Shown here: positions 1 to 64,000 of the stretch, piece after piece
Numbering within the stretch: position 1 is the first letter of the stretch
Layout: the number at the start of each line of letters is the position of its first letter
DNA from: an uncultured virus (IMG/VR IMGVR_UViG_3300025771_003046)
Lineage: Duplodnaviria > Heunggongvirae > Uroviricota > Caudoviricetes
Length of the DNA: 64,000 nt
Direction: 5' to 3' (one strand)
IMG/VR virus record: IMGVR_UViG_3300025771_003046
Program-made: the position numbers and the translations under genes
Notes under the pieces: model-generated
What the model saw: the letters and a program-made list of their open reading frames with translations, nothing else
What the model was told of the DNA's origin: nothing
Databases searched by the model: none

Positions 1-808
1 ATATAGGCGGTCCATCCTCAGCATGTGTTGCTCTTATTAACTTATCGTCTCCGTCATCCATTACAAAACTACTACCACCGAGTCTATTAAACGGTACTTC
101 AACGCCCCCGTCGGTTTCGCCATAATGAGATTTAGGACTACCCTGACGCTTATCCATCGGTCCTGGAGTAGAAAGTCCAAATACCATACTTGGTACTTCT
201 CTTACTGCGCTTGTTGTAGTTGTTCCTCTTGCTTCGTCTTCAAGTAATCCCTGAATCTGTAAAACACTTGTAAAATCTTTATTATATGGTCTAGCAAACT
301 GTGACGGATTTGTCTTTTCACCTGTTTCAAACGCTTTATTATATTCGCCTACAGGTAGTTTTTTACCTCTTAATTCTTTTGGAGTTCTTTCTGTAGTATT
401 TTTTGTGCTAGGACGTCCGTCTGGTATTGAAAAATTCATATTTTGATCAGGTATACATCCAATCCAATAACCATTACTAGAATTTCCTTCTGCAAATATA
501 ACCAATACTCTAGTTCCATAATCTGGTGGAACTGCCCACATACCATAACTTTTTTGAGAATTTTCAAAACCGTCTTTAGCCTTTAAATTATTTACTGGTG
601 TTACTCCATAAAAAGGAGATAGGTATTTTACCTTTACTAGTTGTCCACTACGTTGCGGTGTATTACTGGCTGCATTATGTCGTAAAATTTCAACCTCTAA
701 CGACCCTTGATAATGAGGATCTAAATGGTTTATAATTATGGCTTCAAACGGGCCAGGGCCTCGTAGATTTGCATTTTTTAAAAGTCTAGTTCTTTTATAA
801 CTTAACAT
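1..808 (-). CDS. Baseplate central spike/hub protein, T4 gp5/VgrG-like N-terminal OB-fold region (partial, runs off window start; not in ORF track)
   Basis: Manual translation from ATG at 808: MLSYKRTRLL...GPFEAIIINHLDPHYQGSLEVEI...YLSPFYG...SYGMWAVPPDIGTRVLVIFAEGNSSNGYWIGCIPD. The DP..G.L.V and PPD.G..V.V.F..G....YW.G pattern is typical of gp5 OB domains. Lies in the baseplate cluster. Confidence 0.75.
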   Translation of the reverse strand, partial: MLSYKRTRLLKNANLRGPGPFEAIIINHLDPHYQGSLEVEILRHNAASNTPQRSGQLVKVKYLSPFYGVTPVNNLKAKDGFENSQKSYGMWAVPPDYGTRVLVIFAEGNSSNGYWIGCIPDQNMNFSIPDGRPSTKNTTERTPKELRGKKLPVGEYNKAFETGEKTNPSQFARPYNKDFTSVLQIQGLLEDEARGTTTTSAVREVPSMVFGLSTPGPMDKRQGSPKSHYGETDGGVEVPFNRLGGSSFVMDDGDDKLIRATHAEDGPPI

Positions 809-833
809 TTTTACTACCTATATTTGTCATTAT

Positions 834-3593
834 TTAAAATGTAATTAATTCTGTTGTGCCGTCTGCTCTTAATATTTCATAATTTATATATACATTTGAT
901 TCAGTAAGATAACCTGTAAACAAATCTCCTTCATTTAAATTATTTTCTACATCAGGAAAGTCTGCTGGTACATAAAAACCAGTTATTGTACGGCCTGGAG
1001 CATTTATTTGTGCTCTGCCATCGGAGTTAGTAGAAATACTAGATACTAATTCATCATAATCTGATGAAGTGAATCGAATGTTTTCTGCTAGACGCTTTTT
1101 AGCTTCAACTTTGTTGCTGTATGTGTTTCTTTTTATCTTTTCAAAAGAATTTTCCATAGCGCCAGAACCGTTATACATAAATTCATACCCTGGTTTAGTA
1201 ACTATAACCTCTCCCGTGTTTGAATATGATATGTCAGTATCTTTAGGTGCTTCGCCTATTACTGCACCTGTTGTTGCATCGATAATTTGTCCGTCACTTT
1301 CTACTGTTTCGTAAGATGCTAAAGCTTCGAGGAATTCGTCGTCGTTTGCTGGAGGCAAATAACCCGATGACTGTTTCTTAGACACTATATCACGTTTCCA
1401 TTCTGTAATTGAAGTGGAAGATCTACTAATAGTTTTTGTTGTTGGTAAAGGTTTTTCAGACAACCCTACGGTACCGGCTGGCCTGTTATTAAATGTTTCG
1501 CTATAATAAGAAACTGGATTAGACAAGTTTGTCTCAATAGTATTCTGTCTATCGGGTGAATAAAATTCGTCTTTAAATTTATCAGATCGTTTTTTTAAAT
1601 TGTTAATATTCTCTATTTCCCTAGGATCATTTAGGTCAATTCCTTTTGTTGCAACATAAGTGTTTCTCATACTTGTAAGATCATATACACTAGATGCTTC
1701 TTTATAATAACTAGCAGTAATTTTAGCACCTATCGTAGGGTCATATACAAGGTCAGGCGTTGATACTAAATCTACGCCGATTTTGTCTGACATTTTTCTA
1801 TAATTATCTTCTCCGGCTAACCCAATAAATCCTCTAGGTTTAAATGCAGAGCCGCCAGCGTATGCATAAATTTCATCAAAGAATAAATCAGGATCTCCTT
1901 TTATAGCATCTAAAGTTGAATCAGTAATATTTTCTGCTAATGGTCCGTATTCGTATCTTATTTGTTCATTTGAGAAACCTGCAACACTTTTAGTTGCGTT
2001 AGGGTTCAATGCACTTTGCTGTTCTACCATTGCTATAATATTAGATTTTACAGTATTATCTGTAATTCCTATATTTTCTAATTCTGAATTTATACTATTT
2101 GCCGAGCTCAATGCTTGCCCTGTTGTTGTTACTGCAGGAAGTTGAGTTGTAGAGTCTATTACACCTCGGCCTCTTTCTTCAAAGCTAGGGTATCCTTTGT
2201 ATATACTAGTAAAATCGTCTTCAACTTTATCTGCTTTGCCTATCGATTCGTTCTTTGACATATGGTTTGAATCAATTGTTCCGTTGTTTACTCTAAGATC
2301 TCTAACCATTCTTCCTAATCTAAAATCGTAGCGAGTGTAATGAGGTTCCATAGTCTTATATTCGTAAACATTACTATTAGCAGATGGTAACTCGAGCGAT
2401 TTATTTGGATGAGCAGTTGTGCTGCGCCCTGCTGTCATAATATTATTATTACCAGTAGCAAAATCTGTAGTACGTTTTAGACTAGCGCCACTTTCAGGAT
2501 CAGCAACACTTGTTCCATCTGTGTTTATAACTGATTTAGTAATTTTTCCTGTGCCGCCGGTTCTAATATCTTTAAGAGCTTGTGTAAAATTAGAGCCTTT
2601 GTGTCCTACACCATTTATTCCGTCACCGTCGTAGAAACCCTGTCCTTTGGAAAGATTAGTATTCGGGATAGGAACTCCTTTATACTCTCCTATTGCTCCT
2701 TTTGATACATCAAACGGCACTGGTACACTTGCAAACTCCATAGCTAATTGTAGTTGAAAATCTTGATCTGATAATTTTCCAGCCTTCCATTTTTTTAGTT
2801 TTCGAAATCCTTCTAGTCTTATAATTATAAGAGCATCTTGCACTTCAGGAGTAAATCTAATAATATCTTTTTTATCGTTTAGTCCTGCATTCTTAATACA
2901 GTAATCTAGTGTTACTTTGATAAATTGATATCTGCCAACTGCTGACGATTTACCTGGTTTACCTTCTCTACTGACTAATTCATTTTGTTTTTCTTTCACA
3001 TCATCTAAGGTCATACTGCATAGTCGATTATCAGTTTCTCCCATCCAATGTGCATTATAACCTAGAGGACCTGATTCGTATTTTGCAATTAAATCAAGTA
3101 ACTTTTTATCTTGCTCAGTAATAGTAATGTACTCTTTGCCGTCTTCGTCTGCACTTTCAGATATGTCTGAAATTTTGTCTCTATTATTATATGTTTCCCC
3201 ACTAGTAGATTGACTAGAAATCACACTTGTGCCATTGTTTAAGTTTATCTTTTTTGCGTTAAAGTCACCTATAATAGTTGCTTCGGGATATTGGTTCTTT
3301 ATCTCTAGTGCCTTTTCTGTTGTAAGTTTAAGAGAGGCTCCTGCTTCCATAAAATCAGTAGCAGAAACAAGAGGTATAATTGTTGCTCCTTCTGCACTAG
3401 CTGCACTTTCAATTGCACTCTTATAAGAAGGTAACCCATTTTCAGGATCATCATTGGGCGGAACCACAACTATAGTTTCGTATCCTTTTAACTTTAAATC
3501 TTTAATAATTTTAGTAAGATTTTCGCCTGTGGTTGCAGCAGGTAAATTTTGATCATTATTGCCAATAGATATTATTGCAGTTTTTTTACTCAT
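834..3593 (-). CDS. Virion-associated multi-domain peptidoglycan hydrolase (lysozyme-like domain plus degenerate GH19-like domain)
   Basis: LLDLIAKYES..GYN...AVGRYQF...FTPEVQD...EFASVP resembles lambda-type/GH104 muramidases. RGFIGLAGEDNYRKMSDKIGVDLVSTPDLV resembles the GH19 RGxIQLTGxxNY...DL..PD motif. Located in the baseplate operon. Confidence 0.7.
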   Translation of the reverse strand: MSKKTAIISIGNNDQNLPAATTGENLTKIIKDLKLKGYETIVVVPPNDDPENGLPSYKSAIESAASAEGATIIPLVSATDFMEAGASLKLTTEKALEIKNQYPEATIIGDFNAKKINLNNGTSVISSQSTSGETYNNRDKISDISESADEDGKEYITITEQDKKLLDLIAKYESGPLGYNAHWMGETDNRLCSMTLDDVKEKQNELVSREGKPGKSSAVGRYQFIKVTLDYCIKNAGLNDKKDIIRFTPEVQDALIIIRLEGFRKLKKWKAGKLSDQDFQLQLAMEFASVPVPFDVSKGAIGEYKGVPIPNTNLSKGQGFYDGDGINGVGHKGSNFTQALKDIRTGGTGKITKSVINTDGTSVADPESGASLKRTTDFATGNNNIMTAGRSTTAHPNKSLELPSANSNVYEYKTMEPHYTRYDFRLGRMVRDLRVNNGTIDSNHMSKNESIGKADKVEDDFTSIYKGYPSFEERGRGVIDSTTQLPAVTTTGQALSSANSINSELENIGITDNTVKSNIIAMVEQQSALNPNATKSVAGFSNEQIRYEYGPLAENITDSTLDAIKGDPDLFFDEIYAYAGGSAFKPRGFIGLAGEDNYRKMSDKIGVDLVSTPDLVYDPTIGAKITASYYKEASSVYDLTSMRNTYVATKGIDLNDPREIENINNLKKRSDKFKDEFYSPDRQNTIETNLSNPVSYYSETFNNRPAGTVGLSEKPLPTTKTISRSSTSITEWKRDIVSKKQSSGYLPPANDDEFLEALASYETVESDGQIIDATTGAVIGEAPKDTDISYSNTGEVIVTKPGYEFMYNGSGAMENSFEKIKRNTYSNKVEAKKRLAENIRFTSSDYDELVSSISTNSDGRAQINAPGRTITGFYVPADFPDVENNLNEGDLFTGYLTESNVYINYEILRADGTTELITF

Positions 3594-6500
3594 GGCTCGT
3601 CTGGCCTTCTCAATATAGTTCTACCACTTACGTCATTACCATCAGTTCGATTTTCTCGATAAAGGTTACCATAATAGTGTCCCGATGATCCTTCGCCTTC
3701 AGTAGTTTGATTAGCTCGTCTAATTAATTTTAAATTTTGTTTAAACTCGCCGCCACTAAAACTATTTGACACCCCAAGTATTTGAAATAGTCCACTAAAC
3801 GGTCTTACAAGCTCAGGCATATTCATTACAAAATTTCCCATTTCTTTAGGATAATCAATCGGTGTTTTAAAATTGATAATACATAGTACTTCGTTATTTA
3901 AATATTCAACAGTGCCATCCTTAGACACATTTGGTGATAAAAATCCTGACTTATAATTTCCTTGATCTGTAGGTAGATAGAACGGATCTCCCCAAATTTC
4001 CATTGTAGCAGATATCATTTCTATTTCACTGTTAATAATTCTATTATGAAAAGTTTCAGCAATACGTCTAGCAGTAGTTTTTGAATAACTGCCATTTAAA
4101 AATTGATGATCATTCCTTGCTATTAGAGATATAGCTCTTGAGTCATAATCATCGTTATTTTCGGTTCCTGAATCATTTTCCGCTATCCGAGGATTGCTAA
4201 CTATACCAGGTGCTATTGCTAATTTATTTGTGTTGTCATAACCAGATCCTACGTCACTAAGAACATTACTAACAAATGCATTATTAAAATTAATATTAAA
4301 ATCTATAATATCTTCATTTTTTCCTGTATATATGTAATCATATTCTTTTACAGCAGAATCCTTTAACTTTTTTGTATTCATTGGAGATTCACCAGGTGCT
4401 AATGTCTTTGCTTCGTCTGGTAAATACGGATGTACACAATAAACATACGTCATTCTATGCCTACCAATAGATTTTTCGATATCTGTGTCATATTCAATAA
4501 AAACCATAGGCTCAATTATAAACCATTTCTTTTTACCGTTATTTGTTTTTTGTGGGGCTTTTTGACAATAGTCTGTATCTAACATTACATCTTCAATTAT
4601 TTGTGTAATTTTTGATTGCTGAGGATACGTAAAAAGGTTAGAAGTTACGGCAGTTTCTAATTCTGCAGAATTCTGAAACATAATAGACTTTTCTTTTGCG
4701 GCGTTAGGATCGTTTGGTCCAACAGACACTGCTGCCGGTGAAGCATTAGACGAATCATTAGATTTAGTAGGGTCTCCTAAAATTTTTGATCTACCTAGTT
4801 CGTTTACATTGTCTTCGTTCAGTCCCCATGCTCTTAAAGAACTATATATCGGAGGAGCATTAAAAAATTTAACATCCGATTTTACTGTTGCAACTTTTTC
4901 TGGTGCATTAGGATTGTTATCTTGTCCGCCTCTTTCTGTTTGATATTGGGTTTCTGCATCTATCATTAGTGCATTATGGTTTGTTTTAAAACCGTTATAA
5001 TTATTATACGCCTGTATTACACTATCTTTCTCTTTAGGAAATAAAATTAAATATCTATCATATCCTTTTACTTTTTTAGATTCTTCTAGTTTTTCTATAT
5101 GTTCATTAATATTTCTTGTTATACTTTTATTTGATGTTTCTAATACTTCTGCAGCAGTTCTTCCTGAAGCATTTACATCAGTTTTTATAGTATTAATAGA
5201 ATCTTCAAAAACTATTTCAGAGTATGCTACTGCTTTAACACCGTAAACGCTTCCTGATTCTGTAACGTCAAAATCTGTGTTTATTATCATAATAGGGATA
5301 TATTTGTCAATTACGCCAGGAGCTTTTATTTTTTCGCCTGTCGGTCCGTATCCTTCAAATGATATTTTTAAACAAAAAGGTATTTTGTTAAAACTTGAAT
5401 ATTGCTTTTCTTCAGCAGTAATTTTTAATGCTTCTAAAAATTTACCCATACTATAAGGTTCAGTTACTGTAAAATTTATAGTAGTTCCTAAAGATACTCC
5501 GGTTTTTGAATTTGGGGCTATTACACTGTCAATTTCCAAATCATCTATAAAATACTCTGCGTGGCCTTTTAATTGTTCAACCTCAGCAGTAGTAAGTACT
5601 CGTCTATCTGTGCCGCCGCCTGATCTAATTATTACACTTTCAAATCCGTCAGTTTTATATTTTGATGCATTGTTATATTCTTCAGGAGATAAAACTCCTA
5701 AAGTAATTCTATAATTATATATACTATGTACTCTTAACGGATTTTTAAGTTTATTACCTTGCATAGGTATTCCGAGATTTGCAAGATCGTCAGTTATAGA
5801 CATAGGGTCATTAAATAACTCTATAAACGAATCTGCACCTTCTATAATATCAGTAAGTCCTGTAAAAAATTTATTACTTCTATCAATTTGTAAAAGGTCT
5901 GATAATGGCTGTTGTAAATTTCCTGTTAGATTAGATAATTGTCCTGCAAAATTTGAAATTTGACCGATTGTATTTGTAAGATTTGTTAGTTTTGCATTTT
6001 TTGAGCCAAAAACACCAGCAATATTATTAGCCGATATTAGTGCATTATTAACATTAGAAAGATTAGATATGCTGCTGCCTGGTTTTAGATTTCCGAGGCT
6101 AGAATTAATACGATTTAAATTGCCTACGATAGAACTCGAACCTCCTAGAAGATTACCTGTTACACTATTAACTTGTTTTGAAAGATCATTGTTTAAGTTT
6201 ACTCCTAGTATTCTAGCAGTATCAGAAAGTGGATTTTTTATTGCTCCAATGTTTCCTGCAAAATTTCCAGATAGTCCAGTTATCGAACTTATTTTACCAG
6301 CTGTTTCTAAAACACTAAGTCCAGATAACGACGTAGATAGTATACTATCAAGAGCAGGTATTTTTCCTGCTATACTTCCAAGCCCACCACCGGTTGCTTG
6401 ACTTAAAGAATTAAGACTTGCAATTGTACCACGCAATGCAGGATTAATTGTACTAAGTGAATTAGAAATATTTGCAGCAACTTTATTTCGTTGAGGATCT

Positions 6501-6679
6501 AATGCTACAGTTGTTGCATCTGCAAAAGTAGTAATCGAATCTGTTAATTCACCAGGGAGTAAACTAGGGTTACTTAACGGTGACGAAGTTATATTTTTTG
6601 GTGCAACATTACTATCAACGTTTGCTGACGAACTTCTCGGCGTTTGTGTTACTGGTTGATAATAAGACTTCGGTGCCAT
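3590..6679 (-). CDS. Baseplate hub-like tail protein with ~300-aa low-complexity S/N/G/L-rich N-terminal extension
   Basis: C-terminal MEIWGDPFYL...FSGLFQILGVSNSFSGGEFKQNLKLIR matches the gp27/late-control-D hub signature (GDP...SG.Y.I..V.H.F..G.F.Q.L); gene context agrees. Confidence 0.65.
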   Translation of the reverse strand: MAPKSYYQPVTQTPRSSSANVDSNVAPKNITSSPLSNPSLLPGELTDSITTFADATTVALDPQRNKVAANISNSLSTINPALRGTIASLNSLSQATGGGLGSIAGKIPALDSILSTSLSGLSVLETAGKISSITGLSGNFAGNIGAIKNPLSDTARILGVNLNNDLSKQVNSVTGNLLGGSSSIVGNLNRINSSLGNLKPGSSISNLSNVNNALISANNIAGVFGSKNAKLTNLTNTIGQISNFAGQLSNLTGNLQQPLSDLLQIDRSNKFFTGLTDIIEGADSFIELFNDPMSITDDLANLGIPMQGNKLKNPLRVHSIYNYRITLGVLSPEEYNNASKYKTDGFESVIIRSGGGTDRRVLTTAEVEQLKGHAEYFIDDLEIDSVIAPNSKTGVSLGTTINFTVTEPYSMGKFLEALKITAEEKQYSSFNKIPFCLKISFEGYGPTGEKIKAPGVIDKYIPIMIINTDFDVTESGSVYGVKAVAYSEIVFEDSINTIKTDVNASGRTAAEVLETSNKSITRNINEHIEKLEESKKVKGYDRYLILFPKEKDSVIQAYNNYNGFKTNHNALMIDAETQYQTERGGQDNNPNAPEKVATVKSDVKFFNAPPIYSSLRAWGLNEDNVNELGRSKILGDPTKSNDSSNASPAAVSVGPNDPNAAKEKSIMFQNSAELETAVTSNLFTYPQQSKITQIIEDVMLDTDYCQKAPQKTNNGKKKWFIIEPMVFIEYDTDIEKSIGRHRMTYVYCVHPYLPDEAKTLAPGESPMNTKKLKDSAVKEYDYIYTGKNEDIIDFNINFNNAFVSNVLSDVGSGYDNTNKLAIAPGIVSNPRIAENDSGTENNDDYDSRAISLIARNDHQFLNGSYSKTTARRIAETFHNRIINSEIEMISATMEIWGDPFYLPTDQGNYKSGFLSPNVSKDGTVEYLNNEVLCIINFKTPIDYPKEMGNFVMNMPELVRPFSGLFQILGVSNSFSGGEFKQNLKLIRRANQTTEGEGSSGHYYGNLYRENRTDGNDVSGRTILRRPDEP

Positions 6680-6682
6680 ATA

Positions 6683-6964
6683 TTATCCTATGCTCTTTGT
6701 TAAATATTGCTCTTGCGGTAGATAAATTTTTGTACCTGCAATAAAATCAAAAATAGGATCTTTTAATATATCAGTATTTCTCTGAGCAAATACCCACCAT
6801 AAATCTTTTGATCCATATAATGCCATTGCAAGTAAGTCAGGTCTATATGTATACGCTGCTGGAATTTCAAACAATATATCGTCAGACGCTCTTGGAACTG
6901 GTCTAGGAACAAATAAGTCTAAATATCCTTGATTATTAATTGGTGTATTTTCGTATAACTTCAT
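6683..6964 (-). CDS. Baseplate wedge subunit, gp53/LysM-like
   Basis: YRPDLLAMALYGSKDLWWVFAQRN...DPIFDF..GTKIYLP is the characteristic gp53-like LysM-type motif. Confidence 0.8.
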   Translation of the reverse strand: MKLYENTPINNQGYLDLFVPRPVPRASDDILFEIPAAYTYRPDLLAMALYGSKDLWWVFAQRNTDILKDPIFDFIAGTKIYLPQEQYLTKSIG

Positions 6965-7647
6965 TAGATAAATCCTTTATCACTAAGTTTACCTTCAGCA
7001 AAATCTTTAAGTGTAAATTGCGATACTAACGCTCTTGCGTATGTTGGTGATGCTGTAACTGTAATAGTCGATGATACAGGAACATAATTATCCTTGCCAT
7101 CTACTTCGCATTTTATATAATCATTATCACCTAACAAATCAGTAGTAAAGTTTGTTATTACAACTGGTACTCTGTCAAATACATGTCTGCCATAACCACT
7201 TAATCTAGATATCGGAGGCGGGGCACCTGTATCGCCGTAAAACATTTTTGTCATTGTTCTTAAAAAATGTACTGCTGCTAACCAATATTTTGCATCTTCT
7301 GCATTTTCGCTTATAAATTCACCAGTAATAGTAATTTGTTGAATTTCACTATTTCTATAGGACTGGAATGGATAGTTAGAATGTGTTGGTGCTATTTGTG
7401 TATAATTTGCACTATGTCCTAAAATAATTGTAGGAGTAAAAGGAAAAATCATATGACTGCCTAATGGTTTTAATATTTCACTATCTTTAAATTGGCTAGG
7501 TACTGCAAGTCTAACCCTCCAGTCATTTATAACTTCTCCATTATTTGTGGATGCTTGTGCAATTGTCTGTTTTTGTGCATTTGATTCGAATCCATTCAGC
7601 GCTTTCATCCATGACGGTGAAAGATTATACTCATAAAATTTATCCAT
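6964..7647 (-). CDS. Baseplate/tail-tube initiator-like structural protein
   Basis: MIFPFTPTI...HSNYP...GAPPPISRLSGYG..VFDRVPVVITNF resembles contractile-tail tube-initiator family proteins; SD AGGAGA upstream. Confidence 0.55.
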   Translation of the reverse strand: MDKFYEYNLSPSWMKALNGFESNAQKQTIAQASTNNGEVINDWRVRLAVPSQFKDSEILKPLGSHMIFPFTPTIILGHSANYTQIAPTHSNYPFQSYRNSEIQQITITGEFISENAEDAKYWLAAVHFLRTMTKMFYGDTGAPPPISRLSGYGRHVFDRVPVVITNFTTDLLGDNDYIKCEVDGKDNYVPVSSTITVTASPTYARALVSQFTLKDFAEGKLSDKGFI

Positions 7648-7664
7648 TAGTTATTCTCCTATAG

Positions 7665-7670
7665 TATTTA
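7665..7670 (-). promoter_or_regulatory. Late promoter (TAAATA) for the baseplate operon
   Basis: Minus strand reads CTAAATACT just upstream of the SD and ATG at 7647; the same motif precedes most structural units. Confidence 0.6.
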
Positions 7671-7671
7671 G

Positions 7672-7700
7672 TTGACAAATTTAACTACATAGTTTATAAT
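7672..7700 (+). promoter_or_regulatory. Consensus sigma70 promoter
   Basis: TTGACA (7672-7677), 17-nt spacer, TATAAT (7695-7700), followed by SD AGGAGA and ATG at 7726. Confidence 0.9.
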
Positions 7701-7725
7701 AGTAATAAAGTTTCTAGGAGAAATT

Positions 7726-8574
7726 ATGCGCAAAAAGAATTATCTTAACAATAGAGATCTATTGTTAGAAATACACAAATCTAAAAATACATTTAATAGT
7801 TACATTGAACCGATATATTCTGAGTTTGATATAATACTGACTGATATCGACCGTATTAACATTCGTACAATAGCAGAAGCAAAGCGCAATAAAGCAAAAC
7901 GCTTATCTACTAAAGATTACGAAACTCGGAAAATGGCAGGTGAGAAAGTAAAACAAGCAGATTGTGAAGTTGATTATAAATCTATTACAAAAGAAGAATT
8001 AGTTTTTCGAGTAATGACATTTGACCACATTCCAGACGAGCCTGGTCGCAAAAAGAATCCAAAGACTACAGCTGACACAAAAACTAAACTTAACTTTCCT
8101 CCGTTTCAACATTATAAATTTGACGATGAAGGTAATTTATTTTGCATTGGTAAAAGTCATTGGATAGGCGGTATGGAAAACGGTACTTTTTCAAAAACAC
8201 ACGGCAAAGCAACAAACAAACTTGCTATGATGTGGCTAAAACTTGTAGATAGATATGCTACAAGAGGTAATGTTCGTGGCTATACTTACAATGACGAAAT
8301 GAAAGGTCAAGCAATCTTACAACTTTCACAAATTGGATTACAGTTTGACGAATCTAAGTCAAACAATCCGTTTGCATATTATACAGCAGCCGTTACTAAC
8401 TCATTTGTGCGTGTAATTAACTTAGAAAAACGTAATCAAAACATCCGAGACGACATCTTAGAAATGAATAACTTAAACCCAAGTCATACAAGACAACACG
8501 CAGGTGAATGGGAGGCAGCAATAAAACGTAATGAAGAAGCAAGTGCCACTATTTTTACTAATAAGAAAAGTTGA
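7726..8574 (+). CDS. gp55: Phage late-transcription sigma factor, T4 gp55-like
   Basis: RGYTYNDEMKGQAILQL...FDESKSNNPFAYYTAAVTNSFVRVINLEKRNQ is the gp55-family motif (Y.Y.DEM...NPFAY.T...N.F...I..EK). Sits next to gp47/gp46 as in T4-like phages. Confidence 0.85.
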   Translation: MRKKNYLNNRDLLLEIHKSKNTFNSYIEPIYSEFDIILTDIDRINIRTIAEAKRNKAKRLSTKDYETRKMAGEKVKQADCEVDYKSITKEELVFRVMTFDHIPDEPGRKKNPKTTADTKTKLNFPPFQHYKFDDEGNLFCIGKSHWIGGMENGTFSKTHGKATNKLAMMWLKLVDRYATRGNVRGYTYNDEMKGQAILQLSQIGLQFDESKSNNPFAYYTAAVTNSFVRVINLEKRNQNIRDDILEMNNLNPSHTRQHAGEWEAAIKRNEEASATIFTNKKS

Positions 8575-8603
8575 TTGACATCTCAATACTTTCCTGTTAT
8601 AAT
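8575..8603 (+). promoter_or_regulatory. Consensus sigma70 promoter with extended -10
   Basis: TTGACA (8575-8580), 17-nt spacer, TG-n-TATAAT (8598-8603). Confidence 0.9.
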
Positions 8604-8626
8604 TAAAAGAAAAGCGGAGTCTATAG

Positions 8627-9640
8627 TTGTTTAAAAAAGCGGCAGTATTTACTGACATACATTTTGGCCTAAAAAGTAACAGTAAAATGCATAATCAAGA
8701 CTGTGAAGATTACATCGATTGGTATATAAAAACTGCAAAAGAGCATGGTTGTGAAACTGCTCTTTTTTGTGGTGATTGGAATCACAATCGAAACAGCCTA
8801 AACTTAACTACTATGGATGCAGGCATCCGCAGTTTAGAAAAAATCGGTGCAGCGTTTGACAACTTTTACATGTTTGCTGGTAATCACGACTTGTATTACA
8901 AAGATAAACGTGATGTAAAGTCTACTGAATTTGCAAAACACATACCGGGTGTTACTGTTATTGACGAAATATGGGAGCAAGACGATGTTGCGTTAGTTCC
9001 TTGGTTAGTCGGTGACGAGTGGAAGAAAATGTCTAAGATTAAAAGCAAATATTTGTTCGGACATTTTGAACTACCCAGTTTCTATATGAATGCTATGGTG
9101 CAAATGCCCGATCACGGTGAACTAAAGTCGGAACACTTTGTAAACCAAGAATATGTGTTTTCAGGACACTTTCATAAAAGACAGAAACAAGGACATATAC
9201 ACTATATAGGAAACGCATTTCCACACAATTATGCAGATGCTAGTGACGATGCACGTGGCATGATGATTCTTGACAAAGAAAACAACGCCGAGCCTTTGTA
9301 CATCGATTGGGAAGATTGTCCAAAATATAGAAATACAACACTTAGTAAACTACTCGATCCTAAGAGCAGTCTTATTAAACCTAAAATGCATCTACGTGTT
9401 ACACTAGATATTCCTATTAGTTTTGAAGAAGCAGGGTTCTTAAAAGAAACGTATATTAAACAATATAACTGTAGAGAGATTACACTTATTAGCCAACGTC
9501 AAACTGAAGAAATTAATACAGATTTAGACATCAGCCAATTTGCAAGTGTTGATCAAATTGTGTCAAACGAAATTTCACAACTAGATACTGAAAACTATAG
9601 CAAGAAAACGCTATTAGATATTTACAACGGGTTACAATGA
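8627..9640 (+). CDS. gp47: Recombination nuclease, gp47/Mre11/SbcD-like metallophosphoesterase
   Basis: Metallophosphoesterase motifs DIHFG, GDWNHNR, GNHD, GHFE, SGHFH; TTG start with SD GGAG. Confidence 0.92.
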   Translation: MFKKAAVFTDIHFGLKSNSKMHNQDCEDYIDWYIKTAKEHGCETALFCGDWNHNRNSLNLTTMDAGIRSLEKIGAAFDNFYMFAGNHDLYYKDKRDVKSTEFAKHIPGVTVIDEIWEQDDVALVPWLVGDEWKKMSKIKSKYLFGHFELPSFYMNAMVQMPDHGELKSEHFVNQEYVFSGHFHKRQKQGHIHYIGNAFPHNYADASDDARGMMILDKENNAEPLYIDWEDCPKYRNTTLSKLLDPKSSLIKPKMHLRVTLDIPISFEEAGFLKETYIKQYNCREITLISQRQTEEINTDLDISQFASVDQIVSNEISQLDTENYSKKTLLDIYNGLQ

Positions 9641-11409
9641 TAAAGATTAAGGATTTAACAGTAAAAAACTTTATGAGTGTAGGTAATGTAAGTCAAGGTG
9701 TTGACTTTGATCAACAAAGCCTTACACTCGTGCTCGGCGAAAACTTAGATCAAGGAGGTGACGATTCGGGTTCCCGTAACGGTACAGGTAAAACAACAAT
9801 CATTAATGCATTGTCATACGCTTTATATGGCCAGGCTCTGACCAACATTAAGAGAAACAACCTTATTAATAAAACTAATTCAAAAGGTATGCTAGTTACA
9901 CTTAGTTTTGAAAAGAATAATATAAATTATAGAATTGAACGTGGACGTTCTCCTAATATTCTTAAGTTTTATGTAGATAATACCGAACAAGTTGAAGAAG
10001 ACGAGTCACAAGGCGATAGTCGCAAAACACAAGAAAGTATACAAGAACTATTGGGCATGAGTCATGATATGTTTAAACATATTTTAGCACTTAATACATA
10101 TTCTGAACCATTTTTAAGTATGCGAGCTAATGATCAACGTGCTATTATCGAACAGTTATTAGGTATTACATTACTAAGTGAAAAAGCCGATTCGTTAAAA
10201 GACGAAATTAAGCGTACTAAAGAGGCTATTACAGAAGAAACATTTAAATTAAACGCAATCGAAAGTGCTAATCAAAAAATACAAACTACAATTGACAGTT
10301 TAGGTAAAAATCAACGTGCATGGGTTGCAAAACGCAGTTCTGACGAAGAAAAACTAGTAACTGCTATCGAAGAATTAGAAAAACTAGACATTGATGCTGA
10401 ATTAGATGCACACGAAAAATTAGCAAACTGGACAGAACATAATAATTCTATTTTGGCTCTTAGAAAAGAATTAAGCACACTAGAACCTGCACTAATACGT
10501 GCTGACAAAAGTGTAACCAAAGCAGAAAAAGATATTGCAGAACTAGAAGATGCTACTTGTTATACTTGTGGACAAGAACTTCATGCAGACAAAAAAGCAG
10601 AGATTGCAGAACGCAAAGGAAAAGAACTAGAAGATGCTATTGCTTATCAAACAGAAATTACTGGAAAAGTAAAAGATGTTGCACTTGCTCTTAAAGAAAT
10701 TGGTGATATTAATGGTCGTCCTACTACATTCTACGAAACTGCAAAAGAAGCATACGAACATAGAAACAATGTTAAAAACTTGCAAAATGCATTAGTAAAC
10801 AAACAAGCAGAAGTTGATCCGTATGAAGTACAAATTAACGAACTAACAAGTACTGCACTACAAGATCTTGACTGGAGTATCATAAACAATCTTACAGAGT
10901 TTAAAGAGCATCAAGAGTTTCTATTAAAATTATTAACTAACAAAGATTCGTTTATACGTAAGAAAATTATTGATCAGAATTTAGCATATCTCAACAATAG
11001 GCTAACTTATTACTTAGATGTATTAGGATTACCACATCAAGTACAATTTTTAAACGACTTAAATGTTGAAATTACACAACTAGGACAAGATCTAGACTTT
11101 GATAATTTGTCAAGAGGTGAACGCAATAGACTTATACTCGGACTATCGTTTGCATTCCGTGATGTTTGGGAAAGTTTATACCAAGGAATTAATTTATTGT
11201 TCATTGACGAACTTATCGATTCAGGAATGGATAGTGCAGGTGTTGAAAACTCAATCAGTGTACTTAAAAAAATGACTAGAGAACGCAAGAAAAACATTTT
11301 CCTCATATCTCACAAAGATGAACTAGTTGGAAGGGTAAACAATGTATTAAAGGTTGTAAAAGAAAACGGATTTACTTCTTATGCAAACGATTTGGAGATT
11401 GTAGAATGA
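9637..11409 (+). CDS. gp46: Recombination ATPase, gp46/Rad50/SbcC-like
   Basis: Walker A GSRNGTGKTT, coiled coil with zinc hook CYTC, signature LSRGE, Walker B LLFIDE, ISH. Confidence 0.93.
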   Translation: MIKIKDLTVKNFMSVGNVSQGVDFDQQSLTLVLGENLDQGGDDSGSRNGTGKTTIINALSYALYGQALTNIKRNNLINKTNSKGMLVTLSFEKNNINYRIERGRSPNILKFYVDNTEQVEEDESQGDSRKTQESIQELLGMSHDMFKHILALNTYSEPFLSMRANDQRAIIEQLLGITLLSEKADSLKDEIKRTKEAITEETFKLNAIESANQKIQTTIDSLGKNQRAWVAKRSSDEEKLVTAIEELEKLDIDAELDAHEKLANWTEHNNSILALRKELSTLEPALIRADKSVTKAEKDIAELEDATCYTCGQELHADKKAEIAERKGKELEDAIAYQTEITGKVKDVALALKEIGDINGRPTTFYETAKEAYEHRNNVKNLQNALVNKQAEVDPYEVQINELTSTALQDLDWSIINNLTEFKEHQEFLLKLLTNKDSFIRKKIIDQNLAYLNNRLTYYLDVLGLPHQVQFLNDLNVEITQLGQDLDFDNLSRGERNRLILGLSFAFRDVWESLYQGINLLFIDELIDSGMDSAGVENSISVLKKMTRERKKNIFLISHKDELVGRVNNVLKVVKENGFTSYANDLEIVE

Positions 11410-12245
11410 TTAAAATTGGTGTAAGAGGTAGTAAATTAGCACTTGCATATGCCGATATTGTTGTTAACAGAATAAAAACAAACTTTAAACCAATTGTAGA
11501 TATACAAATTGTTCCTATTAAAACAGATGGCGACATTTATGCTAAAAAAAATATAGCAGAAATAGGCGGAAAGGGTGTTTTTGTCACAAAAATCGAACAA
11601 GAGTTGTTAGCAGGCAATATTGATTTAGCAGTTCATAGTTTTAAAGATCTTCCTAAGGACTTAGACGATAGAACAGAAATTCGTGCAGTAATGCCAAGGC
11701 ATGATCCGCGTGATGCTGTTATCGGAAATCTAGTCGACGGTTGTAAAATAGGCACAAGTAGTCCTAGACGTAAATTACAACTTGCAAAAATGTTTCCTAA
11801 CAGTGAAATACTTCCAATAAGAGGTAATATTGACACAAGAATACAAAAAGTTCGTGACAACGAGTACGATGCTACAATTTTAGCAATGGCAGGACTTGAT
11901 ACAATGAACTTAGGTCACGAAATAAACAAGATACTAGCATTAGAAGAATTAGTACCAGCTGTAGGACAAGGAGTTATTGCTGTACAGTCATTAAAAAATC
12001 AAAATACAGTATTATTAGAGAAAATTAATCACTTAGAAACATATCAGTGTGCAATGGCAGAACGTAACATGCTTCAAATGGTTGACGGTGATTGTGATAC
12101 CGCTATTGGATCAATTACAAGTATCATTGGCGATATAATTTCGCTCGAAGCATACAATTACGAAAATAATAAATCTGTAAAAATGCAATCTAAAGCAATT
12201 GATTATCTTAATCTAGGCGAATTAGCTGGTAATAGAATAAAATGA
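11406..12245 (+). CDS. hemC: Hydroxymethylbilane synthase (porphobilinogen deaminase), auxiliary metabolic gene
   Basis: RGSKLAL, GGKGVFV, DLAVHSFKDLP, GTSSPRR, RGNIDTRI, PAVGQG, and the cofactor-attachment Cys in GDCDTAIG are all present. Confidence 0.93.
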   Translation: MIKIGVRGSKLALAYADIVVNRIKTNFKPIVDIQIVPIKTDGDIYAKKNIAEIGGKGVFVTKIEQELLAGNIDLAVHSFKDLPKDLDDRTEIRAVMPRHDPRDAVIGNLVDGCKIGTSSPRRKLQLAKMFPNSEILPIRGNIDTRIQKVRDNEYDATILAMAGLDTMNLGHEINKILALEELVPAVGQGVIAVQSLKNQNTVLLEKINHLETYQCAMAERNMLQMVDGDCDTAIGSITSIIGDIISLEAYNYENNKSVKMQSKAIDYLNLGELAGNRIK

Positions 12246-12463
12246 ACAACGAAGACGACTTACATACACAATTAGTTCAAGCATACTTAGAATATTTTAA
12301 GGCAAATGAATGGTGGGAAAGGAAAAACTCAGTTAGAGCATATTCCGCAGTTCAAAAGGCAACAAGAGAAATACGTAGAATAGCAAGAGAACGAAATACT
12401 GAAATAAAAGAGATACAAAAAGACTATAAAATCAAGTTTAAAGGCAAACAATACAAGGATTGA
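12242..12463 (+). CDS. Small hypothetical helical protein
   Basis: 73-aa ORF overlapping the hemC stop (ATGA), indicating translational coupling. Confidence 0.7.
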   Translation: MNNEDDLHTQLVQAYLEYFKANEWWERKNSVRAYSAVQKATREIRRIARERNTEIKEIQKDYKIKFKGKQYKD

Positions 12464-12473
12464 TAAACATTGT

Positions 12474-12908
12474 ATGAATTGGACATATAATGGCGACGAA
12501 GTTACAGAAATACCAGATGAGTATGAAGGTTTTGTTTACATTATTACTAATTTAACAGATGATCGCAAATACATAGGCAAAAAACTAGCAAAATTTAAAA
12601 CTACTAAGCCACCCTTAAAAGGCAAAAAAAATAAAAGACGCGGATACAAAGAATCAGACTGGAAAGACTATTGGGGATCTTCAGATAAACTATTAGCAGA
12701 CGTAGAAAAATTAGGCAAAGACAAGTTCACAAGAGAAATACTATATTTTTGTAAAAGCAGAGGCGAAATGTCTTACTTAGAGGCAAGAGAACAGTTTAGT
12801 AGGCGAGTATTAGAGACGGACGAGTATTATAACGGTATAATAAACGTGCGTGTAGGCGGATCAAACATACTTAGAGAAAATTTAAAGGCACATCAGGACA
12901 CTATTTAA
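12474..12908 (+). CDS. Small GIY-YIG family nuclease (Seg-like)
   Basis: GFVYIITNL...KYIGKK...YWGSS...REIL...LEAREQ...YYN matches GIY-YIG motifs; no additional DNA-binding domain. Confidence 0.8.
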   Translation: MNWTYNGDEVTEIPDEYEGFVYIITNLTDDRKYIGKKLAKFKTTKPPLKGKKNKRRGYKESDWKDYWGSSDKLLADVEKLGKDKFTREILYFCKSRGEMSYLEAREQFSRRVLETDEYYNGIINVRVGGSNILRENLKAHQDTI

Positions 12909-12914
12909 AAGCCA

Positions 12915-13160
12915 AAATCCAGCCGAGGTAATGCTCGTCGCCGGTGGAGTGGTAAAGTCCAACAGGCTGTATGCTACGAAAACCCCTTAGCACTAGGAAC
13001 GAAGCGGGGGATAGCGCATTTTGCGTGATGTCGACGTAGGTTGGGAAAGGTCAGAGCCCAGTAGCAAAGTCAAATACCTACTTCCAATGTCTCGACTATG
13101 ATACTCACATGAAGATATCTTCGAGGACGACGGGACCCTGCAAGGTTCCGTCTGACTAAT
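12915..13160 (+). ncRNA. Candidate structured non-coding RNA with pseudoknot (family not recognised; strand assumed)
   Basis: ORF-free, GC-enriched. Pairings: CAGCC 12920/GGCTG 12965; CCCC 12983/GGGG 13007; GCGCA 13014/TGCGT 13022; GTCGA 13030/TCGAC 13092; GTAGGT 13036/ACCTAC 13076; TGGG 13042/CCCA 13057; crossing TGCTAC 12972/GTAGCA 13061; GACGGGACC 13129/GGTTCCGTC 13144. Confidence 0.6.
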
Positions 13161-13177
13161 TAATCTACATGAAACTA

Positions 13178-13256
13178 TTACTTCACATTCGTTCAGTTAA
13201 AAAGAAGAAATATAGTTTGAGCGATAGCGAAAACTTATATCTACGAAGTAGATATA
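13178..13256. other. Cluster of ssDNA-type hairpins (two inverted tandem-GA hairpins and a GAA-triloop hairpin); possible origin/ssDNA signal
   Basis: Minus strand 13197-13180: ACT-GA-AC-GAAT-GT-GA-AGT. Plus strand 13214-13235: AGTTT-GA-GC-GATA-GC-GA-AAACT. Plus strand 13236-13256: TATATCTAC-GAA-GTAGATATA. Confidence 0.45.
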
Positions 13257-13257
13257 C

Positions 13258-13263
13258 TAAATA
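13258..13263 (+). promoter_or_regulatory. Late promoter (TAAATA)
   Basis: CTAAATA five nt before ATG 13269, with no SD. Confidence 0.55.
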
Positions 13264-13268
13264 TATAC

Positions 13269-13829
13269 ATGAAGCTTAATGATATATTAACAGAATCACA
13301 ATTAGATGAATTTATTCCTTTAACTAAACAAGGAAGAATGATTCGACGTGCTGAAAAAGCAGGAGCAGCTGATCTACAAGCTACTGCAAATAAATTATTA
13401 CAGCAATATGCAGCACATCTTGGAACACAAGAAAAAAAAGTTAAGACATCTGACTATAATGATTTGTTTGATTTCTTAAAAAGAAAAAATGTTGATACAT
13501 CTGATATAGATACAACACCTCCGATTAATGCAAAACGGTTAAAAACTATATTTTTAGCAAAATCTAAACAAGCTATGACTCCTACTCAGTCATCTGGACA
13601 AAAAACGCCTAGCAAAGAACCTAAACAACCTGCAACAAAAGTAAGTAGTGCATATATGTCAACAAAAAATGCTGCGCTAAAGTTAAATTCAAAAGAAAAA
13701 CGTAGATTAATAGCACAATTACAAAAATCTGTTGATAATACTGCAAGACCTAAAAAACAACCTACTATAGTTGATAAGAACTTTGATAAAAGTCAACGTT
13801 TAAGCCAATATGGTAAAGTTGGCAAGTGA
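13269..13829 (+). CDS. Hypothetical basic protein, possibly an internal virion protein
   Basis: 186-aa ORF after a late promoter. N-terminus MKLNDILTESQLDE carries (I/L)xE motifs like T4 gp21-processed proteins (inference). Confidence 0.65.
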   Translation: MKLNDILTESQLDEFIPLTKQGRMIRRAEKAGAADLQATANKLLQQYAAHLGTQEKKVKTSDYNDLFDFLKRKNVDTSDIDTTPPINAKRLKTIFLAKSKQAMTPTQSSGQKTPSKEPKQPATKVSSAYMSTKNAALKLNSKEKRRLIAQLQKSVDNTARPKKQPTIVDKNFDKSQRLSQYGKVGK

Positions 13830-14042
13830 TTAGAAGAATGGCAGTCCGCTTTTCTTAGTAGTTTCCATATTATTTTTAACAATACCGCTAATTATTTCTC
13901 TATCTTCAGGTGATAATGAAAATGCTTCTTCAAGATTACAACCTCCTCGCATAAACCATGCTAATTGTATGACTTCATGCTTTAGTTGTTTTTGTTCTTC
14001 TTTTAATTTCTTATCTTCTGCTAGAATTTCAGTCAGATTCAT
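13830..14042 (-). CDS. Small tail/baseplate assembly protein; probable -1 frameshift extension of the upstream chaperone
   Basis: LAWFMRGG...EAFSLSPEDREII...KKSGLPFF; lies in the -1 frame of the upstream gene, open back to the slippery site. Confidence 0.7.
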   Translation of the reverse strand: MNLTEILAEDKKLKEEQKQLKHEVIQLAWFMRGGCNLEEAFSLSPEDREIISGIVKNNMETTKKSGLPFF

Positions 14043-14053
14043 TGAAAGAAGTT

Positions 14054-14944
14054 TTATCCGAAAAAATTTGATTGGTCAAATGTAATAGGAATTTGAAAAG
14101 TTTTTGGAGCACCAGCGTTTTGTTCATCTTCTGTAGTGTTTACTGTCATAGGCTCTAATTCAAACTGTGATCTTTGAATTTCTAAATGTTCTTTAACTCC
14201 AGTATAGAAGGTTTTATCTGAATTTTTAATAAATTCTTCTATATGACCTCTATTTGTTACAGTTTGATCTTCAACTCGTATGCTTACTACACTTTTGCAC
14301 AACATATCGATGGTTAGTGCAGTTAATTTTGAGAAACTTTCATTAAACTTTGACATTTTTTCACTATCAGGAACAGTATCGTCGTTAACTAGATTAAAGA
14401 TACGCTGTTCTTCAAACGTTTTTAAACTACTTTCAGTAAACTCTCTATAAGTTAATGGTCGAATTGTTACTCCTAGTCCATTAATTGTACTTTCAGAGTG
14501 AAACTCATTAGATAAAAGTTTATTAAGTAACTGTCTAAGGTCAACAGTATAGTCTTTCTCTATACCTGCACCTGGAATTTTAGTAGTTAGTGTTAGTTCT
14601 TCGCCATATGTTGCAACTCGAATGCCTACAAGTACTGCATCAAGATCGATACTTGGCATATGCCATGGATCAATTATAGCAGGAATACAACTCTTAATTA
14701 CATCAACAGTTGCTTGTCCGTTTAACAACGCATCTGGTGTTTTAATAGTAATTTCGTCTTTAGCAGTCATTGGAAATACCGGAAGTTCACCGTTATCGGG
14801 TAATTCGAGTGTGCCTTCTGGGTAAAAATTACCTTTACTAGGCAATGTTATGTATACTTTAGGTTGTCTAAAGTATTTTTGCAGCGGGTTAGGCTGAAAA
14901 TCTTGATTATTTCCCTGAAATGCATTAGGGTCGAACTCTGGCAT
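14054..14944 (-). CDS. Baseplate hub assembly/tail assembly chaperone (T4 gp26-like)
   Basis: YITLPSKG.FY...PMTAKDE...LLNG...IDLDAVLVGIRVATYG, ending NFFG. Start placed at ATG 14944 because GGAG lies just upstream (the track starts at 14956). Confidence 0.7.
   Translation of the reverse strand: MPEFDPNAFQGNNQDFQPNPLQKYFRQPKVYITLPSKGNFYPEGTLELPDNGELPVFPMTAKDEITIKTPDALLNGQATVDVIKSCIPAIIDPWHMPSIDLDAVLVGIRVATYGEELTLTTKIPGAGIEKDYTVDLRQLLNKLLSNEFHSESTINGLGVTIRPLTYREFTESSLKTFEEQRIFNLVNDDTVPDSEKMSKFNESFSKLTALTIDMLCKSVVSIRVEDQTVTNRGHIEEFIKNSDKTFYTGVKEHLEIQRSQFELEPMTVNTTEDEQNAGAPKTFQIPITFDQSNFFG
14060..14066 (-). other. Putative programmed -1 ribosomal frameshift site (U UUU UUC)
   Basis: Minus strand AAT TTT TTC GGA TAA; the -1 frame reads TTT TTT CGG ATA AAA CTT CTT TCA ATG into the 13830-14042 ORF. 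Confidence 0.6.
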
Positions 14945-14955
14945 GGTAATCTCCA

Positions 14956-14990
14956 TATAAATACAATGTAAAGTATATATCTATATTTAT
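14956..14990. promoter_or_regulatory. Face-to-face late promoter pair for divergent genes
   Basis: Plus-strand TATAAATA 14956-14963 toward tape measure; minus-strand ATAAATA 14990-14984 toward the chaperone gene. Confidence 0.6.
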
Positions 14991-15017
14991 TAAGTGCGCA
15001 GTTTATAGGAATTAGGG

Positions 15018-18000
15018 TTGGCTGAAGAAATTGAAATTGGTAATTTTGGTAAAGGCGGTGTTGCTAGTGAAGAAACCTTAAAAGATCTTCTCAAAGCAAT
15101 TGAACACCTTGCTAAAAAAGAAGGATTTGATCCTAAAAAGTCAGCTGACAAAGCAAAAAAACTTGCAGATGCTTTTGATAAAGGCATTGATGTTGTAACT
15201 GACCATAGAGATGCACTAAATGAAAATACAAAGTCTGTAAAGCGTAATACAAATGTATTAAGCAAGAGTTTAGGCGTACTTGGAGTTGGTATTGTTGCTA
15301 TAGGTACAAGTTTAAGTAATTTTACTAAAGAACTTATCGACGGCGGCAGTAGTTTAACTGATTTTACAAAGCATATACCGATATTTGGTAGTACTATTGC
15401 AGGTTTAACTGGATATTTTGATGACACGCTAGAAAGTTTTAGAGAAATATCTCGTGTAGGCGGTTCAATGGGCAACAGTTTAGAAGAAGTAAGGCGTAGT
15501 TCGGCTCAATTGTTTATGACTTTAGACGAGTTTACAGGATTTGTTAAAGGAAATTCTAAAGAATTATCAACATTTGGCGGAACTGTTACACAAGGTGTTC
15601 GTAGAGTTGCTGATTTACAAAAAGCACTAGATAAAACTACACGTAATCAACTTTTAAATATGGGTTTGACATTTGAAGACATTAACGAGTCACTTATGAG
15701 ATATGCTGTACTTGACAGAGCAGGATCAAGGACAAGACAAATAAATGATGCCCAGCTTGCTTTAAATGCAGCAAGTTACGCTAAAAGTTTAAGTACACTG
15801 TCAAAATTAACAGGTGAAGAAATAGATTCACTTGAAGCAAAGGCTGCTGCTAATCAAAATGATATTGCTTACCAAATGGCAATGTCTAAAATGGATGAAA
15901 CTGAAAGAGAAAAAGTTCGTTCTGGTATGGCTGAAGTTACTGCACTATACGGCGAAACTGGAGCAGAGTTTTATAAACAACAAATATTAGGTATAGGTCC
16001 TGTAACTGATGCAACTGCTATGTTAGCAGCAGGGCTTCCGGGAATTGCAGAACAAATAAAACTTACAGCCGCACTAACAAAAGATGCAAATACTGACCTG
16101 AAAGCGTTTGAAGGAGGATCTATTGATAGATTTGTAGAAGGCGTTAAAGCAGCAGCAGCATCGTCAGATGATTTAGAAGGTTTATTAACAGTTGCAGCCG
16201 CAGGCATGGACGGGCCTGGTAAAGAATTAGCATTAATTTTACAATCTATGGGCAAGAACTTTACTGATTATATGGATAACGGTATTTTTGACGAAAAAAG
16301 ATTAAGAGATGATCTCGAAAAAGCTAAAAAAGAATCTGATTCTAGAGACAGTACAACAAATGCATTAGTTACTTTTAATCAGGCTATCAAGAATGCAAGA
16401 AAAGAAATTACAGATAACTTTATTGACAGCGGAGTGTTCAGAGTAATATCACAATCAGTAGAAAGTATTGCAAATATGTTAGGTTCGGAAGGATTTATTA
16501 CTCTTCTAAAAGATGCAATAGTAACTATTACCGATTGGACTGAAAGTTTTATTACTACTTTAAGTGTTGACGGATTTAAATCAGCAATGAATATGTTGTG
16601 GACAGACATTACACAAGTAATCAAAGATTTCTTTATGGGTGTTACTGCTGAAGAACAAAAACAAAGGGCATTAGATGACAAAGCCACAGTTGAATCTCAA
16701 CTTTCAAAAGTTTTAGCCAAACAATTTGAACAAGAGATGTTAGCCGCTTCTAGTCCAGATGAGGAAACAAGATCGAAAGCTGTAAAAGAACTTGCAAGAT
16801 TAGAAGAACAATACAAAATACTTGAAGAAAAGAAAGCATCTCTAGATAAAGAACTTCAAAAAAATGACTATGTAGACAAGACTGGTACTTTGTCTACAGT
16901 TGGTAGTGCAATTACTAAAGCAATTACTGATAAAATAGATGGAAGTTTACTCGATCTTAAACCATTTAAACCAAATGAAGCCGGTCAACTAGAAGATGGG
17001 TTATTTCTTAGTGCTGAGACTAAGAAAGCTATTAATGACCTGTTTGGTGAAAACGGTACACTAATGGATGAAATTGGAACAGTTATTGTAGCTGGGTTTA
17101 CTGGTTTATTTTTACTTCCTGCTGTAACCGCAGGTGTAGCAACAGCAATTGCAACAGGAATTGGAACAGCATTAACAACTGCATTCTCAGGAAGCGGAGG
17201 ACTACCTTCCGATTTAGAAGAATTTACAGGCAAGGATGGAAAAACAAGAGTAAGAAATAAAACATCTAAAAAAATAGCAGCAGATCCAAGAAAACTTAAA
17301 GCACCAGCAGGCACTAAATTTGTAGAAGGACTTGGCAAAGGCGGCAAAGGAGAAGGCGGCTTATTAGGAGGCGCAGCTAGAGGACTAGCAGTTTGGGGAA
17401 GTCCTGTTGGAGCTAAGGCAGTATTAGGCGCTGCTGCTCTTGGAACAGCAATAGGTGCAATTGCAACGGGAATAGGCGTCGGTGTATGGGTACTAGGAGA
17501 AAGTTTTGGTACTTTTTCTGAAAATATGAAAGAGTTTGAAAACTTAGACGGAGAAAAATTAAAATCAGTAGGTCAAGGTATGAGAGCTGTAGGTTTAGGT
17601 ATAGGCACACTCGGAGTAGGTAAAGTAGCAGACGGTTTAGGAAACTTTATACAGGGCATCGGTGGCTTTTTAGGAAATCTATTTTCGATTGCTAGTGGCA
17701 AAGGCAAACAAAAATCAACTTATGAATTACTAGAAGAATTCCAAGGTATGGAAATCGATACTGCTACTATTAAACTAAAAGCAGAAGCTTTACAAGCATT
17801 TGCAACAGGTATGAATACGTTAGGAGCAGGTTTAAAATACGAAGGTTTAGCAAACTTTTGGAACGGGGTAGCAGATTTCTTTTTTGGAGAAGATACAGAT
17901 CCATTTAAAGAAATTAAAGAATTTGGATCTACAAAATTTGAAAGCGAATTTCTTGAAAACAATTTAAAAGTACTAGAAGCATTTGCAACAGGCATGAGCA

Positions 18001-18494
18001 CATTGGCTCAAGTTAACAACGGCGAAACAGTAAGTTATGGTAGCATCTCTTCATTAAAAATAAATCTACAGAAGTTAGGCCAAGTAAAAGGATTAAAAGG
18101 AACAGCAGAAGGAATTGCTGAACTTGCTAATATTACTAATGTAAAAACTAAATTAAATGATTTAGCATCTGCAGATATTGAAGGAATAACAAATACAGCT
18201 GAAGCAATTAAAAAATTAGCTGATTCATTTATTGAATTAAACAAAGCACTTGCAGATAAAAACAGCGGCATCCGCGAAAGCGGAGTTAGCACTGCATCAC
18301 TTCTTAATGAAGGTAAATTTAATTTAGGCAGCGGATCAGGTCTAACTGAGGAAACAGTAAAAGAGTTAAATAGTATATTAGCGAAAATAGAAGAACATAC
18401 TATGTGGTCTAGCAGATATAATAAGACAATGTCTAAGAACATAGCAGGTATAGCCAATAATAATCTTGCTGACGGAAATATAACGAGCCCGTAA
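15018..18494 (+). CDS. Tail tape measure protein
   Basis: 1158 aa, helical and A/G/L/K-rich with hydrophobic Gly/Ala stretches; adjacent to the chaperone pair; TTG start. Confidence 0.7.
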   Translation: MAEEIEIGNFGKGGVASEETLKDLLKAIEHLAKKEGFDPKKSADKAKKLADAFDKGIDVVTDHRDALNENTKSVKRNTNVLSKSLGVLGVGIVAIGTSLSNFTKELIDGGSSLTDFTKHIPIFGSTIAGLTGYFDDTLESFREISRVGGSMGNSLEEVRRSSAQLFMTLDEFTGFVKGNSKELSTFGGTVTQGVRRVADLQKALDKTTRNQLLNMGLTFEDINESLMRYAVLDRAGSRTRQINDAQLALNAASYAKSLSTLSKLTGEEIDSLEAKAAANQNDIAYQMAMSKMDETEREKVRSGMAEVTALYGETGAEFYKQQILGIGPVTDATAMLAAGLPGIAEQIKLTAALTKDANTDLKAFEGGSIDRFVEGVKAAAASSDDLEGLLTVAAAGMDGPGKELALILQSMGKNFTDYMDNGIFDEKRLRDDLEKAKKESDSRDSTTNALVTFNQAIKNARKEITDNFIDSGVFRVISQSVESIANMLGSEGFITLLKDAIVTITDWTESFITTLSVDGFKSAMNMLWTDITQVIKDFFMGVTAEEQKQRALDDKATVESQLSKVLAKQFEQEMLAASSPDEETRSKAVKELARLEEQYKILEEKKASLDKELQKNDYVDKTGTLSTVGSAITKAITDKIDGSLLDLKPFKPNEAGQLEDGLFLSAETKKAINDLFGENGTLMDEIGTVIVAGFTGLFLLPAVTAGVATAIATGIGTALTTAFSGSGGLPSDLEEFTGKDGKTRVRNKTSKKIAADPRKLKAPAGTKFVEGLGKGGKGEGGLLGGAARGLAVWGSPVGAKAVLGAAALGTAIGAIATGIGVGVWVLGESFGTFSENMKEFENLDGEKLKSVGQGMRAVGLGIGTLGVGKVADGLGNFIQGIGGFLGNLFSIASGKGKQKSTYELLEEFQGMEIDTATIKLKAEALQAFATGMNTLGAGLKYEGLANFWNGVADFFFGEDTDPFKEIKEFGSTKFESEFLENNLKVLEAFATGMSTLAQVNNGETVSYGSISSLKINLQKLGQVKGLKGTAEGIAELANITNVKTKLNDLASADIEGITNTAEAIKKLADSFIELNKALADKNSGIRESGVSTASLLNEGKFNLGSGSGLTEETVKELNSILAKIEEHTMWSSRYNKTMSKNIAGIANNNLADGNITSP

Positions 18495-18506
18495 GGAAAA
18501 CAAAAA

Positions 18507-20252
18507 ATGTCTTGGAAAAAATATTTTACACCAGTACCAACTGTAAATAACCCTAGTGGAAGCTATAGTCCATTTAGTAATCGCAACTCTGGTAGTATGC
18601 CTGGTCCTGCTAGATCAAACTATTCGAGTTATTTGCCTGATGTATATGTTGGTACACCTAATCGTGTTGAACGTTATGGCCAGTACAACACAATGGATCT
18701 TGATTCAGAGGTTAATGCTGCTTTAGATATCCTTGCAGAGTTTTGTTCTCAACTTAATGATCAAAACGGTACACATTTTATAACTGAATTTAATAAAAAG
18801 GCAACAAATACTGAAGTTACAATACTTGCCCAGTATCTAAAGCAATGGTGTAAGATACAAAAATTTGATACACGTATGTTTAGAATACTAAGAAATGTAT
18901 TCAAGTACGGTGACCAAATTTTTATTAGAGATCCAGAAACTAGAAAATGGTTTCATACTGATCCATCTAATGTAACAAAAATTATTGTTAACGAATCAGA
19001 AGGCAAAGTGCCTGAACAGTATGTTGTAAAAAACTTTAATGTAAATTTTGTAGATATGGTTGCAACAACTCCGTTTGATACTAACGGTAATGTAACAGGC
19101 GGCGGCAGTGGACATTTAACTGGCGGTGTTAGAGGAATGGTTGGTAATAACCCAATTAACAACGGCAACCGTTGGCAAAATGAAGAAAATGAAATTACAG
19201 TTGATGCAAAACATGTAGTGCATTTAAGTTTATCAGAAGGCTTAGATAAAAATTATCCGTTTGGTAATTCACTATTAGAAACTGTATTTAAAGTATACAA
19301 ACAAAAAGAATTACTTGAAGATGCGATTATTATCTATCGTGTTCAACGTGCTCCTGAGCGCAGAGTATTCTACGTTGATGTGGGTAACATGCCATCACAC
19401 CTTGCTATGCAGTTTGTGGAGCGTGTAAAGACCGAAATTCACCAAAGAAGAATCCCATCGGCGACTGGAGGAGGGCAAAATGTCATAGACAGTTCTTATA
19501 ATCCTCTGTCAATTAACGAAGACTACTTCTTTCCACAAACGGCTGAGGGCCGTGGATCTAAAGTTGAGACATTGCCAGGTGGAACTAATCTAGGAGAAAT
19601 TGATGACCTTAGATATTTTACTAACAAGTTAGTTCGCGGCTTGCGTATTCCGTCAAGTTATCTACCTACTGGTGCAGATGATGCAAGTAGCCAATATAAT
19701 GACGGTAGAGTAGGAACAGCATACATTCAAGAATTAAGATTTAATACATATTGTGAACGTTTACAAGGATTAGTTGCTGAGCAGTTTGATACTGAGTTTA
19801 AACGTTATGTATTAGAAAAAGGTGTAAACATAGATACAAATATGTTTCAACTTAAATTCCAACCACCGCAGAACTTTGCAAGTTATAGACAGAGTGAAAT
19901 TGATAATGCACGAGTGCCTACGTATACACAAATGGCAGCACTGCCTTACATTTCAAATAGATTTGCTCTTGATAGATTCTTAGGTTTATCAGCTGAAGAG
20001 ATTGCAGAAAATGAACGCTTATGGCGTGAAGAAAATGAAGAAACACTTGAGCCAACAGCAACTGACGCAGGCGGCGAAATGCGTAGTGCTGGTATAAGTA
20101 GTGCTGGTATAGAAAGTGACTTAGGCGGGATTGAAGATGTAGATGATACAGGTGAAGCACCAATACAAGGCTCGGAAGGCGATTCACCCGAAACTGCAAC
20201 AGGCGATTCGCCTATGCCAGGCGGCGGAGCAAATGCTGAGCAAACGATATAA
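18507..20252 (+). CDS. gp20: Portal vertex protein, T4 gp20-like
   Basis: LLEDAIIIYRVQRAPERRVFYVDVGNMP...EDYFFP...GRGSKVETLPGGTNLGEIDDLRYF is the gp20 signature. Confidence 0.95.
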   Translation: MSWKKYFTPVPTVNNPSGSYSPFSNRNSGSMPGPARSNYSSYLPDVYVGTPNRVERYGQYNTMDLDSEVNAALDILAEFCSQLNDQNGTHFITEFNKKATNTEVTILAQYLKQWCKIQKFDTRMFRILRNVFKYGDQIFIRDPETRKWFHTDPSNVTKIIVNESEGKVPEQYVVKNFNVNFVDMVATTPFDTNGNVTGGGSGHLTGGVRGMVGNNPINNGNRWQNEENEITVDAKHVVHLSLSEGLDKNYPFGNSLLETVFKVYKQKELLEDAIIIYRVQRAPERRVFYVDVGNMPSHLAMQFVERVKTEIHQRRIPSATGGGQNVIDSSYNPLSINEDYFFPQTAEGRGSKVETLPGGTNLGEIDDLRYFTNKLVRGLRIPSSYLPTGADDASSQYNDGRVGTAYIQELRFNTYCERLQGLVAEQFDTEFKRYVLEKGVNIDTNMFQLKFQPPQNFASYRQSEIDNARVPTYTQMAALPYISNRFALDRFLGLSAEEIAENERLWREENEETLEPTATDAGGEMRSAGISSAGIESDLGGIEDVDDTGEAPIQGSEGDSPETATGDSPMPGGGANAEQTI

Positions 20253-20255
20253 ATA
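20248..20255 (+). promoter_or_regulatory. Late promoter TATAAATA
   Basis: Exact T4-type late promoter, five nt before ATG 20261. Confidence 0.65.
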
Positions 20256-20260
20256 ATACT

Positions 20261-20509
20261 ATGATACTGAGAGAAATATTTTATTTTGATAAAGAAACTG
20301 TAGAGCCTGTAGAAGATGATCGCTACGAGCCTGAAAACGATGTGTCACCTATTGACTATGACGACACAAGAAAAACTAGACTAACTCTTAAACAAATTAA
20401 TAGAATTAGAAAAGCATCTGATTTACACGCAGAAGAAAAGAAAAAAGATCTTCAATTTGTAAGACAAATGTACGGAATGGCAGCAAACGCAGCAGCTGAA
20501 GGTGTCTAA
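20261..20509 (+). CDS. Small head-module protein (hypothetical)
   Basis: 82-aa ORF (DTRKTRLTLKQINRIRK...VRQMYG) between the portal and prohead genes. Confidence 0.7.
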   Translation: MILREIFYFDKETVEPVEDDRYEPENDVSPIDYDDTRKTRLTLKQINRIRKASDLHAEEKKKDLQFVRQMYGMAANAAAEGV

Positions 20510-21288
20510 TGGCCAAGATAGACAAGTCAAAGTATTCTAAAGAAGAATACAGACGTCTCAAAGAACAACGTAAAATTGATAAAGCTAGAGAGCGTATTGC
20601 AAAGCAAAGTGCAATAGAACGTAGTAAGCCACAACCTAACCCTACGTTAATAAAAATACAAGAACATGCACAAGAACTTGTTGAAGAAAATGTTTCAGGA
20701 ATGCGGAAAGCATTTATAATAGGCAATGGCATGAGTCGAAAGGGCATTCCTTTAGAACCTTTGAGAGCCTTTGGTAAAATGTACGGATGTAATGCAATTT
20801 ATAGAACATTCGATCCTGATTATTTAATTGCAGTAGATACTAGAATGGTTTTTGAAATTACAAAAACAGGATGGCATTTAACACGACCTTTATGGACAAA
20901 CCCTAATCGTAGTTATCGCAACATAACACATCTTAATTTGTTTGATCCAAGCAAAGGCTGGAGCAGCGGTCCGACGGCATTATGGTTAGCTAGTCAGCAT
21001 AAGCATAAAATAATTTATATATTAGGTTTTGATTATAAAGGTTTAGATGACGGTAGATTTGTAAATAATATTTTTTCGAGTACACCGAATTATAAAAAAT
21101 CTGGTGACAGGGCAACATTTTATGGCAATTGGCTTAAACAAACAGTGATTACTGTAAAAGAAAACCCTAATATTCAATATATAAGAGTAATTGACAAAGA
21201 AGGCTTTATTCCTCCTGATTTGGTAAATATTGATAACATAAAACACATTACCGTTGAAGATTTTAAAAATCGACACGGATTAATGTAG
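20509..21288 (+). CDS. Putative glycosyltransferase-like protein (MAF/DUF115/MptE-like or sialyltransferase-like fold)
   Basis: AFIIGNGMSR, GCNAIYR..PDYLIAVD, SSGPTALWLA, IYILGFDY match the GNGPS / GxN / D / SG..A / YL.GFD pattern of this superfamily. Confidence 0.6.
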   Translation: MAKIDKSKYSKEEYRRLKEQRKIDKARERIAKQSAIERSKPQPNPTLIKIQEHAQELVEENVSGMRKAFIIGNGMSRKGIPLEPLRAFGKMYGCNAIYRTFDPDYLIAVDTRMVFEITKTGWHLTRPLWTNPNRSYRNITHLNLFDPSKGWSSGPTALWLASQHKHKIIYILGFDYKGLDDGRFVNNIFSSTPNYKKSGDRATFYGNWLKQTVITVKENPNIQYIRVIDKEGFIPPDLVNIDNIKHITVEDFKNRHGLM

Positions 21289-21339
21289 TCAGATAACTGA
21301 AAATCTTGCAAATAATAGCCGTTTCAGGACTATTTCGTG

Positions 21340-21354
21340 TAAATAAAGTAAATA
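21340..21354 (+). promoter_or_regulatory. Tandem late promoter motifs for the head operon
   Basis: TAAATA at 21340-21345 and 21349-21354, followed by hairpin ATACCG-AGTAAA-CGGTAT (21368-21385) and SD AGGAGA. Confidence 0.55.
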
Positions 21355-21408
21355 ATATTGACAGCCCATACCGAGTAAACGGTATTTATTTTATTGCAGG
21401 AGAAAACA

Positions 21409-22437
21409 ATGGCAGATCGTAGTAAATTTGAAGAAATGCTCGAGCTACTTGTCAACGAAGACAAAGAGCGAGCACAAGAACTATTCCACGAGATTGTGGT
21501 AGAAAAATCAAGAGATATTTATGAGTCACTACTAGAAGACGAAGAAGTTGATGAAGCATCTGATGAAGAAGTAGATGAGTCAGAAGAAGTAGATGAGTCA
21601 GAAGAAGATCTAGACGAAGCAGACGAAGAAGTAGATGAGTCTGATGATGAACTAGAAGAAGGTTTTGATCTAGACGAGTTTGAAGTAGAAGCAGACCCAA
21701 TGATGATGGGTGGCGATGCTGGCGACGACATGGAGATGGATATGGATCCAGACATGGACGACGAAGACGGCGACGACATGGACATGGACGACGAAGGTGA
21801 CATGGCCGATCGTGTTGAAGATCTAGAAGATGAATTAGAAAAACTAAAAGCAGAATTTGATTCAATGATGAACGATGATGACGCAGGCGACGAAGAAGAA
21901 GCAGGCGACGACATGGACATGGACATGGATGACAAAGAGCCAGAAGAAGGTTATGCATTTGAAGCAGCAGACGAAGAAGTTGAAGAAGCAGCAGACGAAG
22001 AAGTTGAAGAGTCAGACGAAGATCTAGACGAAGCAGCAGACGAAGAAGTTGAAGAAGGCGATAAGTCAGCAGCGGAACAAATGCGTGAGTATGTAGAAAA
22101 AGTTGCTCCGGCTAAAATGGGCGACAATGGCGCAAACACAAAATCATCTGTAGCAGGTCCAAATAATATGGGCGGAACAAGCGCAAACATTTTACGTAGC
22201 GATACTGAAAACAGTGGAGAAGCTGGCGCAGGATCAAAAATAAAAGGTTCAGCACTTAATGACCAAAACCCAAAAGACATGAACACTAAGAACATTAACG
22301 TTCCTGGTGGTAAAGCTGGCAAAACAGGATTTAAAAAATCTGAGCCAGGACACGGCGCTGAGAAAAAAGGTAAGCCGGAAACTGCTGACAAAGCCGCAGG
22401 TCCAACACTTAACAAGTTGAGCAAGCGAGCAAAGTAA
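21409..22437 (+). CDS. Highly acidic prohead core/scaffold-like protein
   Basis: D/E-rich low-complexity protein directly upstream of the prohead protease. ATG 21409 follows SD AGGAGA (the track starts at TTG 21394). Confidence 0.7.
   Translation: MADRSKFEEMLELLVNEDKERAQELFHEIVVEKSRDIYESLLEDEEVDEASDEEVDESEEVDESEEDLDEADEEVDESDDELEEGFDLDEFEVEADPMMMGGDAGDDMEMDMDPDMDDEDGDDMDMDDEGDMADRVEDLEDELEKLKAEFDSMMNDDDAGDEEEAGDDMDMDMDDKEPEEGYAFEAADEEVEEAADEEVEESDEDLDEAADEEVEEGDKSAAEQMREYVEKVAPAKMGDNGANTKSSVAGPNNMGGTSANILRSDTENSGEAGAGSKIKGSALNDQNPKDMNTKNINVPGGKAGKTGFKKSEPGHGAEKKGKPETADKAAGPTLNKLSKRAK
21541..22060 (+). repeat. Imperfect coding repeats (EAADEEVEE / EEVDES / DMDMD)
   Basis: GAAGCAGCAGACGAAGAAGTTGAAGA occurs three times between 21961 and 22056; GAAGAAGTAGATGAGTC recurs at 21565-21641. 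Confidence 0.8.
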
Positions 22438-22454
22438 GCAAGACAGGGCATTAG

Positions 22455-23075
22455 ATGAACAACTACTTACGAGAGCATTTGACATTCGATCAAGCACAAA
22501 TTGTGCTTGAGAATGCCAACGAAGGCAAAGATCTTTATATGAAAGGTATTTGCATTCAAGGTGACGTCCGTAACGCTAATCAGCGAGTATATCCTGTAAA
22601 CGAAATTGGCAGGGCTGTCAAAACGCTCAACGATCAAATCCAAAACGGATTTACCCCTCTCGGAGAGGTTGATCATCCAGATGGCTTAAATATTAACCTA
22701 GACCGTGTATGTCTCATGATTGAAAGCATGTGGATGGACGGTGCAAATGGTTATGGAAAACTAAAAATATTACCAACTCCAATGGGACAATTAGTTAAAA
22801 CTATGCTTGAAGCAGATGTTAAACTAGGCGTTTCTTCAAGAGGAGCAGGTGAAGTTGACAACAACGGTAATGTTGCTGACTTTGAAATTATCACTGTGGA
22901 CGTTGTGGCTCAGCCCAGCGCCCCCGGTGCTTACCCAACACCAATCTACGAACAATTATTAAATGCTCGTGGGGGTATGAAGGCATATGAACTAGCACAG
23001 GCAACAAAACACGATAACAAGGCACAAAAATATCTTAAGGAATCGCTGATTAACATAATCAGCAAACTCCAATAA
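22455..23075 (+). CDS. gp21: Prohead core protease, T4 gp21-like
   Basis: NANQRVYP, GEVDHP (catalytic His), LGVSSRG (catalytic Ser), DVVAQPSAPGA. Confidence 0.93.
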   Translation: MNNYLREHLTFDQAQIVLENANEGKDLYMKGICIQGDVRNANQRVYPVNEIGRAVKTLNDQIQNGFTPLGEVDHPDGLNINLDRVCLMIESMWMDGANGYGKLKILPTPMGQLVKTMLEADVKLGVSSRGAGEVDNNGNVADFEIITVDVVAQPSAPGAYPTPIYEQLLNARGGMKAYELAQATKHDNKAQKYLKESLINIISKLQ

Positions 23076-23089
23076 TAGGAGGACAATTA

Positions 23090-24187
23090 ATGTTGGACGC
23101 ACTGAAAACACTTTTTGAAAACGATGTTGTTTCGGAAGAAATCAGAGCTGAAGTTGAGGAAGCTTGGAATGCGAAGATCGTCGAGAATCGCCAACAAGTA
23201 ACCGCTGAACTACGTGAAGAGTTCGCACAGAAGTACGAGCACGATAAAAATACAATGGTGGAAGCTATTGATCAGATGTTATCAGAAGGATTAGCAAGTG
23301 AAATTGCTGAGTTTGCTGAAGATAGAAAGCAATTAGCAGAAGCTAAAGCAAAATATGCTGTAGCAATGCGTGAAAATGCTGATCTATTAAAAACATTTGT
23401 TGTAGATCAGTTACAAGGAGAAATTCAAGAACTTAGAGCAGACAAAGCAGCAATGGCTGAGTCTTATGCTAAACTTGAAGAGTTCGTTGTAGAACAGTTA
23501 GCTTCAGAGATAACAGAGTTTCATGAAGACAAAAAAGATTTAGCAGAAACAAAAGTACGTTTAGTACGTGAGGCTAAATCACACTTGGCTAAAGTTAAAA
23601 CTGACTTTATCCAAAGAAGTGCTACACTAGTATCTGAAACAGTTGCAAAGACTCTTACTAAAGAGATTAGCGCACTAAAAGAAGATATCAATGTCGCACG
23701 TAGAAACGACTTTGGTCGTAAAATATTTGAAGCATATGCAGCTGAATACACTAATTCATATTTGAATGAAAAAACTGAAACTGCAAAGCTACTAAAAGTT
23801 CTTGATACTAAAAATCAACAACTAGCAGAAGCTAAAAAGTATGCTGCAAAAGCAATTGCTATTGCAGAATCTAAAGAAGCAGAAAAACAAAGACTTCAAG
23901 AATCAGCAATAAGAGCAGAAAAAATGAATAATCTTCTTGGACCTTTAAGTAAGGACCAAAGAGAAATTATGACAGACTTACTGGAATCAGTACAAACATC
24001 AAGACTAGAATCTTCGTTTGAAAAGTACCTACCATCAGTTATTGATAGTAATACTCCAGCAAAGCAAAAGGCACCACTAATAGAGGCAAAAGAAGTAACA
24101 GGCAACCGTGAGCAATCACAAACAAGTAGTAAACAAGCAGACGACGGAAATGTTATTGACATCAAGCGTCTTGCTGGATTAAATTAA
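23090..24187 (+). CDS. Prohead scaffolding protein, T4 gp22-like
   Basis: Coiled-coil E/K/A-rich protein between the protease and MCP; FGRKIFEAY motif; SD AGGAGG. Confidence 0.8.
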   Translation: MLDALKTLFENDVVSEEIRAEVEEAWNAKIVENRQQVTAELREEFAQKYEHDKNTMVEAIDQMLSEGLASEIAEFAEDRKQLAEAKAKYAVAMRENADLLKTFVVDQLQGEIQELRADKAAMAESYAKLEEFVVEQLASEITEFHEDKKDLAETKVRLVREAKSHLAKVKTDFIQRSATLVSETVAKTLTKEISALKEDINVARRNDFGRKIFEAYAAEYTNSYLNEKTETAKLLKVLDTKNQQLAEAKKYAAKAIAIAESKEAEKQRLQESAIRAEKMNNLLGPLSKDQREIMTDLLESVQTSRLESSFEKYLPSVIDSNTPAKQKAPLIEAKEVTGNREQSQTSSKQADDGNVIDIKRLAGLN

Positions 24188-24197
24188 GGAGATTATT

Positions 24198-25379
24198 ATG
24201 TCGGAACTACTAGAAAGTCGCTGGCAGGATACGAAAACAGCACTTCTTGAAGGCCTAAATGGCAACAAGAAAAGCGTAATGGCAGCAACATTAGAAAATA
24301 CTCGCAAGTATCTTTCAGAAACTGCTACAGCTGGTGCTACATCTGCCGGTAATGTCGCAACACTAAACCGTGTAATCCTTCCAGTGATTAGACGTGTTAT
24401 GCCAACAGTTATAGCTAATGAGCTAGTTGGTGTTCAACCTATGACTGGACCAGTTGGTCAAATCCACACACTAAGAGTACGTTATGCAGATAGCATTTCT
24501 ACAAGTGGTGGCACAGACGTAACAGCTGGCGAAGAGGCTCTAAGCCCATTCAAAATTGCTGAAGCTTATTCAGGAAACGAAGGCAACCCAGGTACTGCTG
24601 ATGTAACAGCAGCTATGGAAGGTGTTGCTGGTAACAGAATGAGTATTCAGATCTTGAAACAAACTGTGGAAGCAAAGTCACGCAAGCTATCAGCTCGTTG
24701 GACTTTCGAAGCAGCTCAAGATGCTCAGTCACAGCATGGTATTGATGTTGAAGCAGAAATAATGGCTGCTCTAGCACAAGAAATTACTGCTGAGATTGAC
24801 CAAGAAGTTTTAGCTTCTTTAACTTCGCTAGCCGGTACTGCGGTTGAAACATACAACCAAGCAGCAGTATCAGGTACAGCTACATTTGTTGGTGACGAAC
24901 ATGCAGCACTTGCAGTTCAAATCAACCGCGCATCAAACCTAATCGCTCAGCGTACACGTCGCGGCGCAGGTAACTGGGCAGTTGTTTCACCATTCACACT
25001 TACACTTCTACAGTCAGCAACTACTTCGGCATTTGCTCGTACTACAGAAGGTACTTTTGAAGCACCAACAAACACTAAAATGGTTGGTACACTAAACAAC
25101 GCAATGAAAGTATATGTAAACACATATGCATCAGATGCATCACCAGTACTTATTGGGTACAAAGGTACAAGCGAATCAGACGCAGCAGCGTTTTATTGCC
25201 CGTACATCCCACTAATGAGTTCAGGTGTTGTTCTAGATCCAGGCACATTTGAGCCAACAGTATCATTCATGACTCGTTATGGATATGTTGAGCTAACAAA
25301 TACTGCTTCGTCTCTAGGTAACGCAGCTGATTATCTAGCAAAAGTTGCAATTGATAATTCAAATGTAAGCTTTAGCTAA
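24198..25379 (+). CDS. gp23: Major capsid protein, T4 gp23-like
   Basis: VIRRVMP..IANELVGVQPMTGPVGQI...VEAKSRKLSARWTFEAAQD...EITAEIDQE...AAFYCPYIPL...FMTRYG. Confidence 0.96.
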   Translation: MSELLESRWQDTKTALLEGLNGNKKSVMAATLENTRKYLSETATAGATSAGNVATLNRVILPVIRRVMPTVIANELVGVQPMTGPVGQIHTLRVRYADSISTSGGTDVTAGEEALSPFKIAEAYSGNEGNPGTADVTAAMEGVAGNRMSIQILKQTVEAKSRKLSARWTFEAAQDAQSQHGIDVEAEIMAALAQEITAEIDQEVLASLTSLAGTAVETYNQAAVSGTATFVGDEHAALAVQINRASNLIAQRTRRGAGNWAVVSPFTLTLLQSATTSAFARTTEGTFEAPTNTKMVGTLNNAMKVYVNTYASDASPVLIGYKGTSESDAAAFYCPYIPLMSSGVVLDPGTFEPTVSFMTRYGYVELTNTASSLGNAADYLAKVAIDNSNVSFS

Positions 25380-25402
25380 GTTATAGTTAATACAGATAAA
25401 AG

Positions 25403-25428
25403 ATAGGCGCTACGGCGCCTATTTTTTT
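25403..25428 (+). terminator. Rho-independent terminator after MCP
   Basis: ATAGGCGC-TACG-GCGCCTAT (cUACGg tetraloop) followed by a T run. Confidence 0.9.
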
Positions 25429-25450
25429 GACTTTTTTTCTAATAAAATGG

Positions 25451-25478
25451 TTGACATTGTCTGTATAGATGTTATATT
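25451..25478 (+). promoter_or_regulatory. Sigma70 promoter driving a non-coding transcript
   Basis: TTGACA 25451-25456, 16-nt spacer, TG-n-TATATT 25473-25478. Confidence 0.7.
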
Positions 25479-25484
25479 AGTTAC

Positions 25485-25737
25485 ATAACAAAGACGACGG
25501 TCTGAGTTAGATAGTGCAAGGAAGAGGAGTAGCAGGCTCCGAACTTGGCTCACACACTGTAGTGGTGCTAGTAGACTGTGGAGACACGGAGTGCTAGAAA
25601 AAGTAAACCTAACTAGTTTACTGTGAGGCGCCTAAGTTATTTTCGAGCGACTGTACGCTTGGGTTGTTGGTATTCGCAAGTCCAACCTATCCATATTATA
25701 AAAAAGGCCTGTTATTAACTTAGCAGGTCTTTTTTTT
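25485..25737 (+). ncRNA. Candidate stand-alone multibranch structured ncRNA (~250 nt; family not recognised)
   Basis: Own promoter and terminator, no ORF in the track. Stems: GATAG 25510/CTATC 25687; GGAGT/GCTCC 25526-25540; AACTTGG 25542/CTAAGTT 25632; CTCACA 25549/TGTGAG 25622; CTAGTA 25568/TGCTAG 25592; CTGTG-GAGA-CACGG 25576-25589 (GNRA); GTAAAC/GTTTAC 25603-25621; GAGCG/CGCTT 25645-25660; GTTGG/CCAAC 25666-25686. Confidence 0.75.
25701..25737 (+). terminator. Rho-independent (possibly bidirectional) terminator
   Basis: AAAAA-GGCCTGTTA-TTAACT-TAGCAGGTC-TTTTTTTT. Confidence 0.85.
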
Positions 25738-25744
25738 ATAAATA
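25737..25744 (+). promoter_or_regulatory. Late promoter TATAAATA
   Basis: Exact motif, four nt before ATG 25749, with no SD. Confidence 0.6.
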
Positions 25745-25748
25745 CATC

Positions 25749-26153
25749 ATGCAGGATGAATATGTATCTGCATTTTATGATGTAGTACAAGAAACTAGAC
25801 AACATACTGGTATTGAATTACCAGAAACTATTGAGCACTATGTTGTAGTCTTACTGGCATCTCATATTGATAAATCAAATTTTTTACCTTCTCATTCGTT
25901 TGCAAAATCGTTTTTACAATTAAAACAAGCAAGTGATGCAAAAACATTAGGCGATACATGTTTATTTGTAACGGGTATATTTCCAGATTACGGAATTGAT
26001 ATAGATTATTATTCAGATATAGGTAAAACTAGTTATAGTACCGTTGCTAATACACTAAATGGCGAATTATTTTCTACTTTAAGCGTACATTTTGACATTG
26101 TTAGAGATTTTATAAATTGTATTCCTAACAAACGAGATAAATACTTAGTCTAA
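25749..26153 (+). CDS. Hypothetical helical protein
   Basis: 134-aa ORF. KTLGDTCLFVTGIFP...YYSDIGKTSY recalls an uncharacterised bacterial family (from memory, unverified). Confidence 0.7.
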   Translation: MQDEYVSAFYDVVQETRQHTGIELPETIEHYVVVLLASHIDKSNFLPSHSFAKSFLQLKQASDAKTLGDTCLFVTGIFPDYGIDIDYYSDIGKTSYSTVANTLNGELFSTLSVHFDIVRDFINCIPNKRDKYLV

Positions 26154-26211
26154 AAGTGCTTCGTAAGAAGACTTATGCGGACCCACCGCGTAGACCTAGA
26201 ACGTCAAGGAG
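26136..26211 (+). promoter_or_regulatory. Late promoter plus structured 5' leader
   Basis: GATAAATA 26136-26143; CTTC-GTAA-GAAG GNRA hairpin 26159-26170; TTATGCGG-ACCCA-CCGCGTAG 26173-26193; SD AAGGAG 26206-26211. Confidence 0.55.
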
Positions 26212-26217
26212 AAAACA

Positions 26218-26676
26218 ATGGGAAGACCATTAAACAAACGATTATTTGCAGATGCTACTACAGGCCCAGGTGCAGGAGATGAAATTAAAGTAAACTTTCA
26301 CGATGGCGCAGGCGTAAAAGAAGGTTTTATTGTAAAGCAAAAAGGATCTAAAAGATTTGTATGTTCAGAAGCAGGAGCATCTGATACTGTACATACATGT
26401 GTACTAACAACTGGAAAACTACCATCAGCATTAGCAGCAGGCGAAATGTCAATATCATTTAAGATGGATGATGAAGAAACTTACACAGTAAGTAAAATTT
26501 CTGGACGTAAAGCTACATTGTCAGCACCGAGTGCAACAGGATCAAACGCCTATGACGGCGCAAGTGTAGCATGGAACTTTGCAACATCACTAGTAGACGG
26601 CGCAGCACAGGTTGAAGAAGCTGGTGCAGATGACGTTGCTAACACAGATGACGATGATTTTACTGAAGACGCATAA
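26218..26676 (+). CDS. Probable virion structural protein
   Basis: 152 aa, strong SD, late promoter; MGRPLNKRLF...GFIVKQKGSKRF. Confidence 0.7.
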   Translation: MGRPLNKRLFADATTGPGAGDEIKVNFHDGAGVKEGFIVKQKGSKRFVCSEAGASDTVHTCVLTTGKLPSALAAGEMSISFKMDDEETYTVSKISGRKATLSAPSATGSNAYDGASVAWNFATSLVDGAAQVEEAGADDVANTDDDDFTEDA

Positions 26677-26686
26677 GGATTGAGTA

Positions 26687-27055
26687 ATGACTAGACCTAT
26701 TAATGTTTTTGGAACAGTAGTAAACTATCTAAAAGATTTAATAGTAACAGTCAAGATTGGTTGTGCTAAGGTTTCACCTTTTGGTGTTATCTTAGCACAA
26801 ATAACAGATACAACATTCAAAGTCCAAGATGATCTTGGAAATGAAGGAATATGTACACTTGTTAATAAAAGAAACAGTAACGATTTAGAAGAAAATGAAA
26901 TGACAATAAAAGGGTTAGTAACAGATAATGTTAGTTTTGTTTTAATATCAAAGGTAATAAAGGATATTATGTTTGATTTTAAAAATATAAGATATTATTT
27001 TACTATAGATCACGACTCAACGTCTAATATTCTTTTATTGACAGAAAGAGGGTAA
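26687..27055 (+). CDS. Diverged paralog of the upstream gene
   Basis: MTRPIN vs MGRPLN; ILAQITDTTF vs IVKQKGSKRF; ICTLV...LEENEMTI vs TCVLT...LAAGEMSI. Confidence 0.6.
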   Translation: MTRPINVFGTVVNYLKDLIVTVKIGCAKVSPFGVILAQITDTTFKVQDDLGNEGICTLVNKRNSNDLEENEMTIKGLVTDNVSFVLISKVIKDIMFDFKNIRYYFTIDHDSTSNILLLTERG

Positions 27056-27058
27056 TTT

Positions 27059-28075
27059 ATGTCAAAGTTTTTAAAAGTAATAGACGGAGATTACAAAATA
27101 TCAGTTGAGCCTGGTAGAGAAATATCTCTTAATACAGGTTTAGAAACTGGTACAGTAAGGATTAGTGGTGACTTAATAGTCGAAGGTAATACGGTTACTG
27201 TTCAATCTGAAAATTTAACTGTTAAAGATAATGTTATTGTAGTTAACCAAGGCGAAACAGGATCTGGAGTTACAGGTAGTGCTACTGCTGGTGCTCCAAA
27301 CTCAAGTGGTATAAGTATTGACCGTGGCGGATTTAGTGATGCTTACATTTTATTTGATGAAAATGTAACTTGGTTAGATCCAGGTGATGATGAAAATCCT
27401 GATATTGATGTAACACCTAGAAGTGGTGCATTTATATTACGTGACGATATTGGAAACTTAATAGGTTTAAAAACAAACAGTATTGTTACAGGTGGCGGAA
27501 ATTTATTTTTAATCAGCCAAGGTTCAGGAGTACTAAGTGTTGAAGGTACTGTTAACTATGAAAGTAATGTTACACAAGACGATCACATACCAAATAAAAA
27601 ATATGTCGACGATGCTGTTTTAGGTTTCGTTGGTATTAGACGTATTGCGTCAGGTGACGAGTTTATCGGAAGCGGTATTACATACGTTGAAGCACTATCA
27701 AAAGATGTTGCTATTGGTAATCTTGAAAGTTTTGTTGAATTTAAGATTGATAATGTATCTTTAGCATATTTTTACGATGATAGAGCAGAGATTGATGATA
27801 TAAAAATTCAAGATAATCAAATTACTACTGTATCATCAGGTATTGACTTAGTTCTTAAACATACAAGTAACCAAAGTGTATTAGTTGATAACAATCTTGC
27901 AATTAAAGAACTTCCAAATCCATTACTTGTTCCAGCAACACCAACTGATGGCGTAAAGATTTATGCAAGTGATCAGTCAATTGGTGGTACAGGTATATAC
28001 TTTGTTAACAAAGAACAAACAAGAGACGAGTTAGTGAGTAGAAGTAAATCTATTCTATACGGAATTATATTTTAA
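27059..28075 (+). CDS. Virion structural/fibre-associated protein
   Basis: GDLIVEGNTVTV...LTVKDNVIVVNQGETGSGV...GISIDRG is a fibre-shaft motif also present in the 52570 ORF; ends with hydrophobic SILYGIIF. Confidence 0.65.
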   Translation: MSKFLKVIDGDYKISVEPGREISLNTGLETGTVRISGDLIVEGNTVTVQSENLTVKDNVIVVNQGETGSGVTGSATAGAPNSSGISIDRGGFSDAYILFDENVTWLDPGDDENPDIDVTPRSGAFILRDDIGNLIGLKTNSIVTGGGNLFLISQGSGVLSVEGTVNYESNVTQDDHIPNKKYVDDAVLGFVGIRRIASGDEFIGSGITYVEALSKDVAIGNLESFVEFKIDNVSLAYFYDDRAEIDDIKIQDNQITTVSSGIDLVLKHTSNQSVLVDNNLAIKELPNPLLVPATPTDGVKIYASDQSIGGTGIYFVNKEQTRDELVSRSKSILYGIIF

Positions 28076-28089
28076 AAAGGTAAAAGACA

Positions 28090-28449
28090 ATGGCAATTAA
28101 AAGCGTTCAAATTGGAGTAGAAGATACAGAATTACTAGAAGTACCAGCAGGATTAAGATTTGCTGTTACTGTAATTATGATTTGTAATACATCCGAACCA
28201 GATCCAGCAGATCCAGATGCAAATGCAGCATCATTTACAATGCATTTTGTAAAAACTGGTGACCCAATTAGTGATCTAAACACAGTAATTAAAAGTTTAC
28301 CGTTACCAGCGGGTGAAACATTTACTTTTGATACAGAAAAAATAATTATGGAGCAATTTGATAAAATTGTTATCAATGGTGATTATCCAGCAGGCGGAGA
28401 TTCTTCTTCTAATTATCTTTCAGCAACAACAAGCTTCTTGGAACTATAA
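28090..28449 (+). CDS. Small beta-sandwich virion protein (paralog family of 50080 and 51069)
   Basis: TELLEVPAG...VTVIMICN...LPAGETF...KIIMEQFDKI follows the same pattern as the other ~110-aa proteins. Confidence 0.65.
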   Translation: MAIKSVQIGVEDTELLEVPAGLRFAVTVIMICNTSEPDPADPDANAASFTMHFVKTGDPISDLNTVIKSLPLPAGETFTFDTEKIIMEQFDKIVINGDYPAGGDSSSNYLSATTSFLEL

Positions 28450-28970
28450 TGAAATATTTAAAACGACAATCTACAAGTAATAAAACACCATTAGGAAACG
28501 CAGTTGTGTTCGACGTTAACGAACAGGTTGTAATGGACACAAGACGAGTAATGCTTATACCAAAAGGTACAGAAGCAGAGAGACCTGTGACTCCTAATAA
28601 TGGTCATATGAGATATAATACAACTTCGGAAGAATTTGAATCATATCAAGATAGTGCTTGGAGAAAAGTTCGTTTTAAAGAACCAAGAGAAATTGTTCAA
28701 CAAACATTTAGTGGACACGATGGTACTGAAACAACCTTTGGTCCACTCGATAACCAAGATGCAGACTTTACTGCACCTGACAGTGCGCAAGCAATGCTAG
28801 TTCTAATTGAAAATGTATTTCAGTTAGCAACAACGAATTATACACTTACACAGAGTGATGGTACATTAACAGGACCAAATGGCCCATATGCGGCAGGCTG
28901 GTATATTGTATTTTCATCACCTGTTCCAATTGGCAAAGATGTAACTGTACTACATAACTTTAACAAGTAA
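28449..28970 (+). CDS. Virion structural protein
   Basis: IPKGTEAERP..P.NGHMRYNTT..EFESY....W and DGTETTF...VLIENVFQ...NYT...FSSP are motifs typical of large-phage structural proteins. Confidence 0.7.
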   Translation: MKYLKRQSTSNKTPLGNAVVFDVNEQVVMDTRRVMLIPKGTEAERPVTPNNGHMRYNTTSEEFESYQDSAWRKVRFKEPREIVQQTFSGHDGTETTFGPLDNQDADFTAPDSAQAMLVLIENVFQLATTNYTLTQSDGTLTGPNGPYAAGWYIVFSSPVPIGKDVTVLHNFNK

Positions 28971-28990
28971 CTTATTTTTTTTAATAATAC

Positions 28991-29112
28991 GATAAATAAT
29001 ATTAATGAGGCGTAGCTATGAGGGCTAATCTTCAGGACAAACTGTGGTCAACCCGCAAAGAACCGTAACCAAGCGGATGAGAAAGTGGTTGGTGGGACAG
29101 GATCCCCGGGGG
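28991..29112 (+). promoter_or_regulatory. Late promoter plus long GC-rich structured 5' leader
   Basis: GATAAATA 28991-28998. Stems: TGAGG 29006/CTTCA 29030, TAGCT 29013/GGCTA 29023, CTGT 29042/ACAG 29097, CAAC 29049/GTTG 29088, CCGT 29063/GCGG 29073. SD GGGGGA. Confidence 0.55.
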
Positions 29113-29119
29113 AAGAGTA

Positions 29120-32100
29120 ATGGCTGTAGGTCGTATTTCAGGTCAGGTCTTGAAGAGTGAGTTATCACGAGACGGAGTTGACATATTTTTTAATAACGAG
29201 AACGGCGACCCCGCAATATTATATCTATCAGTAGACGACAACAGAGTTGGAATTAACAACAGTTCCCCAACCTCTGATTTTGATATCACCGGAGAACTAA
29301 GAAGTACAACTGCAATATTTCAAACTAGTTTACAAGTAGCTGACATTTTTATGGATACTACAACTATTAGTACTACTAGCGGAAATTTAGTTCTTACTCC
29401 TGCAACTGCAACAGACGAAATACAACTTAATAGTGATGTAACTACATCAGCAAACTTAACAGTAGATAACAATATAACTTCTACTAACGGAACTATTACT
29501 GCACCTAATATTGACATTGGTCAAGTTAGTATAACCGAAGATGCCGGCGGCAATACAACCATTACGGCTGACGCTGGCGGTATTATTGTTACAGCCGGAG
29601 CCGGCGAAAGTATAGATTTAAATAACGATGTAAACATTGACGGAGATTTATCTGTAACAGGAAGCACACAAATTGATGTTAATCTAAACGTTGATGGCAT
29701 AATAAGTACTCCACAAGTAGATACGGGCAGAGTTGAGATTGACGAAAACATGTTGCTCAATCAAAACACTATACAGATACTTTCTAACGATACTGATTTA
29801 AGATTACAAGCAGGCCCAATAGGTACAGACCCATTTGGAAACCCGAATGCTGACACGCAAATTAGACTTTTAAGTAAAACAACAATTATTAAAGGACTAA
29901 ACATTCTTGGTACTGATGCTTTTATTAATATTGATGATAAACTTTTAATCGATGATAATACTATTTCCAGTGTTACTAACGACATTGATATATCCGCTGG
30001 CGCAGGTGATAGTACATCAGTTGCTAATTTAAATTTAACATCAGCAATTGATACAAATATTACTGCTACTGACGGAGATGTTAATATTAGTACAGCAGGT
30101 GATGACAGTACTGTACACTCAATTAACTTTTTAGGAACAACTATAACTTCAGAGACCGCTGTGTTTAGAGATTCAATTAAAGCTGAAGTTGAAGTTGATG
30201 TTCCTGATTTAAGAGTAGAACGAATTGGTAACAGACCTAATGATGGAGACATACAAGTAACATCTAGAGATAGACTTGGCGTTGAAACAACATTTATTGA
30301 TTTAGTTGGTAGAACAGAACTTATAGGCGACTTTACTCAAGCCGATGGCTTTGATATGTTCTTAGACAGACTTGACGTAAACAATATAAGAATTGATGAT
30401 AATAGTATTACTACTATAAACGGAAATCTGTTTATTAATCCTACTGATGGAAGTATTGTTGACATAGGAAAAGATGTTAACATTGCTACACAAGTTACAG
30501 TACCAGATGTAATTTCAACAAACAGTATCCAAGGTGTACTAATGGATATCGATAATATCCAAATAGACGGTAATGAAATTAAATCTACTAGTGGACACAT
30601 AAATGTTTATACTCCAAATCCTGCTACTGACTTTGTAAATATTTTTACTAATTTAGAAGTAGACGGTAACATTCACGCTACCGGATCGATTACTGCTGAC
30701 GGTGATTTAGTTTTAGGTGACCAAAATACAGACAATATTACTTTTAATGCAGATGTAAACAGTGATGTTCTTCCAAATATAAATGCAATTTCTTCTTCTC
30801 CTGATTCAACTGCTGTAATAGGTTTTGATTTAGGATCTGAAACAAAATACTGGGATACAATGTATCTTAGACACTTTGACTTAAATGGATATGAAGTAAG
30901 AGATATCAACAACGACCATTCTACATATTCTGCATCAGCAGCCAAGGATGTAAACTTAATCACCGAAGGCGGCATGATTAGATATTTTGAAGAAAATCTT
31001 GCTACTAACCGAGGCGATAACATTCCAATGGGCTTTCCGGAGGATAGTGTTTATAACGATGGTGCATTCTTTCTAAGCGCAAATACAGATCAAAACGGTG
31101 CACCTAAAGAAGATATTATCGACGACAAAACTTTTATTGCAGAAGCAATCGACTTATTAAATGAGTCTATGAATAATATTAGAAACAATACATTTATTAG
31201 AGATATTGATGCTGCTACACCGTCACCGGCAGCAGCAGGTAGTGGCCAAACATTTACACTTAATCTAAATGTAGACGGTGAATATAATAGAGTAGAAGTT
31301 GACTGGGATGTAAACAATAGATTTGAATATATTAAATCTCTTATAGAAGGCGCCGGCGGAACATATAATGTACCTTCAGGTGCACACGATAGTGTATATG
31401 TAGGAACTAATCCGTCTACTGTATCCTTTGTTTATGATGCTCCGCTAGGAGGCTTGTTTACTGTAAAAGTTACAGTAAGAAATACAAATGCTCAAGTTCC
31501 TGGCAGTGCAGGAACCGATAGTGATTTATTACAAGAAAATTTAATTCTAGTTTACACACAAGATCCAGTAATGGGATATAATTTATACAGAAGTACAAGT
31601 GGCGGCAGTATACTTTCAGGAAATGATTTATATGTTATAGAAGGTAATTCTTTAGCATTAGAAAACATAACAACTAACACAGGTCCTGACTATGGTTTAG
31701 ATAACACAGTTACATATACTATAAACTGGGGTGACGGAATTACTGAAACGATTACACCAGACGATACCGAAGATGGTGGATCAGGAGGTCCTAGACTTGC
31801 ACACACATGGCTAGACGGAACACAAACAGGAACTGGTAATAGCACTGTAACATTAACTATGACAGATCACCAATCATGTGATCCAACTATTCTTCCTCTA
31901 AGTACATCTAAAACTTTAAAAGTATATGAAAATGACCCAGTTGACCCTGACGGCCTAAGTACTAAAACTATTTCATTCACTGGAGGCACTGGTAATGCTA
32001 GTCTTTGTGCAAACTTTACTAATAATGATGTAAATTTAGCAACTAGTTCTGTTGCAGGCACTATATTGCCAAGAACAGTATCAACGTCTGGTACAATTAA

Positions 32101-33655
32101 AACAACTACATTTACAAATTACGCTTATGCAGAAACAGGGCTAGAATCAGATTTTGGCGATGGATTAATTTCTGCTCCAGTATTAACTGCTGAAGTAAAT
32201 GGGGTTACTGCTGGTACAAGGACTTTTACAAATCCGTTTAGCACAAATAGTGGAAGCAATAATGCTTTGAAGATTGATGCACAAAGCGACTATAATTTAT
32301 TAAACTCATCAGGCGGCTCGTTGTCTTTCTCAAATAGTATATTTTATCCAGATGCATTTTTTGGTTATAGAGCTCACGTAGAAGAAACGGCAAGTGTAGT
32401 TCCGTTTGGTTTATGCACATTCCAGTTGCGCCATGATGTAAATGGTGATACAAACTTAGTTGAATTTGTAAAGGATGATGTAAACTCAGTTCCGGTTATT
32501 ACAGCAGGAACAGTTATCGAAAATAACGCTGGAACATACAGATATATTTCTGGTATACCGTATTATAACTCAGGAAATCCAACACTAACATTAACAGGCG
32601 TAACAGTACAAAACTGGATAGGACAAGCATACTTAAATAGTTCTCAAATTGTTCAAGCAAATTCAGATACATCTACTAGTCCAGAAGGCCAAACTGGACA
32701 GGCTATTACACAAACATATTACAACTATTCAACAATTGAAGGCACTGTACCTTTATTAGACGGCAGCGGAAATCCTTTTGCTGATAGTGGAAAAACAACA
32801 GGTTATGTATTAGATGATCTTACACTACCTATTGTTACAAGCAGTAGAAGGACTATTGATTCAGTGCGTTATAGAATTCAAAATTTAAATGGTTATTCGT
32901 CGTATAGACAGGAAACTAGTATACCAATTGCATTACATACATCTAACCAGTTTGGTATTAGTGAAATTGCAATTGATGTTGCAAGTAGTTTAGGAAATGG
33001 CGTTTACACGGATGATGCAATTAGAATACATGATTTTGATACTGACCCTGTAGACAATCCAGTATACACTAGTTCGACAAATTTTTATACAAATGATGTT
33101 TATACAGAAGGTACAGATTCAGGGATATCAGCAGCAGGCGGAATTGCAAATATTAGAGAAGCAATTATTAGACTAGGCGAAATCGAACACAATGTAGAAG
33201 ACTATACAAATTATCTTCCATTAGGTCCTAATCTTAATACTGCAACAAGAGCAAATACACAATACTTTACAATGGCATTCCGTAGACGAGTTGTTGCTAA
33301 CTTTGCAATTAATATTACAGCACCTAGTGGTGTTGCCGGCGTATGGATAGCAGCACCAGGTACAGCAATTGACAATGGTAGTAGTCTAAACGGCTGGTTA
33401 GATTGTTCTACACAATATGCTGGTGCAGGTGTTCCGGGTGCAATAGATGGAAATTCAGGCGGTACTGGTAACGGATCAGATGGTTGTGCAATCACAGGTG
33501 CTGATAGAATAATACCAAATCAATCATTATCAGGTGGTTATGATATGACACTAGGTAGCGAAAATATGAGTAACGCTCAAGACAATGTTGTTCTTGTAAG
33601 AATAGCATTATCAGCAGGGCAAAGCGTTACATCGTTAAACATAGGGCAGACATAA
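29120..33655 (+). CDS. Large virion structural protein (fibre-like N-half, PKD/Ig-like C-half)
   Basis: 1511 aa, T/S/G/N/D-rich; repeated I.ID.N.I.. strands; YTINWGDG...HTW PKD-like motif. Confidence 0.75.
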   Translation: MAVGRISGQVLKSELSRDGVDIFFNNENGDPAILYLSVDDNRVGINNSSPTSDFDITGELRSTTAIFQTSLQVADIFMDTTTISTTSGNLVLTPATATDEIQLNSDVTTSANLTVDNNITSTNGTITAPNIDIGQVSITEDAGGNTTITADAGGIIVTAGAGESIDLNNDVNIDGDLSVTGSTQIDVNLNVDGIISTPQVDTGRVEIDENMLLNQNTIQILSNDTDLRLQAGPIGTDPFGNPNADTQIRLLSKTTIIKGLNILGTDAFINIDDKLLIDDNTISSVTNDIDISAGAGDSTSVANLNLTSAIDTNITATDGDVNISTAGDDSTVHSINFLGTTITSETAVFRDSIKAEVEVDVPDLRVERIGNRPNDGDIQVTSRDRLGVETTFIDLVGRTELIGDFTQADGFDMFLDRLDVNNIRIDDNSITTINGNLFINPTDGSIVDIGKDVNIATQVTVPDVISTNSIQGVLMDIDNIQIDGNEIKSTSGHINVYTPNPATDFVNIFTNLEVDGNIHATGSITADGDLVLGDQNTDNITFNADVNSDVLPNINAISSSPDSTAVIGFDLGSETKYWDTMYLRHFDLNGYEVRDINNDHSTYSASAAKDVNLITEGGMIRYFEENLATNRGDNIPMGFPEDSVYNDGAFFLSANTDQNGAPKEDIIDDKTFIAEAIDLLNESMNNIRNNTFIRDIDAATPSPAAAGSGQTFTLNLNVDGEYNRVEVDWDVNNRFEYIKSLIEGAGGTYNVPSGAHDSVYVGTNPSTVSFVYDAPLGGLFTVKVTVRNTNAQVPGSAGTDSDLLQENLILVYTQDPVMGYNLYRSTSGGSILSGNDLYVIEGNSLALENITTNTGPDYGLDNTVTYTINWGDGITETITPDDTEDGGSGGPRLAHTWLDGTQTGTGNSTVTLTMTDHQSCDPTILPLSTSKTLKVYENDPVDPDGLSTKTISFTGGTGNASLCANFTNNDVNLATSSVAGTILPRTVSTSGTIKTTTFTNYAYAETGLESDFGDGLISAPVLTAEVNGVTAGTRTFTNPFSTNSGSNNALKIDAQSDYNLLNSSGGSLSFSNSIFYPDAFFGYRAHVEETASVVPFGLCTFQLRHDVNGDTNLVEFVKDDVNSVPVITAGTVIENNAGTYRYISGIPYYNSGNPTLTLTGVTVQNWIGQAYLNSSQIVQANSDTSTSPEGQTGQAITQTYYNYSTIEGTVPLLDGSGNPFADSGKTTGYVLDDLTLPIVTSSRRTIDSVRYRIQNLNGYSSYRQETSIPIALHTSNQFGISEIAIDVASSLGNGVYTDDAIRIHDFDTDPVDNPVYTSSTNFYTNDVYTEGTDSGISAAGGIANIREAIIRLGEIEHNVEDYTNYLPLGPNLNTATRANTQYFTMAFRRRVVANFAINITAPSGVAGVWIAAPGTAIDNGSSLNGWLDCSTQYAGAGVPGAIDGNSGGTGNGSDGCAITGADRIIPNQSLSGGYDMTLGSENMSNAQDNVVLVRIALSAGQSVTSLNIGQT

Positions 33656-33656
33656 G

Positions 33657-35021
33657 ATGGCAATTGCAGACGAACAGAAGTTAGACTTTCTTTGGAAAAA
33701 GATTGGTTATGGTTTTTCAAAGACTGACGTAAATGGTATTAAAGCAGCGGTCAACGAAAGTATACCTAGTCCATTATTACTTAGAGGTGATACTATTTGG
33801 GTTGACTCAGATATTATCCCAAGTAGTATCCCAGTTGTTAATATTGAAAATCTTGTTGACGTTTATAGTGATGCAGGTGCTAACGTTGATGATACAGTTG
33901 AATGTGAAGAAGATATTACTGCATCACCGAGACGTACTTGGAGAACAGTTGAACCTGATAGCACTCCGATAATAAATTGGATACCTCCGGAGTTTGGATC
34001 TACATATCAAATCAAAGTTTATATCGATAACCCAGGAGCAGCAAATCCACAAACTACTGGTACACAAATATTTGCTGCTGGTAGTGGTAATAATGACGAA
34101 TGGTTCTTTGACTATAAATCAGGAATCTTAAATTTTATTGGAGATAATTTACCTAGTCAACTTACTAGTAGTAAAGTAGTTTATATATCTGGAGCAAATT
34201 ATGTAGGAGAGTTTGGAGTCAAAGGTGACAGAGCTGTCCTTGGTAATATTGAAATAGAGAATAACGAAATATCTGCACTTAACCTAAACGGTGACATTAA
34301 CTTAATTGCTAATGGACCTGAAGGTGCAGTACAAGTTCAACAAAGTAATTTAAATGTTGAAGAAAATTTTAATGTTGAAGGAATTGCAAACTTTAACAAT
34401 ACCACAGATTCTACTGGCGCAACTTCTGGATCGGTTGTAGTAGATGGAGGAGTAGGCATCGCAAAGAAATTATATGTAGGAGACGATGCCTACTTCTCTC
34501 GTAGATTAGAAGCAAAACATGTTATGCTTTACAGTTTATCTGTTTATGATGAAAGTGTAGATAGAGATATTTTGTTTGGCATTGAACAACTACGTGATGC
34601 AATTAATAATAACGAAAATTTAGCACTTGGCGAGGGATCACTTGTAAACTCTGCACTAGACGGAGAGTTGAATATTGCTATTGGTAACAATACCGGTAGT
34701 GGACTTACTGAAGGTTGGTTTAATGTAATCATTGGACACAATTCTGGAAACAGTTTGACAGTAGGTAGTAACAACATAATAATTGGTAACTATACAAACC
34801 CTTCTTCAAAAAGTGCTAATAACGAAGTTACAATAGGTAATGAATTAATAAGCAAAGTAAGAATACCTGGAGTTGATTTTGAAATCGACGAAGGCAAGGT
34901 TGTTATCGGTAACGAGGGTACAGATTTTGAAGAAAATCTAGTTGTCAATGGCGATGCAACTGTAACTAACTTGTTTACAGCAAGAAGAATTGAGGGTGAT
35001 ATTGACGGAGGAAGTTTCTAA
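33657..35021 (+). CDS. Virion structural/fibre protein
   Basis: 454 aa; SGSVVVDGGVGIAKKLYVG and N..IG...G..LT.G..N..IG adhesin-head-like repeats; ends IDGGSF. Confidence 0.7.
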   Translation: MAIADEQKLDFLWKKIGYGFSKTDVNGIKAAVNESIPSPLLLRGDTIWVDSDIIPSSIPVVNIENLVDVYSDAGANVDDTVECEEDITASPRRTWRTVEPDSTPIINWIPPEFGSTYQIKVYIDNPGAANPQTTGTQIFAAGSGNNDEWFFDYKSGILNFIGDNLPSQLTSSKVVYISGANYVGEFGVKGDRAVLGNIEIENNEISALNLNGDINLIANGPEGAVQVQQSNLNVEENFNVEGIANFNNTTDSTGATSGSVVVDGGVGIAKKLYVGDDAYFSRRLEAKHVMLYSLSVYDESVDRDILFGIEQLRDAINNNENLALGEGSLVNSALDGELNIAIGNNTGSGLTEGWFNVIIGHNSGNSLTVGSNNIIIGNYTNPSSKSANNEVTIGNELISKVRIPGVDFEIDEGKVVIGNEGTDFEENLVVNGDATVTNLFTARRIEGDIDGGSF

Positions 35022-35125
35022 AAACCATTATTAGCCACTATTATAGATCGAAATCTCTAAAAAACTATATATACATGTAATTGCTAGTTAAATTAGCATA
35101 AAACTAACCAAAAAATGTCGCATTT

Positions 35126-35133
35126 GATAAATA
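35126..35133 (+). promoter_or_regulatory. Late promoter (GATAAATA) for the giant gene
   Basis: Motif 56 nt upstream of ATG 35190; SD AGGGGA. Confidence 0.55.
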
Positions 35134-35189
35134 GAATTGTGTTTATAAACTACATACATAATACACAGTCTGCATAGGGGAACGATTAT

Positions 35190-38100
35190 ATGTCAACAAT
35201 AAGACTCAAGAGAAGTGCTGAGCCGGGTAAAATCCCATCGATTGAACAACTAGAACTAGGCGAAGTAGCTGTCAATACACATGACGGCAAAATGTTTATG
35301 AAAAGAGACCAAAGTGGTAACTTTGCTATAAAAGAATTTGGCGCAAGAGACGCCGCAAGTAATGTGTTTTACGTAACACAAGACGGATCTAATACTAACG
35401 ATGGTAAAACAATAGGAGACGCATTTGCGACTATTGATTACGCTTTAAAAAATATTCCAGAGGGATCAACACTATATGTAAAGGCTGGACAGCACACAGT
35501 TGACAATCCAGTTAAACTTCCGGCATTTGTTGCTATTGTTGGTGACTCACTTAGAACTACATTTGTACAACCAAAAAATCCAGCAGAAGATATATTTTGG
35601 GTTAACAACGGTTGTTTCCTTAAAGATATGCGCTTTAATAACTACATTGCACCTAGTGCAGCAGTTTCGTTCCCCCCAGATGGAAGCGCCGGATCAATTA
35701 TGTGTTCACCGTATGTACAAAACTGTACATCATATACTACAACTGGTACAGGTATGCGAGTTGACGGATCAGTTGTTACTGGCCTACGCTCAATGGTTGT
35801 TGACGCCTATACACAGTATAACCAGGGTGGTATCGGTGTGCATCACCTTAACAGAGGTAACACACAGCTTGTTTCGATCTTTACAATCTCATGTGATATT
35901 TCAATTATGTGTGAAAGCGGAGGCTTTTGCTCACTAACTAACTCAAACACATCATTTGGTAACTACGGACTTATTTCCGATGGTTATAGTGAAGCACTAT
36001 TTGGTGCGTCTGCTGGTGCTAACATTAGTAGAAACTCGATGTTTATGAATGACCTAGTAACGGTTCCATTTATTCAAAACGCATCTGTGTTTAGTGGCAC
36101 TGGTGAAGTTTATACAATTTCAGAAGCTACTCCGATTAAAGTCGGTCAAGGTGTTGTAACTGGACCAACACTAACCCAAGAAGACAGTGATTTATTATTT
36201 GCTAGAGAAAGAATTTTAGCCAATAGAGAAGTAATTCAAAGATCAACAGTTAACTTTGTGAAAGATAATTATCAAACAGGCGGCGAATTTGACGAAGCTA
36301 AATGTGCTAGAGATAGTCAACTTATACTTGATGGTGTAGGTTTTGATGTTGCACTAGATACAAACTTTAACAGTGTTTATAATGGTATTTCGTATCAAAG
36401 AGCAAATGCTAAATTTGTTATTAATACCCAGTTTGAAGCAACAAAAGGCGCAATTGATTTCTTAAAAGCCGAAACAGCAGCTTTACTAAGTGGTACTTCA
36501 TTAACTAGAGCTAATGCAGGATTTGACGATGTAAAAGGAATTCTTGACGGTGGTGTAATAAGCACTACAGTTCCAGGAGATGGTGTAGCCGACGCACTTA
36601 CATTTAGTTCAACACTAGGTGTAACAGATGGTATAAATGCTAGAACAATTTTACAAGCGAATATTGCATTCTTACAAGCAGAAGTACTTGCATTTAACGA
36701 TGATTATAATGCAACGGCGATTGCTGCTGACGCTACCGGTGCAACTACAGTAGTTTATGATAGAGAAAAGTGTCAAAGAGATGTACAATACATTGTAGAC
36801 GCTCTTTCATATGACGCACAGTATGGTGGCAATAGCGCAACAGTATCGGCTATGAATTCTTATATTGTTGGTACAGGAATTGATCAACTTCCAGCAGATC
36901 AAAGAGATCTTACTGCTGATTCATATGCTCACTTAGCAGATATGGTTGCAGCAATTTTAACTGATCCGTCAGTTGATCCTGGTACAAAATTAAGTGCTGG
37001 TAGTCCAGACAATTCCGCAGCGGTTACTGCTGCATCTCTTTCAGGTACAATCGAAGCACTTGTAGATACATTTGCAGGAGTATTAATTGAAGATGCAACG
37101 CCGGCTGGCACACCAACTGCAACTATTCCAGCAGTAGTAACTCCAAATGTTACAACATTGGGTGTAGCAGCAGAGTTTACAACATCGCAAACTGCAATCA
37201 CAAATGCGTCTGCACAAATTGTAGATGATGTAATTGCATTTGTTAATCAAGAATATAATTTCTCTTTCAACCAAGAAAAATGTGCAAGAGATTTACAAGA
37301 AATAATTGATGCAGCTAAAATAGATGCTGTTACAAACTCTTTGTACAATCAAACTGTAGTTGGTTTAACATACACAATGGAAAGTAGTGCTTATCTACTT
37401 AACTTACAAAAAACACAAACCGCAGCAGGTATTCAATATGCTAGAGATTTAGTTACAGCAGACGGTAATTTTACAGATACTACAGACAGAACTGAATTTA
37501 TTAATGCTGTAAACGAAGTAATTAACATATTAAATACAGGAACTCCAACATCTGACTTAACAACTGGTACTTTTGCAACTAATTTTCCAACAAGCACTGA
37601 TTATTCTAATGCAGCAAGTCGTGCAGCCGCAGCTGAAGCAATAATAAACGGTATTCCTTCTTTACAGACTGATGCTCTAACTTTCCTACAGAATGGGAAC
37701 GCAGGTGGTGGTTTTGATTTTTCAGCCCAAGCCGGAGAATTTTCAAGTTTAGCTAGTGGAGGTACTGTTTCATCAGATGAACTAAAATCAGTATACCAAG
37801 ATATGGTAAGAGATGGAACATTTACCAAGTGTCAAAGAGACGTGGCTTACTTAGCACAAGCAGTAGCATTTGATACAATGTATGGTGGTAATAGTGCAAC
37901 TTTGCGTGTAGCAAAATCATACTTTGTAGGTGCAATTGCAGGTGACGACGATACTGAAATATCACAACTAGGTGGCGGACAAAAGAATGCAACACTTGCA
38001 CTATATGCCTTCTTGGCAGTACAAATTGCGGCAGCTGTTAGCGCTGCGTCAGCAAATGCAGGGTTAGGTTCGGGCTCTGGTGCATCAAAAACAATTAATC

Positions 38101-41100
38101 AATTAGTTGCAGTTGTTACTGATCATATTGACGCAGACGGTGTAGCATTAGCTTCTTTAGATACAGTTATACTTGCCAGCCCTGCCGACGACGATGAAAT
38201 TCTAACAGTATCTGAAATTGAAGCAGTTGACGACGAAGCAATTAATGATACAATATTCTATCTACAAGATGCATTTGTACTACTAGACTTTAACGAGTCT
38301 AAGTGCTACAGAGATACAGGTATTATTATTGATGCTGTTGTAGATGACATGGTACTAGGAACAAATTATAAATCAGTAGTTTCTGGTAGAACATATTCAA
38401 TGGATTCAGCGGCACTTGTTATTGCGGATCAAAAAGTAGAAACATTAGCAGCAATAAATCATGCAAGAGACGAAGCACTAGGATTTATCAATGACTTTTC
38501 GTCTAATGCTTCAAAAGTTACAGCATATAATAGAGTACAGTCAAACTTTAATTTGATCTCTGATTTAATTAGTAAGTCAGAGTATGCATTTAAATCATAT
38601 ACAGTAGTAGACGCAGATTACAATCCGACGGCTGCTGGTAACTATGGTAGTACTTCTACTCCTGCAAACAGAGTTATGACATTAACAATTGGCCAGCATA
38701 GTTTTACAACATCAGATACAGTTGTAATTGCTCCTAATAGTTTAACATTCCAGTGTTATTCAAGTGGTGATAATGAGTTCCAAACTATTACACATCCAAG
38801 AGAAGTAGCAGGTCAAAGTGCAGATCCAAATGCAGTATCTCCAGGTTCAGATCCAGCATTTGAAACTCCAGTAGATATTGTTGCAGTTACAGACACTACA
38901 ATTACAGTAGACGTTGGTGTAAATACTGGTGCTGGTAATGTTGAGCATACATTTATTAGTGCTACAGAAAATGGTATAACATATGGTAATTCGTTTATTA
39001 ATTATCCAATGCCAACAAATGTTCTACCAGAAATAAACAGAGCGTTTACAAACATCAAGAAAAACAAAGCATATTTGATTGAAGAAGCAGTTGCTCATAT
39101 CGATCAAAACTATCCGTTACTAGGATACGACAGAGGAACATGCGAAAGAGATATCGGACTTATAATTGATGCTGTGTCATACGATGCAATGTTTGACTCA
39201 AACTTCCGTTCAATTACAGCTGGTAAAGCATATCTAAGAGGTGTTATACAAGTTATAACAGGTGATGTACTTGTAGATGAAACAACTACTACAACAGGTA
39301 TTACTGGTACACTATTAACAATGGATCCAACTAAAACAGTAGTAAATCCAGGTGACGAGTTAACAGTTCTACCAACTGAGCAAAAAATTGCAACACTAGA
39401 ATCATTTAGAAAACTAAGAGATTTACTTGTTCAGATTACATTTGATAATGATACAAAGGCACGTGTAGTAGACCGTATGGATCTTATTATAGATATTGTA
39501 CAAGATGGCGAATCAGTAATTCCAGCAGTAAGTATTCCTACAGCAAACATTACAACTAACGACACAGTAAACTATACAGAAAACTTTAATGCAACTGGTG
39601 TTCCAGAAACAATTACAAACATTGAAAATTCGAGAGAATTTATTATTGCAGAAACAAAGGCATTTATTGATACTAACTTCCCAGCATTATTATCAACTGA
39701 TGCTAACGGTAATATTGTCCGAGACTATAATGCAAACGACAAGTGTGAAAGAGACGTAGGTCTTATATTAGATGCACTAAAATATGACTTAACATATGGC
39801 GGTAATATGGAAACCTTAATAGCTGGTAAAGCATACTTCTCAGATGTTGTTGCATCAGCAGATGGACCAGTTGATTTATTAGGTTCACGTTCAGTAAACA
39901 TAGATATTGTTAATGCTGGTGGTATTCAACTGATTAATCCAATTACAATTACAACATCTATTAAACATGGCTTAGTTGATGGATCACAAGTAACACTACT
40001 AGATATTAGTGGCGTTGTTGAACTAACAGGTAAAACTTTCTTTGTTAAGAAAGTAAGCGACACAGTGTTTGAATTATATGATGATGCAGCCCTAACAATC
40101 CCATTAGACGGTACTACTGGATTTACAGCATATGCTAACTTAGGTGGTACTGTAAGAGTTAATGCAGCAGAAGTAATTGCTACTGTAGAGTCTTATAACT
40201 TCCTAGCAGATCTAATATTGACACTAGGTAATGGTGTTGCTCCAGTTAATCCACAGCAAACAATTGTTACAGCAGGAGCACTGACAACAACTAACAGTCC
40301 AAATGGTACTAGAGCAAAATCACTTGTTGACGATATTATTACTATAATTGAAAACGATAGCTCTGTTCCAGTTGAGTTGCTTGCAGATCCAAGTTGGGTC
40401 ACTGGCTACAATGCAACCGAAACATATCCGTTAGAATTAAATGGCACCGATCTTTATTCAGACTTCTTGATTATGCAAGGTGAAAAAGATGATATACAAT
40501 CAGAAATTACAAGATTTATTGAAGCAAACTTTGCTTATGATAAAAAAGTATGCCGTAGAGATATGGGATACATTATTGATGCTACATTATTTGATGGACT
40601 ATACAACGGTAACAGTGCAAGTTATGATGCAGCAAGACAATACTATACACAAGGTAAACTAGTTATTCCAGCAATCCAGCGTAAAGCAACAGGTGACGCA
40701 ATGGAACTTCTTAGAAAGCGTATAGGTGATGTACTACGTTCAAACAGAGTTGTTGCAGAACAACTTCCAACATCGCCGACATTAGTGCTACAAGATACAA
40801 CTACTCCAGCAGCCACAATTACTGAAATTCTAAGAATTCAGAAAAACTTTGATGTACTTGAAAGTCAAATACGTAGAGATTATTTCATCAATGACTTTAT
40901 TGATGTAATTGATCCTGACTTTAATCTTCAAACAGAAACAGCAAACAAAATTAGAAATAAGATACTTGCTGAAAAAGAAAACCTACAGGTTAAAACAATT
41001 AAATTTATCGATACAACATTTAGAGAATTCCGTTTTGATAGAGAAGTTTGCTCAAGAGATGTAGGACTTATTTTAGATGCAGTTGCAATGGATGTTGCAC

Positions 41101-44100
41101 TAGGTACTAACTATAATTCAATTATTGCAGGTCTATCATATCAAAGAGGTAGTTTGTCAATTGGTACTGTTAAAGATGAGCAGAAGCCACAAACAATAGC
41201 AGCTATTGAATTCCTAAAAACAGAAACACTAGCAATTTCAGGACTGTCAGCAACAGGTATTGCAAGAGCAACAGCAGCATTTGATGAAATTATAGACATC
41301 TTTACAAATGGTGAAACAAGTACTAGAACAGCAGCAGATGCAATTACATATCCAGTTCCGACAGGTGTTGATACTAACAAACAAAACTCACATGACTTGT
41401 TACGTGCTAACAGAGACTTTATATCTGAAGAGATTATTGAATGGATTGAAGATAACTTTACAAACTTTGAATATGATGAGTTTAAGTGTGAAAGAGACAC
41501 AAGAATTATACTAGATGCAATTGCACTAGACGCAGCTCTAAATACAAACTATAACACAATTACAGTAGCACTTGCATACAAGCGTGTAAATGCACAACTA
41601 GTAATTACAGATCAGTTGATACAAACTGTAGCAGCTATGGATTATCTACGCAAATTAGTAGACGAAAACAAAGATCTAAGTGTTATTGGTCGTGCAAGAA
41701 TGACACGTTTAATCGATGATATTATAGAAATTGTACAATCAGATACAACTGACTTAGATGTATTTGACAGTACAAACTTTGATAGTACACTACTTAACGC
41801 ATACGAAAACATTGAAATGAATGCACCTAAAAATGCAACACAAGATGAAATCGATGCCAAAGAGCAGTTAAAACTTAACAAAGAATTCTTAGCAAGTGAA
41901 GTATTAGCGTTTATCAACTTAAACAATCCGACACTAGACTATGTTGAAGCTAAGTGTAAAAGAGACGTTAAATTCTTACTTGATGCAGCAGCATTTGACT
42001 TACTATACGGTGGTAACTCAGCAACTGTACAAGCGGCTAATAGCTACTTTGTAGGAACAGCTAACCAGTTAGGTGATGACGAAGTACAAGCAACAATCGA
42101 TGCTTATAACCATTTAAAAACTGTTATTGAACCAGTTGTACTTGCAACTAGTGAAGATAACAATCCAGTATATGTACCAACAGCTGGTAATAGTATGCGT
42201 CAAATTATCGAAAGTGATCCAGGAACAGCTACTGAAGTTGCAGCTATTCAAGCATCGCTTGATATTGTTATTGCTAGAATACAAGGCACACCGACACCAA
42301 CACTAGTTAAGCCAAGTTTAACAGGTGCTGATGCTAACTTAATTAAAGACTTTAATGAAATATCAGAGACTGCTTCAGTAGAAGCACAGAAAGTTGTAGA
42401 TTATGTAAATGATCAATTTGCAAACTTTACATATGATATTGACAAGTGTGCAAGAGATGTTAAACTAGTTGTACTAGGCGCAGCAATTGACTTAGAGTAT
42501 TCAACTAACTATAACAGTGTAACTAATGGTCTTTCATACCTAAGAGGAAATGCTAAGAAAGTTTCAAACGCATTCCAAAAAGCAATTACACTAGCCGCAC
42601 TTGATAAACTAAAAACACTAGCAGCTACAACTATCGGAACAGGTACAGGTTATGCAGCAGCAGTAACAGCAGTTAATGCAAGTATTGATACAGTAAAAAC
42701 AATATTTGATGAAGGTTTAGTTGGCATAACACCAACAAACGCTGTATATGATCCAACAACAGGTGTTATGGATCTTACAATTGGCGAGCATACATTCATA
42801 CAAGGTGATACAATTACACTAGAGCCAGGCAGCTTGAAATTTACTTGTGCAAGTGACGGAAACAACGTTGTACAAGCATACCCAAGAACAAGTGATCCGG
42901 CATTTAATTATACACTAAAAATTATTGACACTGGTAAACTAACAATAAGTGTAAACGTTGGAGTATCATCAGAAACATCAGCGCACACATTTATTACAGC
43001 AGATGAAAAAGCAATTAAAACTGGTGCTCTTCCAAATGCAGTTCCGGCGCTAACATTTGCAGGTATAGATGCAACAAATGACTCGGCTTATGCAGCAAAA
43101 GCAATACTTGCTAACAAAGCGTTTATTGCAGCAGAGATGTCAGCATATGTTGTAAATGATCCTAACTTTATACTAGTTGGTAACTACGATGAAACAAAAT
43201 GTCGTAGAGATTCAAATAATATATTAGATGCAGTTGCATTAGATTTGCGTACAGGTTCAAACTATAACTCACTATATGCAGGTATTGCATACACAAGAGC
43301 AAATAGTGATTATGTAATTAGTGCCCAAAAATCAGCAACAATAGCAGCTATTGAATTCTTAAGAGATACTGTAAAAGCACTATCAAATGTTGATGCAGCA
43401 GCAGACACAAGAATTGATTCACTATTTGCAATTATTATCGCAGCAATTAACAGTGGCGCTACAAGCACGTTGCTTCCAGGAGGCGCTACAGGCGTTCCAC
43501 TATTAAGTCTTCCAACTCCGAATACTCCAATTGCAGGCGGCGCAGATGCAGCAGCACGTTTAACATATAACAGAGATGCGTTAGCAGAAGAAGTACTAGA
43601 ACACATTAACCAAAATGCAAATGCTATATACCTATCTATGGATCAAGCTAAATGTTCAAGAGATGTAAAATACATTGTTGAAGGACTAGCACATGATGCA
43701 GTATATGGTGGTAACATTGGTGCTAAACTAAATGGCGAAGCATACTTTGTAGGTAACGATACTGAACAGTTAGGCATTGGTCAAAGATCTGCAACAGTAG
43801 CAGCATATCAACATCTTGCACAAGTAATAGAGCAGTTAGTCGGCGCAGGTGTAGCTGATGCTGGATTCACTAGCGTAATATTAGTAGCTAACCCAACTCA
43901 AGCGTGGAGTGATAATTCAGTACCTAATGCAGCAACAATAGCAACTTACTTAGCAGACAGTTCAACTGGGTTAATTGAAACTTGCATAGTTGCACCTATT
44001 AATGCAAACAAATTGGCTAACTTCTACACACCAACAGCGGCATCATATGTTCCAACTACAGGTGTACTAACACTTACTGTAACTGGTAATCCGTTCTCAA

Positions 44101-47100
44101 ATGGTGATACAATTAGACTAGCAGAACGTAGCATTGGATTTAAATGTCAAAGTGATGGATTTAGAAAAGTATTCTACTATCCAAGAACAACTGATCCAGC
44201 ACTTAACTCAGACTTAACAATAAGTAACGTAGTAGGTGATAGTTTTGACGTCCAGATTGGTGTATCATCAGAAGAAAGTACACATCAGTTCGTAGGACCA
44301 GCTACAAATGCAATCATTGATAGCACATTACCAGATGATGTACAACCAGCAAGTGCTCAGTATGTAACAACTGTATCGTTCACAGATGCAGCAACAGCAA
44401 TTGTTGCAGGATCAGGAACAGCAGTAGATTCAACAATATCTTATATCAATTCAGATCTAAGCTTTAACCAAACTAAGTGTGAAAGAGACACAGGTTACAT
44501 TGTTGAAGCATTAACACATGATACATTGTACGGCGGCAATTATGCAACTACACAAGCAGCTCTAGCTTATAGAGTTGGTGTCGCAGGACAGTTAGGTAGT
44601 AATTCACCTGAAACTACAGCAACAGTAGCAGCATATGGTACACGTTTACCAGCAGTAGTACAAGCAATTGTTCAAGGCGATGCACTAACACCGTCAACAG
44701 GCAATTCAGTGACTCAAGTTGCAAATGCAAATACAGTAAGCCCGTGGACTAATGCTAATGCAACTATTGCAGCAGATATTCAAAATATTGTAGATGTTAT
44801 TGAGCATGGCGGTGATCCACTATCAGTTGATGCTTCGATGATAGCAGAAACTAACATAACTGAAGGTACAATATATGATGCAGAATCAGGTGTACTAACA
44901 CTAACACTTAGCGGCACATCTACAGGACTAGTAGCAGGTACAAGCACAATTAGACTAGCACGTAATAGTTTAACATTTACTTGTGCAAGTGATTCACATG
45001 CTACTTCATTAACATATCCAGACAAAGATAGTTTTGGTTATGATAGAGAATTAAGAGTATTAAGTGTTGCAGAAGCAGGTAACACAACTATTACTGTTAA
45101 CATAGGTAATGCACGTAAACTAGGTGCTACTTCAGCAGATAGAATACACAGATTTGTAAGTGCAGCAGCTAATGCAGTTGTATTACCAATTTCACCAACA
45201 AGACCAACTATAGCAAACACATTTGCTACATCACTTGTAACAAAAGCCGATGCAGCAAGCGATAACTTTGGTGATTTGATAAATGCATATCTACTATCAG
45301 ACTTCCCAACAAGCACATACGATAGAACACGTTGTAAGCGTGATGTAGGATTTATTGTAGACGCTCTATCATACGATGTACTATATGGCGGTAACAGCGC
45401 AATGCGTGAAGTTGCAAGAAGCTACTTTAGCTTTGGTCTAAACTTACTAGGTGATGATTCTAAAGAAACAGATGCAACAATATTTGCATATGAGCACCTA
45501 AGTAGTATTATTGGAGAGATTGTACAAGGTGTACAAGTAGGAAAAGCTACAGGTAACTTATTAGTACAAACATATGATACAGCAAGTACACTAGCAGAAG
45601 CAGCAGTTGCTCAAACACTACTAAAACTAGTTACAGATACAATTAGAGATAGAAGTGTTAATAAGCTAGATGAGCAAGAGCTACCAGATATTACTTGGGC
45701 AGCGTCAGAATTCCAAAATGACTTTGCAAGCATTACTTTTAACAAGTCAGTAGCACAAGCTGATACACTACAGTTTATTGACGATAGATACACAACATTT
45801 AGTTACGATCAGTTTAAGTGTTCAAGAGACGTTGGATTGATCTTAGATGCTGTTTTAGCTGATATGGTAATGGGTGGTAACTACCAGTCATTACTAGCAG
45901 GAAGCAGTTATTACAGAGCAAGTGCGTTTATTGTAAAAGGCGATCAGCTACCAGAAACAATTGAATCAATCAAATTCTTGAAGAAAGAAGTTGAGAAAAT
46001 CTTAACAGATCCATTGTTTACAGCAACAGTTGTTCCAGGTACATATCCTAACCCAACTATAAGAGCTATTACTCCGTTAGAAGCTATTGAAAATGCTAAA
46101 ACACTAACTGAAGTATTTGGTGATACGCAAGAGTATGCAGATCTTATTGCAAGATTTAATGATGTTCTTAGAGTTATGGAAAATGGACTAACTAACGCAG
46201 CTGAAGATCAAATACAATTTGTTGCTCCAACTGGAATTACAGGAACAAGAACTAATGCTAAAGACATATTACTTGCAAACAAAGAATTCTTTGTTGAAGA
46301 GTCAGTGGCGTTTATCAAAGAAAACTTCCCACTAATTGGATATGACAGACAGACTTGTGAAAGAGATGTAGGACTAGTTCTTGATGCTCTAGGGTTTGAC
46401 TTAATGTTTGGTTCAAATATGCGTAGTATTACAGCAGGTAGATCTTACTTTAGAGAAGGCGCTGCTGTTGTAAGTGCAGATCAAAAGAAAGCAACACTAG
46501 CAGCATTTGAATTCTTAAAAGTTAAAGCAGCAGAAGTTGTAAGCAGTGCAATACTATCAAATGGTTCTTACGTAGCACCAGGCGGAAATAAAGAATTTAT
46601 CATAACAGTAGGTGCTGACTCATATGAACAAAAACCAACTGGTGTATTCTACTTAGATGGTATAGAGCAGCCGATAATAGAACTAGATCCGGGTGCAGTA
46701 TATACCTTTAATCAAGATGATCCAACTAACGCTTACTTTGGCGATAATCGTCATCCTCTAGTGTTTAGCACAACAAGAGATGGTGATAATGCAGGTGGTA
46801 CAACTTATGACACTGGTATTGCTTACTACTTAGACGGTGTATCAGTTGACGAAGCACAGTACGAAAGAGGATTTGCTAGAGCAACACTACGTAGAGTAGA
46901 ACTTGATCTTAGAGGCAAGTATACAACAGAACTATACTATGCAGGCGGCGCCCGCAAAGGTATGGGTAACTTAATCTACGTAAAAGCAAAAACAACAGGT
47001 GAACCGATTAAAAAGTCTATACAAGATAATATGAATGTTATTCTTGCACTTCTTGATAGAGGTAATGTTACTTGGCAGCCATATGATGCAGAATATAAAA

Positions 47101-50066
47101 CAGTAGGCACAGATACAAGTGGTAATCTAAAACTTTACATTAGAGAAAATCCATTTAAGGTCGGAGATAAAATTAAACTAAAACCAAATAGTTTGACATT
47201 TACATGTGCATATGATACTACTACTCCGTTATCATATCCAGATTATAACGGCGGAACTGGTGCAGCTCCAGCATGGCAAGCAGATTTAGAAATCACAGCA
47301 GCAGATGATGTTAGTATTACTGTTAACGTTGGAGATGCCGCAGGCGCAGCAGCAACTAGTGTTCATACATTTGTAAGTGCAGATATTGATACTATTAGTT
47401 TAGTTCCAGGATATGTAACACCAAGCCCAACTGGTTATGATGCAGGAACTTACCTAAGTACATATAAACAAGCTAGAGATAATATCGAAGCTAACAGAGA
47501 GTTTATAATTGCAGACGTAATCGGATTCATTGAAACTGATGATACATTACTAGGATTTGACAGAGATACTTGTGCAAGAGATACTGGACTAATAATTGAT
47601 GCAATATCATGGGATTTAGTATTTGATTCAAACCAACAAAGTATTACAGCAGGTAGAGGATATCTAAGACAAGATGTAGGAGTTCTTCCAGCAACTCAAA
47701 CAGCAGCTACAACAGCAGGATTTGATAGACTAAGAGACTTACTTTTGGCTCTAGTAATTCAAACTGGTGCAGATGCAGAAAGAGCAAAAGAAAGTATTTC
47801 GGCTAACATTGGTCTAATAAATGATATCATTACTAATGGTGATAGTCAAACAATTCCATCTAGAAAACTTCCAGCACCAACAACAGGCGCAGCAATTGTT
47901 CCAACTGCTATTACATATACTCCAGCTGATGGTTTAATGGTTATTACATCAGAAGCGCATGGTTTAAATGTAGGCGATTATGTAATGATTGCAGACGAGA
48001 GTTTAACATTTACTTGTGAAAGTTCTCTAGGAAGTGGTATACTAGAAAAAATTAGTCATCCAAGATCAAACGAGTATGCAAGCCGTAGAGCAATTATTGT
48101 TTCAGCAGTAGCTGATGCCAATACATACACTATTAACATTGATCCAAATCTTGAAAACAGTGGCGACGGTAATGTTGCTCATACATTTGTAAGTGCAAGC
48201 GCAAATGCAATTAAGAAAGCAGAAGATGCTAATGGTAAATTAGATGTATTCTTTAACATTAGCGCACAGCGTACATGGATTATCGATGCAGTAGAAGACT
48301 ATATTGAAGATGCTACCGGATTAAATCAACCAGCTGGTAGTTGGAATACCAAGTGTAAAGAAGACATAGGTCTAATAATTGACGCAGCATTGTATGACTT
48401 AATGTACGGTACCAATCTTGAAACACGCACAGCAGCACAAGCATATACAACCGATGCAGGTGTATTACTACTAGGTGCAGACCCAACTGAAAGATCTAAC
48501 ACTATTGCAGCATATGTATATCTAGCAGACTTGCTTGAGCAAGTTGGTAATGATGTAGTTACAGAAACTTTATATGGCGATACAGCAACAGCTGGATTTA
48601 CAGCAACTGGTACAGTACCAGGCGGCAACGGATCTCCTGCACTAGCAGCTCATGATAGTGTTGAAGTTGTTAGAGCTTACCTAGATGCATATGTTACAAG
48701 TGCAACTGATAATGCAACTGACAAAGCAGCAGCAGAAGCTACACTTCCTGCAGTTGCTTATGGTTCGAGAACTTGGTCTTCAACTACACAACAAGCTATA
48801 TTCAACCAATTCCAAAGTGAACGTCAAGAATTGCAAGATGCAGTTACAGCGTTTATTGAAGAGAACTTTGCTTATGTGCAAGAAAAATGTAAGAGAGATG
48901 TAGGCTATATTCTAGATGCAGTTTATTACGATATGACATATGGTGGTAATAGCGAAACGTTTACAGTTGGTAAGAGTTACTTCTCCGACGAAGGTGTAAA
49001 TCAATTAAGAACACTAAGAGAAGTAAATGCAACTCAAGCAGCATACGGACACTTAAGAGACTTAGTAGAAGCAGTTGCCATTGGTGATGACACCGTGGCG
49101 TTGATTGCAACTCCTAAACAGACAGATATTGCTTATAATTCAACAGCAGTTGATCAGGGAGGCAGCAATGCTGGTAGTACCCAGGCTAAATTACTAATAA
49201 GCAATGTGTTAAGTTTCTTAGATGATACTATTAATAGAACAAATGTAATACCAACTGTAGCTGAAACTACTCCATCTACATCATGGGTAGCAGCTGATCT
49301 AGTAACAGCCGCAACTGCACTAACTGATGCAAAGCGTACAGTACAAGATGAAACAACTGTATTCATTGAAGAAAATTATGCTTACATTAAATCTAAGTGT
49401 GAAAGAGATATTAGATACATTGTAGATGCAGTTGCATACGACATATTCTATGGTGGTAACTCACAAGCACATCTAGCAGCAGAGCAATATTTTGACGGAG
49501 GTAATTATCAAATACCAGTTCCAACAAAGAATGCTACAGTACAGACATTTAAATATCTACTAGAAATAATGTCAGATGCTGTACGTAACATTACTGTGTC
49601 TGCATTACAAAATAGAGTAATCCAAACTACAACTGGCGCATCTGCAACAACGTTTGAAGCAGATCGTATTAAGGACTTGTTAACAATTATTGTTAATCTA
49701 GTACAGCATGGTTACTCAAGTCAAGTTACATTTGATGTTAATATCACAACAATACCGAGAATTAACGAAAGTGTAACATTCCACCAAACAAGTTTGATTA
49801 CAGCAAGTGGACAAACATTTGAGTGGGTTGGATCCGGAACTAATATTCAATCAGCGGTTCCATACAAAGGCGGACAACCAGTTGAAGCACAACAGGTAGT
49901 GGAAAGTAACGAAGGTAAAGTTTACTTTACAAGTACTGACCAAAAAGGTGACTTCAAAATTGGTAACAGCTTAACTATTGAACGTGCGTCTGGTACGATT
50001 ACTGGACAGACTTTTGATAGATCACTATTCGCGGTGTTAACACCATACATCTTGTCACTACAGTAA
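35190..50066 (+). CDS. Giant (4958-aa) virion protein: N-terminal attachment motif and beta-helix-like region, 22 CxRD helical repeats, inserted beta domains
   Basis: N-terminus IRLKRS...GEVAVNTHDGKMF, then VFYV..DG.N.NDG...AFATI..A...IVGDSLR (pectin-lyase-like start). Central repeats KCxRD(V/T)GxI(I/L)DA...D...(YGGN/xTNYNS). Confidence 0.85.
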   Translation: MSTIRLKRSAEPGKIPSIEQLELGEVAVNTHDGKMFMKRDQSGNFAIKEFGARDAASNVFYVTQDGSNTNDGKTIGDAFATIDYALKNIPEGSTLYVKAGQHTVDNPVKLPAFVAIVGDSLRTTFVQPKNPAEDIFWVNNGCFLKDMRFNNYIAPSAAVSFPPDGSAGSIMCSPYVQNCTSYTTTGTGMRVDGSVVTGLRSMVVDAYTQYNQGGIGVHHLNRGNTQLVSIFTISCDISIMCESGGFCSLTNSNTSFGNYGLISDGYSEALFGASAGANISRNSMFMNDLVTVPFIQNASVFSGTGEVYTISEATPIKVGQGVVTGPTLTQEDSDLLFARERILANREVIQRSTVNFVKDNYQTGGEFDEAKCARDSQLILDGVGFDVALDTNFNSVYNGISYQRANAKFVINTQFEATKGAIDFLKAETAALLSGTSLTRANAGFDDVKGILDGGVISTTVPGDGVADALTFSSTLGVTDGINARTILQANIAFLQAEVLAFNDDYNATAIAADATGATTVVYDREKCQRDVQYIVDALSYDAQYGGNSATVSAMNSYIVGTGIDQLPADQRDLTADSYAHLADMVAAILTDPSVDPGTKLSAGSPDNSAAVTAASLSGTIEALVDTFAGVLIEDATPAGTPTATIPAVVTPNVTTLGVAAEFTTSQTAITNASAQIVDDVIAFVNQEYNFSFNQEKCARDLQEIIDAAKIDAVTNSLYNQTVVGLTYTMESSAYLLNLQKTQTAAGIQYARDLVTADGNFTDTTDRTEFINAVNEVINILNTGTPTSDLTTGTFATNFPTSTDYSNAASRAAAAEAIINGIPSLQTDALTFLQNGNAGGGFDFSAQAGEFSSLASGGTVSSDELKSVYQDMVRDGTFTKCQRDVAYLAQAVAFDTMYGGNSATLRVAKSYFVGAIAGDDDTEISQLGGGQKNATLALYAFLAVQIAAAVSAASANAGLGSGSGASKTINQLVAVVTDHIDADGVALASLDTVILASPADDDEILTVSEIEAVDDEAINDTIFYLQDAFVLLDFNESKCYRDTGIIIDAVVDDMVLGTNYKSVVSGRTYSMDSAALVIADQKVETLAAINHARDEALGFINDFSSNASKVTAYNRVQSNFNLISDLISKSEYAFKSYTVVDADYNPTAAGNYGSTSTPANRVMTLTIGQHSFTTSDTVVIAPNSLTFQCYSSGDNEFQTITHPREVAGQSADPNAVSPGSDPAFETPVDIVAVTDTTITVDVGVNTGAGNVEHTFISATENGITYGNSFINYPMPTNVLPEINRAFTNIKKNKAYLIEEAVAHIDQNYPLLGYDRGTCERDIGLIIDAVSYDAMFDSNFRSITAGKAYLRGVIQVITGDVLVDETTTTTGITGTLLTMDPTKTVVNPGDELTVLPTEQKIATLESFRKLRDLLVQITFDNDTKARVVDRMDLIIDIVQDGESVIPAVSIPTANITTNDTVNYTENFNATGVPETITNIENSREFIIAETKAFIDTNFPALLSTDANGNIVRDYNANDKCERDVGLILDALKYDLTYGGNMETLIAGKAYFSDVVASADGPVDLLGSRSVNIDIVNAGGIQLINPITITTSIKHGLVDGSQVTLLDISGVVELTGKTFFVKKVSDTVFELYDDAALTIPLDGTTGFTAYANLGGTVRVNAAEVIATVESYNFLADLILTLGNGVAPVNPQQTIVTAGALTTTNSPNGTRAKSLVDDIITIIENDSSVPVELLADPSWVTGYNATETYPLELNGTDLYSDFLIMQGEKDDIQSEITRFIEANFAYDKKVCRRDMGYIIDATLFDGLYNGNSASYDAARQYYTQGKLVIPAIQRKATGDAMELLRKRIGDVLRSNRVVAEQLPTSPTLVLQDTTTPAATITEILRIQKNFDVLESQIRRDYFINDFIDVIDPDFNLQTETANKIRNKILAEKENLQVKTIKFIDTTFREFRFDREVCSRDVGLILDAVAMDVALGTNYNSIIAGLSYQRGSLSIGTVKDEQKPQTIAAIEFLKTETLAISGLSATGIARATAAFDEIIDIFTNGETSTRTAADAITYPVPTGVDTNKQNSHDLLRANRDFISEEIIEWIEDNFTNFEYDEFKCERDTRIILDAIALDAALNTNYNTITVALAYKRVNAQLVITDQLIQTVAAMDYLRKLVDENKDLSVIGRARMTRLIDDIIEIVQSDTTDLDVFDSTNFDSTLLNAYENIEMNAPKNATQDEIDAKEQLKLNKEFLASEVLAFINLNNPTLDYVEAKCKRDVKFLLDAAAFDLLYGGNSATVQAANSYFVGTANQLGDDEVQATIDAYNHLKTVIEPVVLATSEDNNPVYVPTAGNSMRQIIESDPGTATEVAAIQASLDIVIARIQGTPTPTLVKPSLTGADANLIKDFNEISETASVEAQKVVDYVNDQFANFTYDIDKCARDVKLVVLGAAIDLEYSTNYNSVTNGLSYLRGNAKKVSNAFQKAITLAALDKLKTLAATTIGTGTGYAAAVTAVNASIDTVKTIFDEGLVGITPTNAVYDPTTGVMDLTIGEHTFIQGDTITLEPGSLKFTCASDGNNVVQAYPRTSDPAFNYTLKIIDTGKLTISVNVGVSSETSAHTFITADEKAIKTGALPNAVPALTFAGIDATNDSAYAAKAILANKAFIAAEMSAYVVNDPNFILVGNYDETKCRRDSNNILDAVALDLRTGSNYNSLYAGIAYTRANSDYVISAQKSATIAAIEFLRDTVKALSNVDAAADTRIDSLFAIIIAAINSGATSTLLPGGATGVPLLSLPTPNTPIAGGADAAARLTYNRDALAEEVLEHINQNANAIYLSMDQAKCSRDVKYIVEGLAHDAVYGGNIGAKLNGEAYFVGNDTEQLGIGQRSATVAAYQHLAQVIEQLVGAGVADAGFTSVILVANPTQAWSDNSVPNAATIATYLADSSTGLIETCIVAPINANKLANFYTPTAASYVPTTGVLTLTVTGNPFSNGDTIRLAERSIGFKCQSDGFRKVFYYPRTTDPALNSDLTISNVVGDSFDVQIGVSSEESTHQFVGPATNAIIDSTLPDDVQPASAQYVTTVSFTDAATAIVAGSGTAVDSTISYINSDLSFNQTKCERDTGYIVEALTHDTLYGGNYATTQAALAYRVGVAGQLGSNSPETTATVAAYGTRLPAVVQAIVQGDALTPSTGNSVTQVANANTVSPWTNANATIAADIQNIVDVIEHGGDPLSVDASMIAETNITEGTIYDAESGVLTLTLSGTSTGLVAGTSTIRLARNSLTFTCASDSHATSLTYPDKDSFGYDRELRVLSVAEAGNTTITVNIGNARKLGATSADRIHRFVSAAANAVVLPISPTRPTIANTFATSLVTKADAASDNFGDLINAYLLSDFPTSTYDRTRCKRDVGFIVDALSYDVLYGGNSAMREVARSYFSFGLNLLGDDSKETDATIFAYEHLSSIIGEIVQGVQVGKATGNLLVQTYDTASTLAEAAVAQTLLKLVTDTIRDRSVNKLDEQELPDITWAASEFQNDFASITFNKSVAQADTLQFIDDRYTTFSYDQFKCSRDVGLILDAVLADMVMGGNYQSLLAGSSYYRASAFIVKGDQLPETIESIKFLKKEVEKILTDPLFTATVVPGTYPNPTIRAITPLEAIENAKTLTEVFGDTQEYADLIARFNDVLRVMENGLTNAAEDQIQFVAPTGITGTRTNAKDILLANKEFFVEESVAFIKENFPLIGYDRQTCERDVGLVLDALGFDLMFGSNMRSITAGRSYFREGAAVVSADQKKATLAAFEFLKVKAAEVVSSAILSNGSYVAPGGNKEFIITVGADSYEQKPTGVFYLDGIEQPIIELDPGAVYTFNQDDPTNAYFGDNRHPLVFSTTRDGDNAGGTTYDTGIAYYLDGVSVDEAQYERGFARATLRRVELDLRGKYTTELYYAGGARKGMGNLIYVKAKTTGEPIKKSIQDNMNVILALLDRGNVTWQPYDAEYKTVGTDTSGNLKLYIRENPFKVGDKIKLKPNSLTFTCAYDTTTPLSYPDYNGGTGAAPAWQADLEITAADDVSITVNVGDAAGAAATSVHTFVSADIDTISLVPGYVTPSPTGYDAGTYLSTYKQARDNIEANREFIIADVIGFIETDDTLLGFDRDTCARDTGLIIDAISWDLVFDSNQQSITAGRGYLRQDVGVLPATQTAATTAGFDRLRDLLLALVIQTGADAERAKESISANIGLINDIITNGDSQTIPSRKLPAPTTGAAIVPTAITYTPADGLMVITSEAHGLNVGDYVMIADESLTFTCESSLGSGILEKISHPRSNEYASRRAIIVSAVADANTYTINIDPNLENSGDGNVAHTFVSASANAIKKAEDANGKLDVFFNISAQRTWIIDAVEDYIEDATGLNQPAGSWNTKCKEDIGLIIDAALYDLMYGTNLETRTAAQAYTTDAGVLLLGADPTERSNTIAAYVYLADLLEQVGNDVVTETLYGDTATAGFTATGTVPGGNGSPALAAHDSVEVVRAYLDAYVTSATDNATDKAAAEATLPAVAYGSRTWSSTTQQAIFNQFQSERQELQDAVTAFIEENFAYVQEKCKRDVGYILDAVYYDMTYGGNSETFTVGKSYFSDEGVNQLRTLREVNATQAAYGHLRDLVEAVAIGDDTVALIATPKQTDIAYNSTAVDQGGSNAGSTQAKLLISNVLSFLDDTINRTNVIPTVAETTPSTSWVAADLVTAATALTDAKRTVQDETTVFIEENYAYIKSKCERDIRYIVDAVAYDIFYGGNSQAHLAAEQYFDGGNYQIPVPTKNATVQTFKYLLEIMSDAVRNITVSALQNRVIQTTTGASATTFEADRIKDLLTIIVNLVQHGYSSQVTFDVNITTIPRINESVTFHQTSLITASGQTFEWVGSGTNIQSAVPYKGGQPVEAQQVVESNEGKVYFTSTDQKGDFKIGNSLTIERASGTITGQTFDRSLFAVLTPYILSLQ
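36290..49480 (+). repeat. 22 protein-level CxRD repeats (21 CxRD, one CKED)
   Basis: Cys codons at 36303, 36771, 37281, 37830, 38304, 39141, 39744, 40551, 41049, 41487, 41955, 42447, 43200, 43653, 44478, 45333, 45819, 46356, 47571, 48354, 48888, 49398. Confidence 0.92.
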
Positions 50067-50079
50067 GAGGAAATAAATC

Positions 50080-50418
50080 ATGGCCGAACCATTAAACGTA
50101 TTTAAGACAATAACAGCAGACTTAACAACTGGGAACGAAATTGTATATACTGCCCCAGACGGAAAAACTGCAATCATATTGATGGCACAAATATCAAATG
50201 TAACAACTACAGCAGCAGCTACTAGTTTTTTACACTTTGATGCTTTCACTGCTGATCAAACAGAACTACTATCTAATTTTGTAGTTCCAGGTAACGATGC
50301 TACAAGTCCTATCACAGGTAAACTTGTGGTAGAAGAAAATAACTCGTTACGGGCACAAGCATCAGTAAACGATGCACTAGTGTTAACATTAAGCTTATTG
50401 GAGTCACTAAATGCATAA
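50080..50418 (+). CDS. Small beta-sandwich virion protein
   Basis: FKTITADLTTGNEIVYTAPDGKTAIILMAQISN...GKLVVEENNSL...LSLLE; paralog of 51069. Confidence 0.75.
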   Translation: MAEPLNVFKTITADLTTGNEIVYTAPDGKTAIILMAQISNVTTTAAATSFLHFDAFTADQTELLSNFVVPGNDATSPITGKLVVEENNSLRAQASVNDALVLTLSLLESLNA

Positions 50419-50992
50419 TATAGGATTATTAAGTAACAGAGTCAAAAAGACTCCAGCGTTAAACGCTGAGAGTTACAGATATACATATCTTGACTTGGAA
50501 AATGCTGAACCGGATTGGGGTGTACCTGATACCGCTAAAGCAGATAACAAAGGTATTAACATTAATCGAGGCCTTGCTGCTTCGGATACACAAGGTACTA
50601 GAAACTGGGTTGTAATTGGTCCAGGTCTTAGAATTAATGGTGATGATGTTTTACTCGTTGACGAGGAAGCATTTGTTAGTTTGACAGGGGACCAAGAATT
50701 TAGCGGTACAAAGACATTCCTTGATCAAATAGTTATTGGGTCAACTGACTCTACTGACTTAGGTGAAAGATTACGTGTAGACGGTACTATATCGGTCAAT
50801 AATATCACTACACAGAATCCTGCTTTTAATTTAGTAGATACAGTTGCTGAAATTATTAACTTTGGCGGACAGGGTACTGACATTAATATCGGTTCTAGCT
50901 TTGGTACAACTACAATTAATAATGATTTAATTATTAAAGGTAACGTAACAATCGAAGGTACCGAACAAAATATGGACGGTGGTTATTATTAA
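50411..50992 (+). CDS. Virion fibre-associated protein
   Basis: N-terminus IGLLSNRVKKTP...RYTYLDLENAEPDWGVP is shared with 51394; ends MDGGYY. Confidence 0.7.
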   Translation: MHNIGLLSNRVKKTPALNAESYRYTYLDLENAEPDWGVPDTAKADNKGININRGLAASDTQGTRNWVVIGPGLRINGDDVLLVDEEAFVSLTGDQEFSGTKTFLDQIVIGSTDSTDLGERLRVDGTISVNNITTQNPAFNLVDTVAEIINFGGQGTDINIGSSFGTTTINNDLIIKGNVTIEGTEQNMDGGYY

Positions 50993-50996
50993 TAAT

Positions 50997-51032
50997 TTAG
51001 CAAGGTTCACATATAGAAACCTTGCTAATTTT
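50997..51032 (+). terminator. Probable terminator hairpin
   Basis: TTAGCAAGGTT 50997-51007 / AACCTTGCTAA 51018-51028, followed by TTTT. Confidence 0.7.
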
Positions 51033-51038
51033 ATTAAC

Positions 51039-51044
51039 TAAATA
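51039..51044 (+). promoter_or_regulatory. Late promoter (TAAATA)
   Basis: CTAAATA just after the hairpin, upstream of SD AAGGA and ATG 51069. Confidence 0.55.
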
Positions 51045-51068
51045 TCATAGTGATAAAAGGACGCACAG

Positions 51069-51401
51069 ATGCCAAATAATAGTTTTAAATCTGTTAACAC
51101 AGTAATAACTACAGTTAATGAAGTAATCTATACAGCCCCTCCGGGATTTACAACAATTGTGATTAACGCACAATTAGCAAACACAGCAGAAACAGACGTC
51201 AATTGTACATTTAGTTATGTTGAAAGTTCTTCAGGAAGTGAAACAAATCTTATAAGAGATTTTCGTGTTAGAGGTAACCAATCGCAGTCTGCGATTATGG
51301 GACGTCTAGTTATTAACGAAAACGACTCAATTAAGTGTCGATCAAATATCGATGCACCAATAAGATTAAGTTTAAGCTTGCTGGAGACTGAGGATGTCTA
51401 G
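51069..51401 (+). CDS. Small beta-sandwich virion protein (paralog of 50080)
   Basis: FKSVNTVITTVNEVIYTAPPGFTTIVINAQLAN...GRLVINENDSI...LSLLE. Confidence 0.75.
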   Translation: MPNNSFKSVNTVITTVNEVIYTAPPGFTTIVINAQLANTAETDVNCTFSYVESSSGSETNLIRDFRVRGNQSQSAIMGRLVINENDSIKCRSNIDAPIRLSLSLLETEDV

Positions 51402-52041
51402 AGGAATAGGGTTACTCAGTGGTAGAGTAACTAAGACACCGCCAACAGAAGTTGAATCTGTTGCGCCGGATAGATTTACGTTTATTGATGTTTCAACTGC
51501 TGAGGCAGACCTAGGCGTACCTCCTGGCAACGACTACTTTCTTACCTCTGATACAGTCGGTAACAGATCATGGTTACCTCCGGGGTCACTAGGATTAAAC
51601 GGTGAAGAAAACGAACTTGTTTTTATTAAAAACGGCGTAAGTGCATCAACTACTAATATAGAATACGACGAAGTTACTGATAGTATAAAATTTCATAATT
51701 CTTATCAGCAACGAGGTACTGCTAAAGTAATATCAGATGACAGTTCTTTTACTGACGGAGTAATTGCAACGTTTGATAAAAACTCTTTTGGCAGTGCAAA
51801 ATATATTGTGCAGGCTGACACACCTTCACGTAAAAGACAAATAAGTGAACTACTTTTAGTTCATGACGGTACCAATGCTTCGGCAACAGAATTCGGTGTT
51901 ATACACACTACAGACCTTCCTATTGCTGAATTTGATGTAGATATTGAAGGTGATTTAGTAAGATTATTAGCAACAAATGCTATAGATGATTCTACCGAAA
52001 ATGTAAGTTTTCGTATAGTAGAAATGCTGATGCTAATCTAA
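51394..52041 (+). CDS. Virion structural protein (N-terminus paralogous to 50411)
   Basis: IGLLSGRVTKTP...RFTFIDVSTAEADLGVP; C-terminal F...F.SAKY.VQ......QISELLLVHDGT....TEFG beta domain. Confidence 0.7.
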   Translation: MSRGIGLLSGRVTKTPPTEVESVAPDRFTFIDVSTAEADLGVPPGNDYFLTSDTVGNRSWLPPGSLGLNGEENELVFIKNGVSASTTNIEYDEVTDSIKFHNSYQQRGTAKVISDDSSFTDGVIATFDKNSFGSAKYIVQADTPSRKRQISELLLVHDGTNASATEFGVIHTTDLPIAEFDVDIEGDLVRLLATNAIDDSTENVSFRIVEMLMLI

Positions 52042-52081
52042 TAAAACAGTACATTATTATCCGCTTAAGCTTCAATTGGCA

Positions 52082-52087
52082 TAAATA
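52082..52087 (+). promoter_or_regulatory. Late promoter (ATAAATA)
   Basis: CATAAATAC upstream of SD GGGGAGA. Confidence 0.55.
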
Positions 52088-52113
52088 CCTTACAGCATGC
52101 CAATTAGGGGAGA

Positions 52114-52566
52114 GTGAACCGGATGGCTAATAATAAAAAGTTCGTAGTCAAAAATGGACTACGCACCCATAACATTGACTTTACAACAACAGATTTGACA
52201 AAAACCATTCTTATGGATATTGACAATCTAGGTGATCTAAATGTTATCGGTGAGGGCAAAATCGTAGTAGGCGATTATGATGACAGTAGTAGTGTCATCG
52301 ATCCTACAACTAAAATTGAGGTAATAGGTAATATTACAGCTTTTAAAGTAAAAGCTGATTTCCAGGGGGATGTGTTTGGGCAAGACTCTTCTCGACTTGT
52401 GGACTCTAATAACGGAGAGTTTAACGGATTTTTAAATGGGCAAGTAAGTAGTTTAGATAATCATACAACTGATGATCTAGATGAGGGCACACAAAATCTT
52501 TACTTTACGAAACAGAGAGCAAGACGTGAAGCAAGAATAATGGCACTGATCTTTGGGAGTAACTAA
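52114..52566 (+). CDS. Short fibre-like protein
   Basis: KKFVVKNGL N-terminus; FQGDVFGQDSSRLVD and TTDDLDEGTQNLYFTKQRAR resemble motifs in the downstream giant ORF; ends ARIMALIFG. Start may be ATG 52123. Confidence 0.7.
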   Translation: MNRMANNKKFVVKNGLRTHNIDFTTTDLTKTILMDIDNLGDLNVIGEGKIVVGDYDDSSSVIDPTTKIEVIGNITAFKVKADFQGDVFGQDSSRLVDSNNGEFNGFLNGQVSSLDNHTTDDLDEGTQNLYFTKQRARREARIMALIFGSN

Positions 52567-52569
52567 TAT

Positions 52570-55500
52570 ATGTCTTTTATAAGCACGACAAGAGTAATAG
52601 AGAACAATCAAGAGGTTTTATTCGAAGGCCCATTAGATAAAGAAAGTAATGTACACACAGTTGCCGTACTGAATGAAGGTGTTTCGCCTAATTCTACAAC
52701 CGATCCAATTAAAGTTACATTAAGTCTTTATGATGCATCTGAGCCCGCGACAAGACCTTTTGCGATACTAGAAGTTGCTCCAGGTACTGATGCACAGTAT
52801 ACTAAAGTTATAAACATACGTCCTGGAGATCAACTAAGAGCCGAAACTGATGGTGGTGAAGTCACTATTATGATCGGCGCTTTCGTTGATGAAGATACTC
52901 TAGTAACAAGTATTTTTAATATAACAGGGCAGTATGATCATACAGTTACATATCAACCATATGATGTTGCATATTATCTTGGGTCAACATATGTTAATAC
53001 AACAGTAGACCAAACTGCTGTATATCCTACACAAGTTAATGGCGGTTGGACACCTTTAGGTTCTGGATTTAACGCATATGGTGAATTTGATCCACTTGTA
53101 TTATATCCGCCGTTGTCTGTTGTTAAGTGGGCTAACAATGTTTATGTTACAGTTACAGGATCTCCTGTTGGAGTTTATCCGAATGATTATAACAGTACGT
53201 GGATTTCTTTTACATCATTAACAAGTGACGAAATTCCAGATACGTCTGGTGTAAGTGCAAACGTTGCCGCAAGTATTACAATACTTAATAACAGATTAAA
53301 CACACTTACTACAACTGAAGTCCCAGAAGCATCTGATGCCGATTTAGAAGCAGCATCAGGATTTGAAAATGCTTACTTTACTAGAGCTAGAGCTCGTGAA
53401 TCTATTAGTGTAACAGGTGACTTAATTTATGATGTTAACACTGGTGTATTATCGGCTCAAACATTAACACAAGATGATGTTAATATATTCATTGACAATA
53501 GAGTGTCAAAATCATTTGTTGATGCATTAGGAGTTGATGCAGATACAGTTGATGGAATTGAAGGCACAGTATTAGCACGAACTGATATATCTCCAACATT
53601 TAGTCAAAACATTATAGTTTCAGGAGAAATGCGTGGCGACCTACGTGGTAATGTATTAGCTGACGATAGTAGTATTATAATCAATCATGCTACAAAAGAA
53701 ATTAACGGACGTTTCGAAGGTACACTAATTGCAGCAAATAGTGATGTTATTTTAAATACAGGTATAGATGGTTTTGACGCTACGTTCACTGGTACTACAT
53801 TTGGTGAACATAGAGGTGATGTTTTATCAGACGATTCGAATGTAATCATTGATGCTAGTTCAGGATTAATAAGCGGTGACTTAGAAGGTAACGTCACTGC
53901 AACCTTTGGTGTGTCACGATTTAATGATATTATTACTGATAACATTATTGTTCAAGAAGAATTACAAGTTGCTAACATTTTAGGTAACATTACGTCAACA
54001 GGTGTTAGTACATTTAATAACGTTGATATTAATGGCGGTTATATTGATAACGCTGTTATAAACACAACTAATATTACAGGTACAACTATTGTAGGTACCT
54101 ATATAGAAGCACAAACTGGTGGATTTAGAGGTGATATTCTATCTACAGGTACATCACGTTTCAACGACTTGATCGTTACAGGTGATCTAACATTTAACAC
54201 ATTAGAGGTACAAGCACTTGCTGACTTTAAATCTCTTGTAAATATCGACGGCGGACTTACAGTTGGCGGAACACTTAACGTTACTGGTGGAACTACATTT
54301 GGTAATATTAATGTTACTGGTGGACAAATTAGTGGCGTTACTTTGGGTAGTGGATCTTATCCAGTTGATATCGTTGCAGATGATGTAACAATTTTAAATT
54401 CATTTACTGCTACAGATGTTACTGCTGAATTTTCGACATTAATAGTTACAGACGAAATGACAGGTGATGTCAGCGGTAACTTGAGAGGAAATGTATTATC
54501 ACAAGATGGTACAACTGTTATAATAGATGCATTTGCTGGAATTATCAGAGGCGACTTAGTCGGCGACACAGTAGGACAACATACTGGTAATGTTGACGGT
54601 AATGTTGTAGGTAATGTAACAGGTAATGTTACTGCTGCTGCTGGACTATCGTCATTCTCTAGTATGAATGCACAAATTGGTGACATTGCTGCTCTTGAAG
54701 CAGGCTCATTAACAGTTACTGGTGCAGCAAGTTTTACAGGTGATCTAACATTTGACACACTACAAATTGCTTCATTAGCAGTTAATAACACATTGACAGT
54801 TTCTGGTATTTCAACCCTTGGATCAGTAGACATCGGCGGCGGCACAATGGATGCTGTAACAATCGGTGGCAATGTGCCTGCAAGTGTTACTGGTACAATT
54901 TTTACCGGTGACAAAATGTTTGCTGATTTATTTACAGGTAGCCTAAAGGGTGTCGTAGAAGGATCAGTTGAAGGTGACTTATACGGTAATGTCCTAGGAT
55001 TAGATAGTTCAATCGTTCTAAATACAAGTACTGCAAGAGCTACATTAGATGCTGATGTTACTGGACAGATTGATGCAACAGCAAATGGTGGCGGCGAAAG
55101 TAGATTTGATGATATAACCATTACTGGTGTATTTTCGTTACAAGGCGGCGGCCAACTTACGGGTGATCTAACAGGTAATGTAGTAGGTGACGTTACAGGT
55201 GATGTATATGCAAGTAACGGAGATAAGATTTTAGAAACAGGCAACGGAACAACTATTCCTGCAAAGTTAACAGGTAATGTAGAAGGCGAAGTATTAGGTA
55301 CATTTACTGGTACAGCTTCTGGAGACTTCACAGGTGATGTATTTGCTTACGATTCAACTAAAATGCTTGATGCGTTTTCTAATATATTGAGGGGTGATTT
55401 AGTTGGTAATGTAAGTGGTAATGTTTTAGGCGATTTAACAGGTAATGTTAACACTACAGGAACTCAAAGCGATGGTTTCTTTAGAAACTTAACAGTTGAA

Positions 55501-58500
55501 GATACACTTACATTTCCATCATTGAATATTTCGACAATTGATTCAGATAACATTGATGTTGATAATGCAATATTAGATGTTGTAACAATCGGCGCTGGTA
55601 TAACTACTGGTACAATTGACAACACTACTATTGGTGCTACAACCCCAAGAGGTGGTGTATTTACTACATTACAAGGTGCAATTATTGAAGCATCGAGTGA
55701 GTTTAGAGGTAACATTGTATCATCAGGATCTTCTAGATTTAACGAGCTTATTGTTACTGGCGATTTTGTAGCAAACTTACGTGGTGATATTATTGCTGAA
55801 GATTCAAGTGTAATTGTTAACAATGCAACAAAAACATTTTATGGAACACTACAAGGTACAACAGTTGGAACACTACAAGGTAATGTTATAGCAACTTCAG
55901 GACTAAGCGAATTTAATAGTATAAACGTAGCACAAGAAATATCAGGTACATTAAGAGGCGATGTAGTTGCACCTGATAGTACATTGTTAATTGATATATC
56001 TAGTCAAAATATAAACGGTAACGTAATAACAGCAACAGGTGGATTTAGTGGAGAGATTACTGGAACACTAGTAGGAGACATTAAGGCTACTGGTGGCCAG
56101 GTTGTTTTAGATTCAGGTACTGATGGCACAGATGCAACATTTGCAGGAAACGTAACAGGTAACGTTTTAAACACACTAGGTGAAACAGTACTAGATGCTA
56201 ATGCTGAAAGACTTACAGGTACATTAGCAGGTAATGTATACGCAATAGACGGAATATCACAAATACTAGACTCAGGCACAGATGGTACTGATGCTGTATT
56301 TACTGGACAAGTAATCGGAGATGTTACTGGGAATGTCACAGCCTCGTCAGGTGTTTCTAACTTTAATAATATAGTTATTGCTAACGAAGCAGTAGGTAAT
56401 TTTAAAGGTAATGTTCTTGCAGCAGATAGTTCTGTACTTGTTAATTATCTTGACTCGTCGATCACTGCTGCTACGATTACAGCAACAGGTAATTTTGTAG
56501 GTGACGTAATCGGTAATGTCGATACAAGAACAGTTGATGTTAACACAAGAAGTTATTTCCAAAACATCACAGTGTTGGGCGAAATTGACCTTAGTGGCGC
56601 ATCAGGTAATATTACTGCTGATATTGAAGGTACTTTAAAAGGTAATGTTGTTTCTACAACAGGTGACCCTAATGCTGCTGATGTATTATTATTAGATGCT
56701 GCTGGTAGATCGATTCTTAATATGGCATCAATTAGTTCTAATGAATTTACTGGTGACGAATTTATTGGTGATTTCCTTGGAGATTTATATTCTGCAGACG
56801 GATCATTTAGAGTATTAGATACAGGTGCAACAGGAAATCAAGCATATTACATCGGTGATATGAGAGGTAATGTACAAGGTAACTTACTCGGTGATGATTC
56901 GTCGGTAATTGTAAATTATGTTTCGGGTGACATTAATGGTAGAGTAGTTAGTTCTTCTCAAGGATTTCAAGGTAAAATTGAAGATCCAAATAACAATATG
57001 TCCTCTTTGTATGACTTAACAATTCGTAATAATTTATTTGTTGAAGGCACAACTACTACCGTTAATACTGATAACTTAGATATTAAAGATAATACAATTG
57101 TTTTAAACAAAGGACAAAGCGACGGAGTTACTGGTGTTGTACTAGGTACAGCAGGTATCCAAATTGACAGAGGCAACGGCGTAGATGCAAACCTACTTTG
57201 GACGGAAGACGGCGGCGCTGGCTATTGGGACTTTACAAATACTGCTCAAGTAAGAGGTGCATTTAGAGGTAATGTCACAGGTGATGTTTATAGTCCCTTT
57301 AATTCAGGAACTCCTATTCTAGACACAGGTACTGCAACTTTACCTGCTACATACATAGGTAATGTTGTAGGTGATATAGAAGGTAACGTAACTGTTGGCG
57401 CTGGCTTGTCTAGTTTCTTTAGCGTAAATGTTGAAGAAGAAATTGCTGGTAATTTACGTGGTAACGTATTAGCAAACGACAGTACTAAGATTATTGATTT
57501 TATTAACAGTAATATCTATGGTGCTACAATTTCAGCAACTGCTGGATTTAGTGGTGATGTATTTGGTAATATTGATGCTAGAGGAGAAAGTTCTGCAAGT
57601 TATAGTTATTTCCAAAACCTTAGTGTATCAGGTGACATCCAATTTGATAGTTTAAACATTGCTACACTTGAAGTAGGTACTGATTTAAACGTAGGTAACA
57701 ATGTAGATGTTACTGGTCAAATTACAGCAGGTAGTGTAGATATTGCTGGTGGTGAAATAGACGGCACAATTATAGGTTCAAATGTTGCTTCTGCTGCTAG
57801 TGTAACTACTCTTACAGTAACCACTGGTGATATTAATGTTACTCAAGGTACTATTAATATTACACAAGGTAACTTGAGTGCTGATACTATTTTTGCTGTT
57901 ACTGATTTTAGAGGTAATTTAGTAGGTAATGTTACTGGTAGTTTATCAGGCGGCACTGTAACAGGTGACGTTTATGGTAACCTTTATCGCCCAGGAGGCA
58001 CTACTCCTGTTCTTAATACTGGTACAGGCGGAGTTGAACCTCGACTTTACGGTAATGTAACAGGTAATGTTACAGGTGACGTATTAGGTGATGTAACAGG
58101 TAACGTGCAAGGTGTATTATACGGTAGTGTTATAAGTGAAGATAGCACAACAACTATTGTTAATGCTTCGTCTGGTTTAATTACAGGTGACATTAATTCA
58201 TCAGGTACATCTACTTTTAATAATATTGTTGTTGAAGGCGCATTAGACTTTACAACATTTGCTCTTAACGAAATTACAGTTAACACACTTCTACAGGTTG
58301 ACGGCACTGCTAACTTAACAGTAGCAAATATATTTGCTGGTAATATTGATAACACTAGAATAGGCGTTACAACTCCTTCAACTATTAAGGGTACTGTTAT
58401 TGAAGCAACTACTAAGTTTGTCGGTGACATTGCAGGTGAAGTAGATGGTAACGTTACTGGAGACTTAAGAGGTAATATAATAGGTGAAGATAGTTCAGTT

Positions 58501-61500
58501 ATTGTAGATAATGATCTTAAAAGATTTACAGGTAATTTACTAGGTGATGTATATACAACCGATGGTGTGACATTATTTAATATTTTAGATTCAGGAACAG
58601 ACGGCACAGATGCATCTATAATTGCAGATGTTAAAACACCTTTAGGTGCAACTATCGTTGATACAAGTGCTGCTACTGTCACAGCAACAGGCGGCTTTAC
58701 AGGCCAAATAGATGCGTCAGCTCCGGGCACTTCTCAATTCCATACAGTAACAGTTTCAAACAATTTAAGTGTTCCGGGAACTGTAAATGTTACTCAAACA
58801 GTTGAAGCATCAGGCGGTATCGAAAATACTTCAATAGGTGCAGGAAATACAGAATCAACTGGTGCGTTTACATCTATTACTACAACTGGAGCCGTTACTG
58901 TTGGCGGAGACTTAATAGTACAAGGTAATACAGTTACGTTAAATACTTCGACATTAGACGTTGAAGATTTAAACATTACTGTTGCAAAAGGTGCTGCAAA
59001 CGCTGCTGCTGCTGATGGCGCAGGCCTAACAGTTGATACAGCAGGAGCATGGATACAATATAAGAATCCAAGTGATCAATGGCGCTTTAATAAAGATATA
59101 GATTTAACAACAGAAAACGTAAGACTATTAGGTAACATTACTTCAACTGGTGTTTCAAACTTTAGTGGTACAGCAAACTTTAGTGGCACAGTCGATATGG
59201 CGGGTGCAACGATCAATAACTCAACTTTCCAAAATATGGATGTTGCTGCAACATCAGAGTTTAGCGGAAATATGACATTAGATACTGCTGCAAACTTTAC
59301 AATGATAAATGCCGCTGGTACTCCAGTAACAGTATTTTCAATCGACGGATCAAATGGTAATACTACGATTTCACAGGGCGGACAGTTTGAGATATTAGAT
59401 ACGTTATCTGCTTCGATGTTTAGTGTAGACGGCGGCACAGGAAATACGTTAGTTACAGGTACACTTGGTGTAGACGGCATAGTTAGTATTAATAACACAA
59501 CAGGATCTACTACTACAACAACGGGTGCGCTAATTGTAGACGGCGGTGTCGGCATAGCAGAAAACTTATTCATAGGCGGCAACTTAGATGTTGCTGGCAA
59601 TGCAGTTATTTCAGGTAATTTAACTTTTGGTGATGCTGCAACTGATACAGTAGCATTTGGCGCTGATATTAATAGTAGTATCATTCCAGATATAAACAAC
59701 ACATACGATTTAGGTAGTTCGGCACAGGCTTGGAGAGAACTTTATCTTACACAAAATATTAACTTTAAAGGTGCAACAGGTGATAATGAAATTATTGTTC
59801 CAACAAATTTATTTGATGCTCTAAGTATTAAAGATGATGCTAATACAAGCATAATTGACGTTGAAACAACTACAGGTGCTCCGGTTGTAAAAATTAACCC
59901 GAATACAACCGTTGCTGGCACTCTTGATGTTACAGGTGAAACTACACTAGCAAGTGCAATTATCAGTGATGTAAATCCAAGTAGAGTTGTACTATCAGGC
60001 GGTAGTAAAGAAATAAGTTACAGTGATCAATTTACATATTCAGCAGGCGCTGGAGTAATTGATGTAGACATTACTGGTAGTTTAGCAGTTGACAACTTAA
60101 CATTTGATGGAAATACAATTTCAAGTACAGATTCGAATGGCGCTATTATACTTGATCCGCAAGGTTCTGGTGTAGTTACAGTAAATGCTAACACAACAAT
60201 AAGTGGCACATTTACAAGCACAGGGCTTGCAAGCTTAGATAACGGTATTGATGTTAATGGTGCTGTGTTTACAGTTTCTAACACAGGTGCAGTTAATACT
60301 ACATCAACATTAGATGTTACTGGTCTTGCATCCCTTGATGGCGGAATTGACGTCGACGGTGCCTTTACTGTGGCAAATACAACAGGTAATATTACAACCT
60401 CAGGCACACTAGACATAACAGGCACAACTACTTTAAGAAATACGGTCGGCATACAAGGTATTACAACTATAAGTAACGCTAATGATGCGTCTAATGCAAC
60501 TTCAGGAGCATTAATAGTTTCAGGCGGCGCAGGAATTGCTAAAAAATTATTTGTTGCCGGCGACTTTGAAGTCGGCACAAATAGATTTAATGTAGCAGCA
60601 ACTACAGGTGATACAACTGTAGCAGGTGACTTTACTGTTACTAGCGGAACAGCATTCTTAGACGGTGGCATTAATGTTGATAGTGGTGCATTTATTGTGG
60701 CAAATACAACAGGTGATATTACAACCCTCGGTGATATTAGTATAGCAGATAGTAAGAAGTTACTAATTGGTACAGGAAACGATTTAGAAATCTTCCATGA
60801 TGGTTCTAATTCTTTTATTAAAGATGTTGGTGCAGGTAATTTAACAATAGCAACAGATGTACTAACACTTACAAAGGGTGACGGTACTAAAACAACAGCA
60901 GTATTAGATGCAGATGGTGCAACTGAACTTTATTACAATAATACAAAAAGATTTGAAACTACACTTGTAGGAGCAGATGTTACCGGAACATTCAACACTT
61001 CAGGACTTGCAACTTTAGATTCGGCTGTAATATCAGATTTACCTGCTAACAGAATTGTATATACAAGTGGTGCAAATGGTAGACTAATTAGCACAGCAGA
61101 TTTTGTAATAGACGGCACATCATTAAATGTAGGCTCAAATAATTTTGTTGTTACAGCAGCAACAGGTAACACTGCTATAGTTGGTACTTTAGACGTAACT
61201 GGCGAAACAACAGTAGGTAACTTAGTTGCTGACGATATAAAGTTAGGCGATGGCGAAAAGATACAATTTGGTAATGCACAAGATTTAGAAATTTATCACG
61301 ACGGATCTAATAGTTATATACATGAATCTGGTACAGGAGGTTTGATCCTAAGATCTGCCAACTCAATTCTTTTCCAAGACGCTACTAGTACAAAAACAGC
61401 CATGTCATTAACTGCTAACGGTAGCCAGATATTATACCATAATGATGTTCAAAGATTTCAAACAACTGTCTCTGGCGCAGATATAACAGGTGATGTTGAC

Positions 61501-64000
61501 ATCTCTGGCACTTTAGATGTTGACGGCAACTTTCAAGTTGGCACAAGCAGATTTAATGTAGAAGCAACTACCGGTAACACACAAATTGATGGAACTCTTA
61601 CAGCAGACGGATTAACTACACTTAATGGTGGTATTACAGCAGACGGTGGTGTGTTTACCGTAGCAGATGGTACTGGTAATATTGCTACAAGTGGCACGTT
61701 AAATGTAACAGGCGACACAACTTTAAGTACACTAACTGCAACAAGTGATGTAACAGTTCAAGGTGATTTAACAGTTGAAGGTAACTTAACTACTGTTAAT
61801 GCTACAGAAATAAATGTATCTGATAAGAATATTACACTAGGCGGCACAACTACAACATTGAGTGCGCTAAACAATAGTGGAATTACTATAGGTGGAACAT
61901 TAGGAGCAGGATCAAATCCTGCACTAACTTATACATACACTGGTGTTTCTCCAAATCAGGTAGAAAGATTTAATTTAAATAGAGAATTAATCGTTGATAA
62001 GGTACACGGTGATATAAAAGGTAATGTTTATGCATCAGATGATACAAGTATTATTTTAAATGCAGGTACTAATGGCAACGATGCAATATTCAAAGGTGAC
62101 GTTTATAGTACAACTGATACATTAATTATAGACAGTGGTGCAAGTATAGACGATGCAACATTCTATGGAAATATAGATCTTAGAACAGAAACAAATTACG
62201 GAAATACTCCAAGCACAGGTACTACTTCATACTTTAACAATTTAGATGTTGCCGGTACACTATCGATGGCAAATGCTTCAATAGGCACACTGTCTGGTAA
62301 CTTAGTTGGAGATATATATGCATCTAACGGAACAAGTTTAATATTAGACAATGGTACTAATGGAACAGACGCATCATTCCAGGGTAGTATTAAAAATGAC
62401 AACGGAACAGTAATTATTCAAAATGGTTCGACAGGAGTTGCAGCAACATTTACTGGTAAATTAGTAGGTGATGTAGATAGTAGCGGCATATCTTATTTTA
62501 ACAATATGTATGCTAACGTTATTAATGCATTCTTAGACGGTGACATTTCGGGTAGTGTACTAGGCGAAGATAGTGTAATGATGCTTGATGCTGGTGCTAG
62601 AACACTTAGCGTTACTGATGTACAAACAAGTACAATTACTGCATCATCTTATCTATCAGGCGATGTTCGTGGCGATATTTACAACAATAACGGCACCCAA
62701 AAAATATTAGAAACAGGAGGCACAGCAACAGATGCTGCTATCTTTACTGGTAGAGTTGATGCGTCAAATGCAATTAACACAACATCTAATTTTAACAATG
62801 TTGACGCAACGGGTATATTTACCGGTGTACTAGGCGCAGTAGGTAATACGGCTAATGCATTTGTAAATGATTTAACCGTAGACAGCGTAGCAACATTTAC
62901 TGGCGTTGTTAATGCTCTTACTTCAGCTGTTAATATTAATTCTGTAAATATAGATGGCGGAACAATAGACGGAACAGTTATTGGCGCAGCGACTCCAGCA
63001 GCAATCACAGGTACAACCGTAACTGCAAACACAGGATTTGTTGGTAACATTACAGGTAACATCACTGGAGACTTAGACGCAAGAGGTCTAGGCGGTACAA
63101 CGTTCATTGATGATTTAGTTATGGGTCCAGGCACAAATGCTGCTATAGATACTGCAACAATTACTACACTTAATGCTTCTACTCTTGTTCTAACAAACTT
63201 AGCACTAAGTGGAGATTTAGACGTACTTACTGGTACAGGTACATTCCAAAACTTAGAAGTTACTGCTGGCGGTAACATTGTAGGACTTGCTACACTAGGT
63301 ACAAGTGCATCACCAGTAGCAAGTTCAGTAATTACTACAATTGATGTTAGTGCAGGTGATATAGTTGGCTTGTCTACTCTAGGTACAAGTGCATCACCGG
63401 TTATAGCAGCAGACATAGACACTGCGGTTATAGATGATGTAACTAGTGTTACAGTAAGGGCTGATAACTTTACTATTACTAACACTGGCGATTCTGCTCA
63501 TAAGTTTACTGGACCATTAGAAGGTAATATTACAAGTGCAGGAACAAGCACATTTACCGGCACAGTAAGTTTATCAGGTGCAACTGTTGTACTTGCTGAT
63601 AATCAACTAAGCGGTGACAAAATAGACGGCGGCGTTATAGGCAATGCTGATCTGTTAGGTAATGGAACAAGTAACACAATTAGTGGATACGATATTACAG
63701 TAACAGGAGCACTTGACTTAACTGGAGCAACTGTAACTTATGACAACGATTCGATATCAGGTGATAAAGTATCTGGCGGTACTATTGATGCTGCAAATAT
63801 AACTGGCGGCGCAGGTAAAACACTTGACGGATATGATATTACAGTAGGTGCCGGTAGAACATTAACTGTAAATGGATCAACAAGTGTTGCAACATTAGCA
63901 GCATCTGCACTTGTAGAATTAGACGGCGGTTTTAATGTTAATGACGACTTTGTTGTAGATGTAGACGGTAACACACGCCTTAATGCAGCAGCTAATTTTG
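52570..64000 (+). CDS. Giant tail-fibre-like protein, >3800 aa (partial, runs off window end; missing from ORF track)
   Basis: ATG at 52570 (MSFISTTRVIENNQEVLFEGP...). The frame is open wherever I translated it, including the last line. G/T/N/V-rich with recurrent G.L.GNV, LRG(N/D)V...DS..I(I/V)(N/D) and LDSGTDGTDA.F.G repeats. Confidence 0.88.
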   Translation, partial: MSFISTTRVIENNQEVLFEGPLDKESNVHTVAVLNEGVSPNSTTDPIKVTLSLYDASEPATRPFAILEVAPGTDAQYTKVINIRPGDQLRAETDGGEVTIMIGAFVDEDTLVTSIFNITGQYDHTVTYQPYDVAYYLGSTYVNTTVDQTAVYPTQVNGGWTPLGSGFNAYGEFDPLVLYPPLSVVKWANNVYVTVTGSPVGVYPNDYNSTWISFTSLTSDEIPDTSGVSANVAASITILNNRLNTLTTTEVPEASDADLEAASGFENAYFTRARARESISVTGDLIYDVNTGVLSAQTLTQDDVNIFIDNRVSKSFVDALGVDADTVDGIEGTVLARTDISPTFSQNIIVSGEMRGDLRGNVLADDSSIIINHATKEINGRFEGTLIAANSDVILNTGIDGFDATFTGTTFGEHRGDVLSDDSNVIIDASSGLISGDLEGNVTATFGVSRFNDIITDNIIVQEELQVANILGNITSTGVSTFNNVDINGGYIDNAVINTTNITGTTIVGTYIEAQTGGFRGDILSTGTSRFNDLIVTGDLTFNTLEVQALADFKSLVNIDGGLTVGGTLNVTGGTTFGNINVTGGQISGVTLGSGSYPVDIVADDVTILNSFTATDVTAEFSTLIVTDEMTGDVSGNLRGNVLSQDGTTVIIDAFAGIIRGDLVGDTVGQHTGNVDGNVVGNVTGNVTAAAGLSSFSSMNAQIGDIAALEAGSLTVTGAASFTGDLTFDTLQIASLAVNNTLTVSGISTLGSVDIGGGTMDAVTIGGNVPASVTGTIFTGDKMFADLFTGSLKGVVEGSVEGDLYGNVLGLDSSIVLNTSTARATLDADVTGQIDATANGGGESRFDDITITGVFSLQGGGQLTGDLTGNVVGDVTGDVYASNGDKILETGNGTTIPAKLTGNVEGEVLGTFTGTASGDFTGDVFAYDSTKMLDAFSNILRGDLVGNVSGNVLGDLTGNVNTTGTQSDGFFRNLTVEDTLTFPSLNISTIDSDNIDVDNAILDVVTIGAGITTGTIDNTTIGATTPRGGVFTTLQGAIIEASSEFRGNIVSSGSSRFNELIVTGDFVANLRGDIIAEDSSVIVNNATKTFYGTLQGTTVGTLQGNVIATSGLSEFNSINVAQEISGTLRGDVVAPDSTLLIDISSQNINGNVITATGGFSGEITGTLVGDIKATGGQVVLDSGTDGTDATFAGNVTGNVLNTLGETVLDANAERLTGTLAGNVYAIDGISQILDSGTDGTDAVFTGQVIGDVTGNVTASSGVSNFNNIVIANEAVGNFKGNVLAADSSVLVNYLDSSITAATITATGNFVGDVIGNVDTRTVDVNTRSYFQNITVLGEIDLSGASGNITADIEGTLKGNVVSTTGDPNAADVLLLDAAGRSILNMASISSNEFTGDEFIGDFLGDLYSADGSFRVLDTGATGNQAYYIGDMRGNVQGNLLGDDSSVIVNYVSGDINGRVVSSSQGFQGKIEDPNNNMSSLYDLTIRNNLFVEGTTTTVNTDNLDIKDNTIVLNKGQSDGVTGVVLGTAGIQIDRGNGVDANLLWTEDGGAGYWDFTNTAQVRGAFRGNVTGDVYSPFNSGTPILDTGTATLPATYIGNVVGDIEGNVTVGAGLSSFFSVNVEEEIAGNLRGNVLANDSTKIIDFINSNIYGATISATAGFSGDVFGNIDARGESSASYSYFQNLSVSGDIQFDSLNIATLEVGTDLNVGNNVDVTGQITAGSVDIAGGEIDGTIIGSNVASAASVTTLTVTTGDINVTQGTINITQGNLSADTIFAVTDFRGNLVGNVTGSLSGGTVTGDVYGNLYRPGGTTPVLNTGTGGVEPRLYGNVTGNVTGDVLGDVTGNVQGVLYGSVISEDSTTTIVNASSGLITGDINSSGTSTFNNIVVEGALDFTTFALNEITVNTLLQVDGTANLTVANIFAGNIDNTRIGVTTPSTIKGTVIEATTKFVGDIAGEVDGNVTGDLRGNIIGEDSSVIVDNDLKRFTGNLLGDVYTTDGVTLFNILDSGTDGTDASIIADVKTPLGATIVDTSAATVTATGGFTGQIDASAPGTSQFHTVTVSNNLSVPGTVNVTQTVEASGGIENTSIGAGNTESTGAFTSITTTGAVTVGGDLIVQGNTVTLNTSTLDVEDLNITVAKGAANAAAADGAGLTVDTAGAWIQYKNPSDQWRFNKDIDLTTENVRLLGNITSTGVSNFSGTANFSGTVDMAGATINNSTFQNMDVAATSEFSGNMTLDTAANFTMINAAGTPVTVFSIDGSNGNTTISQGGQFEILDTLSASMFSVDGGTGNTLVTGTLGVDGIVSINNTTGSTTTTTGALIVDGGVGIAENLFIGGNLDVAGNAVISGNLTFGDAATDTVAFGADINSSIIPDINNTYDLGSSAQAWRELYLTQNINFKGATGDNEIIVPTNLFDALSIKDDANTSIIDVETTTGAPVVKINPNTTVAGTLDVTGETTLASAIISDVNPSRVVLSGGSKEISYSDQFTYSAGAGVIDVDITGSLAVDNLTFDGNTISSTDSNGAIILDPQGSGVVTVNANTTISGTFTSTGLASLDNGIDVNGAVFTVSNTGAVNTTSTLDVTGLASLDGGIDVDGAFTVANTTGNITTSGTLDITGTTTLRNTVGIQGITTISNANDASNATSGALIVSGGAGIAKKLFVAGDFEVGTNRFNVAATTGDTTVAGDFTVTSGTAFLDGGINVDSGAFIVANTTGDITTLGDISIADSKKLLIGTGNDLEIFHDGSNSFIKDVGAGNLTIATDVLTLTKGDGTKTTAVLDADGATELYYNNTKRFETTLVGADVTGTFNTSGLATLDSAVISDLPANRIVYTSGANGRLISTADFVIDGTSLNVGSNNFVVTAATGNTAIVGTLDVTGETTVGNLVADDIKLGDGEKIQFGNAQDLEIYHDGSNSYIHESGTGGLILRSANSILFQDATSTKTAMSLTANGSQILYHNDVQRFQTTVSGADITGDVDISGTLDVDGNFQVGTSRFNVEATTGNTQIDGTLTADGLTTLNGGITADGGVFTVADGTGNIATSGTLNVTGDTTLSTLTATSDVTVQGDLTVEGNLTTVNATEINVSDKNITLGGTTTTLSALNNSGITIGGTLGAGSNPALTYTYTGVSPNQVERFNLNRELIVDKVHGDIKGNVYASDDTSIILNAGTNGNDAIFKGDVYSTTDTLIIDSGASIDDATFYGNIDLRTETNYGNTPSTGTTSYFNNLDVAGTLSMANASIGTLSGNLVGDIYASNGTSLILDNGTNGTDASFQGSIKNDNGTVIIQNGSTGVAATFTGKLVGDVDSSGISYFNNMYANVINAFLDGDISGSVLGEDSVMMLDAGARTLSVTDVQTSTITASSYLSGDVRGDIYNNNGTQKILETGGTATDAAIFTGRVDASNAINTTSNFNNVDATGIFTGVLGAVGNTANAFVNDLTVDSVATFTGVVNALTSAVNINSVNIDGGTIDGTVIGAATPAAITGTTVTANTGFVGNITGNITGDLDARGLGGTTFIDDLVMGPGTNAAIDTATITTLNASTLVLTNLALSGDLDVLTGTGTFQNLEVTAGGNIVGLATLGTSASPVASSVITTIDVSAGDIVGLSTLGTSASPVIAADIDTAVIDDVTSVTVRADNFTITNTGDSAHKFTGPLEGNITSAGTSTFTGTVSLSGATVVLADNQLSGDKIDGGVIGNADLLGNGTSNTISGYDITVTGALDLTGATVTYDNDSISGDKVSGGTIDAANITGGAGKTLDGYDITVGAGRTLTVNGSTSVATLAASALVELDGGFNVNDDFVVDVDGNTRLNAAANF

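Follow-up and report, generated by a model that had tools for sequence, protein, structure and literature searches.

The DNA analysed here, referred to as the window, is a 64,000-nucleotide stretch of an uncultured virus of the Caudoviricetes (IMG/VR record IMGVR_UViG_3300025771_003046). In this window, a + strand gene string, gp47-gp46-(hemC)-small ORF-GIY-YIG, converges on a baseplate-hub operon, and a non-coding, GC-enriched region (12909-13256) occupies its 3′ end. Hundreds of contigs from uncultured aquatic phages keep this region beside the same gene. The features of the locus are the following.

12242..12463, + strand: small ORF of 73 aa, from a fast-evolving basic family, directly 5′ of the GIY-YIG gene in most relatives
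12474..12908, + strand: GIY-YIG nuclease gene, 144 aa, single domain, SegE-type catalytic domain only
12922..12941, + strand: 5′ hairpin GCCGAG...CUCG..GC, 94-97% identical to class-2 RNAs (sequence read directly)
12945..12961, + strand: hairpin UGGA/UCCA with loop GUGGUAAAG; GAUUG/CAAUC or GAUAG/CUGUC in relatives (by eye)
12965..12977, + strand: 5′ strand of helix HL, GGCU + UGCUAC (swap test, 69 unique combinations)
12983..13010, + strand: hairpin 1, CCCC..GC / GC..GGGG, with invariant 12-nt loop ACUAGGAACGAA (pair counts)
13014..13026, + strand: hairpin 2, GCGCA/UGCGU, where a variable-length hairpin inserts in relatives
13027..13060, + strand: ultra-conserved core GAUGUCGAC-GUAGGU-UGGG(AAAGGUCAGAG)CCCA, holding the 5′ strand of helix K and hairpin 3
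13061..13071, + strand: 3′ strand of HL, GUAGCA + AGUC (swap test)
13076..13081, + strand: 3′ strand of helix K, ACCUAC, pairing with 13036-13041 and crossing HL to form a pseudoknot; G-U in 6 of 92 sequences, otherwise invariant
13090..13126, + strand: hairpin X, UCUCGA/UCGAGG, with extension GAUA/UAUC and a tip made of ACUC + R1
13107..13113, + strand: R1, ACAUGAA, the 7-mer after ACUC at the tip of hairpin X
13129..13152, + strand: 3′ hairpin GACGGGACC / GGUUCCGUC with a GCAA-containing loop (pair counts)
13153..13166, + strand: linker UGAC...AAUCU, kept in all three RNA classes
13167..13173, + strand: R2, ACAUGAA, identical to R1, 60 nt downstream of it and after AUCU
13214..13235, + strand: hairpin AGUUU/AAACU with loop GAGCGAUAGCGA (the GAGCGNNAGCGA hairpin), single copy in the 109.9-kb record
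13236..13256, + strand: hairpin UAUAUCUAC-GAA-GUAGAUAUA (sequence read directly)

The first-pass annotation described the 144-aa product as a GIY-YIG protein devoid of a separate DNA-binding domain, and the Pfam scan agrees, with SegE_GIY-YIG (PF19835) over residues 3-123 (E 3.9e-35, 121.2 bits for a cutoff of 25 bits) and no second domain. The protein was assigned to phrog_447 and has 578 relatives in viral contigs, while phmmer against PDB chains (E<=1) returned no related solved structure. It might be a counterpart of T4 EndoII (denA), an idea that relies solely on the position of denA after nrdB and on synteny with Melnitz. The 73-aa ORF had no Pfam or PHROG match, but a member of its family was found by tblastn in 62 of 80 loci (L001-L080); its stop codon lies 10 nt from the GIY-YIG start codon.

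The absence of ORFs and the GC enrichment noted from the letters alone both hold: there is no + strand ORF of at least 40 aa in 12909-13268, and GC content is 0.45-0.53 in the region versus 0.28-0.36 in the flanks. Because segment lengths among relatives spread over the three mod-3 residues (32/47/35) and the median internal ORF is 19 aa, the region is considered non-coding. G-U changes are one-sided across the alignment, which places the RNA on the + strand. A structured RNA of about 250 nt ending at 13160 had been proposed; the structured RNA stands, but its end does not, as the element continues to about 13256. Positions ~12915-13173 of the + strand encode a large pseudoknotted non-coding RNA, followed by accessory hairpins up to 13256. 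The evidence for this RNA is comparative, because its single-sequence fold energy is no better than that of shuffled sequences (z +0.22 on the + strand, +0.97 on the - strand). The RNA occurs once in the 109.9-kb record.

The TGCTAC/GTAGCA part of the long-range helix HL (12972-77 / 13061-66), already seen by the first-pass annotation, is proven by covariation in a swap test, in which each strand pairs with its own partner at a mean of -11.25 kcal/mol versus -6.65 with swapped partners (69 unique strand pairs, at least seven sequence families). Covariation, which had been suggested as a check, also supports hairpin 1, where changes on both sides were counted in three of the four outer pairs (42, 19 and 23 cells), 99.4% of the cells are paired and none of 500 shuffles was as good. 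The proposed pseudoknotted RNA is conserved and tied to the locus, with helix K crossing HL. Helix K itself (GTAGGT/ACCTAC, 13036-41 / 13076-81) and the TGGG/CCCA hairpin (13042-45 / 13057-60) are present as first drawn, but they are nearly invariant in 92 sequences, so that covariation neither proves nor refutes them; the exact 32-nt core was found in more than 120 viral loci. The helix at the K position of class-2 RNAs does covary by eye (AGAG/CUCU, GAAG/CUUC, UGAG/CUCA and GGAG/CUCC).

The GTCGA/TCGAC stem of the first drawing is in competition with an overlapping one, helix X, TCTCGA/TCGAGG (13090-95 / 13121-26). Compensatory support for helix X is modest and its swap test is weak (-6.66 with its own partner versus -6.10 with swapped ones). 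Hairpin 1, hairpin 2, the 3′ hairpin and others are additional to the stems first listed. In the 3′ hairpin, the 3′ strand is invariant and the 5′ strand varies through G-U pairs. Of 158 unique loci, 100 have the GAGCGNNAGCGA (GAGCG) hairpin on the + strand 37-124 nt past R2, with no case on the - strand, and the other 58 lack it.

This RNA belongs to a superfamily with members on several hundred contigs of uncultured aquatic myophages, in which it represents the marine branch, class 1, which is uncatalogued. Class 2 has a different core. Class 3 carries Polynucleobacter-1 (RF01718) as an extra domain at the 5′ end. Common to all classes is a 3′ module, composed of a hairpin tip with ACUC + R1, a GC-rich GNRA-type hairpin, the linker UGAC..AUCU and R2. 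The region is mosaic, with the first 45 nt common to class 1 and class 2 and the hairpins past R2 common across classes. The first-pass annotation had seen by eye no fit to the group I/II intron, RNase P, tmRNA or SRP consensus. Over the whole window, nothing in Rfam reached gathering score and E<=10 gave a single junk match, and neither ARAGORN nor Rfam found a tRNA or tmRNA in the window. For RF01718 in particular, this RNA has no match at gathering score (37 bits), at E<=10 or by nhmmer, the 5′ domain being absent, whereas four relatives (L220, L265, L272 and L274) score 96-116 bits against the model.

Polynucleobacter-1 is an orphan motif published by Weinberg et al. (2010, PMC2864571). 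The 141-nt motif of the freshwater and estuarine relatives lies directly 3′ of the homologous GIY-YIG gene, with the same core and ACUC-R1 ... AUCU-R2 module after it, within the shared gene order gp46 - GIY-YIG - RNA - convergent hub operon; a GIY-YIG homolog precedes 92 of 98 confirmed viral RF01718 members. The published motif differs in being just the 5′ part of a longer RNA. A 16-year-old orphan Rfam motif thereby gains a genomic home, after a small nuclease gene of large aquatic myophages, and turns out to be a single domain within a far larger, modular family of RNAs that counts hundreds of members. A search with a loose Polynucleobacter-1 pattern in genome contigs gave 120 chance matches, of which nhmmer found none to be real, and blastn against 50,697 records of cultured phages gave no match for class 1, 2 or 3. 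The literature on Polynucleobacter-1 yielded Weinberg 2010 alone, and no description of this RNA was found in work on pelagimyophage non-coding RNA or, at the level of abstracts, in work on GIY-YIG genes with structured RNA in phages.

An unusual constraint on the RNA is that the 7-mer changes many times, with about 20 different R 7-mers over the three classes, yet R1 and R2 stay identical to each other. In class 1, R1 equals R2 in 89 of 90 parsed unique loci, for a fraction of 0.545 expected from variant frequencies. In class 2, identity is found in 48 of 57 unique loci (expected 0.23), the other nine differing at position 7 only, and in class 3, where the repeats follow ACTC and ATCT, in 50 of 54 (expected 0.15), the remaining four being unparsed. 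In a mutual-information analysis, four of the five variable R1 columns have the matching R2 column as their top partner; for the fifth, which varies in a single sequence, the matching column comes second. No column complementary to R1 was found. Mapped onto a tree of the remainder of the RNA, R1 shows 17 changes, R2 17 and the pair 18, and in seven independent pairs R2 follows in the same direction in 6.3 on average and in the opposite direction in none (median p 0.03), although these counts may be inflated by recombination in the mosaic region.

The 7-mer follows the pattern R-N-A-U-R-A-D, and 18 of 19 variants have UGA or UAA as their positions 4-6. R is thus not free to vary, and something must also read the sequence itself. 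A pyrimidine|purine boundary precedes every R. The flanks, CUC for R1 and UCU for R2, do not match, which limits pairing to 7 bp, rarely 8. Several other roles for R were discarded on the basis of the sequences: pairing with a tRNA anticodon loop (the class-2 variants do not fit), a start codon (AUA, GUG and AGG variants), the end of an ORF (a stop codon precedes R by two codons), a sigma-70 -35/-10 pair (spacing of ~10 nt) and translational bypass (no reading frame through). A target-site duplication or recombinase core was also set aside, as the 3′ strand of helix X lies between the repeats and the interval is just 49-68 bp.

The identity of R1 and R2 hints at an RNA acting on its own DNA locus. 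Identical sequences on the same strand cannot pair with each other and no complement lies nearby, the reverse complement of R being almost never present within +/-1.5 kb of the loci; the nearest molecule able to pair with both is the template (-) DNA strand. Of the two options left by the first-pass annotation, a nuclease-RNA particle and a primer or regulatory RNA, the second is the direction favoured. We tentatively prefer a cis-acting RNA in which loop R1 would pair with the template strand at R2, seeding an R-loop in the manner of ColE1 RNA II. The folded RNA would present R1, which may pair with the template at R2 during or just after the crossing of R2 by RNA polymerase, anchoring the transcript to its own locus. 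By analogy with RNA II, the R-loop could then provide a primer or origin, or else halt or terminate transcription where the two operons converge, and the GAGCGNNAGCGA hairpin would be exposed on the displaced + strand.

ColE1 RNA II remains persistently hybridised to its template and acts as the replication primer (PMC5043065). Like RNA II, the phage RNA would be a long folded transcript acting in cis on its own template, its upstream segment equals a downstream transcript sequence, so that pairing with the template strand would be possible, and hairpins lie downstream on the displaced strand. The likeness is one of possible working rather than membership, as there is no sequence or structural similarity; the origin, the RNase H site and the antisense RNA I are features of ColE1. 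Masukata and Tomizawa reportedly described in 1990 the pairing of an upstream G-rich loop of RNA II with template DNA near the origin. Several observations weigh against the cis-acting reading, including the shortness of the pairing, the constrained R pattern and the absence of the GAGCGNNAGCGA hairpin from more than a third of the loci. In addition, R1 is often partly paired in minimum free energy folds, being fully unpaired in 23 of 114 (RNAfold, a count which depends on the fold model), a consensus scan for a sigma-70-like promoter or an intrinsic terminator gave nothing above shuffles, and the cumulative GC skew of the window is lowest at ~7-8 kb, where gene direction switches divergently, with no feature at the RNA.

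A broader form of the cis-acting reading, to which we give a slightly lower probability, is that the RNA addresses its own gene: the R1 loop would read the template ~60 nt downstream, at R2, and program an event there, which would be a new type of RNA-DNA recognition. This event could be replication priming by an R-loop, cleavage of the exposed strand at a nick made by the small nuclease next door or a hairpin-independent termination. The 7-nt address would be freely rewritable provided that both copies change together, with the orphan Polynucleobacter-1 motif as an optional part of the self-addressing device. If the loop reads template DNA, this would be a natural, short and re-programmable RNA-DNA addressing in cis, bearing on the start of replication or the end of transcription in large phages and on minimal RNA-programmed tools. 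The R1 = R2 rule is itself a cleanly testable constraint. The rule, the link to Polynucleobacter-1 and the lack of dependence on the GIY-YIG gene are the new elements here.

It is unlikely, but would be compatible with the same identity, that the RNA acts in trans through twin 7-nt seeds, with R1 in a loop and R2 in a single-stranded linker pairing with the same complement on a different molecule (an mRNA of the phage or host, the loop of a tRNA or some other RNA), while the body recruits or positions a protein or is catalytic. A shared partner would select for the identity of two accessible segments, the fixed A3, U4 and A6 suggest a partly conserved partner, and the invariant loops, GNRA-type hairpins and pseudoknot are like those of large functional RNAs. 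However, no complementary sequence was found within +/-1.2-1.5 kb of each locus, the 64-kb window has no further instance of the pattern YYY-ACATGAA-R or of its complement, and no partner was found that changes as often as R. Furthermore, R2 is buried in a perfect local hairpin in two loci (L012 and L013).

The same low probability is given to the view that the nuclease gene, GIY-YIG or PD-(D/E)XK, is a selfish free-standing homing gene, sitting beside a conserved RNA gene and cutting the rivals' copy. T4 SegB provides a precedent for a homing nuclease in a tRNA gene cluster. The SegE-type protein, the two unrelated small nuclease genes sharing the slot before the RNA, the mosaicism at both ends of the region and the excess of contig breaks downstream of the GIY-YIG gene (32 of 80 loci, versus 7 of 80 upstream) would all fit. 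On the other hand, the nuclease is near-universal where a homing gene is expected to be sporadic, a full-length GIY-YIG gene being found in 74 of 80 long-flank class-1 loci (two are partial and four have too little upstream DNA), in 63 of 69 class-2 loci and in 92 of 98 class-3 loci. Unlike the T4 Seg homing endonucleases, the protein has no C-terminal DNA-binding domain, and no empty site was found. Homing would in any case explain linkage and mosaicism but not the role of the RNA itself.

The relation between the RNA and the nuclease also bears on the idea, put forward in the first-pass annotation, of a GIY-YIG/guide-RNA particle. By blastn, the RNA was matched in 73 of 80 GIY-YIG loci, eight of which match over only the first ~45 nt and carry the class-2 core, and the seven loci lacking a match are all cut within ~220 nt of the gene. 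Linkage is observed in hundreds of contigs, but dependence on the nuclease is not: the GIY-YIG homologs of Melnitz, of the cyanophages ACG-2014f and S-SRM01 and of phiM12 are directly followed by other genes and no such RNA, and in six of 69 class-2 loci a PD-(D/E)XK gene (PDDEXK_15) replaces GIY-YIG before the same RNA. Because synteny extends over the whole gp46 ... baseplate-hub neighbourhood, the two may be adjacent simply through inheritance of the gene order. We infer that the GIY-YIG gene is a neighbour of the RNA rather than an obligate partner.

A particle composed of the RNA and the adjacent nuclease, with R1 as the guide towards DNA that carries R2, is not supported and is judged quite improbable. 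Bridge-RNA and omega-RNA guides were recognised through the co-variation of a loop with a nearby DNA site, which R1 recalls, and a nuclease gene is immediately 5′ of the RNA in every locus with enough flank. As in the omega-RNA of HEARO/OMEGA systems and the IS110 bridge RNA, a structured RNA lies by a nuclease gene. However, the neighbours are GIY-YIG or PDDEXK_15 rather than IscB or TnpB, and the guide-like variable segment that had been anticipated was not found, the co-varying element being 7 nt, which is short for a guide, instead of 16-20 nt. The ORF list, Pfam and PHROG reveal no recombinase gene at the locus, including the DEDD/Tnp type of IS110, and one loop is present where the bridge RNA has two, complementary to target and donor DNA. 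R1 is also identical, and not complementary, to the site on its own strand, and the sole matching site is the element's own locus. The wide occurrence of the GIY-YIG family without the RNA, the unrelated fold in six loci and the lack of an Rfam match add to these objections.

A comparison was also made with the Ssn single-stranded DNA nucleases, which belong to CDD cd10448 and target multi-copy repeats (Chenal et al. 2025, PMC11893778). As is the case here, Ssn proteins are minimal GIY-YIG nucleases that lack a DNA-binding domain, and conserved hairpin-forming sequence flanks their genes. The present protein differs in being SegE-type (PF19835), with the phiM12 homolog annotated as cd10444, and the GAGCGNNAGCGA hairpin is found once in the 109.9-kb record rather than in multiple copies.

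The position of the RNA at the end of a + strand operon facing the hub operon, kept in all classes, could also indicate a 3′ UTR, terminator or insulator at the convergent junction, which would stabilise the upstream mRNA or stop read-through, with R1 and R2 as sites for a processing enzyme. The covarying hairpins after R2 and the constant pyrimidine|purine boundary are consistent with such a role. Nevertheless, we find it very unlikely, since 260-450 nt with a pseudoknot and invariant loops of 11-34 nt far exceed the needs of termination, the scan found no terminator-like site and the site of a host enzyme should be conserved rather than co-varying.

Finally, a remnant or variant of a self-splicing intron or ribozyme carrying the nuclease ORF, suggested by the frequency of GIY-YIG genes in group I introns and by a pseudoknotted core with GNRA loops, is scarcely credible, given that no Rfam intron matches even at E<=10, that the 10-nt gap after the 73-aa ORF leaves no room for a 5′ half, that no host gene is split, that the helix order is unlike P3-P7-P8 and that RNA-library contigs are collinear through R1 and R2. 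These contigs, from four runs of four studies, cover the gene and the RNA without joints, in libraries which may contain DNA, may miss rare forms and are silent on ends, strand and level. Among the pieces, X1 corresponds to 12584-13056 and X3 to 13031-13347 with 0 differences.

The region 3′ of the GIY-YIG nuclease gene encodes a real RNA feature, which belongs to a large family. In an AT-rich window (GC about 0.28-0.40), the 360 bases 3′ of the gene reach a GC content of up to 0.53, and no ORF on their + strand attains 40 aa. A search turned up 578 relatives of the nuclease, from which 80 loci were retained for comparison. The 266-nt RNA region has a blastn match in 73 of these 80 loci, while all 7 misses are contigs cut at most about 220 nt from the GIY-YIG gene; in 8 of the 73, only the first ~45 nt match and the core is that of another class (class 2). 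The 32-nt core at 13029-13060 has exact copies in more than 120 viral loci, a lower bound. In the 92-sequence alignment used for covariation, 3 of the 4 outer pairs of hairpin 1 are changed on both sides (42, 19 and 23 cells). Pairing holds in 99.4% of cells, and 0 of 500 shuffles attained the covariation score. Variation in the 3′ hairpin is solely one-sided and G-U-compatible, which places the RNA on the + strand. Segment lengths modulo 3 (32/47/35) reveal no three-base periodicity, and the internal ORF has a median of 19 aa. The single-sequence fold energy is not better than that of shuffles (z +0.22 and +0.97). Comparison among relatives provides strong evidence for the RNA: the ORF-free, GC-enriched, structured region described in the first-pass annotation is conserved and covarying. 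Neither the Rfam scan proposed there nor ARAGORN matched the RNA region to any family.

A 3′ module is common to all classes: ACUC and a 7-mer (R1) at a hairpin tip, a GC-rich hairpin with a GNRA-type loop, a UGAC..AUCU linker and a second 7-mer (R2). In the window, these are:

13107-13113, + strand: R1, 7-mer after ACUC
13167-13173, + strand: R2, the same 7-mer after AUCU

R1 and R2 are identical in 89 of the 90 unique loci parsed in class 1, the marine branch including the window (0.545 expected from variant frequencies), and in 48 of 57 in class 2 (0.23 expected), where the 9 non-identical loci differ at position 7 only and 1 further locus was unparsed. In class 3, which carries a Polynucleobacter-1 5′ domain, identity is found in 50/54 unique loci (4 unparsed; 0.15 expected), a count biased towards identity because the best pair among candidates was used. 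Six extra class-1 loci were missed by the regular expression; by eye, 5 are identical and 1 has one mismatch. For 4 of the 5 variable R1 columns, the top mutual-information partner is the matching R2 column, which ranks second for the fifth (one sequence varies); the same analysis yielded no column complementary to R1. A tree from the remainder of the RNA requires at least 17 changes in R1, 17 in R2 and 18 in the pair, counts perhaps inflated by recombination in this mosaic region. Among 7 phylogenetically independent pairs, R2 goes with R1 in a mean of 6.3 and opposite in none (median p 0.03). In the flanks searched at each locus, the 7-mer (R) hardly ever has its reverse complement. To judge from the literature searches, identity between the loop and the downstream site is a new rule, one that can be tested directly.

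Identical segments of the same strand cannot pair together, hence selection for their identity implies a shared complementary partner, and the sole candidates in evidence are an antisense transcript and, at R2, the template strand of the DNA. Judging from the sequences, we tentatively favor a cis-acting RNA, in which loop R1 would pair with the template strand where R2 lies, anchoring an R-loop at its own locus; priming, or stalling at the convergent junction, could be the outcome. The proposed pairing shares its logic with ColE1 RNA II, a loop of which is reported to contact template DNA. For RNA II, a review bears out the persistent-hybrid primer, though not this loop contact (PMC5043065). 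Against the R-loop model, the pairing potential is just 7 bp and R, with its pattern R-N-A-U-R-A-D always preceded by pyrimidines, is itself restricted in sequence; GC skew lends the model no support. Alternatively, the two identical 7-mers could be the twin seeds of a trans-acting RNA, which appears unlikely. About 50 nt 3′ of R2 lies a hairpin with the loop GAGCGNNAGCGA, single copy in the 109.9-kb viral record (rated 30% complete) on which the window sits, and carried by 100 of 158 unique loci, always on the + strand and never on the - strand.

The helices first proposed fared unequally. TGCTAC/GTAGCA, the long-range helix HL (12972-77/13061-66), is borne out by at least 7 unrelated sequence versions among relatives, its strands pairing at a mean of -11.25 kcal/mol with their own partner versus -6.65 when swapped (69 unique combinations). 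GTAGGT/ACCTAC (helix K, 13036-41/13076-81) and TGGG/CCCA are both present but nearly invariant in the 92 sequences. Because the class-2 helix at the K position covaries (AGAG/CUCU, GAAG/CUUC, UGAG/CUCA and GGAG/CUCC, by eye), the HL x K pseudoknot is likely. GTCGA/TCGAC overlaps another helix, X (13090-95/13121-26; TCTCGA/TCGAGG), with modest compensatory support: TCTTGG is paired with (TC/TT)AAGA in 11 of 12 cases, against which stand a C-A mismatch in 21 TCTCGG loci and a weak swap test.

Class 2, found via the loci matching the first ~45 nt only, has a larger, different core and a different GC hairpin; its 20-nt hairpin is present in 100 viral loci. RF01718 (Polynucleobacter-1 RNA) was first seen in L220 by an Rfam E-value scan of nine relatives, and passes the gathering score in L220, L265, L272 and L274 (96-116 bits), on the RNA's own strand, directly 3′ of the GIY-YIG gene and 5′ of the shared core. 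Its pattern occurs in at least 120 viral loci; among the matches listed, nhmmer confirmed 98, of which 92 have a GIY-YIG homolog just 5′ (about 50-76% identity). Large viral contigs (up to 354 kb) hold RF01718 in abundance, and in them it makes up the 5′ domain of a larger RNA after a GIY-YIG gene. Polynucleobacter-1 was published in 2010 as an orphan motif whose 16 members came from Burkholderiales and from fresh water or estuary (PMC2864571). The window RNA does not match RF01718; its branch is uncatalogued, and a sister branch holds this known orphan motif.

The genes around the RNA are:

8627-11409: gp47/gp46-like genes
11406-12245, + strand: phage porphobilinogen deaminase, hemC (PF01379, E 6e-66), start overlapping the gp46 stop codon
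12242-12463, + strand: small ORF, 73 aa
12474-12908, + strand: GIY-YIG nuclease gene, 144 aa (PF19835, phrog_447)
13269-13829, + strand: gene 3′ of the RNA, 186-aa ORF
beyond the 186-aa ORF, - strand: 70-aa ORF, then baseplate-hub gene (PF12322)

All classes share one arrangement: gp46, (small ORF), nuclease and RNA, met by the convergent 70-aa ORF and hub gene. The nuclease is one SegE-type GIY-YIG domain alone (PF19835, E 3.9e-35, residues 3-123; phrog_447), with Methylophilales phage Melnitz as nearest cultured relative (72.6% identity). Among 80 long-flank class-1 loci, the GIY-YIG gene is full in 74 and partial in 2, the other 4 having too short an upstream flank to tell. It is present in 63 of 69 class-2 loci; the remaining 6 (L210, L216, L231, L232, L241 and L256) carry a PDDEXK_15 gene (PF24608, ‘RusA-like’ phrog_244) in the nuclease slot, in the order gp46 - PDDEXK - RNA - convergent hub operon, both the small ORF and the GIY-YIG gene being replaced. 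GIY-YIG homologs in Melnitz, cyanophages ACG-2014f and S-SRM01, and phiM12 have other genes directly 3′. Because of these swaps and RNA-less homologs, the RNA is independent of the GIY-YIG nuclease, and the nuclease family of the RNA.

Their adjacency is explained by conserved gene order or by selfish nuclease genes lodged beside a conserved RNA gene. A homing-nuclease neighbourhood, compatible with other readings, is itself rather improbable, a guide-RNA particle more doubtful still, and a 3′ UTR or insulator scarcely probable. Contigs end within 1.4 kb of the GIY-YIG gene downstream in 32 of 80 loci and upstream in 7 of 80 (L001-L080), and modules are shuffled among classes, both of which fit a recombination-prone spot; several 50-130 kb contigs end inside or just past the RNA. 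These ends reflect either assembly breaking where the sequence is hypervariable or, possibly, a physical end. Window positions 1-1238 are N or outside the contig, and several related long contigs likewise break ~12 kb 5′ of the RNA.

Part of the stretch is contained in 17 RNA-library runs (20 runs listed, 16 studies), and contigs from 4 runs span the gene-RNA junction, collinear across R1 and R2. These contigs show no splicing, are uninformative on ends, strand and abundance, and could reflect DNA carry-over; an intron or ribozyme remnant is highly improbable.

The hemC gene was found in 14 of 80 related loci (tblastn) and a ferrochelatase gene lies directly 3′ of the GIY-YIG homolog of ACG-2014f; hence heme-pathway genes recur near this nuclease gene. 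The 73-aa ORF of the window and its counterparts 5′ of the GIY-YIG gene in relatives form a family of small basic ORFs, many relatives having the motif R.HR..RKWLREIR.LAK.R..EI; GGTAAGTA often directly precedes the GIY-YIG start codon, and (A/T)AGGC(A/T) words are repeated 5′ of both gene and RNA. An extra ORF of 87-104 aa lies between gene and RNA core in L018, L027, L093, L097, L100, L113, L123, L124, L141 and L153, the gap being about 480-570 nt versus 124-357 nt without it. The gene 3′ of the RNA, in the window and its counterparts, has no match in Pfam or PHROG; it is fast-evolving, with a length of about 160-400 aa across relatives, and in L045 and L050 is preceded by TATAAATA, which we take to be a match to the T4 late promoter. 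The nearest cultured relatives of the baseplate-hub gene are in jumbo phages, e.g., Atu_ph07 and PA5oct. Further downstream, one ORF of 4958 aa occupies 35190-50066 (+ strand).

Follow-up and report, generated by a model that had tools for sequence, protein, structure and literature searches.

The stretch of DNA analysed here (the window, 64,000 nucleotides of IMG/VR virus record IMGVR_UViG_3300025771_003046) carries behind its capsid gene a structured RNA that, judged by alignment from end to end, is a divergent new member of the manA family (RF01745), with a carrier group and a genomic setting that are both new for it, and no new class. We consider it fairly likely that this is a self-contained manA-class RNA gene of an uncultured jumbo myophage, transcribed by the sigma-70 RNA polymerase of the host, ended by its own terminator and probably assembling with itself through kissing loops.

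Full-length alignment assigns the RNA to the manA family

At gathering score, no Rfam family was found in the window. Below that score, the manA model RF01745 aligned at 25490-25696 over its entire length (model positions 1-192 of 192) with 44.5 bits, compared with a gathering cut-off of 55.2, and with an E value of 3.5e-8 for the whole 64-kb window. Besides manA, no Rfam family came near its cut-off in 25350-25800, and a search of the element for tRNA and tmRNA found none. These results agree with an earlier note on this DNA, made by a model from the letters alone, which had not recognised the RNA as tRNA, tmRNA, RNase P, SRP or 6S. The same note had proposed an unassigned class, to be given up if a known Rfam family were hit; the end-to-end RF01745 alignment at 44.5 bits is in substance such a hit, and the proposal is not supported.

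Scores against the Rfam model vary widely within the clade of the window. The tally comprises the 16 clade copies that were given a sub-threshold Rfam search or that scored above the cut-off. Four of them reached or exceeded it (79.9, 78.6, 56.4 and 55.5 bits), ten remained below (53.2, 49.8, 46.3, 44.5, 43.7, 42.1, 41.7 and further down to 29.7 bits), and for the remaining two, L032 and L003, manA was not listed at E <= 0.01. We also built a covariance model, R1, from seven sequences of the window's clade only, which scores the window RNA at 215.2 bits. In cyanophage S-CREM1, R1 matched the locus annotated as manA, with positions 1-220 of 220 aligned (39.8 bits, E 4e-12); the Rfam manA model gives this locus 96.6 bits. 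The element was filed as a divergent manA because RF01745 aligns over the whole model and R1 reciprocally finds the S-CREM1 manA. Searches of isolated phages by blastn with the element, its best-scoring homologue and the S-CREM1 manA returned nothing beyond the sequences themselves, because the manA family is too divergent for blastn.

The 5'-UTR position that goes with the Rfam type 'Cis-reg' was not found here, as a terminator and a separate promoter-like box precede the next ORF. This position is a hypothesis on the role of manA and no feature of the RNA itself, and the accepted S-CREM1 member lacks it too.

Covariation supports a nine-helix fold

The core of the manA-class RNA occupies 25484-25701 on the plus strand (about 218 nt) and comprises nine helices, P1 to P9, all on that strand and given here in the coordinates of the covariance models. 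P1 (25486-25509) precedes the closing stem P2, in which GATAG at 25510-25514 pairs with CTATC at 25687-25691. Within this stem lie P3 (25517-25547) and the arm P4 (25549-25554 with 25622-25627), which leads to three hairpins, P5 (25556-25566), the GNRA-capped P6 (25571-25594) and P7 (25603-25621); they are followed by P8 (25631-25663) and P9 (25666-25686). The helices are numbered by their order in this analysis, and their correspondence to the numbering of the preprint introduced below is deduced from helix order and the GNRA loop. The closing stem, the arm, the three hairpins with one GNRA cap and the two further hairpins had been folded by eye in the earlier note, and the covariance models recovered all of them.

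The plus strand folds at -82.4 kcal/mol, compared with -66.3 +/- 4.6 for its shuffles (z -3.49; 0/200 shuffles as good). The minus strand gives a z of -0.32, so the signal is strand-specific. Covariation, suggested by the note as a check, was then assessed in homologues behind related capsid genes. In an alignment of 24 distinct homologue rows from capsid-gene loci (A2), 92.7% of the cells pair versus 32-44% with slid partners, and all 11 model helices are kept. Double changes occur in 43 of the 52 pairs, a level reached by none of 500 shuffles. The second set (A5), 41 distinct rows collected independently of the capsid gene via a 14-nt motif in viral contigs, gave a similar picture: 95.5% of the cells pair versus 31-42% with slid partners, and 34 of 52 pairs show double changes. 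An optional pairing of 25515-25523 with 25673-25678, raised in the note, is complementary in the window, but across 24 distinct homologues 47.6% of the cells are paired and no double change occurs. It performed no better than shuffled or slid partners and was rejected.

The RNA has its own promoter and terminator

A sigma-70-type promoter is located at 25451-25478 on the plus strand. It consists of TTGACA, a 16-nt spacer, an extended -10 TG and TATATT, matches the consensus at 11 of 12 positions, and is the best of eight promoter-like sites in 24000-27000. Transcription is predicted to start near 25485. The layout TTGAC-spacer-TGnTAnnnT is kept in 23 of 25 homologues with variable spacer sequences, and the -10 element ends 6 nt upstream of the RNA in 19 of the 25. 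The strict promoter pattern holds for 38 of the 45 copies in the second set; the other seven carry TTGAC and a TAnnnT hexamer without the TG. The early expression proposed in the note is what the sigma-70-type promoter, taken by itself, would suggest.

An intrinsic terminator follows the RNA at 25706-25737 (plus strand), with a hairpin at 25706-25729 (-11.9 kcal/mol) and a T8 run at 25730-25737. The two signals predict the ends of a transcript of about 250 nt. A hairpin and a T run are present 3' of the RNA in 19 of 21 complete homologues, and the stem sequences differ. The two exceptions are L045, which runs directly into a tRNA-Gly, and L032. Among the complete copies of the second set, 12 of 37 have no T5 run within 75 nt; in those inspected, what comes next is a tRNA-Gly, a hairpin whose T run is shorter, or more ORF-free, apparently structured sequence. 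Inside the element, the plus strand contains only two GTG frames, of 27 and 31 aa, and the frames across the 25 homologues disagree in start, end and length. The note's description of a region with its own TTGACA/extended -10 promoter, its own terminator and no ORF was confirmed on all of these points.

Promoter, RNA and terminator form a dispensable cassette behind the capsid gene

The source record of the window is 109.9 kb long and about 30% complete. The window contains a T4-type head module with portal, prohead protease and a gp23-like capsid gene (24198-25379, plus strand), which lies immediately upstream of the RNA cassette. By capsid protein, the nearest isolates (67-72% identity) are Sinorhizobium phage Phosso, Vibrio phage 2.275.O, PA5oct, GAP32 and their relatives. 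The carrier phage is an uncultured jumbo myophage, and the window is a fragment of its genome. An intrinsic terminator of the capsid gene at 25398-25427 (plus strand; a 13-pair stem with five G-C pairs, then a T run) insulates the RNA gene from late capsid transcription; the note had likewise seen the gene as insulated by it. On the other side of the RNA, the next ORF encodes 134 aa, with neck and tail genes beyond. In the window, and likewise in relatives, a GATAAATAC-type promoter-like box separates the RNA terminator from the next gene. This box of the downstream genes usually precedes a freshwater-2 leader, an RNA motif for which our literature search found no paper.

To follow the element among relatives, we collected 80 loci that surround related capsid genes; of the 600 candidate stretches, 599 code for a relative. 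Besides the window, R1 matched 24 of these 80 loci, and each match lies downstream of the capsid gene and on its strand. By the length of sequence available downstream of the capsid gene, the element was found in 17 of 45 loci with at least 1500 nt, in 7 of 18 with 350-1499 nt and in 0 of 17 with less; it is absent from 28 of the 45 relatives in the first of these classes. The scan of viral contigs with the 14-nt motif yielded another 80 loci, of which 45 gave an R1 match and 35 none at E <= 0.001, chance occurrence of a 14-mer being possible in a collection of this size. In 38 of these 45 copies the capsid gene ends 95-1358 nt upstream, and the other seven stand in other contexts.

One relative, L010, represents an empty site. 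Its capsid terminator is joined directly to the box and the start of the 134-aa ORF, and in the alignment with the window (A3) the promoter-RNA-terminator block of about 300 nt is missing as a unit. The absent segment corresponds approximately to 25437-25737 (plus strand), with edges that are ambiguous within T runs. Promoter, RNA and terminator travel as one dispensable cassette. The 3' neighbours of the element vary and include the 134-aa ORF, a freshwater-2 leader, a tRNA-Gly, a radical-SAM ORF or further RNA modules; the tRNA-Gly lies flush with the 3' end of the element in L045, L107 and L093.

A small ORF resembling a cold-shock domain lies directly upstream of the RNA in eight relatives. 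The window contains none, and no match was found in the 109.9-kb record, which is about 30% complete; this negative carries little weight.

Searching PA5oct, Vibrio phage 2.275.O, Sinorhizobium phage Phosso and the contigs of two large relatives with RF01745 gave no match, which is weak evidence given that the search was run without any positive. With R1, the 6-kb capsid loci of PA5oct, Vibrio phage 2.275.O and Phosso likewise gave no match; in these three the gap behind the capsid gene is only about 100-120 nt.

RNA-library contigs cover the element

The sequence occurs in public runs whose labels are seawater, freshwater, estuary and salt marsh. Contigs from three of four metatranscriptomes cover the element with no or nearly no differences (25474-25795, 25474-25843 and 25506-25680); such contigs show neither ends, strand, level nor timing and do not in themselves prove transcription. 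The fourth metatranscriptome, X17, has no contig cover over 25413-26119, and a gap of this kind carries no weight. A piece inside the element from X18 has a depth of 117.5, although contig depths do not rank genes. Two of the contigs continue past the terminator and reach 25795 and 25843 in the next ORF, possibly by read-through or by DNA carry-over. Both start at 25474, inside the -10 hexamer and 11 nt before the predicted start, which we take as a break in the assembly graph and no 5' end.

Complementary loops point to a probable self-assembly

A preprint of July 2026 (Ren et al., 10.64898/2026.07.01.735769) describes, in the parts available to us, five manA RNAs that form closed RNA-only oligomers in vitro, as seen by cryo-EM. 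A 60-mer icosahedral cage, decamers and octamers were seen. All are assembled from pentamers, in which kissing loops between molecules, L5-L7' and L8-L9' (or L3-L8'), act together with an L6 GNRA contact; the cage-forming RNAs include manA_A0F1 and manA_pho34_A767. The preprint, in those parts, still terms manA a putative cis-regulator and does not address its biology.

The corresponding loops were therefore located in the window RNA, all on the plus strand. L5 is GTAGT at 25559-25563, of which TAGT (25560-25563) is complementary to ACTA (25612-25615) in its partner L7, CTAACTA at 25609-25615. The three core pairs of L5/L7 are paired in 90.0% of cases in A2 and 94.6% in A5, and one of the pairs covaries (AU:9 and GC:8 in A2; AU:22 and GC:5 in A5). 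L6 is the GNRA tetraloop GAGA at 25581-25584, with a covarying closing pair. All 25 homologues have a GNRA sequence at this position (GAGA in 18, GAAA in 5, GUGA in 1 and GCGA in 1).

L8, GCGA at 25647-25650, is complementary to its partner L9, TCGC at 25674-25677. Duplex energies of L8 and L9 were compared with those obtained after swapping loops between sequences, a permutation that ignores kinship. The loops of the same sequence scored -4.08 in the first set versus -2.46 +/- 0.37 for permuted loops, and -4.29 versus -2.38 +/- 0.27 in the second set; 0/5000 permutations reached the observed value in either set. About ten different complementary versions of L8/L9 appear among the copies listed for the second set, and of the 28 distinct combinations of loops, 23 form four or more pairs at -3 kcal/mol or better. 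A first test based on the longest Watson-Crick run (4.41 with a sequence's own loops versus 3.70 with those of other sequences) was crude and was replaced by the duplex-energy permutation.

The window RNA accordingly has the loop features of the cage type, namely complementary L5/L7 and L8/L9 and a GNRA L6, under a mapping of loop numbers that we deduced. By homology to the RNAs of the preprint, self-assembly via the covarying kissing loops would be the most likely mode of action. Covariation itself fits pairing between molecules and pairing within one molecule alike; we infer that the loops pair between molecules rather than within one.

Discussion

In the working that we propose, the host sigma-70 RNA polymerase would start near 25485 from the near-consensus extended -10 promoter, transcribe the nine-helix RNA and stop at the terminator behind it, releasing an untranslated RNA of about 250 nt. 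Copies of this RNA would then join one another via the L5/L7, L8/L9 and L6 GNRA contacts, by homology with the manA RNAs seen by cryo-EM.

An unlikely alternative is that the RNA acts in cis as a leader, a riboswitch or attenuator in which a ligand or protein decides between a stop at 25730-25737 and read-on into the genes downstream, the 134-aa ORF and those for neck and tail. Both Rfam and the 2010 paper (PMC2864571), in the parts available to us, treat manA as a probable cis-regulator and a candidate riboswitch, and the order of promoter, structured RNA, terminator and ORF is that of a transcriptional riboswitch. The RNA-library contigs that bridge the terminator also speak for such a role, as does the 5' terminator arm, which in the window alone can pair with 25530-25540 at -12.6 kcal/mol. 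When terminator arms were permuted against each sequence's own RNA, a weak excess of complementarity appeared (5' arm 137/3000, 3' arm 12/3000), which kinship can inflate. However, the sites that pair best with the arms shift between alignment columns from one homologue to another, so that no conserved antiterminator was found among them, and the minimum-energy structure holds the RNA fold and the terminator together. The downstream genes own a GATAAATAC-type box, the features that follow the element are variable, and the cassette is dispensable in L010. In S-CREM1, the manA RNA sits flush between tRNA-Leu and tRNA-Asn. The manA RNAs of cyanophages P-SSM2 and P-SSM7 (181.6 and 175.6 bits) each have a 12/12 TTGACA-16-TG-TATAAT promoter that ends 8 nt upstream. 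In P-SSM7 a terminator stands at the 3' end of the RNA; in P-SSM2, where purL lies 16 nt beyond the end of the RNA, the search for a terminator gave none, and some manA members may therefore have a leader role. We read the window RNA as a stand-alone gene and no leader of the next gene, because the cassette moves as a unit, a conserved antiterminator is lacking and the next gene has its own promoter-like box. The autonomous RNA gene of the earlier note is upheld by the promoter in 23 of 25 homologues, the terminator in 19 of 21 complete copies and the absence from L010 of exactly the promoter-RNA-terminator block.

A stand-alone RNA might instead act in monomeric form, for instance by serving as decoy or partner of a host or phage protein, with L5/L7 and L8/L9 as intramolecular pseudoknots. 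The evidence for an autonomous gene serves this reading equally, the covariation of both loop pairs fits it equally well, and the 2010 paper (PMC2864571), in the parts at hand, tentatively draws a 'pseudoknot?' in manA. The cold-shock-domain-like ORF found directly upstream in eight relatives could be seen as a candidate partner, but it is absent from the window, where no partner protein could be linked to the RNA. In the members studied in the preprint, as far as its available parts go, the L5-L7' and L8-L9' contacts are intermolecular, and we regard a monomeric mode of action as improbable. That the structure is a by-product of the spacer between promoter and terminator, or a DNA-level element, with no functional RNA at all, is hardly credible. 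The dispensability of the cassette in L010 and its absence from 28 of the 45 relatives whose sequence extends 1500 nt or more downstream of the capsid gene would suit it, without being specific to it. Against it stand covariation in 43 of 52 pairs, replicated in the second set, the strand-specific fold signal and full-length kinship to a curated RNA family. Self-assembly of a stand-alone RNA remains the reading that we prefer.

The window RNA shares with manA RF01745 the same helices in the same order, the GNRA-capped middle hairpin, the conserved junction and an occurrence in aquatic phages, and a near-consensus promoter of the same type lies directly upstream, as in P-SSM2 and P-SSM7. It differs in its score, as the window copy lies below the cut-off (44.5 vs 55.2) and the clade ranges from 29.7 to 79.9 bits. 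Its carriers differ as well: they are related to the jumbo myophages PA5oct/GAP32, whereas the known ones are T4-like cyanophages or Photobacterium. Moreover, the window RNA stands behind a capsid gene, with a promoter of its own before it and a terminator of its own after it, and does not directly precede a metabolic gene. With the cage-forming RNAs (manA_A0F1 and others) it has in common the nine-helix layout, the GNRA L6 and the complementary L5/L7 and L8/L9, which in manA_A0F1 join the molecules of the pentamer; their particles were seen in vitro, whereas assembly of the window RNA is predicted, and the two were compared by helix order and the GNRA loop. The S-CREM1 manA in its tRNA array is likewise an RNA gene among stable-RNA genes, and L045, L107 and L093 also run into a tRNA-Gly. 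The ends of the S-CREM1 RNA would come from tRNA processing, whereas those of the window RNA would come from promoter and terminator. The T4 tRNA gene cluster encodes small stable RNAs, which are non-coding, abundant and made alongside the tRNAs. They resemble the window RNA as phage-encoded non-coding RNAs, an analogy only.

The manA family has been listed since 2010 as a riboswitch candidate without a ligand (Weinberg et al. 2010, PMC2864571); the supplements of that paper provide an alignment, tables and drawings of manA, with no extra discussion in the places accessible to us. A genome paper of 2023 (Zheng et al., PMC9964418) annotates manA in S-CREM1 (OP535465), and its accessible parts do not discuss the function. 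Our literature search on manA function found nothing beyond the 2010 paper, the 2023 annotation and the 2026 preprint.

The locus described here is a defined natural manA gene of about 250 nt, from promoter to terminator, and through its clade the family reaches beyond cyanophages into uncultured jumbo myophages. The behaviour of an independent, dispensable gene and the promoters before the P-SSM2 and P-SSM7 copies argue against the 'Cis-reg' label, because the RNA behaves as a gene and the same promoter fronts the textbook cyanophage copies. The roughly ten complementary versions of L8/L9 are what would be expected if the contacts between loops in the cryo-EM structures are of importance in nature. 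More tentatively, and with the odds against it in our estimate, jumbo phages of fresh and brackish water might use a strong host-type promoter to drive a mobile one-gene cassette whose RNA forms closed RNA-only particles in the infected cell. If this is true, natural selection for the assemblies formed in vitro would have its first evolutionary evidence in the covarying kissing loops, and the whole manA family would consist of autonomous, particle-forming phage RNAs and not of cis-regulators.

Diverse insertions behind the capsid gene

The locus that follows the capsid gene is a hot spot for insertions. In PA5oct (L083; loci from relatives carry L numbers and are given in their own coordinates), a homing endonuclease lies behind the capsid gene (region 3801-5378). 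ORFs of 206-237 aa occupy this position in L049, L038, L028, and L033, and the L049 ORF, the one copy searched, had no family match. In four relatives, the stretch separating the capsid gene from the manA cassette (promoter, manA RNA, and terminator) contains a glutamine riboswitch aptamer (RF01739). The aptamers are located at 4234-4281 in L003, 4233-4280 in L035, 4236-4282 in L044, and 3972-4021 in L039, and score 43-55 bits (cut-off 35). In L003, the + strand between the aptamer and the manA promoter contains no ORF reaching 50 aa. In all four loci, three catalogued RNA motifs follow one another within approximately 600 nt.

In 8 relatives, a conserved ORF of 64-70 aa terminates at the manA promoter (L060, 3635-3829; L019, 3407-3619; L049 and L038, both 4930-5124; L032, 4182-4388; L042, 4248-4454; L028, 2916-3119; L033, 4857-5051). 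One copy matched the cold-shock domain PF00313 weakly but over nearly its full length (E 0.0045, 17.3 bits, cut-off 27). This cold-shock-like ORF is absent from the manA site of the window, and a search of the 109.9-kb source record found none.

The sequence following manA also varies. Some relatives lack a terminator after the manA RNA and instead continue into additional ORF-free sequence with apparent long closing stems. Such stretches were observed approximately 100 nt past the manA RNA in L154, L096, and L141, and also in L097, L142, and L132; they are apparently extra RNA modules within the manA unit. In L025, a 356-aa radical-SAM/SPASM ORF (4766-5836; PF04055, PF13186) is positioned directly 3' of the manA cassette.

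Candidate promoter boxes

The TATAAATAC box in the 25737-25751 region of the window, which resembles the T4 late box, ends 4 nt upstream of the ATG (25749) of a 134-aa ORF, the next gene after the manA cassette. No Shine-Dalgarno sequence is present. The arrangement of box and ORF start is identical in L010, a relative lacking the cassette. Were the box to act as a late-type promoter, the mRNA of the 134-aa ORF could be leaderless. Each of the four + strand copies of ATAAATAC in the window (14957, 25738, 26137, and 52081) precedes a + strand ORF start by 4-74 nt. Its total of 5 copies is not above chance (6.3 expected). We regard it as a candidate promoter box of the phage. Elsewhere in the window lie two giant + strand ORFs, one of 4958 aa (35190-50066) and one of at least 3810 aa (52570-63999).

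A probable freshwater-2 leader after the capsid gene

A GATAAATAC box (26136-26144) lies upstream of a weak freshwater-2 (RF02980) match in the window (26157-26220; 38.5 bits against a cut-off of 49.9), whose 3' end is overlapped by a Shine-Dalgarno sequence and an ATG at 26218. At the equivalent position in relatives, with or without the manA cassette, freshwater-2 scores 52-77 bits (L003, L005, L028, L060, L062, L035, L039, L044, L057, L043, L040, L023, L022, L016, L026, and L001). In these jumbo phages, freshwater-2 appears to form the 5' leader of the gene that comes first after the capsid gene.

Follow-up and report, generated by a model that had tools for sequence, protein, structure and literature searches.

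The giant ORF and its context

The window analysed here is the whole stretch of 64,000 nucleotides, in which the genes for the portal, the protease and the major head protein are followed, among large structural ORFs, by one giant ORF (35190..50066, plus strand; P0001) that encodes 4958 aa and contains an entire array of repeats. This ORF is matched by two tail-fibre PHROGs, 5342 and 4527, and by PHROG 701 for virion structural proteins, with E values of 1e-128 to 1e-190, and Synechococcus phages account for 340 of the 428 matching phage records. Judged from its sequence, the best explanation is that its product would belong to the virion of an aquatic T4-like phage, as a protein of fibre or baseplate type. 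The ORF has exactly 22 matches to C-x-[RE]-D, spaced 146-405 aa apart, which bears out the 22 repeats placed here by a preliminary description; the interval that it gave, 36303..49400, is bounded by the Cys codons of repeats 1 and 22. A search for related loci with the segment of repeats 5-8 recovered only loci that are 93-99% identical.

The features of the giant ORF are listed below, with the evidence for each in brackets. The partner of a repeat is the one that the order of the two repeat classes, A and B, would imply if it is read as nested brackets (see the next section).

35190..36167, +: N-terminal base domain, aa 1-326 (phrog_17885; fibre N-terminal motif and pectate-lyase-like beta-helix)
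36168..36605, +: repeat 1, class A, partner 2 (motif, tree, class HMMs)
36636..37121, +: repeat 2, class B, partner 1 (motif, tree, class HMMs)
37146..37583, +: repeat 3, class A, partner 4 (motif, tree, class HMMs)
37695..38180, +: repeat 4, class B, partner 3 (motif, tree, class HMMs)
38169..38606, +: repeat 5, class A, partner 8, outer pair (motif, tree, class HMMs)
38688..39017, +: accessory beta domain 1, aa 1167-1276, junction of repeats 5/6 (jackhmmer; phrog_1276)
39006..39443, +: repeat 6, class A, subtype of 18 and 19, partner 7, with a loop insert of ~45 aa (motif, tree)
39609..40094, +: repeat 7, class B, N.ET subtype, partner 6 (motif, tree)
39942..40145, +: E1_FCCH-like small beta-barrel within repeat 7, aa 1585-1652 (PF16190, E 2.3e-5, 24.8 bits, under the cut-off of 29.5)
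40416..40901, +: repeat 8, class B, clade of 22, partner 5 (motif, tree)
40914..41351, +: repeat 9, class A, partner 16, outermost pair of the branched unit 9-16 (motif, tree)
41352..41789, +: repeat 10, class A, partner 11 (AlphaFold2 with repeat 11; VIA)
41820..42305, +: repeat 11, class B, partner 10 (AlphaFold2 with repeat 10; VIA; PF00502, E 0.11)
42312..42749, +: repeat 12, class A, partner 15 (unit-level alignment to P0123; VIA)
42780..43064, +: accessory beta domain 2, aa 2531-2625, junction of repeats 12/13 (jackhmmer seed)
43065..43502, +: repeat 13, class A, partner 14, a unit within pair 12/15 (unit-level alignment)
43518..44003, +: repeat 14, class B, partner 13 (unit-level alignment)
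44079..44360, +: accessory beta domain 3, aa 2964-3057, junction of repeats 14/15 (jackhmmer; phrog_1276, strongest over aa 2949-3043)
44343..44828, +: repeat 15, class B, partner 12 (unit-level alignment)
44922..45227, +: accessory beta domain 4, aa 3245-3346, junction of repeats 15/16 (jackhmmer)
45198..45683, +: repeat 16, class B, partner 9 (motif, tree)
45684..46121, +: repeat 17, class A, partner 22 (motif, tree)
46221..46658, +: repeat 18, class A, subtype of 6 and 19, partner 21 (tree; unit-level alignment to P0123)
46557..47138, +: beta-rich insert of ~190 aa, roughly aa 3790-3983, behind the repeat 18 core (sequence read)
47139..47426, +: accessory beta domain 5, aa 3984-4079, junction of repeats 18/19 (jackhmmer)
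47436..47873, +: repeat 19, class A, partner 20, innermost unit of 17-22 (tree; unit-level alignment)
47949..48251, +: accessory beta domain 6, aa 4254-4354, turn at repeats 19/20 (jackhmmer)
48219..48704, +: repeat 20, class B, C-K-E-D, N.ET subtype, partner 19 (motif)
48753..49238, +: repeat 21, class B, N.ET subtype, partner 18 (motif; unit-level alignment)
49263..49748, +: repeat 22, class B, clade of 8, partner 17 (motif, tree)
49725..50063, +: C-terminal base domain, aa 4846-4958 (phrog_3442, profile 3856-3965 of 3967)

The six copies of the accessory beta domain were found with jackhmmer seeded with aa 2531-2625. Across homologs, these accessory domains are not enriched at any type of junction (AA, AB, BA and BB, 5-9% each), and the insert that follows repeat 18 has no family match in Pfam or PHROGs.

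Two classes of repeat in a nested order

A single IQ-TREE branch (support 86/93), present in 84% of 200 bootstrap trees, parts 11 A from 11 B repeats, and none of 500 label shuffles was as clustered as the A/B labels, in agreement with the two classes of 11 already proposed in the preliminary description. Class-specific HMMs return the order ABABAABBAABAABBBAAABBB which, as had also been claimed, is a balanced bracket (Dyck) word. Taken by itself, this order is not significant, since the chance of a balanced word for 11 A and 11 B is 1/12, or 0.32 if the first A and the last B are granted; significance comes from the homologs. Within the classes, repeats 6, 18 and 19 form a clade in the 22-repeat tree (86/82), as do repeats 8 and 22 (93/89), while the grouping of 7, 20 and 21 is weak and has repeat 16 included (71-77) and repeats 5 and 17 are not sisters.

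A phycobiliprotein-like fold

Each repeat is a globin domain of phycobiliprotein-like type, and the bilin-site motif Cys-x-Arg-Asp is retained. PF00502 exceeds its cut-off in all 11 homologs scanned (27-37 bits versus 22.2); it is not listed for the window protein at E <= 0.1, and among the 22 single repeats of the window it is found in repeat 11 only, with an E value that is not significant. The B-class profile compared with the PDB gave 22 matches, 21 of which are phycocyanin alpha chains with the repeat Cys on Cys84, the repeat motif being aligned to K-C-A-R-D and the alignment ending at G102-G103 of 1f99_A. The A-class profile alone had no match in the PDB, and the whole window protein had a single one with phmmer (phycocyanin alpha, E 0.22). 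Structural evidence came from an AlphaFold2 model of repeats 10-11 (aa 2055-2374, 38-row alignment; pLDDT 89.0, pTM 0.87), for which all 50 VIA rows are phycobiliproteins or derivatives, both domains being matched (Z 13.9-15.8, rmsd 1.9-3.4 over most alignments, 121-150 residues). Foldseek returned nothing at E <= 0.001 for this model, its rows having a probability of 1.00 and TM scores of 0.56-0.70. A model of repeats 12-15 (18-row alignment) was of low confidence (pLDDT 62.5, pTM 0.42) and only repeat 12 in it was matched by VIA, to phycobiliprotein chains (Z 14.9-16.0, rmsd 2.0-2.3 over 130 residues).

The bilin-site motif, which we take to be Cys84-x-Arg86-Asp87 in phycobiliprotein numbering, is almost invariant. 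C-x-[RE]-D is present in 22 of 22 window repeats, with Arg in 21, and among 2188 repeats Cys is found in 2184, Arg in 2070 and Asp in 2187. The N-terminal X-Y helix hairpin is missing: single-domain structural alignments start at chain residues ~19-35, and the stretch ahead of the Cys is only ~40 residues long in every repeat. In VIA rows spanning 57..311, helices of the A domain occupy the place of the B domain's own X-Y hairpin, and the adjacent A-B pair 10-11 is predicted with confidence to pack together. The comparison of A/B units with alpha/beta protomers made in the preliminary description was apt in view of the PF00502, B-profile and VIA matches. A strict mapping in which B would be alpha and A would be beta was rejected: the B profile does match alpha chains, but for both classes the structural matches are a mixture of alpha and beta chains.

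Orders among homologs

Repeat order was examined in 337 proteins, and the main count covers those that share the C-domain of the window protein and have every repeat unambiguously classed, which amounts to 23 distinct orders. Balanced bracket words make up 20 of these, versus 3.77 expected on letter shuffling; the expectation that homologs would also give balanced orders thus held within the family sharing this end domain, while some sister families break the rule. The product of chances for the homolog orders is 1e-17, or 1e-6 with the first A and the last B granted, and since distinct orders share ancestry these products are upper bounds on significance. The numbers of A and B are equal in 22 of the 23 orders, which points to selection on pairing. 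The three exceptions to the bracket rule are BA and BBA, each in one protein, and P0019, which has 36 repeats with A and B equal in number, is not A-first and dips below zero once. Left out of this count are 38 ambiguous orders (46 proteins), only five of which form bracket words if every repeat is given its best-scoring class. Orders from full-domain HMMs, which split insert-bearing domains and added fragment matches, were not used; these HMMs also gave a hint that the 11-repeat family has a degenerate 12th domain.

Among proteins without this C-domain, six orders consist of a bracket word plus an extra final B (for instance AAAABBABBBB, in 28 proteins). Others are irregular (ABBAB, ABBAAB, AAABBBAA, AAAABBBBA and BBABABABABAB) as read by a classifier trained on the window, and the subfamily of P0052 and P0081 has uniform repeats of 108-118 aa in which the A/B split is absent.

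The base protein and its probable growth

The ends of the giant protein are shared with much smaller ones. In 78 repeat-free homologs of ~440 aa (one of ~780 aa), the N-domain is directly joined to the C-domain; short homologs match the query at 2-324 and then at ~4857-4958, and in P0137 and P0152 the C-domain lies within ~10 residues of the N-domain. The two profiles that cover the 441-aa P0137 end to end, phrog_17885 and phrog_3442, are found at aa 3-439 and 4848-4957 of the window protein. PF12708 is weak in short homologs and absent from the window's own N-terminal piece. Sequence comparison thus places the 22-repeat array inside a beta-helix tail protein of 440 aa, which it divides into two halves, and, because these halves are contiguous in short homologs, the ends of the array must meet.

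Longer relatives carry AB (16), ABAB (3), AABABB (5) or larger arrays, the largest with 36 repeats. In 11 unit-level alignments of relatives, most differences are two-unit indels of an adjacent A and B, several of which fall inside a hairpin (P0123/P0124, P0214/P0206 and P0123/P0126). Two outer pairs of the window, (12,15) and (18,21), are aligned with A and B units that lie side by side in P0123, so that these outer pairs would have begun packed. Both findings uphold the proposal that new A+B units were inserted between the halves of older pairs.

Co-variation of bracket partners

If bracket partners belong together, their subtypes should be congruent, as the preliminary description had noticed in the window. 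Similarity between A repeats does predict similarity between their bracket partners, with a summed Mantel r of 10.8 over 19 proteins, versus 0.96 for parallel pairing and 0.02+-1.26 for random pairings, none of 2000 of which reaches 10.8. Congruence extends to partners that are not adjacent in sequence (summed r 8.28 over 12 proteins, versus 0.08+-1.77 at random; 0/2000), and in the window protein alone r is 0.68, a value reached by 16 of 2000 random pairings. The proposed link between F(D/G)SN..SITAG in A repeats and N.ET in their partners, scored with the pattern F[DGN]SN..SI[TV]AG, was confirmed across homologs (partner table [[21,5],[17,119]], p 8e-12) and for outer partners (table [[10,1],[4,53]], p 3.5e-8). 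A second link, between DMV in repeats 5 and 17 and AAxQY..IP in repeats 8 and 22, fared less well: the motif association is weak (p 0.018; 0.14 for outer pairs) and its A members are not sisters.

A folding model and its alternatives

The nested order, kept by relatives, suggests that the chain folds back into branched ladders of paired domains, and we judge it reasonably likely that the chain forms intramolecular alpha/beta-like pairs and has grown through nested insertion. In the corresponding scenario, the base would be a beta-helix protein of ~440 aa and the array would have grown in a loop between its N-terminal 326 and C-terminal ~113 residues. One A and one B of the two paralogous classes would pack as the intramolecular counterpart of an alpha/beta phycobiliprotein protomer, and new A-B units would be added at linkers, including the A-to-B linker of an older unit, from which a bracket-word order follows. 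The folded chain would run outward through A domains and return through B domains, giving single rungs 1:2 and 3:4, a two-rung hairpin with 5:8 around 6:7, a branched unit with 9:16 around 10:11 and 12:15 (the latter around 13:14), and a three-rung hairpin of 17:22, 18:21 and 19:20. All five structures would have their root in the beta-helix base, and small beta domains would decorate them. We infer both the contact of distant partners and the ladder geometry; the function of such a fibre would presumably be reach and adhesion, possibly with bound bilin.

The alternative that survives best, and that we nevertheless regard as unlikely, is that the order records history only. Copying an AB cassette into linkers gives bracket words by construction, so that the order may exist without present-day pairing; only A and B adjacent in sequence would be paired, the outer domains being free beads or packed otherwise. 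This would be consistent with a confident fold for the adjacent pair only, the four-repeat model being poor, and with relatives that differ by adjacent A+B indels, and co-duplication of whole hairpins can account for part of the co-variation of partners. However, the equal numbers of A and B point to selection on pairing, and outer partners co-vary at varying sequence distance while parallel pairing fails. The match between outer pairs of the window and side-by-side A and B units in relatives and the need for the array ends to meet also speak against it.

Pairing of A in one chain with B in another chain of an oligomeric fibre, in which balance would be needed for stoichiometry and not for hairpins, appears improbable. 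Phage fibres are commonly trimers and phycobiliproteins form (alpha-beta)3 rings, their alpha/beta units ringing up in phycobilisome discs, and equal A and B numbers are the strongest regularity in the data. Nevertheless, stoichiometry alone leaves unexplained why 20 of the 22 orders balanced in number are A-first and why indels occur inside pairs, and it is bracket partners, not parallel ones, that co-vary. A linear beads-on-a-string fibre, whose balanced order would be due to coincidence and shared ancestry, is very improbable: the window order by itself is within reach of chance and sub-blocks are common to many homolog orders, but this reading is at odds with the excess of balanced words, the partner co-variation, the insertion of the array in a loop of a compact protein and the pTM of the A-B pair.

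Comparison with known systems

The closest parallel to the intramolecular pairs favoured here is the phycobiliprotein protomer (CpcA/CpcB, ApcA/ApcB and CpeA/CpeB; PF00502), with which the repeats share the globin-like fold (in phycobiliproteins, helices A, B, E, F', F, G and H), K-C-x-R-D on Cys84, domains of ~125-160 aa and two paralogous classes that apparently pair one-to-one. They differ from it in that 22 domains lie in one virion-protein chain, which in the window falls below the Pfam threshold, and in that they lack the N-terminal X-Y hairpin, from which the alpha/beta interface is built in phycobiliproteins. Polymeric multi-domain globins such as the nine-domain haemoglobin of brine shrimp also have many globin-fold domains in one polypeptide, but their domains all belong to one class, follow one another in plain tandem and bind haem, and the proteins are non-viral; the best full-length Foldseek rows are engineered tandem di-alpha haemoglobins, with an rmsd of 16. 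In nested domain insertions and in the hairpins of SMC/Rad50, the chain leaves a domain and returns, so that distant halves pair. To our knowledge, known cases of this kind have one or two levels and involve unrelated domains, whereas here there would be 11 pairs from two homologous classes, branching and up to three deep, under a rule that many relatives keep.

The giant tail-fibre-like proteins of T4-like cyanophages (PHROGs 5342, 4527 and 701) belong to the same repeat family and have tail fibre or structural annotations; members whose C-terminus differs carry 9-19 repeats, with B in excess by one. A literature search for the fold and repeat order of these cyanophage proteins found no prior description. 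Distant phycobiliprotein homologs outside cyanobacterial antennae are represented by the bilin biosynthesis-associated globins (BBAGs), which are described as self-assembling biliproteins (Rockwell, Martin and Lagarias 2023, PMC10151467). In the available part of that paper, phages are mentioned for PcyX/PcyA only, and repeat arrays and virion proteins are absent.

Bilins and implications for phage biology

A bolder reading, which we consider doubtful, is that the fibre is a biliprotein, with a bilin on the conserved Cys of each of the 22 domains and nested A:B rungs stacked like short phycobilisome rods, making it a branched, pigmented and light-responsive appendage of the virion. In the 109.9-kb record of this phage, bilin reductase, haem oxygenase, psbA and CpeT are all absent; as the record is 30% complete, this says little. 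One of five larger related records has adjacent genes for haem oxygenase and bilin reductase. The role of phage bilin-synthesis genes and of a CpeT-like protein is called a mystery, or unresolved, in the available part of one study (PMC3037559), and if the biliprotein reading is true these genes would gain a target of the phage's own.

If the architecture proposed here is true, it would represent a rare bracket grammar of two domain classes in one chain, with relatives of 2 to 22 repeats. The nested order formally resembles the non-crossing base pairing of RNA, and the topology of hairpins and branches in the fold would be readable from sequence much as RNA stems are. A giant protein would be shown growing by new pairs placed inside old ones, and phycobiliprotein-like domains would be placed in the fibres of abundant aquatic phages, cyanophage relatives included. 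The purpose of phage bilin-synthesis and cpeT genes, and the light-only adsorption of some cyanophages, would become testable at the bench. Even without a ligand, such an architecture would explain how fibres of thousands of residues can have both chain ends in one base domain.

Genomic setting of the giant ORF

The window is a T4-like myovirus structural module. Its genes encode a baseplate hub, late sigma factor, SbcCD-like nuclease, portal, prohead protease and major head protein, and several very large ORFs come after them; the parent virus record is 109.9 kb long and 30% complete (CheckV). Positions 1239-64000 map to this record; bases 1-1238 are reported as N or as lying off that contig, yet ORFs were read there. 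The features concerned are as follows.

29120..33655, + strand: structural ORF just 5' of the giant ORF, 1511 aa, phrog_8578 (function unknown)
33657..35021, + strand: structural ORF just 5' of the giant ORF, 454 aa, weak tail-spike and head-decoration-like matches
35190..50066, + strand: giant repeat ORF, 4958 aa; no complete ORF of the window is larger
46557..47138 (aa ~3790-3983): beta-rich insert of ~190 aa behind the core of repeat 18; no Pfam or PHROGs family at the thresholds used
50080..50418 and 51069..51401, both + strand: two free-standing phrog_1276 beta-domain ORFs, 112 and 110 aa
52570..63999, continuing past the window end, + strand: second giant ORF, at least 3810 aa, directly 3' of the repeat ORF

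The giant ORF matches PHROG families 5342, 4527 and 701, annotated as tail fibre or virion structural protein (E 1e-128 to 1e-190), and tblastn with it matched 428 phage records (340 from Synechococcus phages), with identity below 60% in all. The repeats are absent from both upstream ORFs, and the second giant ORF has no C-x-R-D motif, no repeat-HMM match and no PHROG family; it is beta-rich with short periodic G-D/N-rich stretches, an architecture unlike that of its neighbour. The beta domain of the two small ORFs also occurs as six insertions within the giant protein.

Identity and fold of the repeats

The giant protein contains exactly 22 matches to C-x-[RE]-D, and the limits that the preliminary description set for the repeat span coincide with Cys codons (the first at 36303, the last at 49398). 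Homology between repeats is clear across ~150 aa. Against the PDB, a profile of all 22 gave eight weak matches, five of them phycocyanin alpha chains, and a profile of the B class (defined below) gave 22, with a best E of 0.032, all but one of them phycocyanin alpha chains (21 of 22). The A-class profile had zero matches. The K-C-x-R-D of the repeats aligns to K-C-A-R-D, so that the repeat Cys falls on Cys84, the bilin-attachment residue of phycobiliproteins, where Arg86 and Asp87 complete the bilin-site motif. Among 2188 repeats of 121 homologues, Cys is conserved in 2184, Asp in 2187 and Arg in 2070. The giant protein lies under the Pfam PF00502 threshold; all 11 homologues scanned scored 27-37 bits (cut-off 22.2).

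Repeats 10-11 (aa 2055-2374) were modelled by AlphaFold2 with pLDDT 89.0 and pTM 0.87; the alignment used had 38 rows, made up of A-B pairs taken from the window and IMG/VR loci. Foldseek returned nothing at E <= 0.001 for this model; it matched phycoerythrin and other phycobiliprotein chains with probability 1.00 and TM 0.56-0.70. In VIA-align, all 50 matches listed were phycobiliproteins, phycobilisome core-linker domains or derived fluorescent proteins (Z 13.9-15.8; most rows with rmsd 1.9-3.4 across 121-150 residues), and both domains matched. True phycobiliproteins possess an N-terminal X-Y hairpin, whereas the phage repeats have the fold and the Cys motif but lack the hairpin; since some VIA alignments span model residues ~60 to 311, helices of the A domain occupy the place of the B domain's own X-Y hairpin. 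Because this defining feature is missing and a bound pigment is putative, the domains are called phycobiliprotein-like, by fold and motif, and not phycobiliproteins.

Two classes in a balanced order

A single branch of the maximum likelihood tree (support 86/93) parts the same 11 A from 11 B repeats that the preliminary description had told apart, and none of 500 label shuffles was as clustered. Of the proposed subtypes, {6,18,19} and {8,22} form supported clades and {7,20,21} a weak group, while 5 and 17 are not sisters. Class HMMs reproduced the order ABABAABBAABAABBBAAABBB, a balanced bracket word if A opens and B closes. Taken alone, this balance is not significant: a random order of 11 A and 11 B would be balanced with probability 1/12, and with probability 0.32 if it must also begin with A and end with B.

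An array inserted in a beta-helix base protein

Residues 1-330 were used to look for shorter relatives, which gave 3205 proteins, of which 120 are listed. Among these listed matches, 78 are repeat-free (77 of ~440 aa, one of ~780 aa), with an N-domain (query 2-324) followed within ~10 residues by a C-domain (query ~4857-4958). The 4500-residue array thus interrupts a compact beta-helix tail protein at one of its loops, and the two ends of the array must meet again. The base protein belongs to phrog_17885 and phrog_3442; PF12708 matches are weak and found in homologues. Complete longer relatives among the matches listed have the orders AB (16 proteins), BA (1), ABAB (3) and AABABB (5), and also ABAABBAB, ABAABBAABB, ABAABABBAABB, AABBAABABBAABB, AABBAABBAAABBB and more.

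In 11 unit-level alignments between relatives, most differences were side-by-side indels of an A and a B. Several fall in mid-hairpin: A[AB]B against AB in the homologue pairs P0123/P0124 and P0214/P0206, and AA[AB]BB against AABB in P0126/P0123. The preliminary description had proposed that new units were inserted between the halves of older ones, and this is what comparison with P0123 reveals, the extra units being window repeats 13-14 and 19-20. In P0123, the repeats that align with outer pairs (12,15) and (18,21) are AB neighbours in sequence, which ties these outer pairs by descent to neighbouring pairs like the one modelled with confidence by AlphaFold. Even in messier comparisons (P0034/P0035 and P0053/P0055), the indels total equal A and B.

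Co-variation of bracket partners

With one protein per distinct bracket order (n=19, at least eight repeats each), similarity between A repeats was correlated with that between their bracket partners, and r was summed over proteins. The sum was 10.8, against 0.02±1.26 for random pairings (0/2000 reached 10.8) and 0.96 for parallel pairing, in which the k-th A of a unit is matched with its k-th B. Non-adjacent partners alone gave 8.28 in 12 proteins (random 0.08±1.77; 0/2000), and the window protein by itself 0.68 (16/2000 random pairings). The link noticed between F[DGN]SN..SI[TV]AG in A and N.ET in its B partner holds in 24 proteins: 21/26 A repeats with the motif have such a partner, against 17/136 of those lacking it (p 8e-12), and p is 3.5e-8 when the count is confined to outer partners. 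That between DMV and A..QY..IP is weak (p 0.018; 0.14 for outer partners).

On these data, distant bracket partners probably pair physically, although with a fair margin for doubt. That the order records history only is unlikely: whole-hairpin duplication adds to the co-variation signals, yet leaves the failure of parallel pairing unexplained. The AlphaFold2 model of repeats 12-15, intended to probe contacts between distant partners, was of low confidence (pLDDT 62.5, pTM 0.42), from a shallow 18-row alignment. Pairing of A with B between chains seems decidedly improbable.

Conservation of the order among relatives

HMMs trained on the window's A and B repeats served to classify the repeats of 337 proteins, of which 241 came from databases and 96 were complete ORFs of IMG/VR loci. 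Orders were counted in proteins that have a window-type C-domain and in which the class of every repeat was decided by 5 bits or more. As anticipated for homologues, 20 of the 23 distinct orders counted are bracket words, against 3.77 expected from shuffling the letters of each order, which makes a balanced order by chance scarcely credible. Two of the other three are balanced but not A-first (BA and that of the 36-repeat P0019), and one is unbalanced (BBA). The product of chances across the 23 orders is 1e-17, or 1e-6 with first A and last B granted; because of common ancestry among the orders, the significance is exaggerated in both cases. Moreover, since any string with equal A and B permits a non-crossing matching, the informative regularities are the equal numbers and the A-first orientation.

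The count left out 38 orders (46 proteins) with at least one ambiguous repeat; if each repeat is given its best-scoring class, five of these orders are bracket words. Among those left out are a 30-repeat and a 34-repeat family in which repeats 1 and 4 are of further types (QSTFAGLQYW; GGNRQ..QSG.YYY) unplaceable by the A/B HMMs. These types flank an ordinary A-B pair, as repeats 1 and 4 of P0019 and P0016 and in loci L031, L056, L059, L079 and L080, and look like another co-varying partner pair that the HMMs class poorly. Also left out was a subfamily (P0052, P0081 and relatives) with uniform 108-118-aa repeats, no A/B split and a C-domain as in the window protein. Its members have 22 repeats in ~4200-4600 aa with the signature YGGNERS..AG.YYY.YPS, in groups spaced by 380-800-aa inserts, the first and last repeat of each group having signatures of their own.

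Two sets of orders go against the rule. Six consist of a bracket word to which a single surplus B is added at the end, in proteins without the window-type C-domain, for example AAAABBABBBB (28 proteins) and ABAAABABBBB (12); members include P0050, P0112, P0102, P0047 and P0051, loci such as L156, L180 and L201, and an abundant 11-repeat cyanophage family. A domain without the Cys motif, lost in the course of evolution, may be the partner of the lone final B; there are hints of such a degenerate 12th domain in the 11-repeat family from full-domain HMMs. Several locus ORFs have irregular orders (ABBAB, ABBAAB, AAABBBAA, AAAABBBBA, BBABABABABAB). Some irregular and extra-B orders may come from missed or misclassed repeats.

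Possible pigment and proposed architecture

BBAGs show that distant relatives of the phycobiliprotein fold can be self-assembling biliproteins outside antennae (PMC10151467), and the role of phage pcyA and pebS is termed a mystery and that of cpeT unresolved (PMC3037559). This literature is a reason for testing a pigment reading, not evidence that the repeats carry bilin. The phage's own record, a 30% complete fragment, gave no match to CpeT, psbA, haem oxygenase or bilin reductase. Five larger records of related phages were searched as well. In one of them, 328 kb long and 92% complete, a haem oxygenase gene (55.5 bits) is adjacent to a gene for a ferredoxin-dependent bilin reductase (56.8 bits; L299/L300, G001:C1:163526-164702); the other four, including a complete 258-kb record, have neither. 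This 328-kb jumbo phage record also holds locus L040, which encodes a repeat protein of the giant protein's family. In the portions of the literature accessible to search, no paper was found that describes phycobiliprotein-like domains in phage fibres or a rule for their order.

In the architecture proposed, A and B would be two phycobiliprotein-like domain classes packing one-to-one within the chain. The array would have grown as A-B units were added at linkers, among them the one that joins the two halves of an earlier pair, and selection would have retained a B for each A. Six small beta domains, an E1_FCCH-like barrel and the ~190-aa insert would decorate linkers and one turn. One-to-one packing, insertion at linkers and selection would together yield five paired units, each with its root in the beta-helix base: 1:2; 3:4; 5:8 around 6:7; a branched unit, 9:16 around 10:11 and 12:15 (itself around 13:14); and a triple unit, 17:22 around 18:21 around 19:20.
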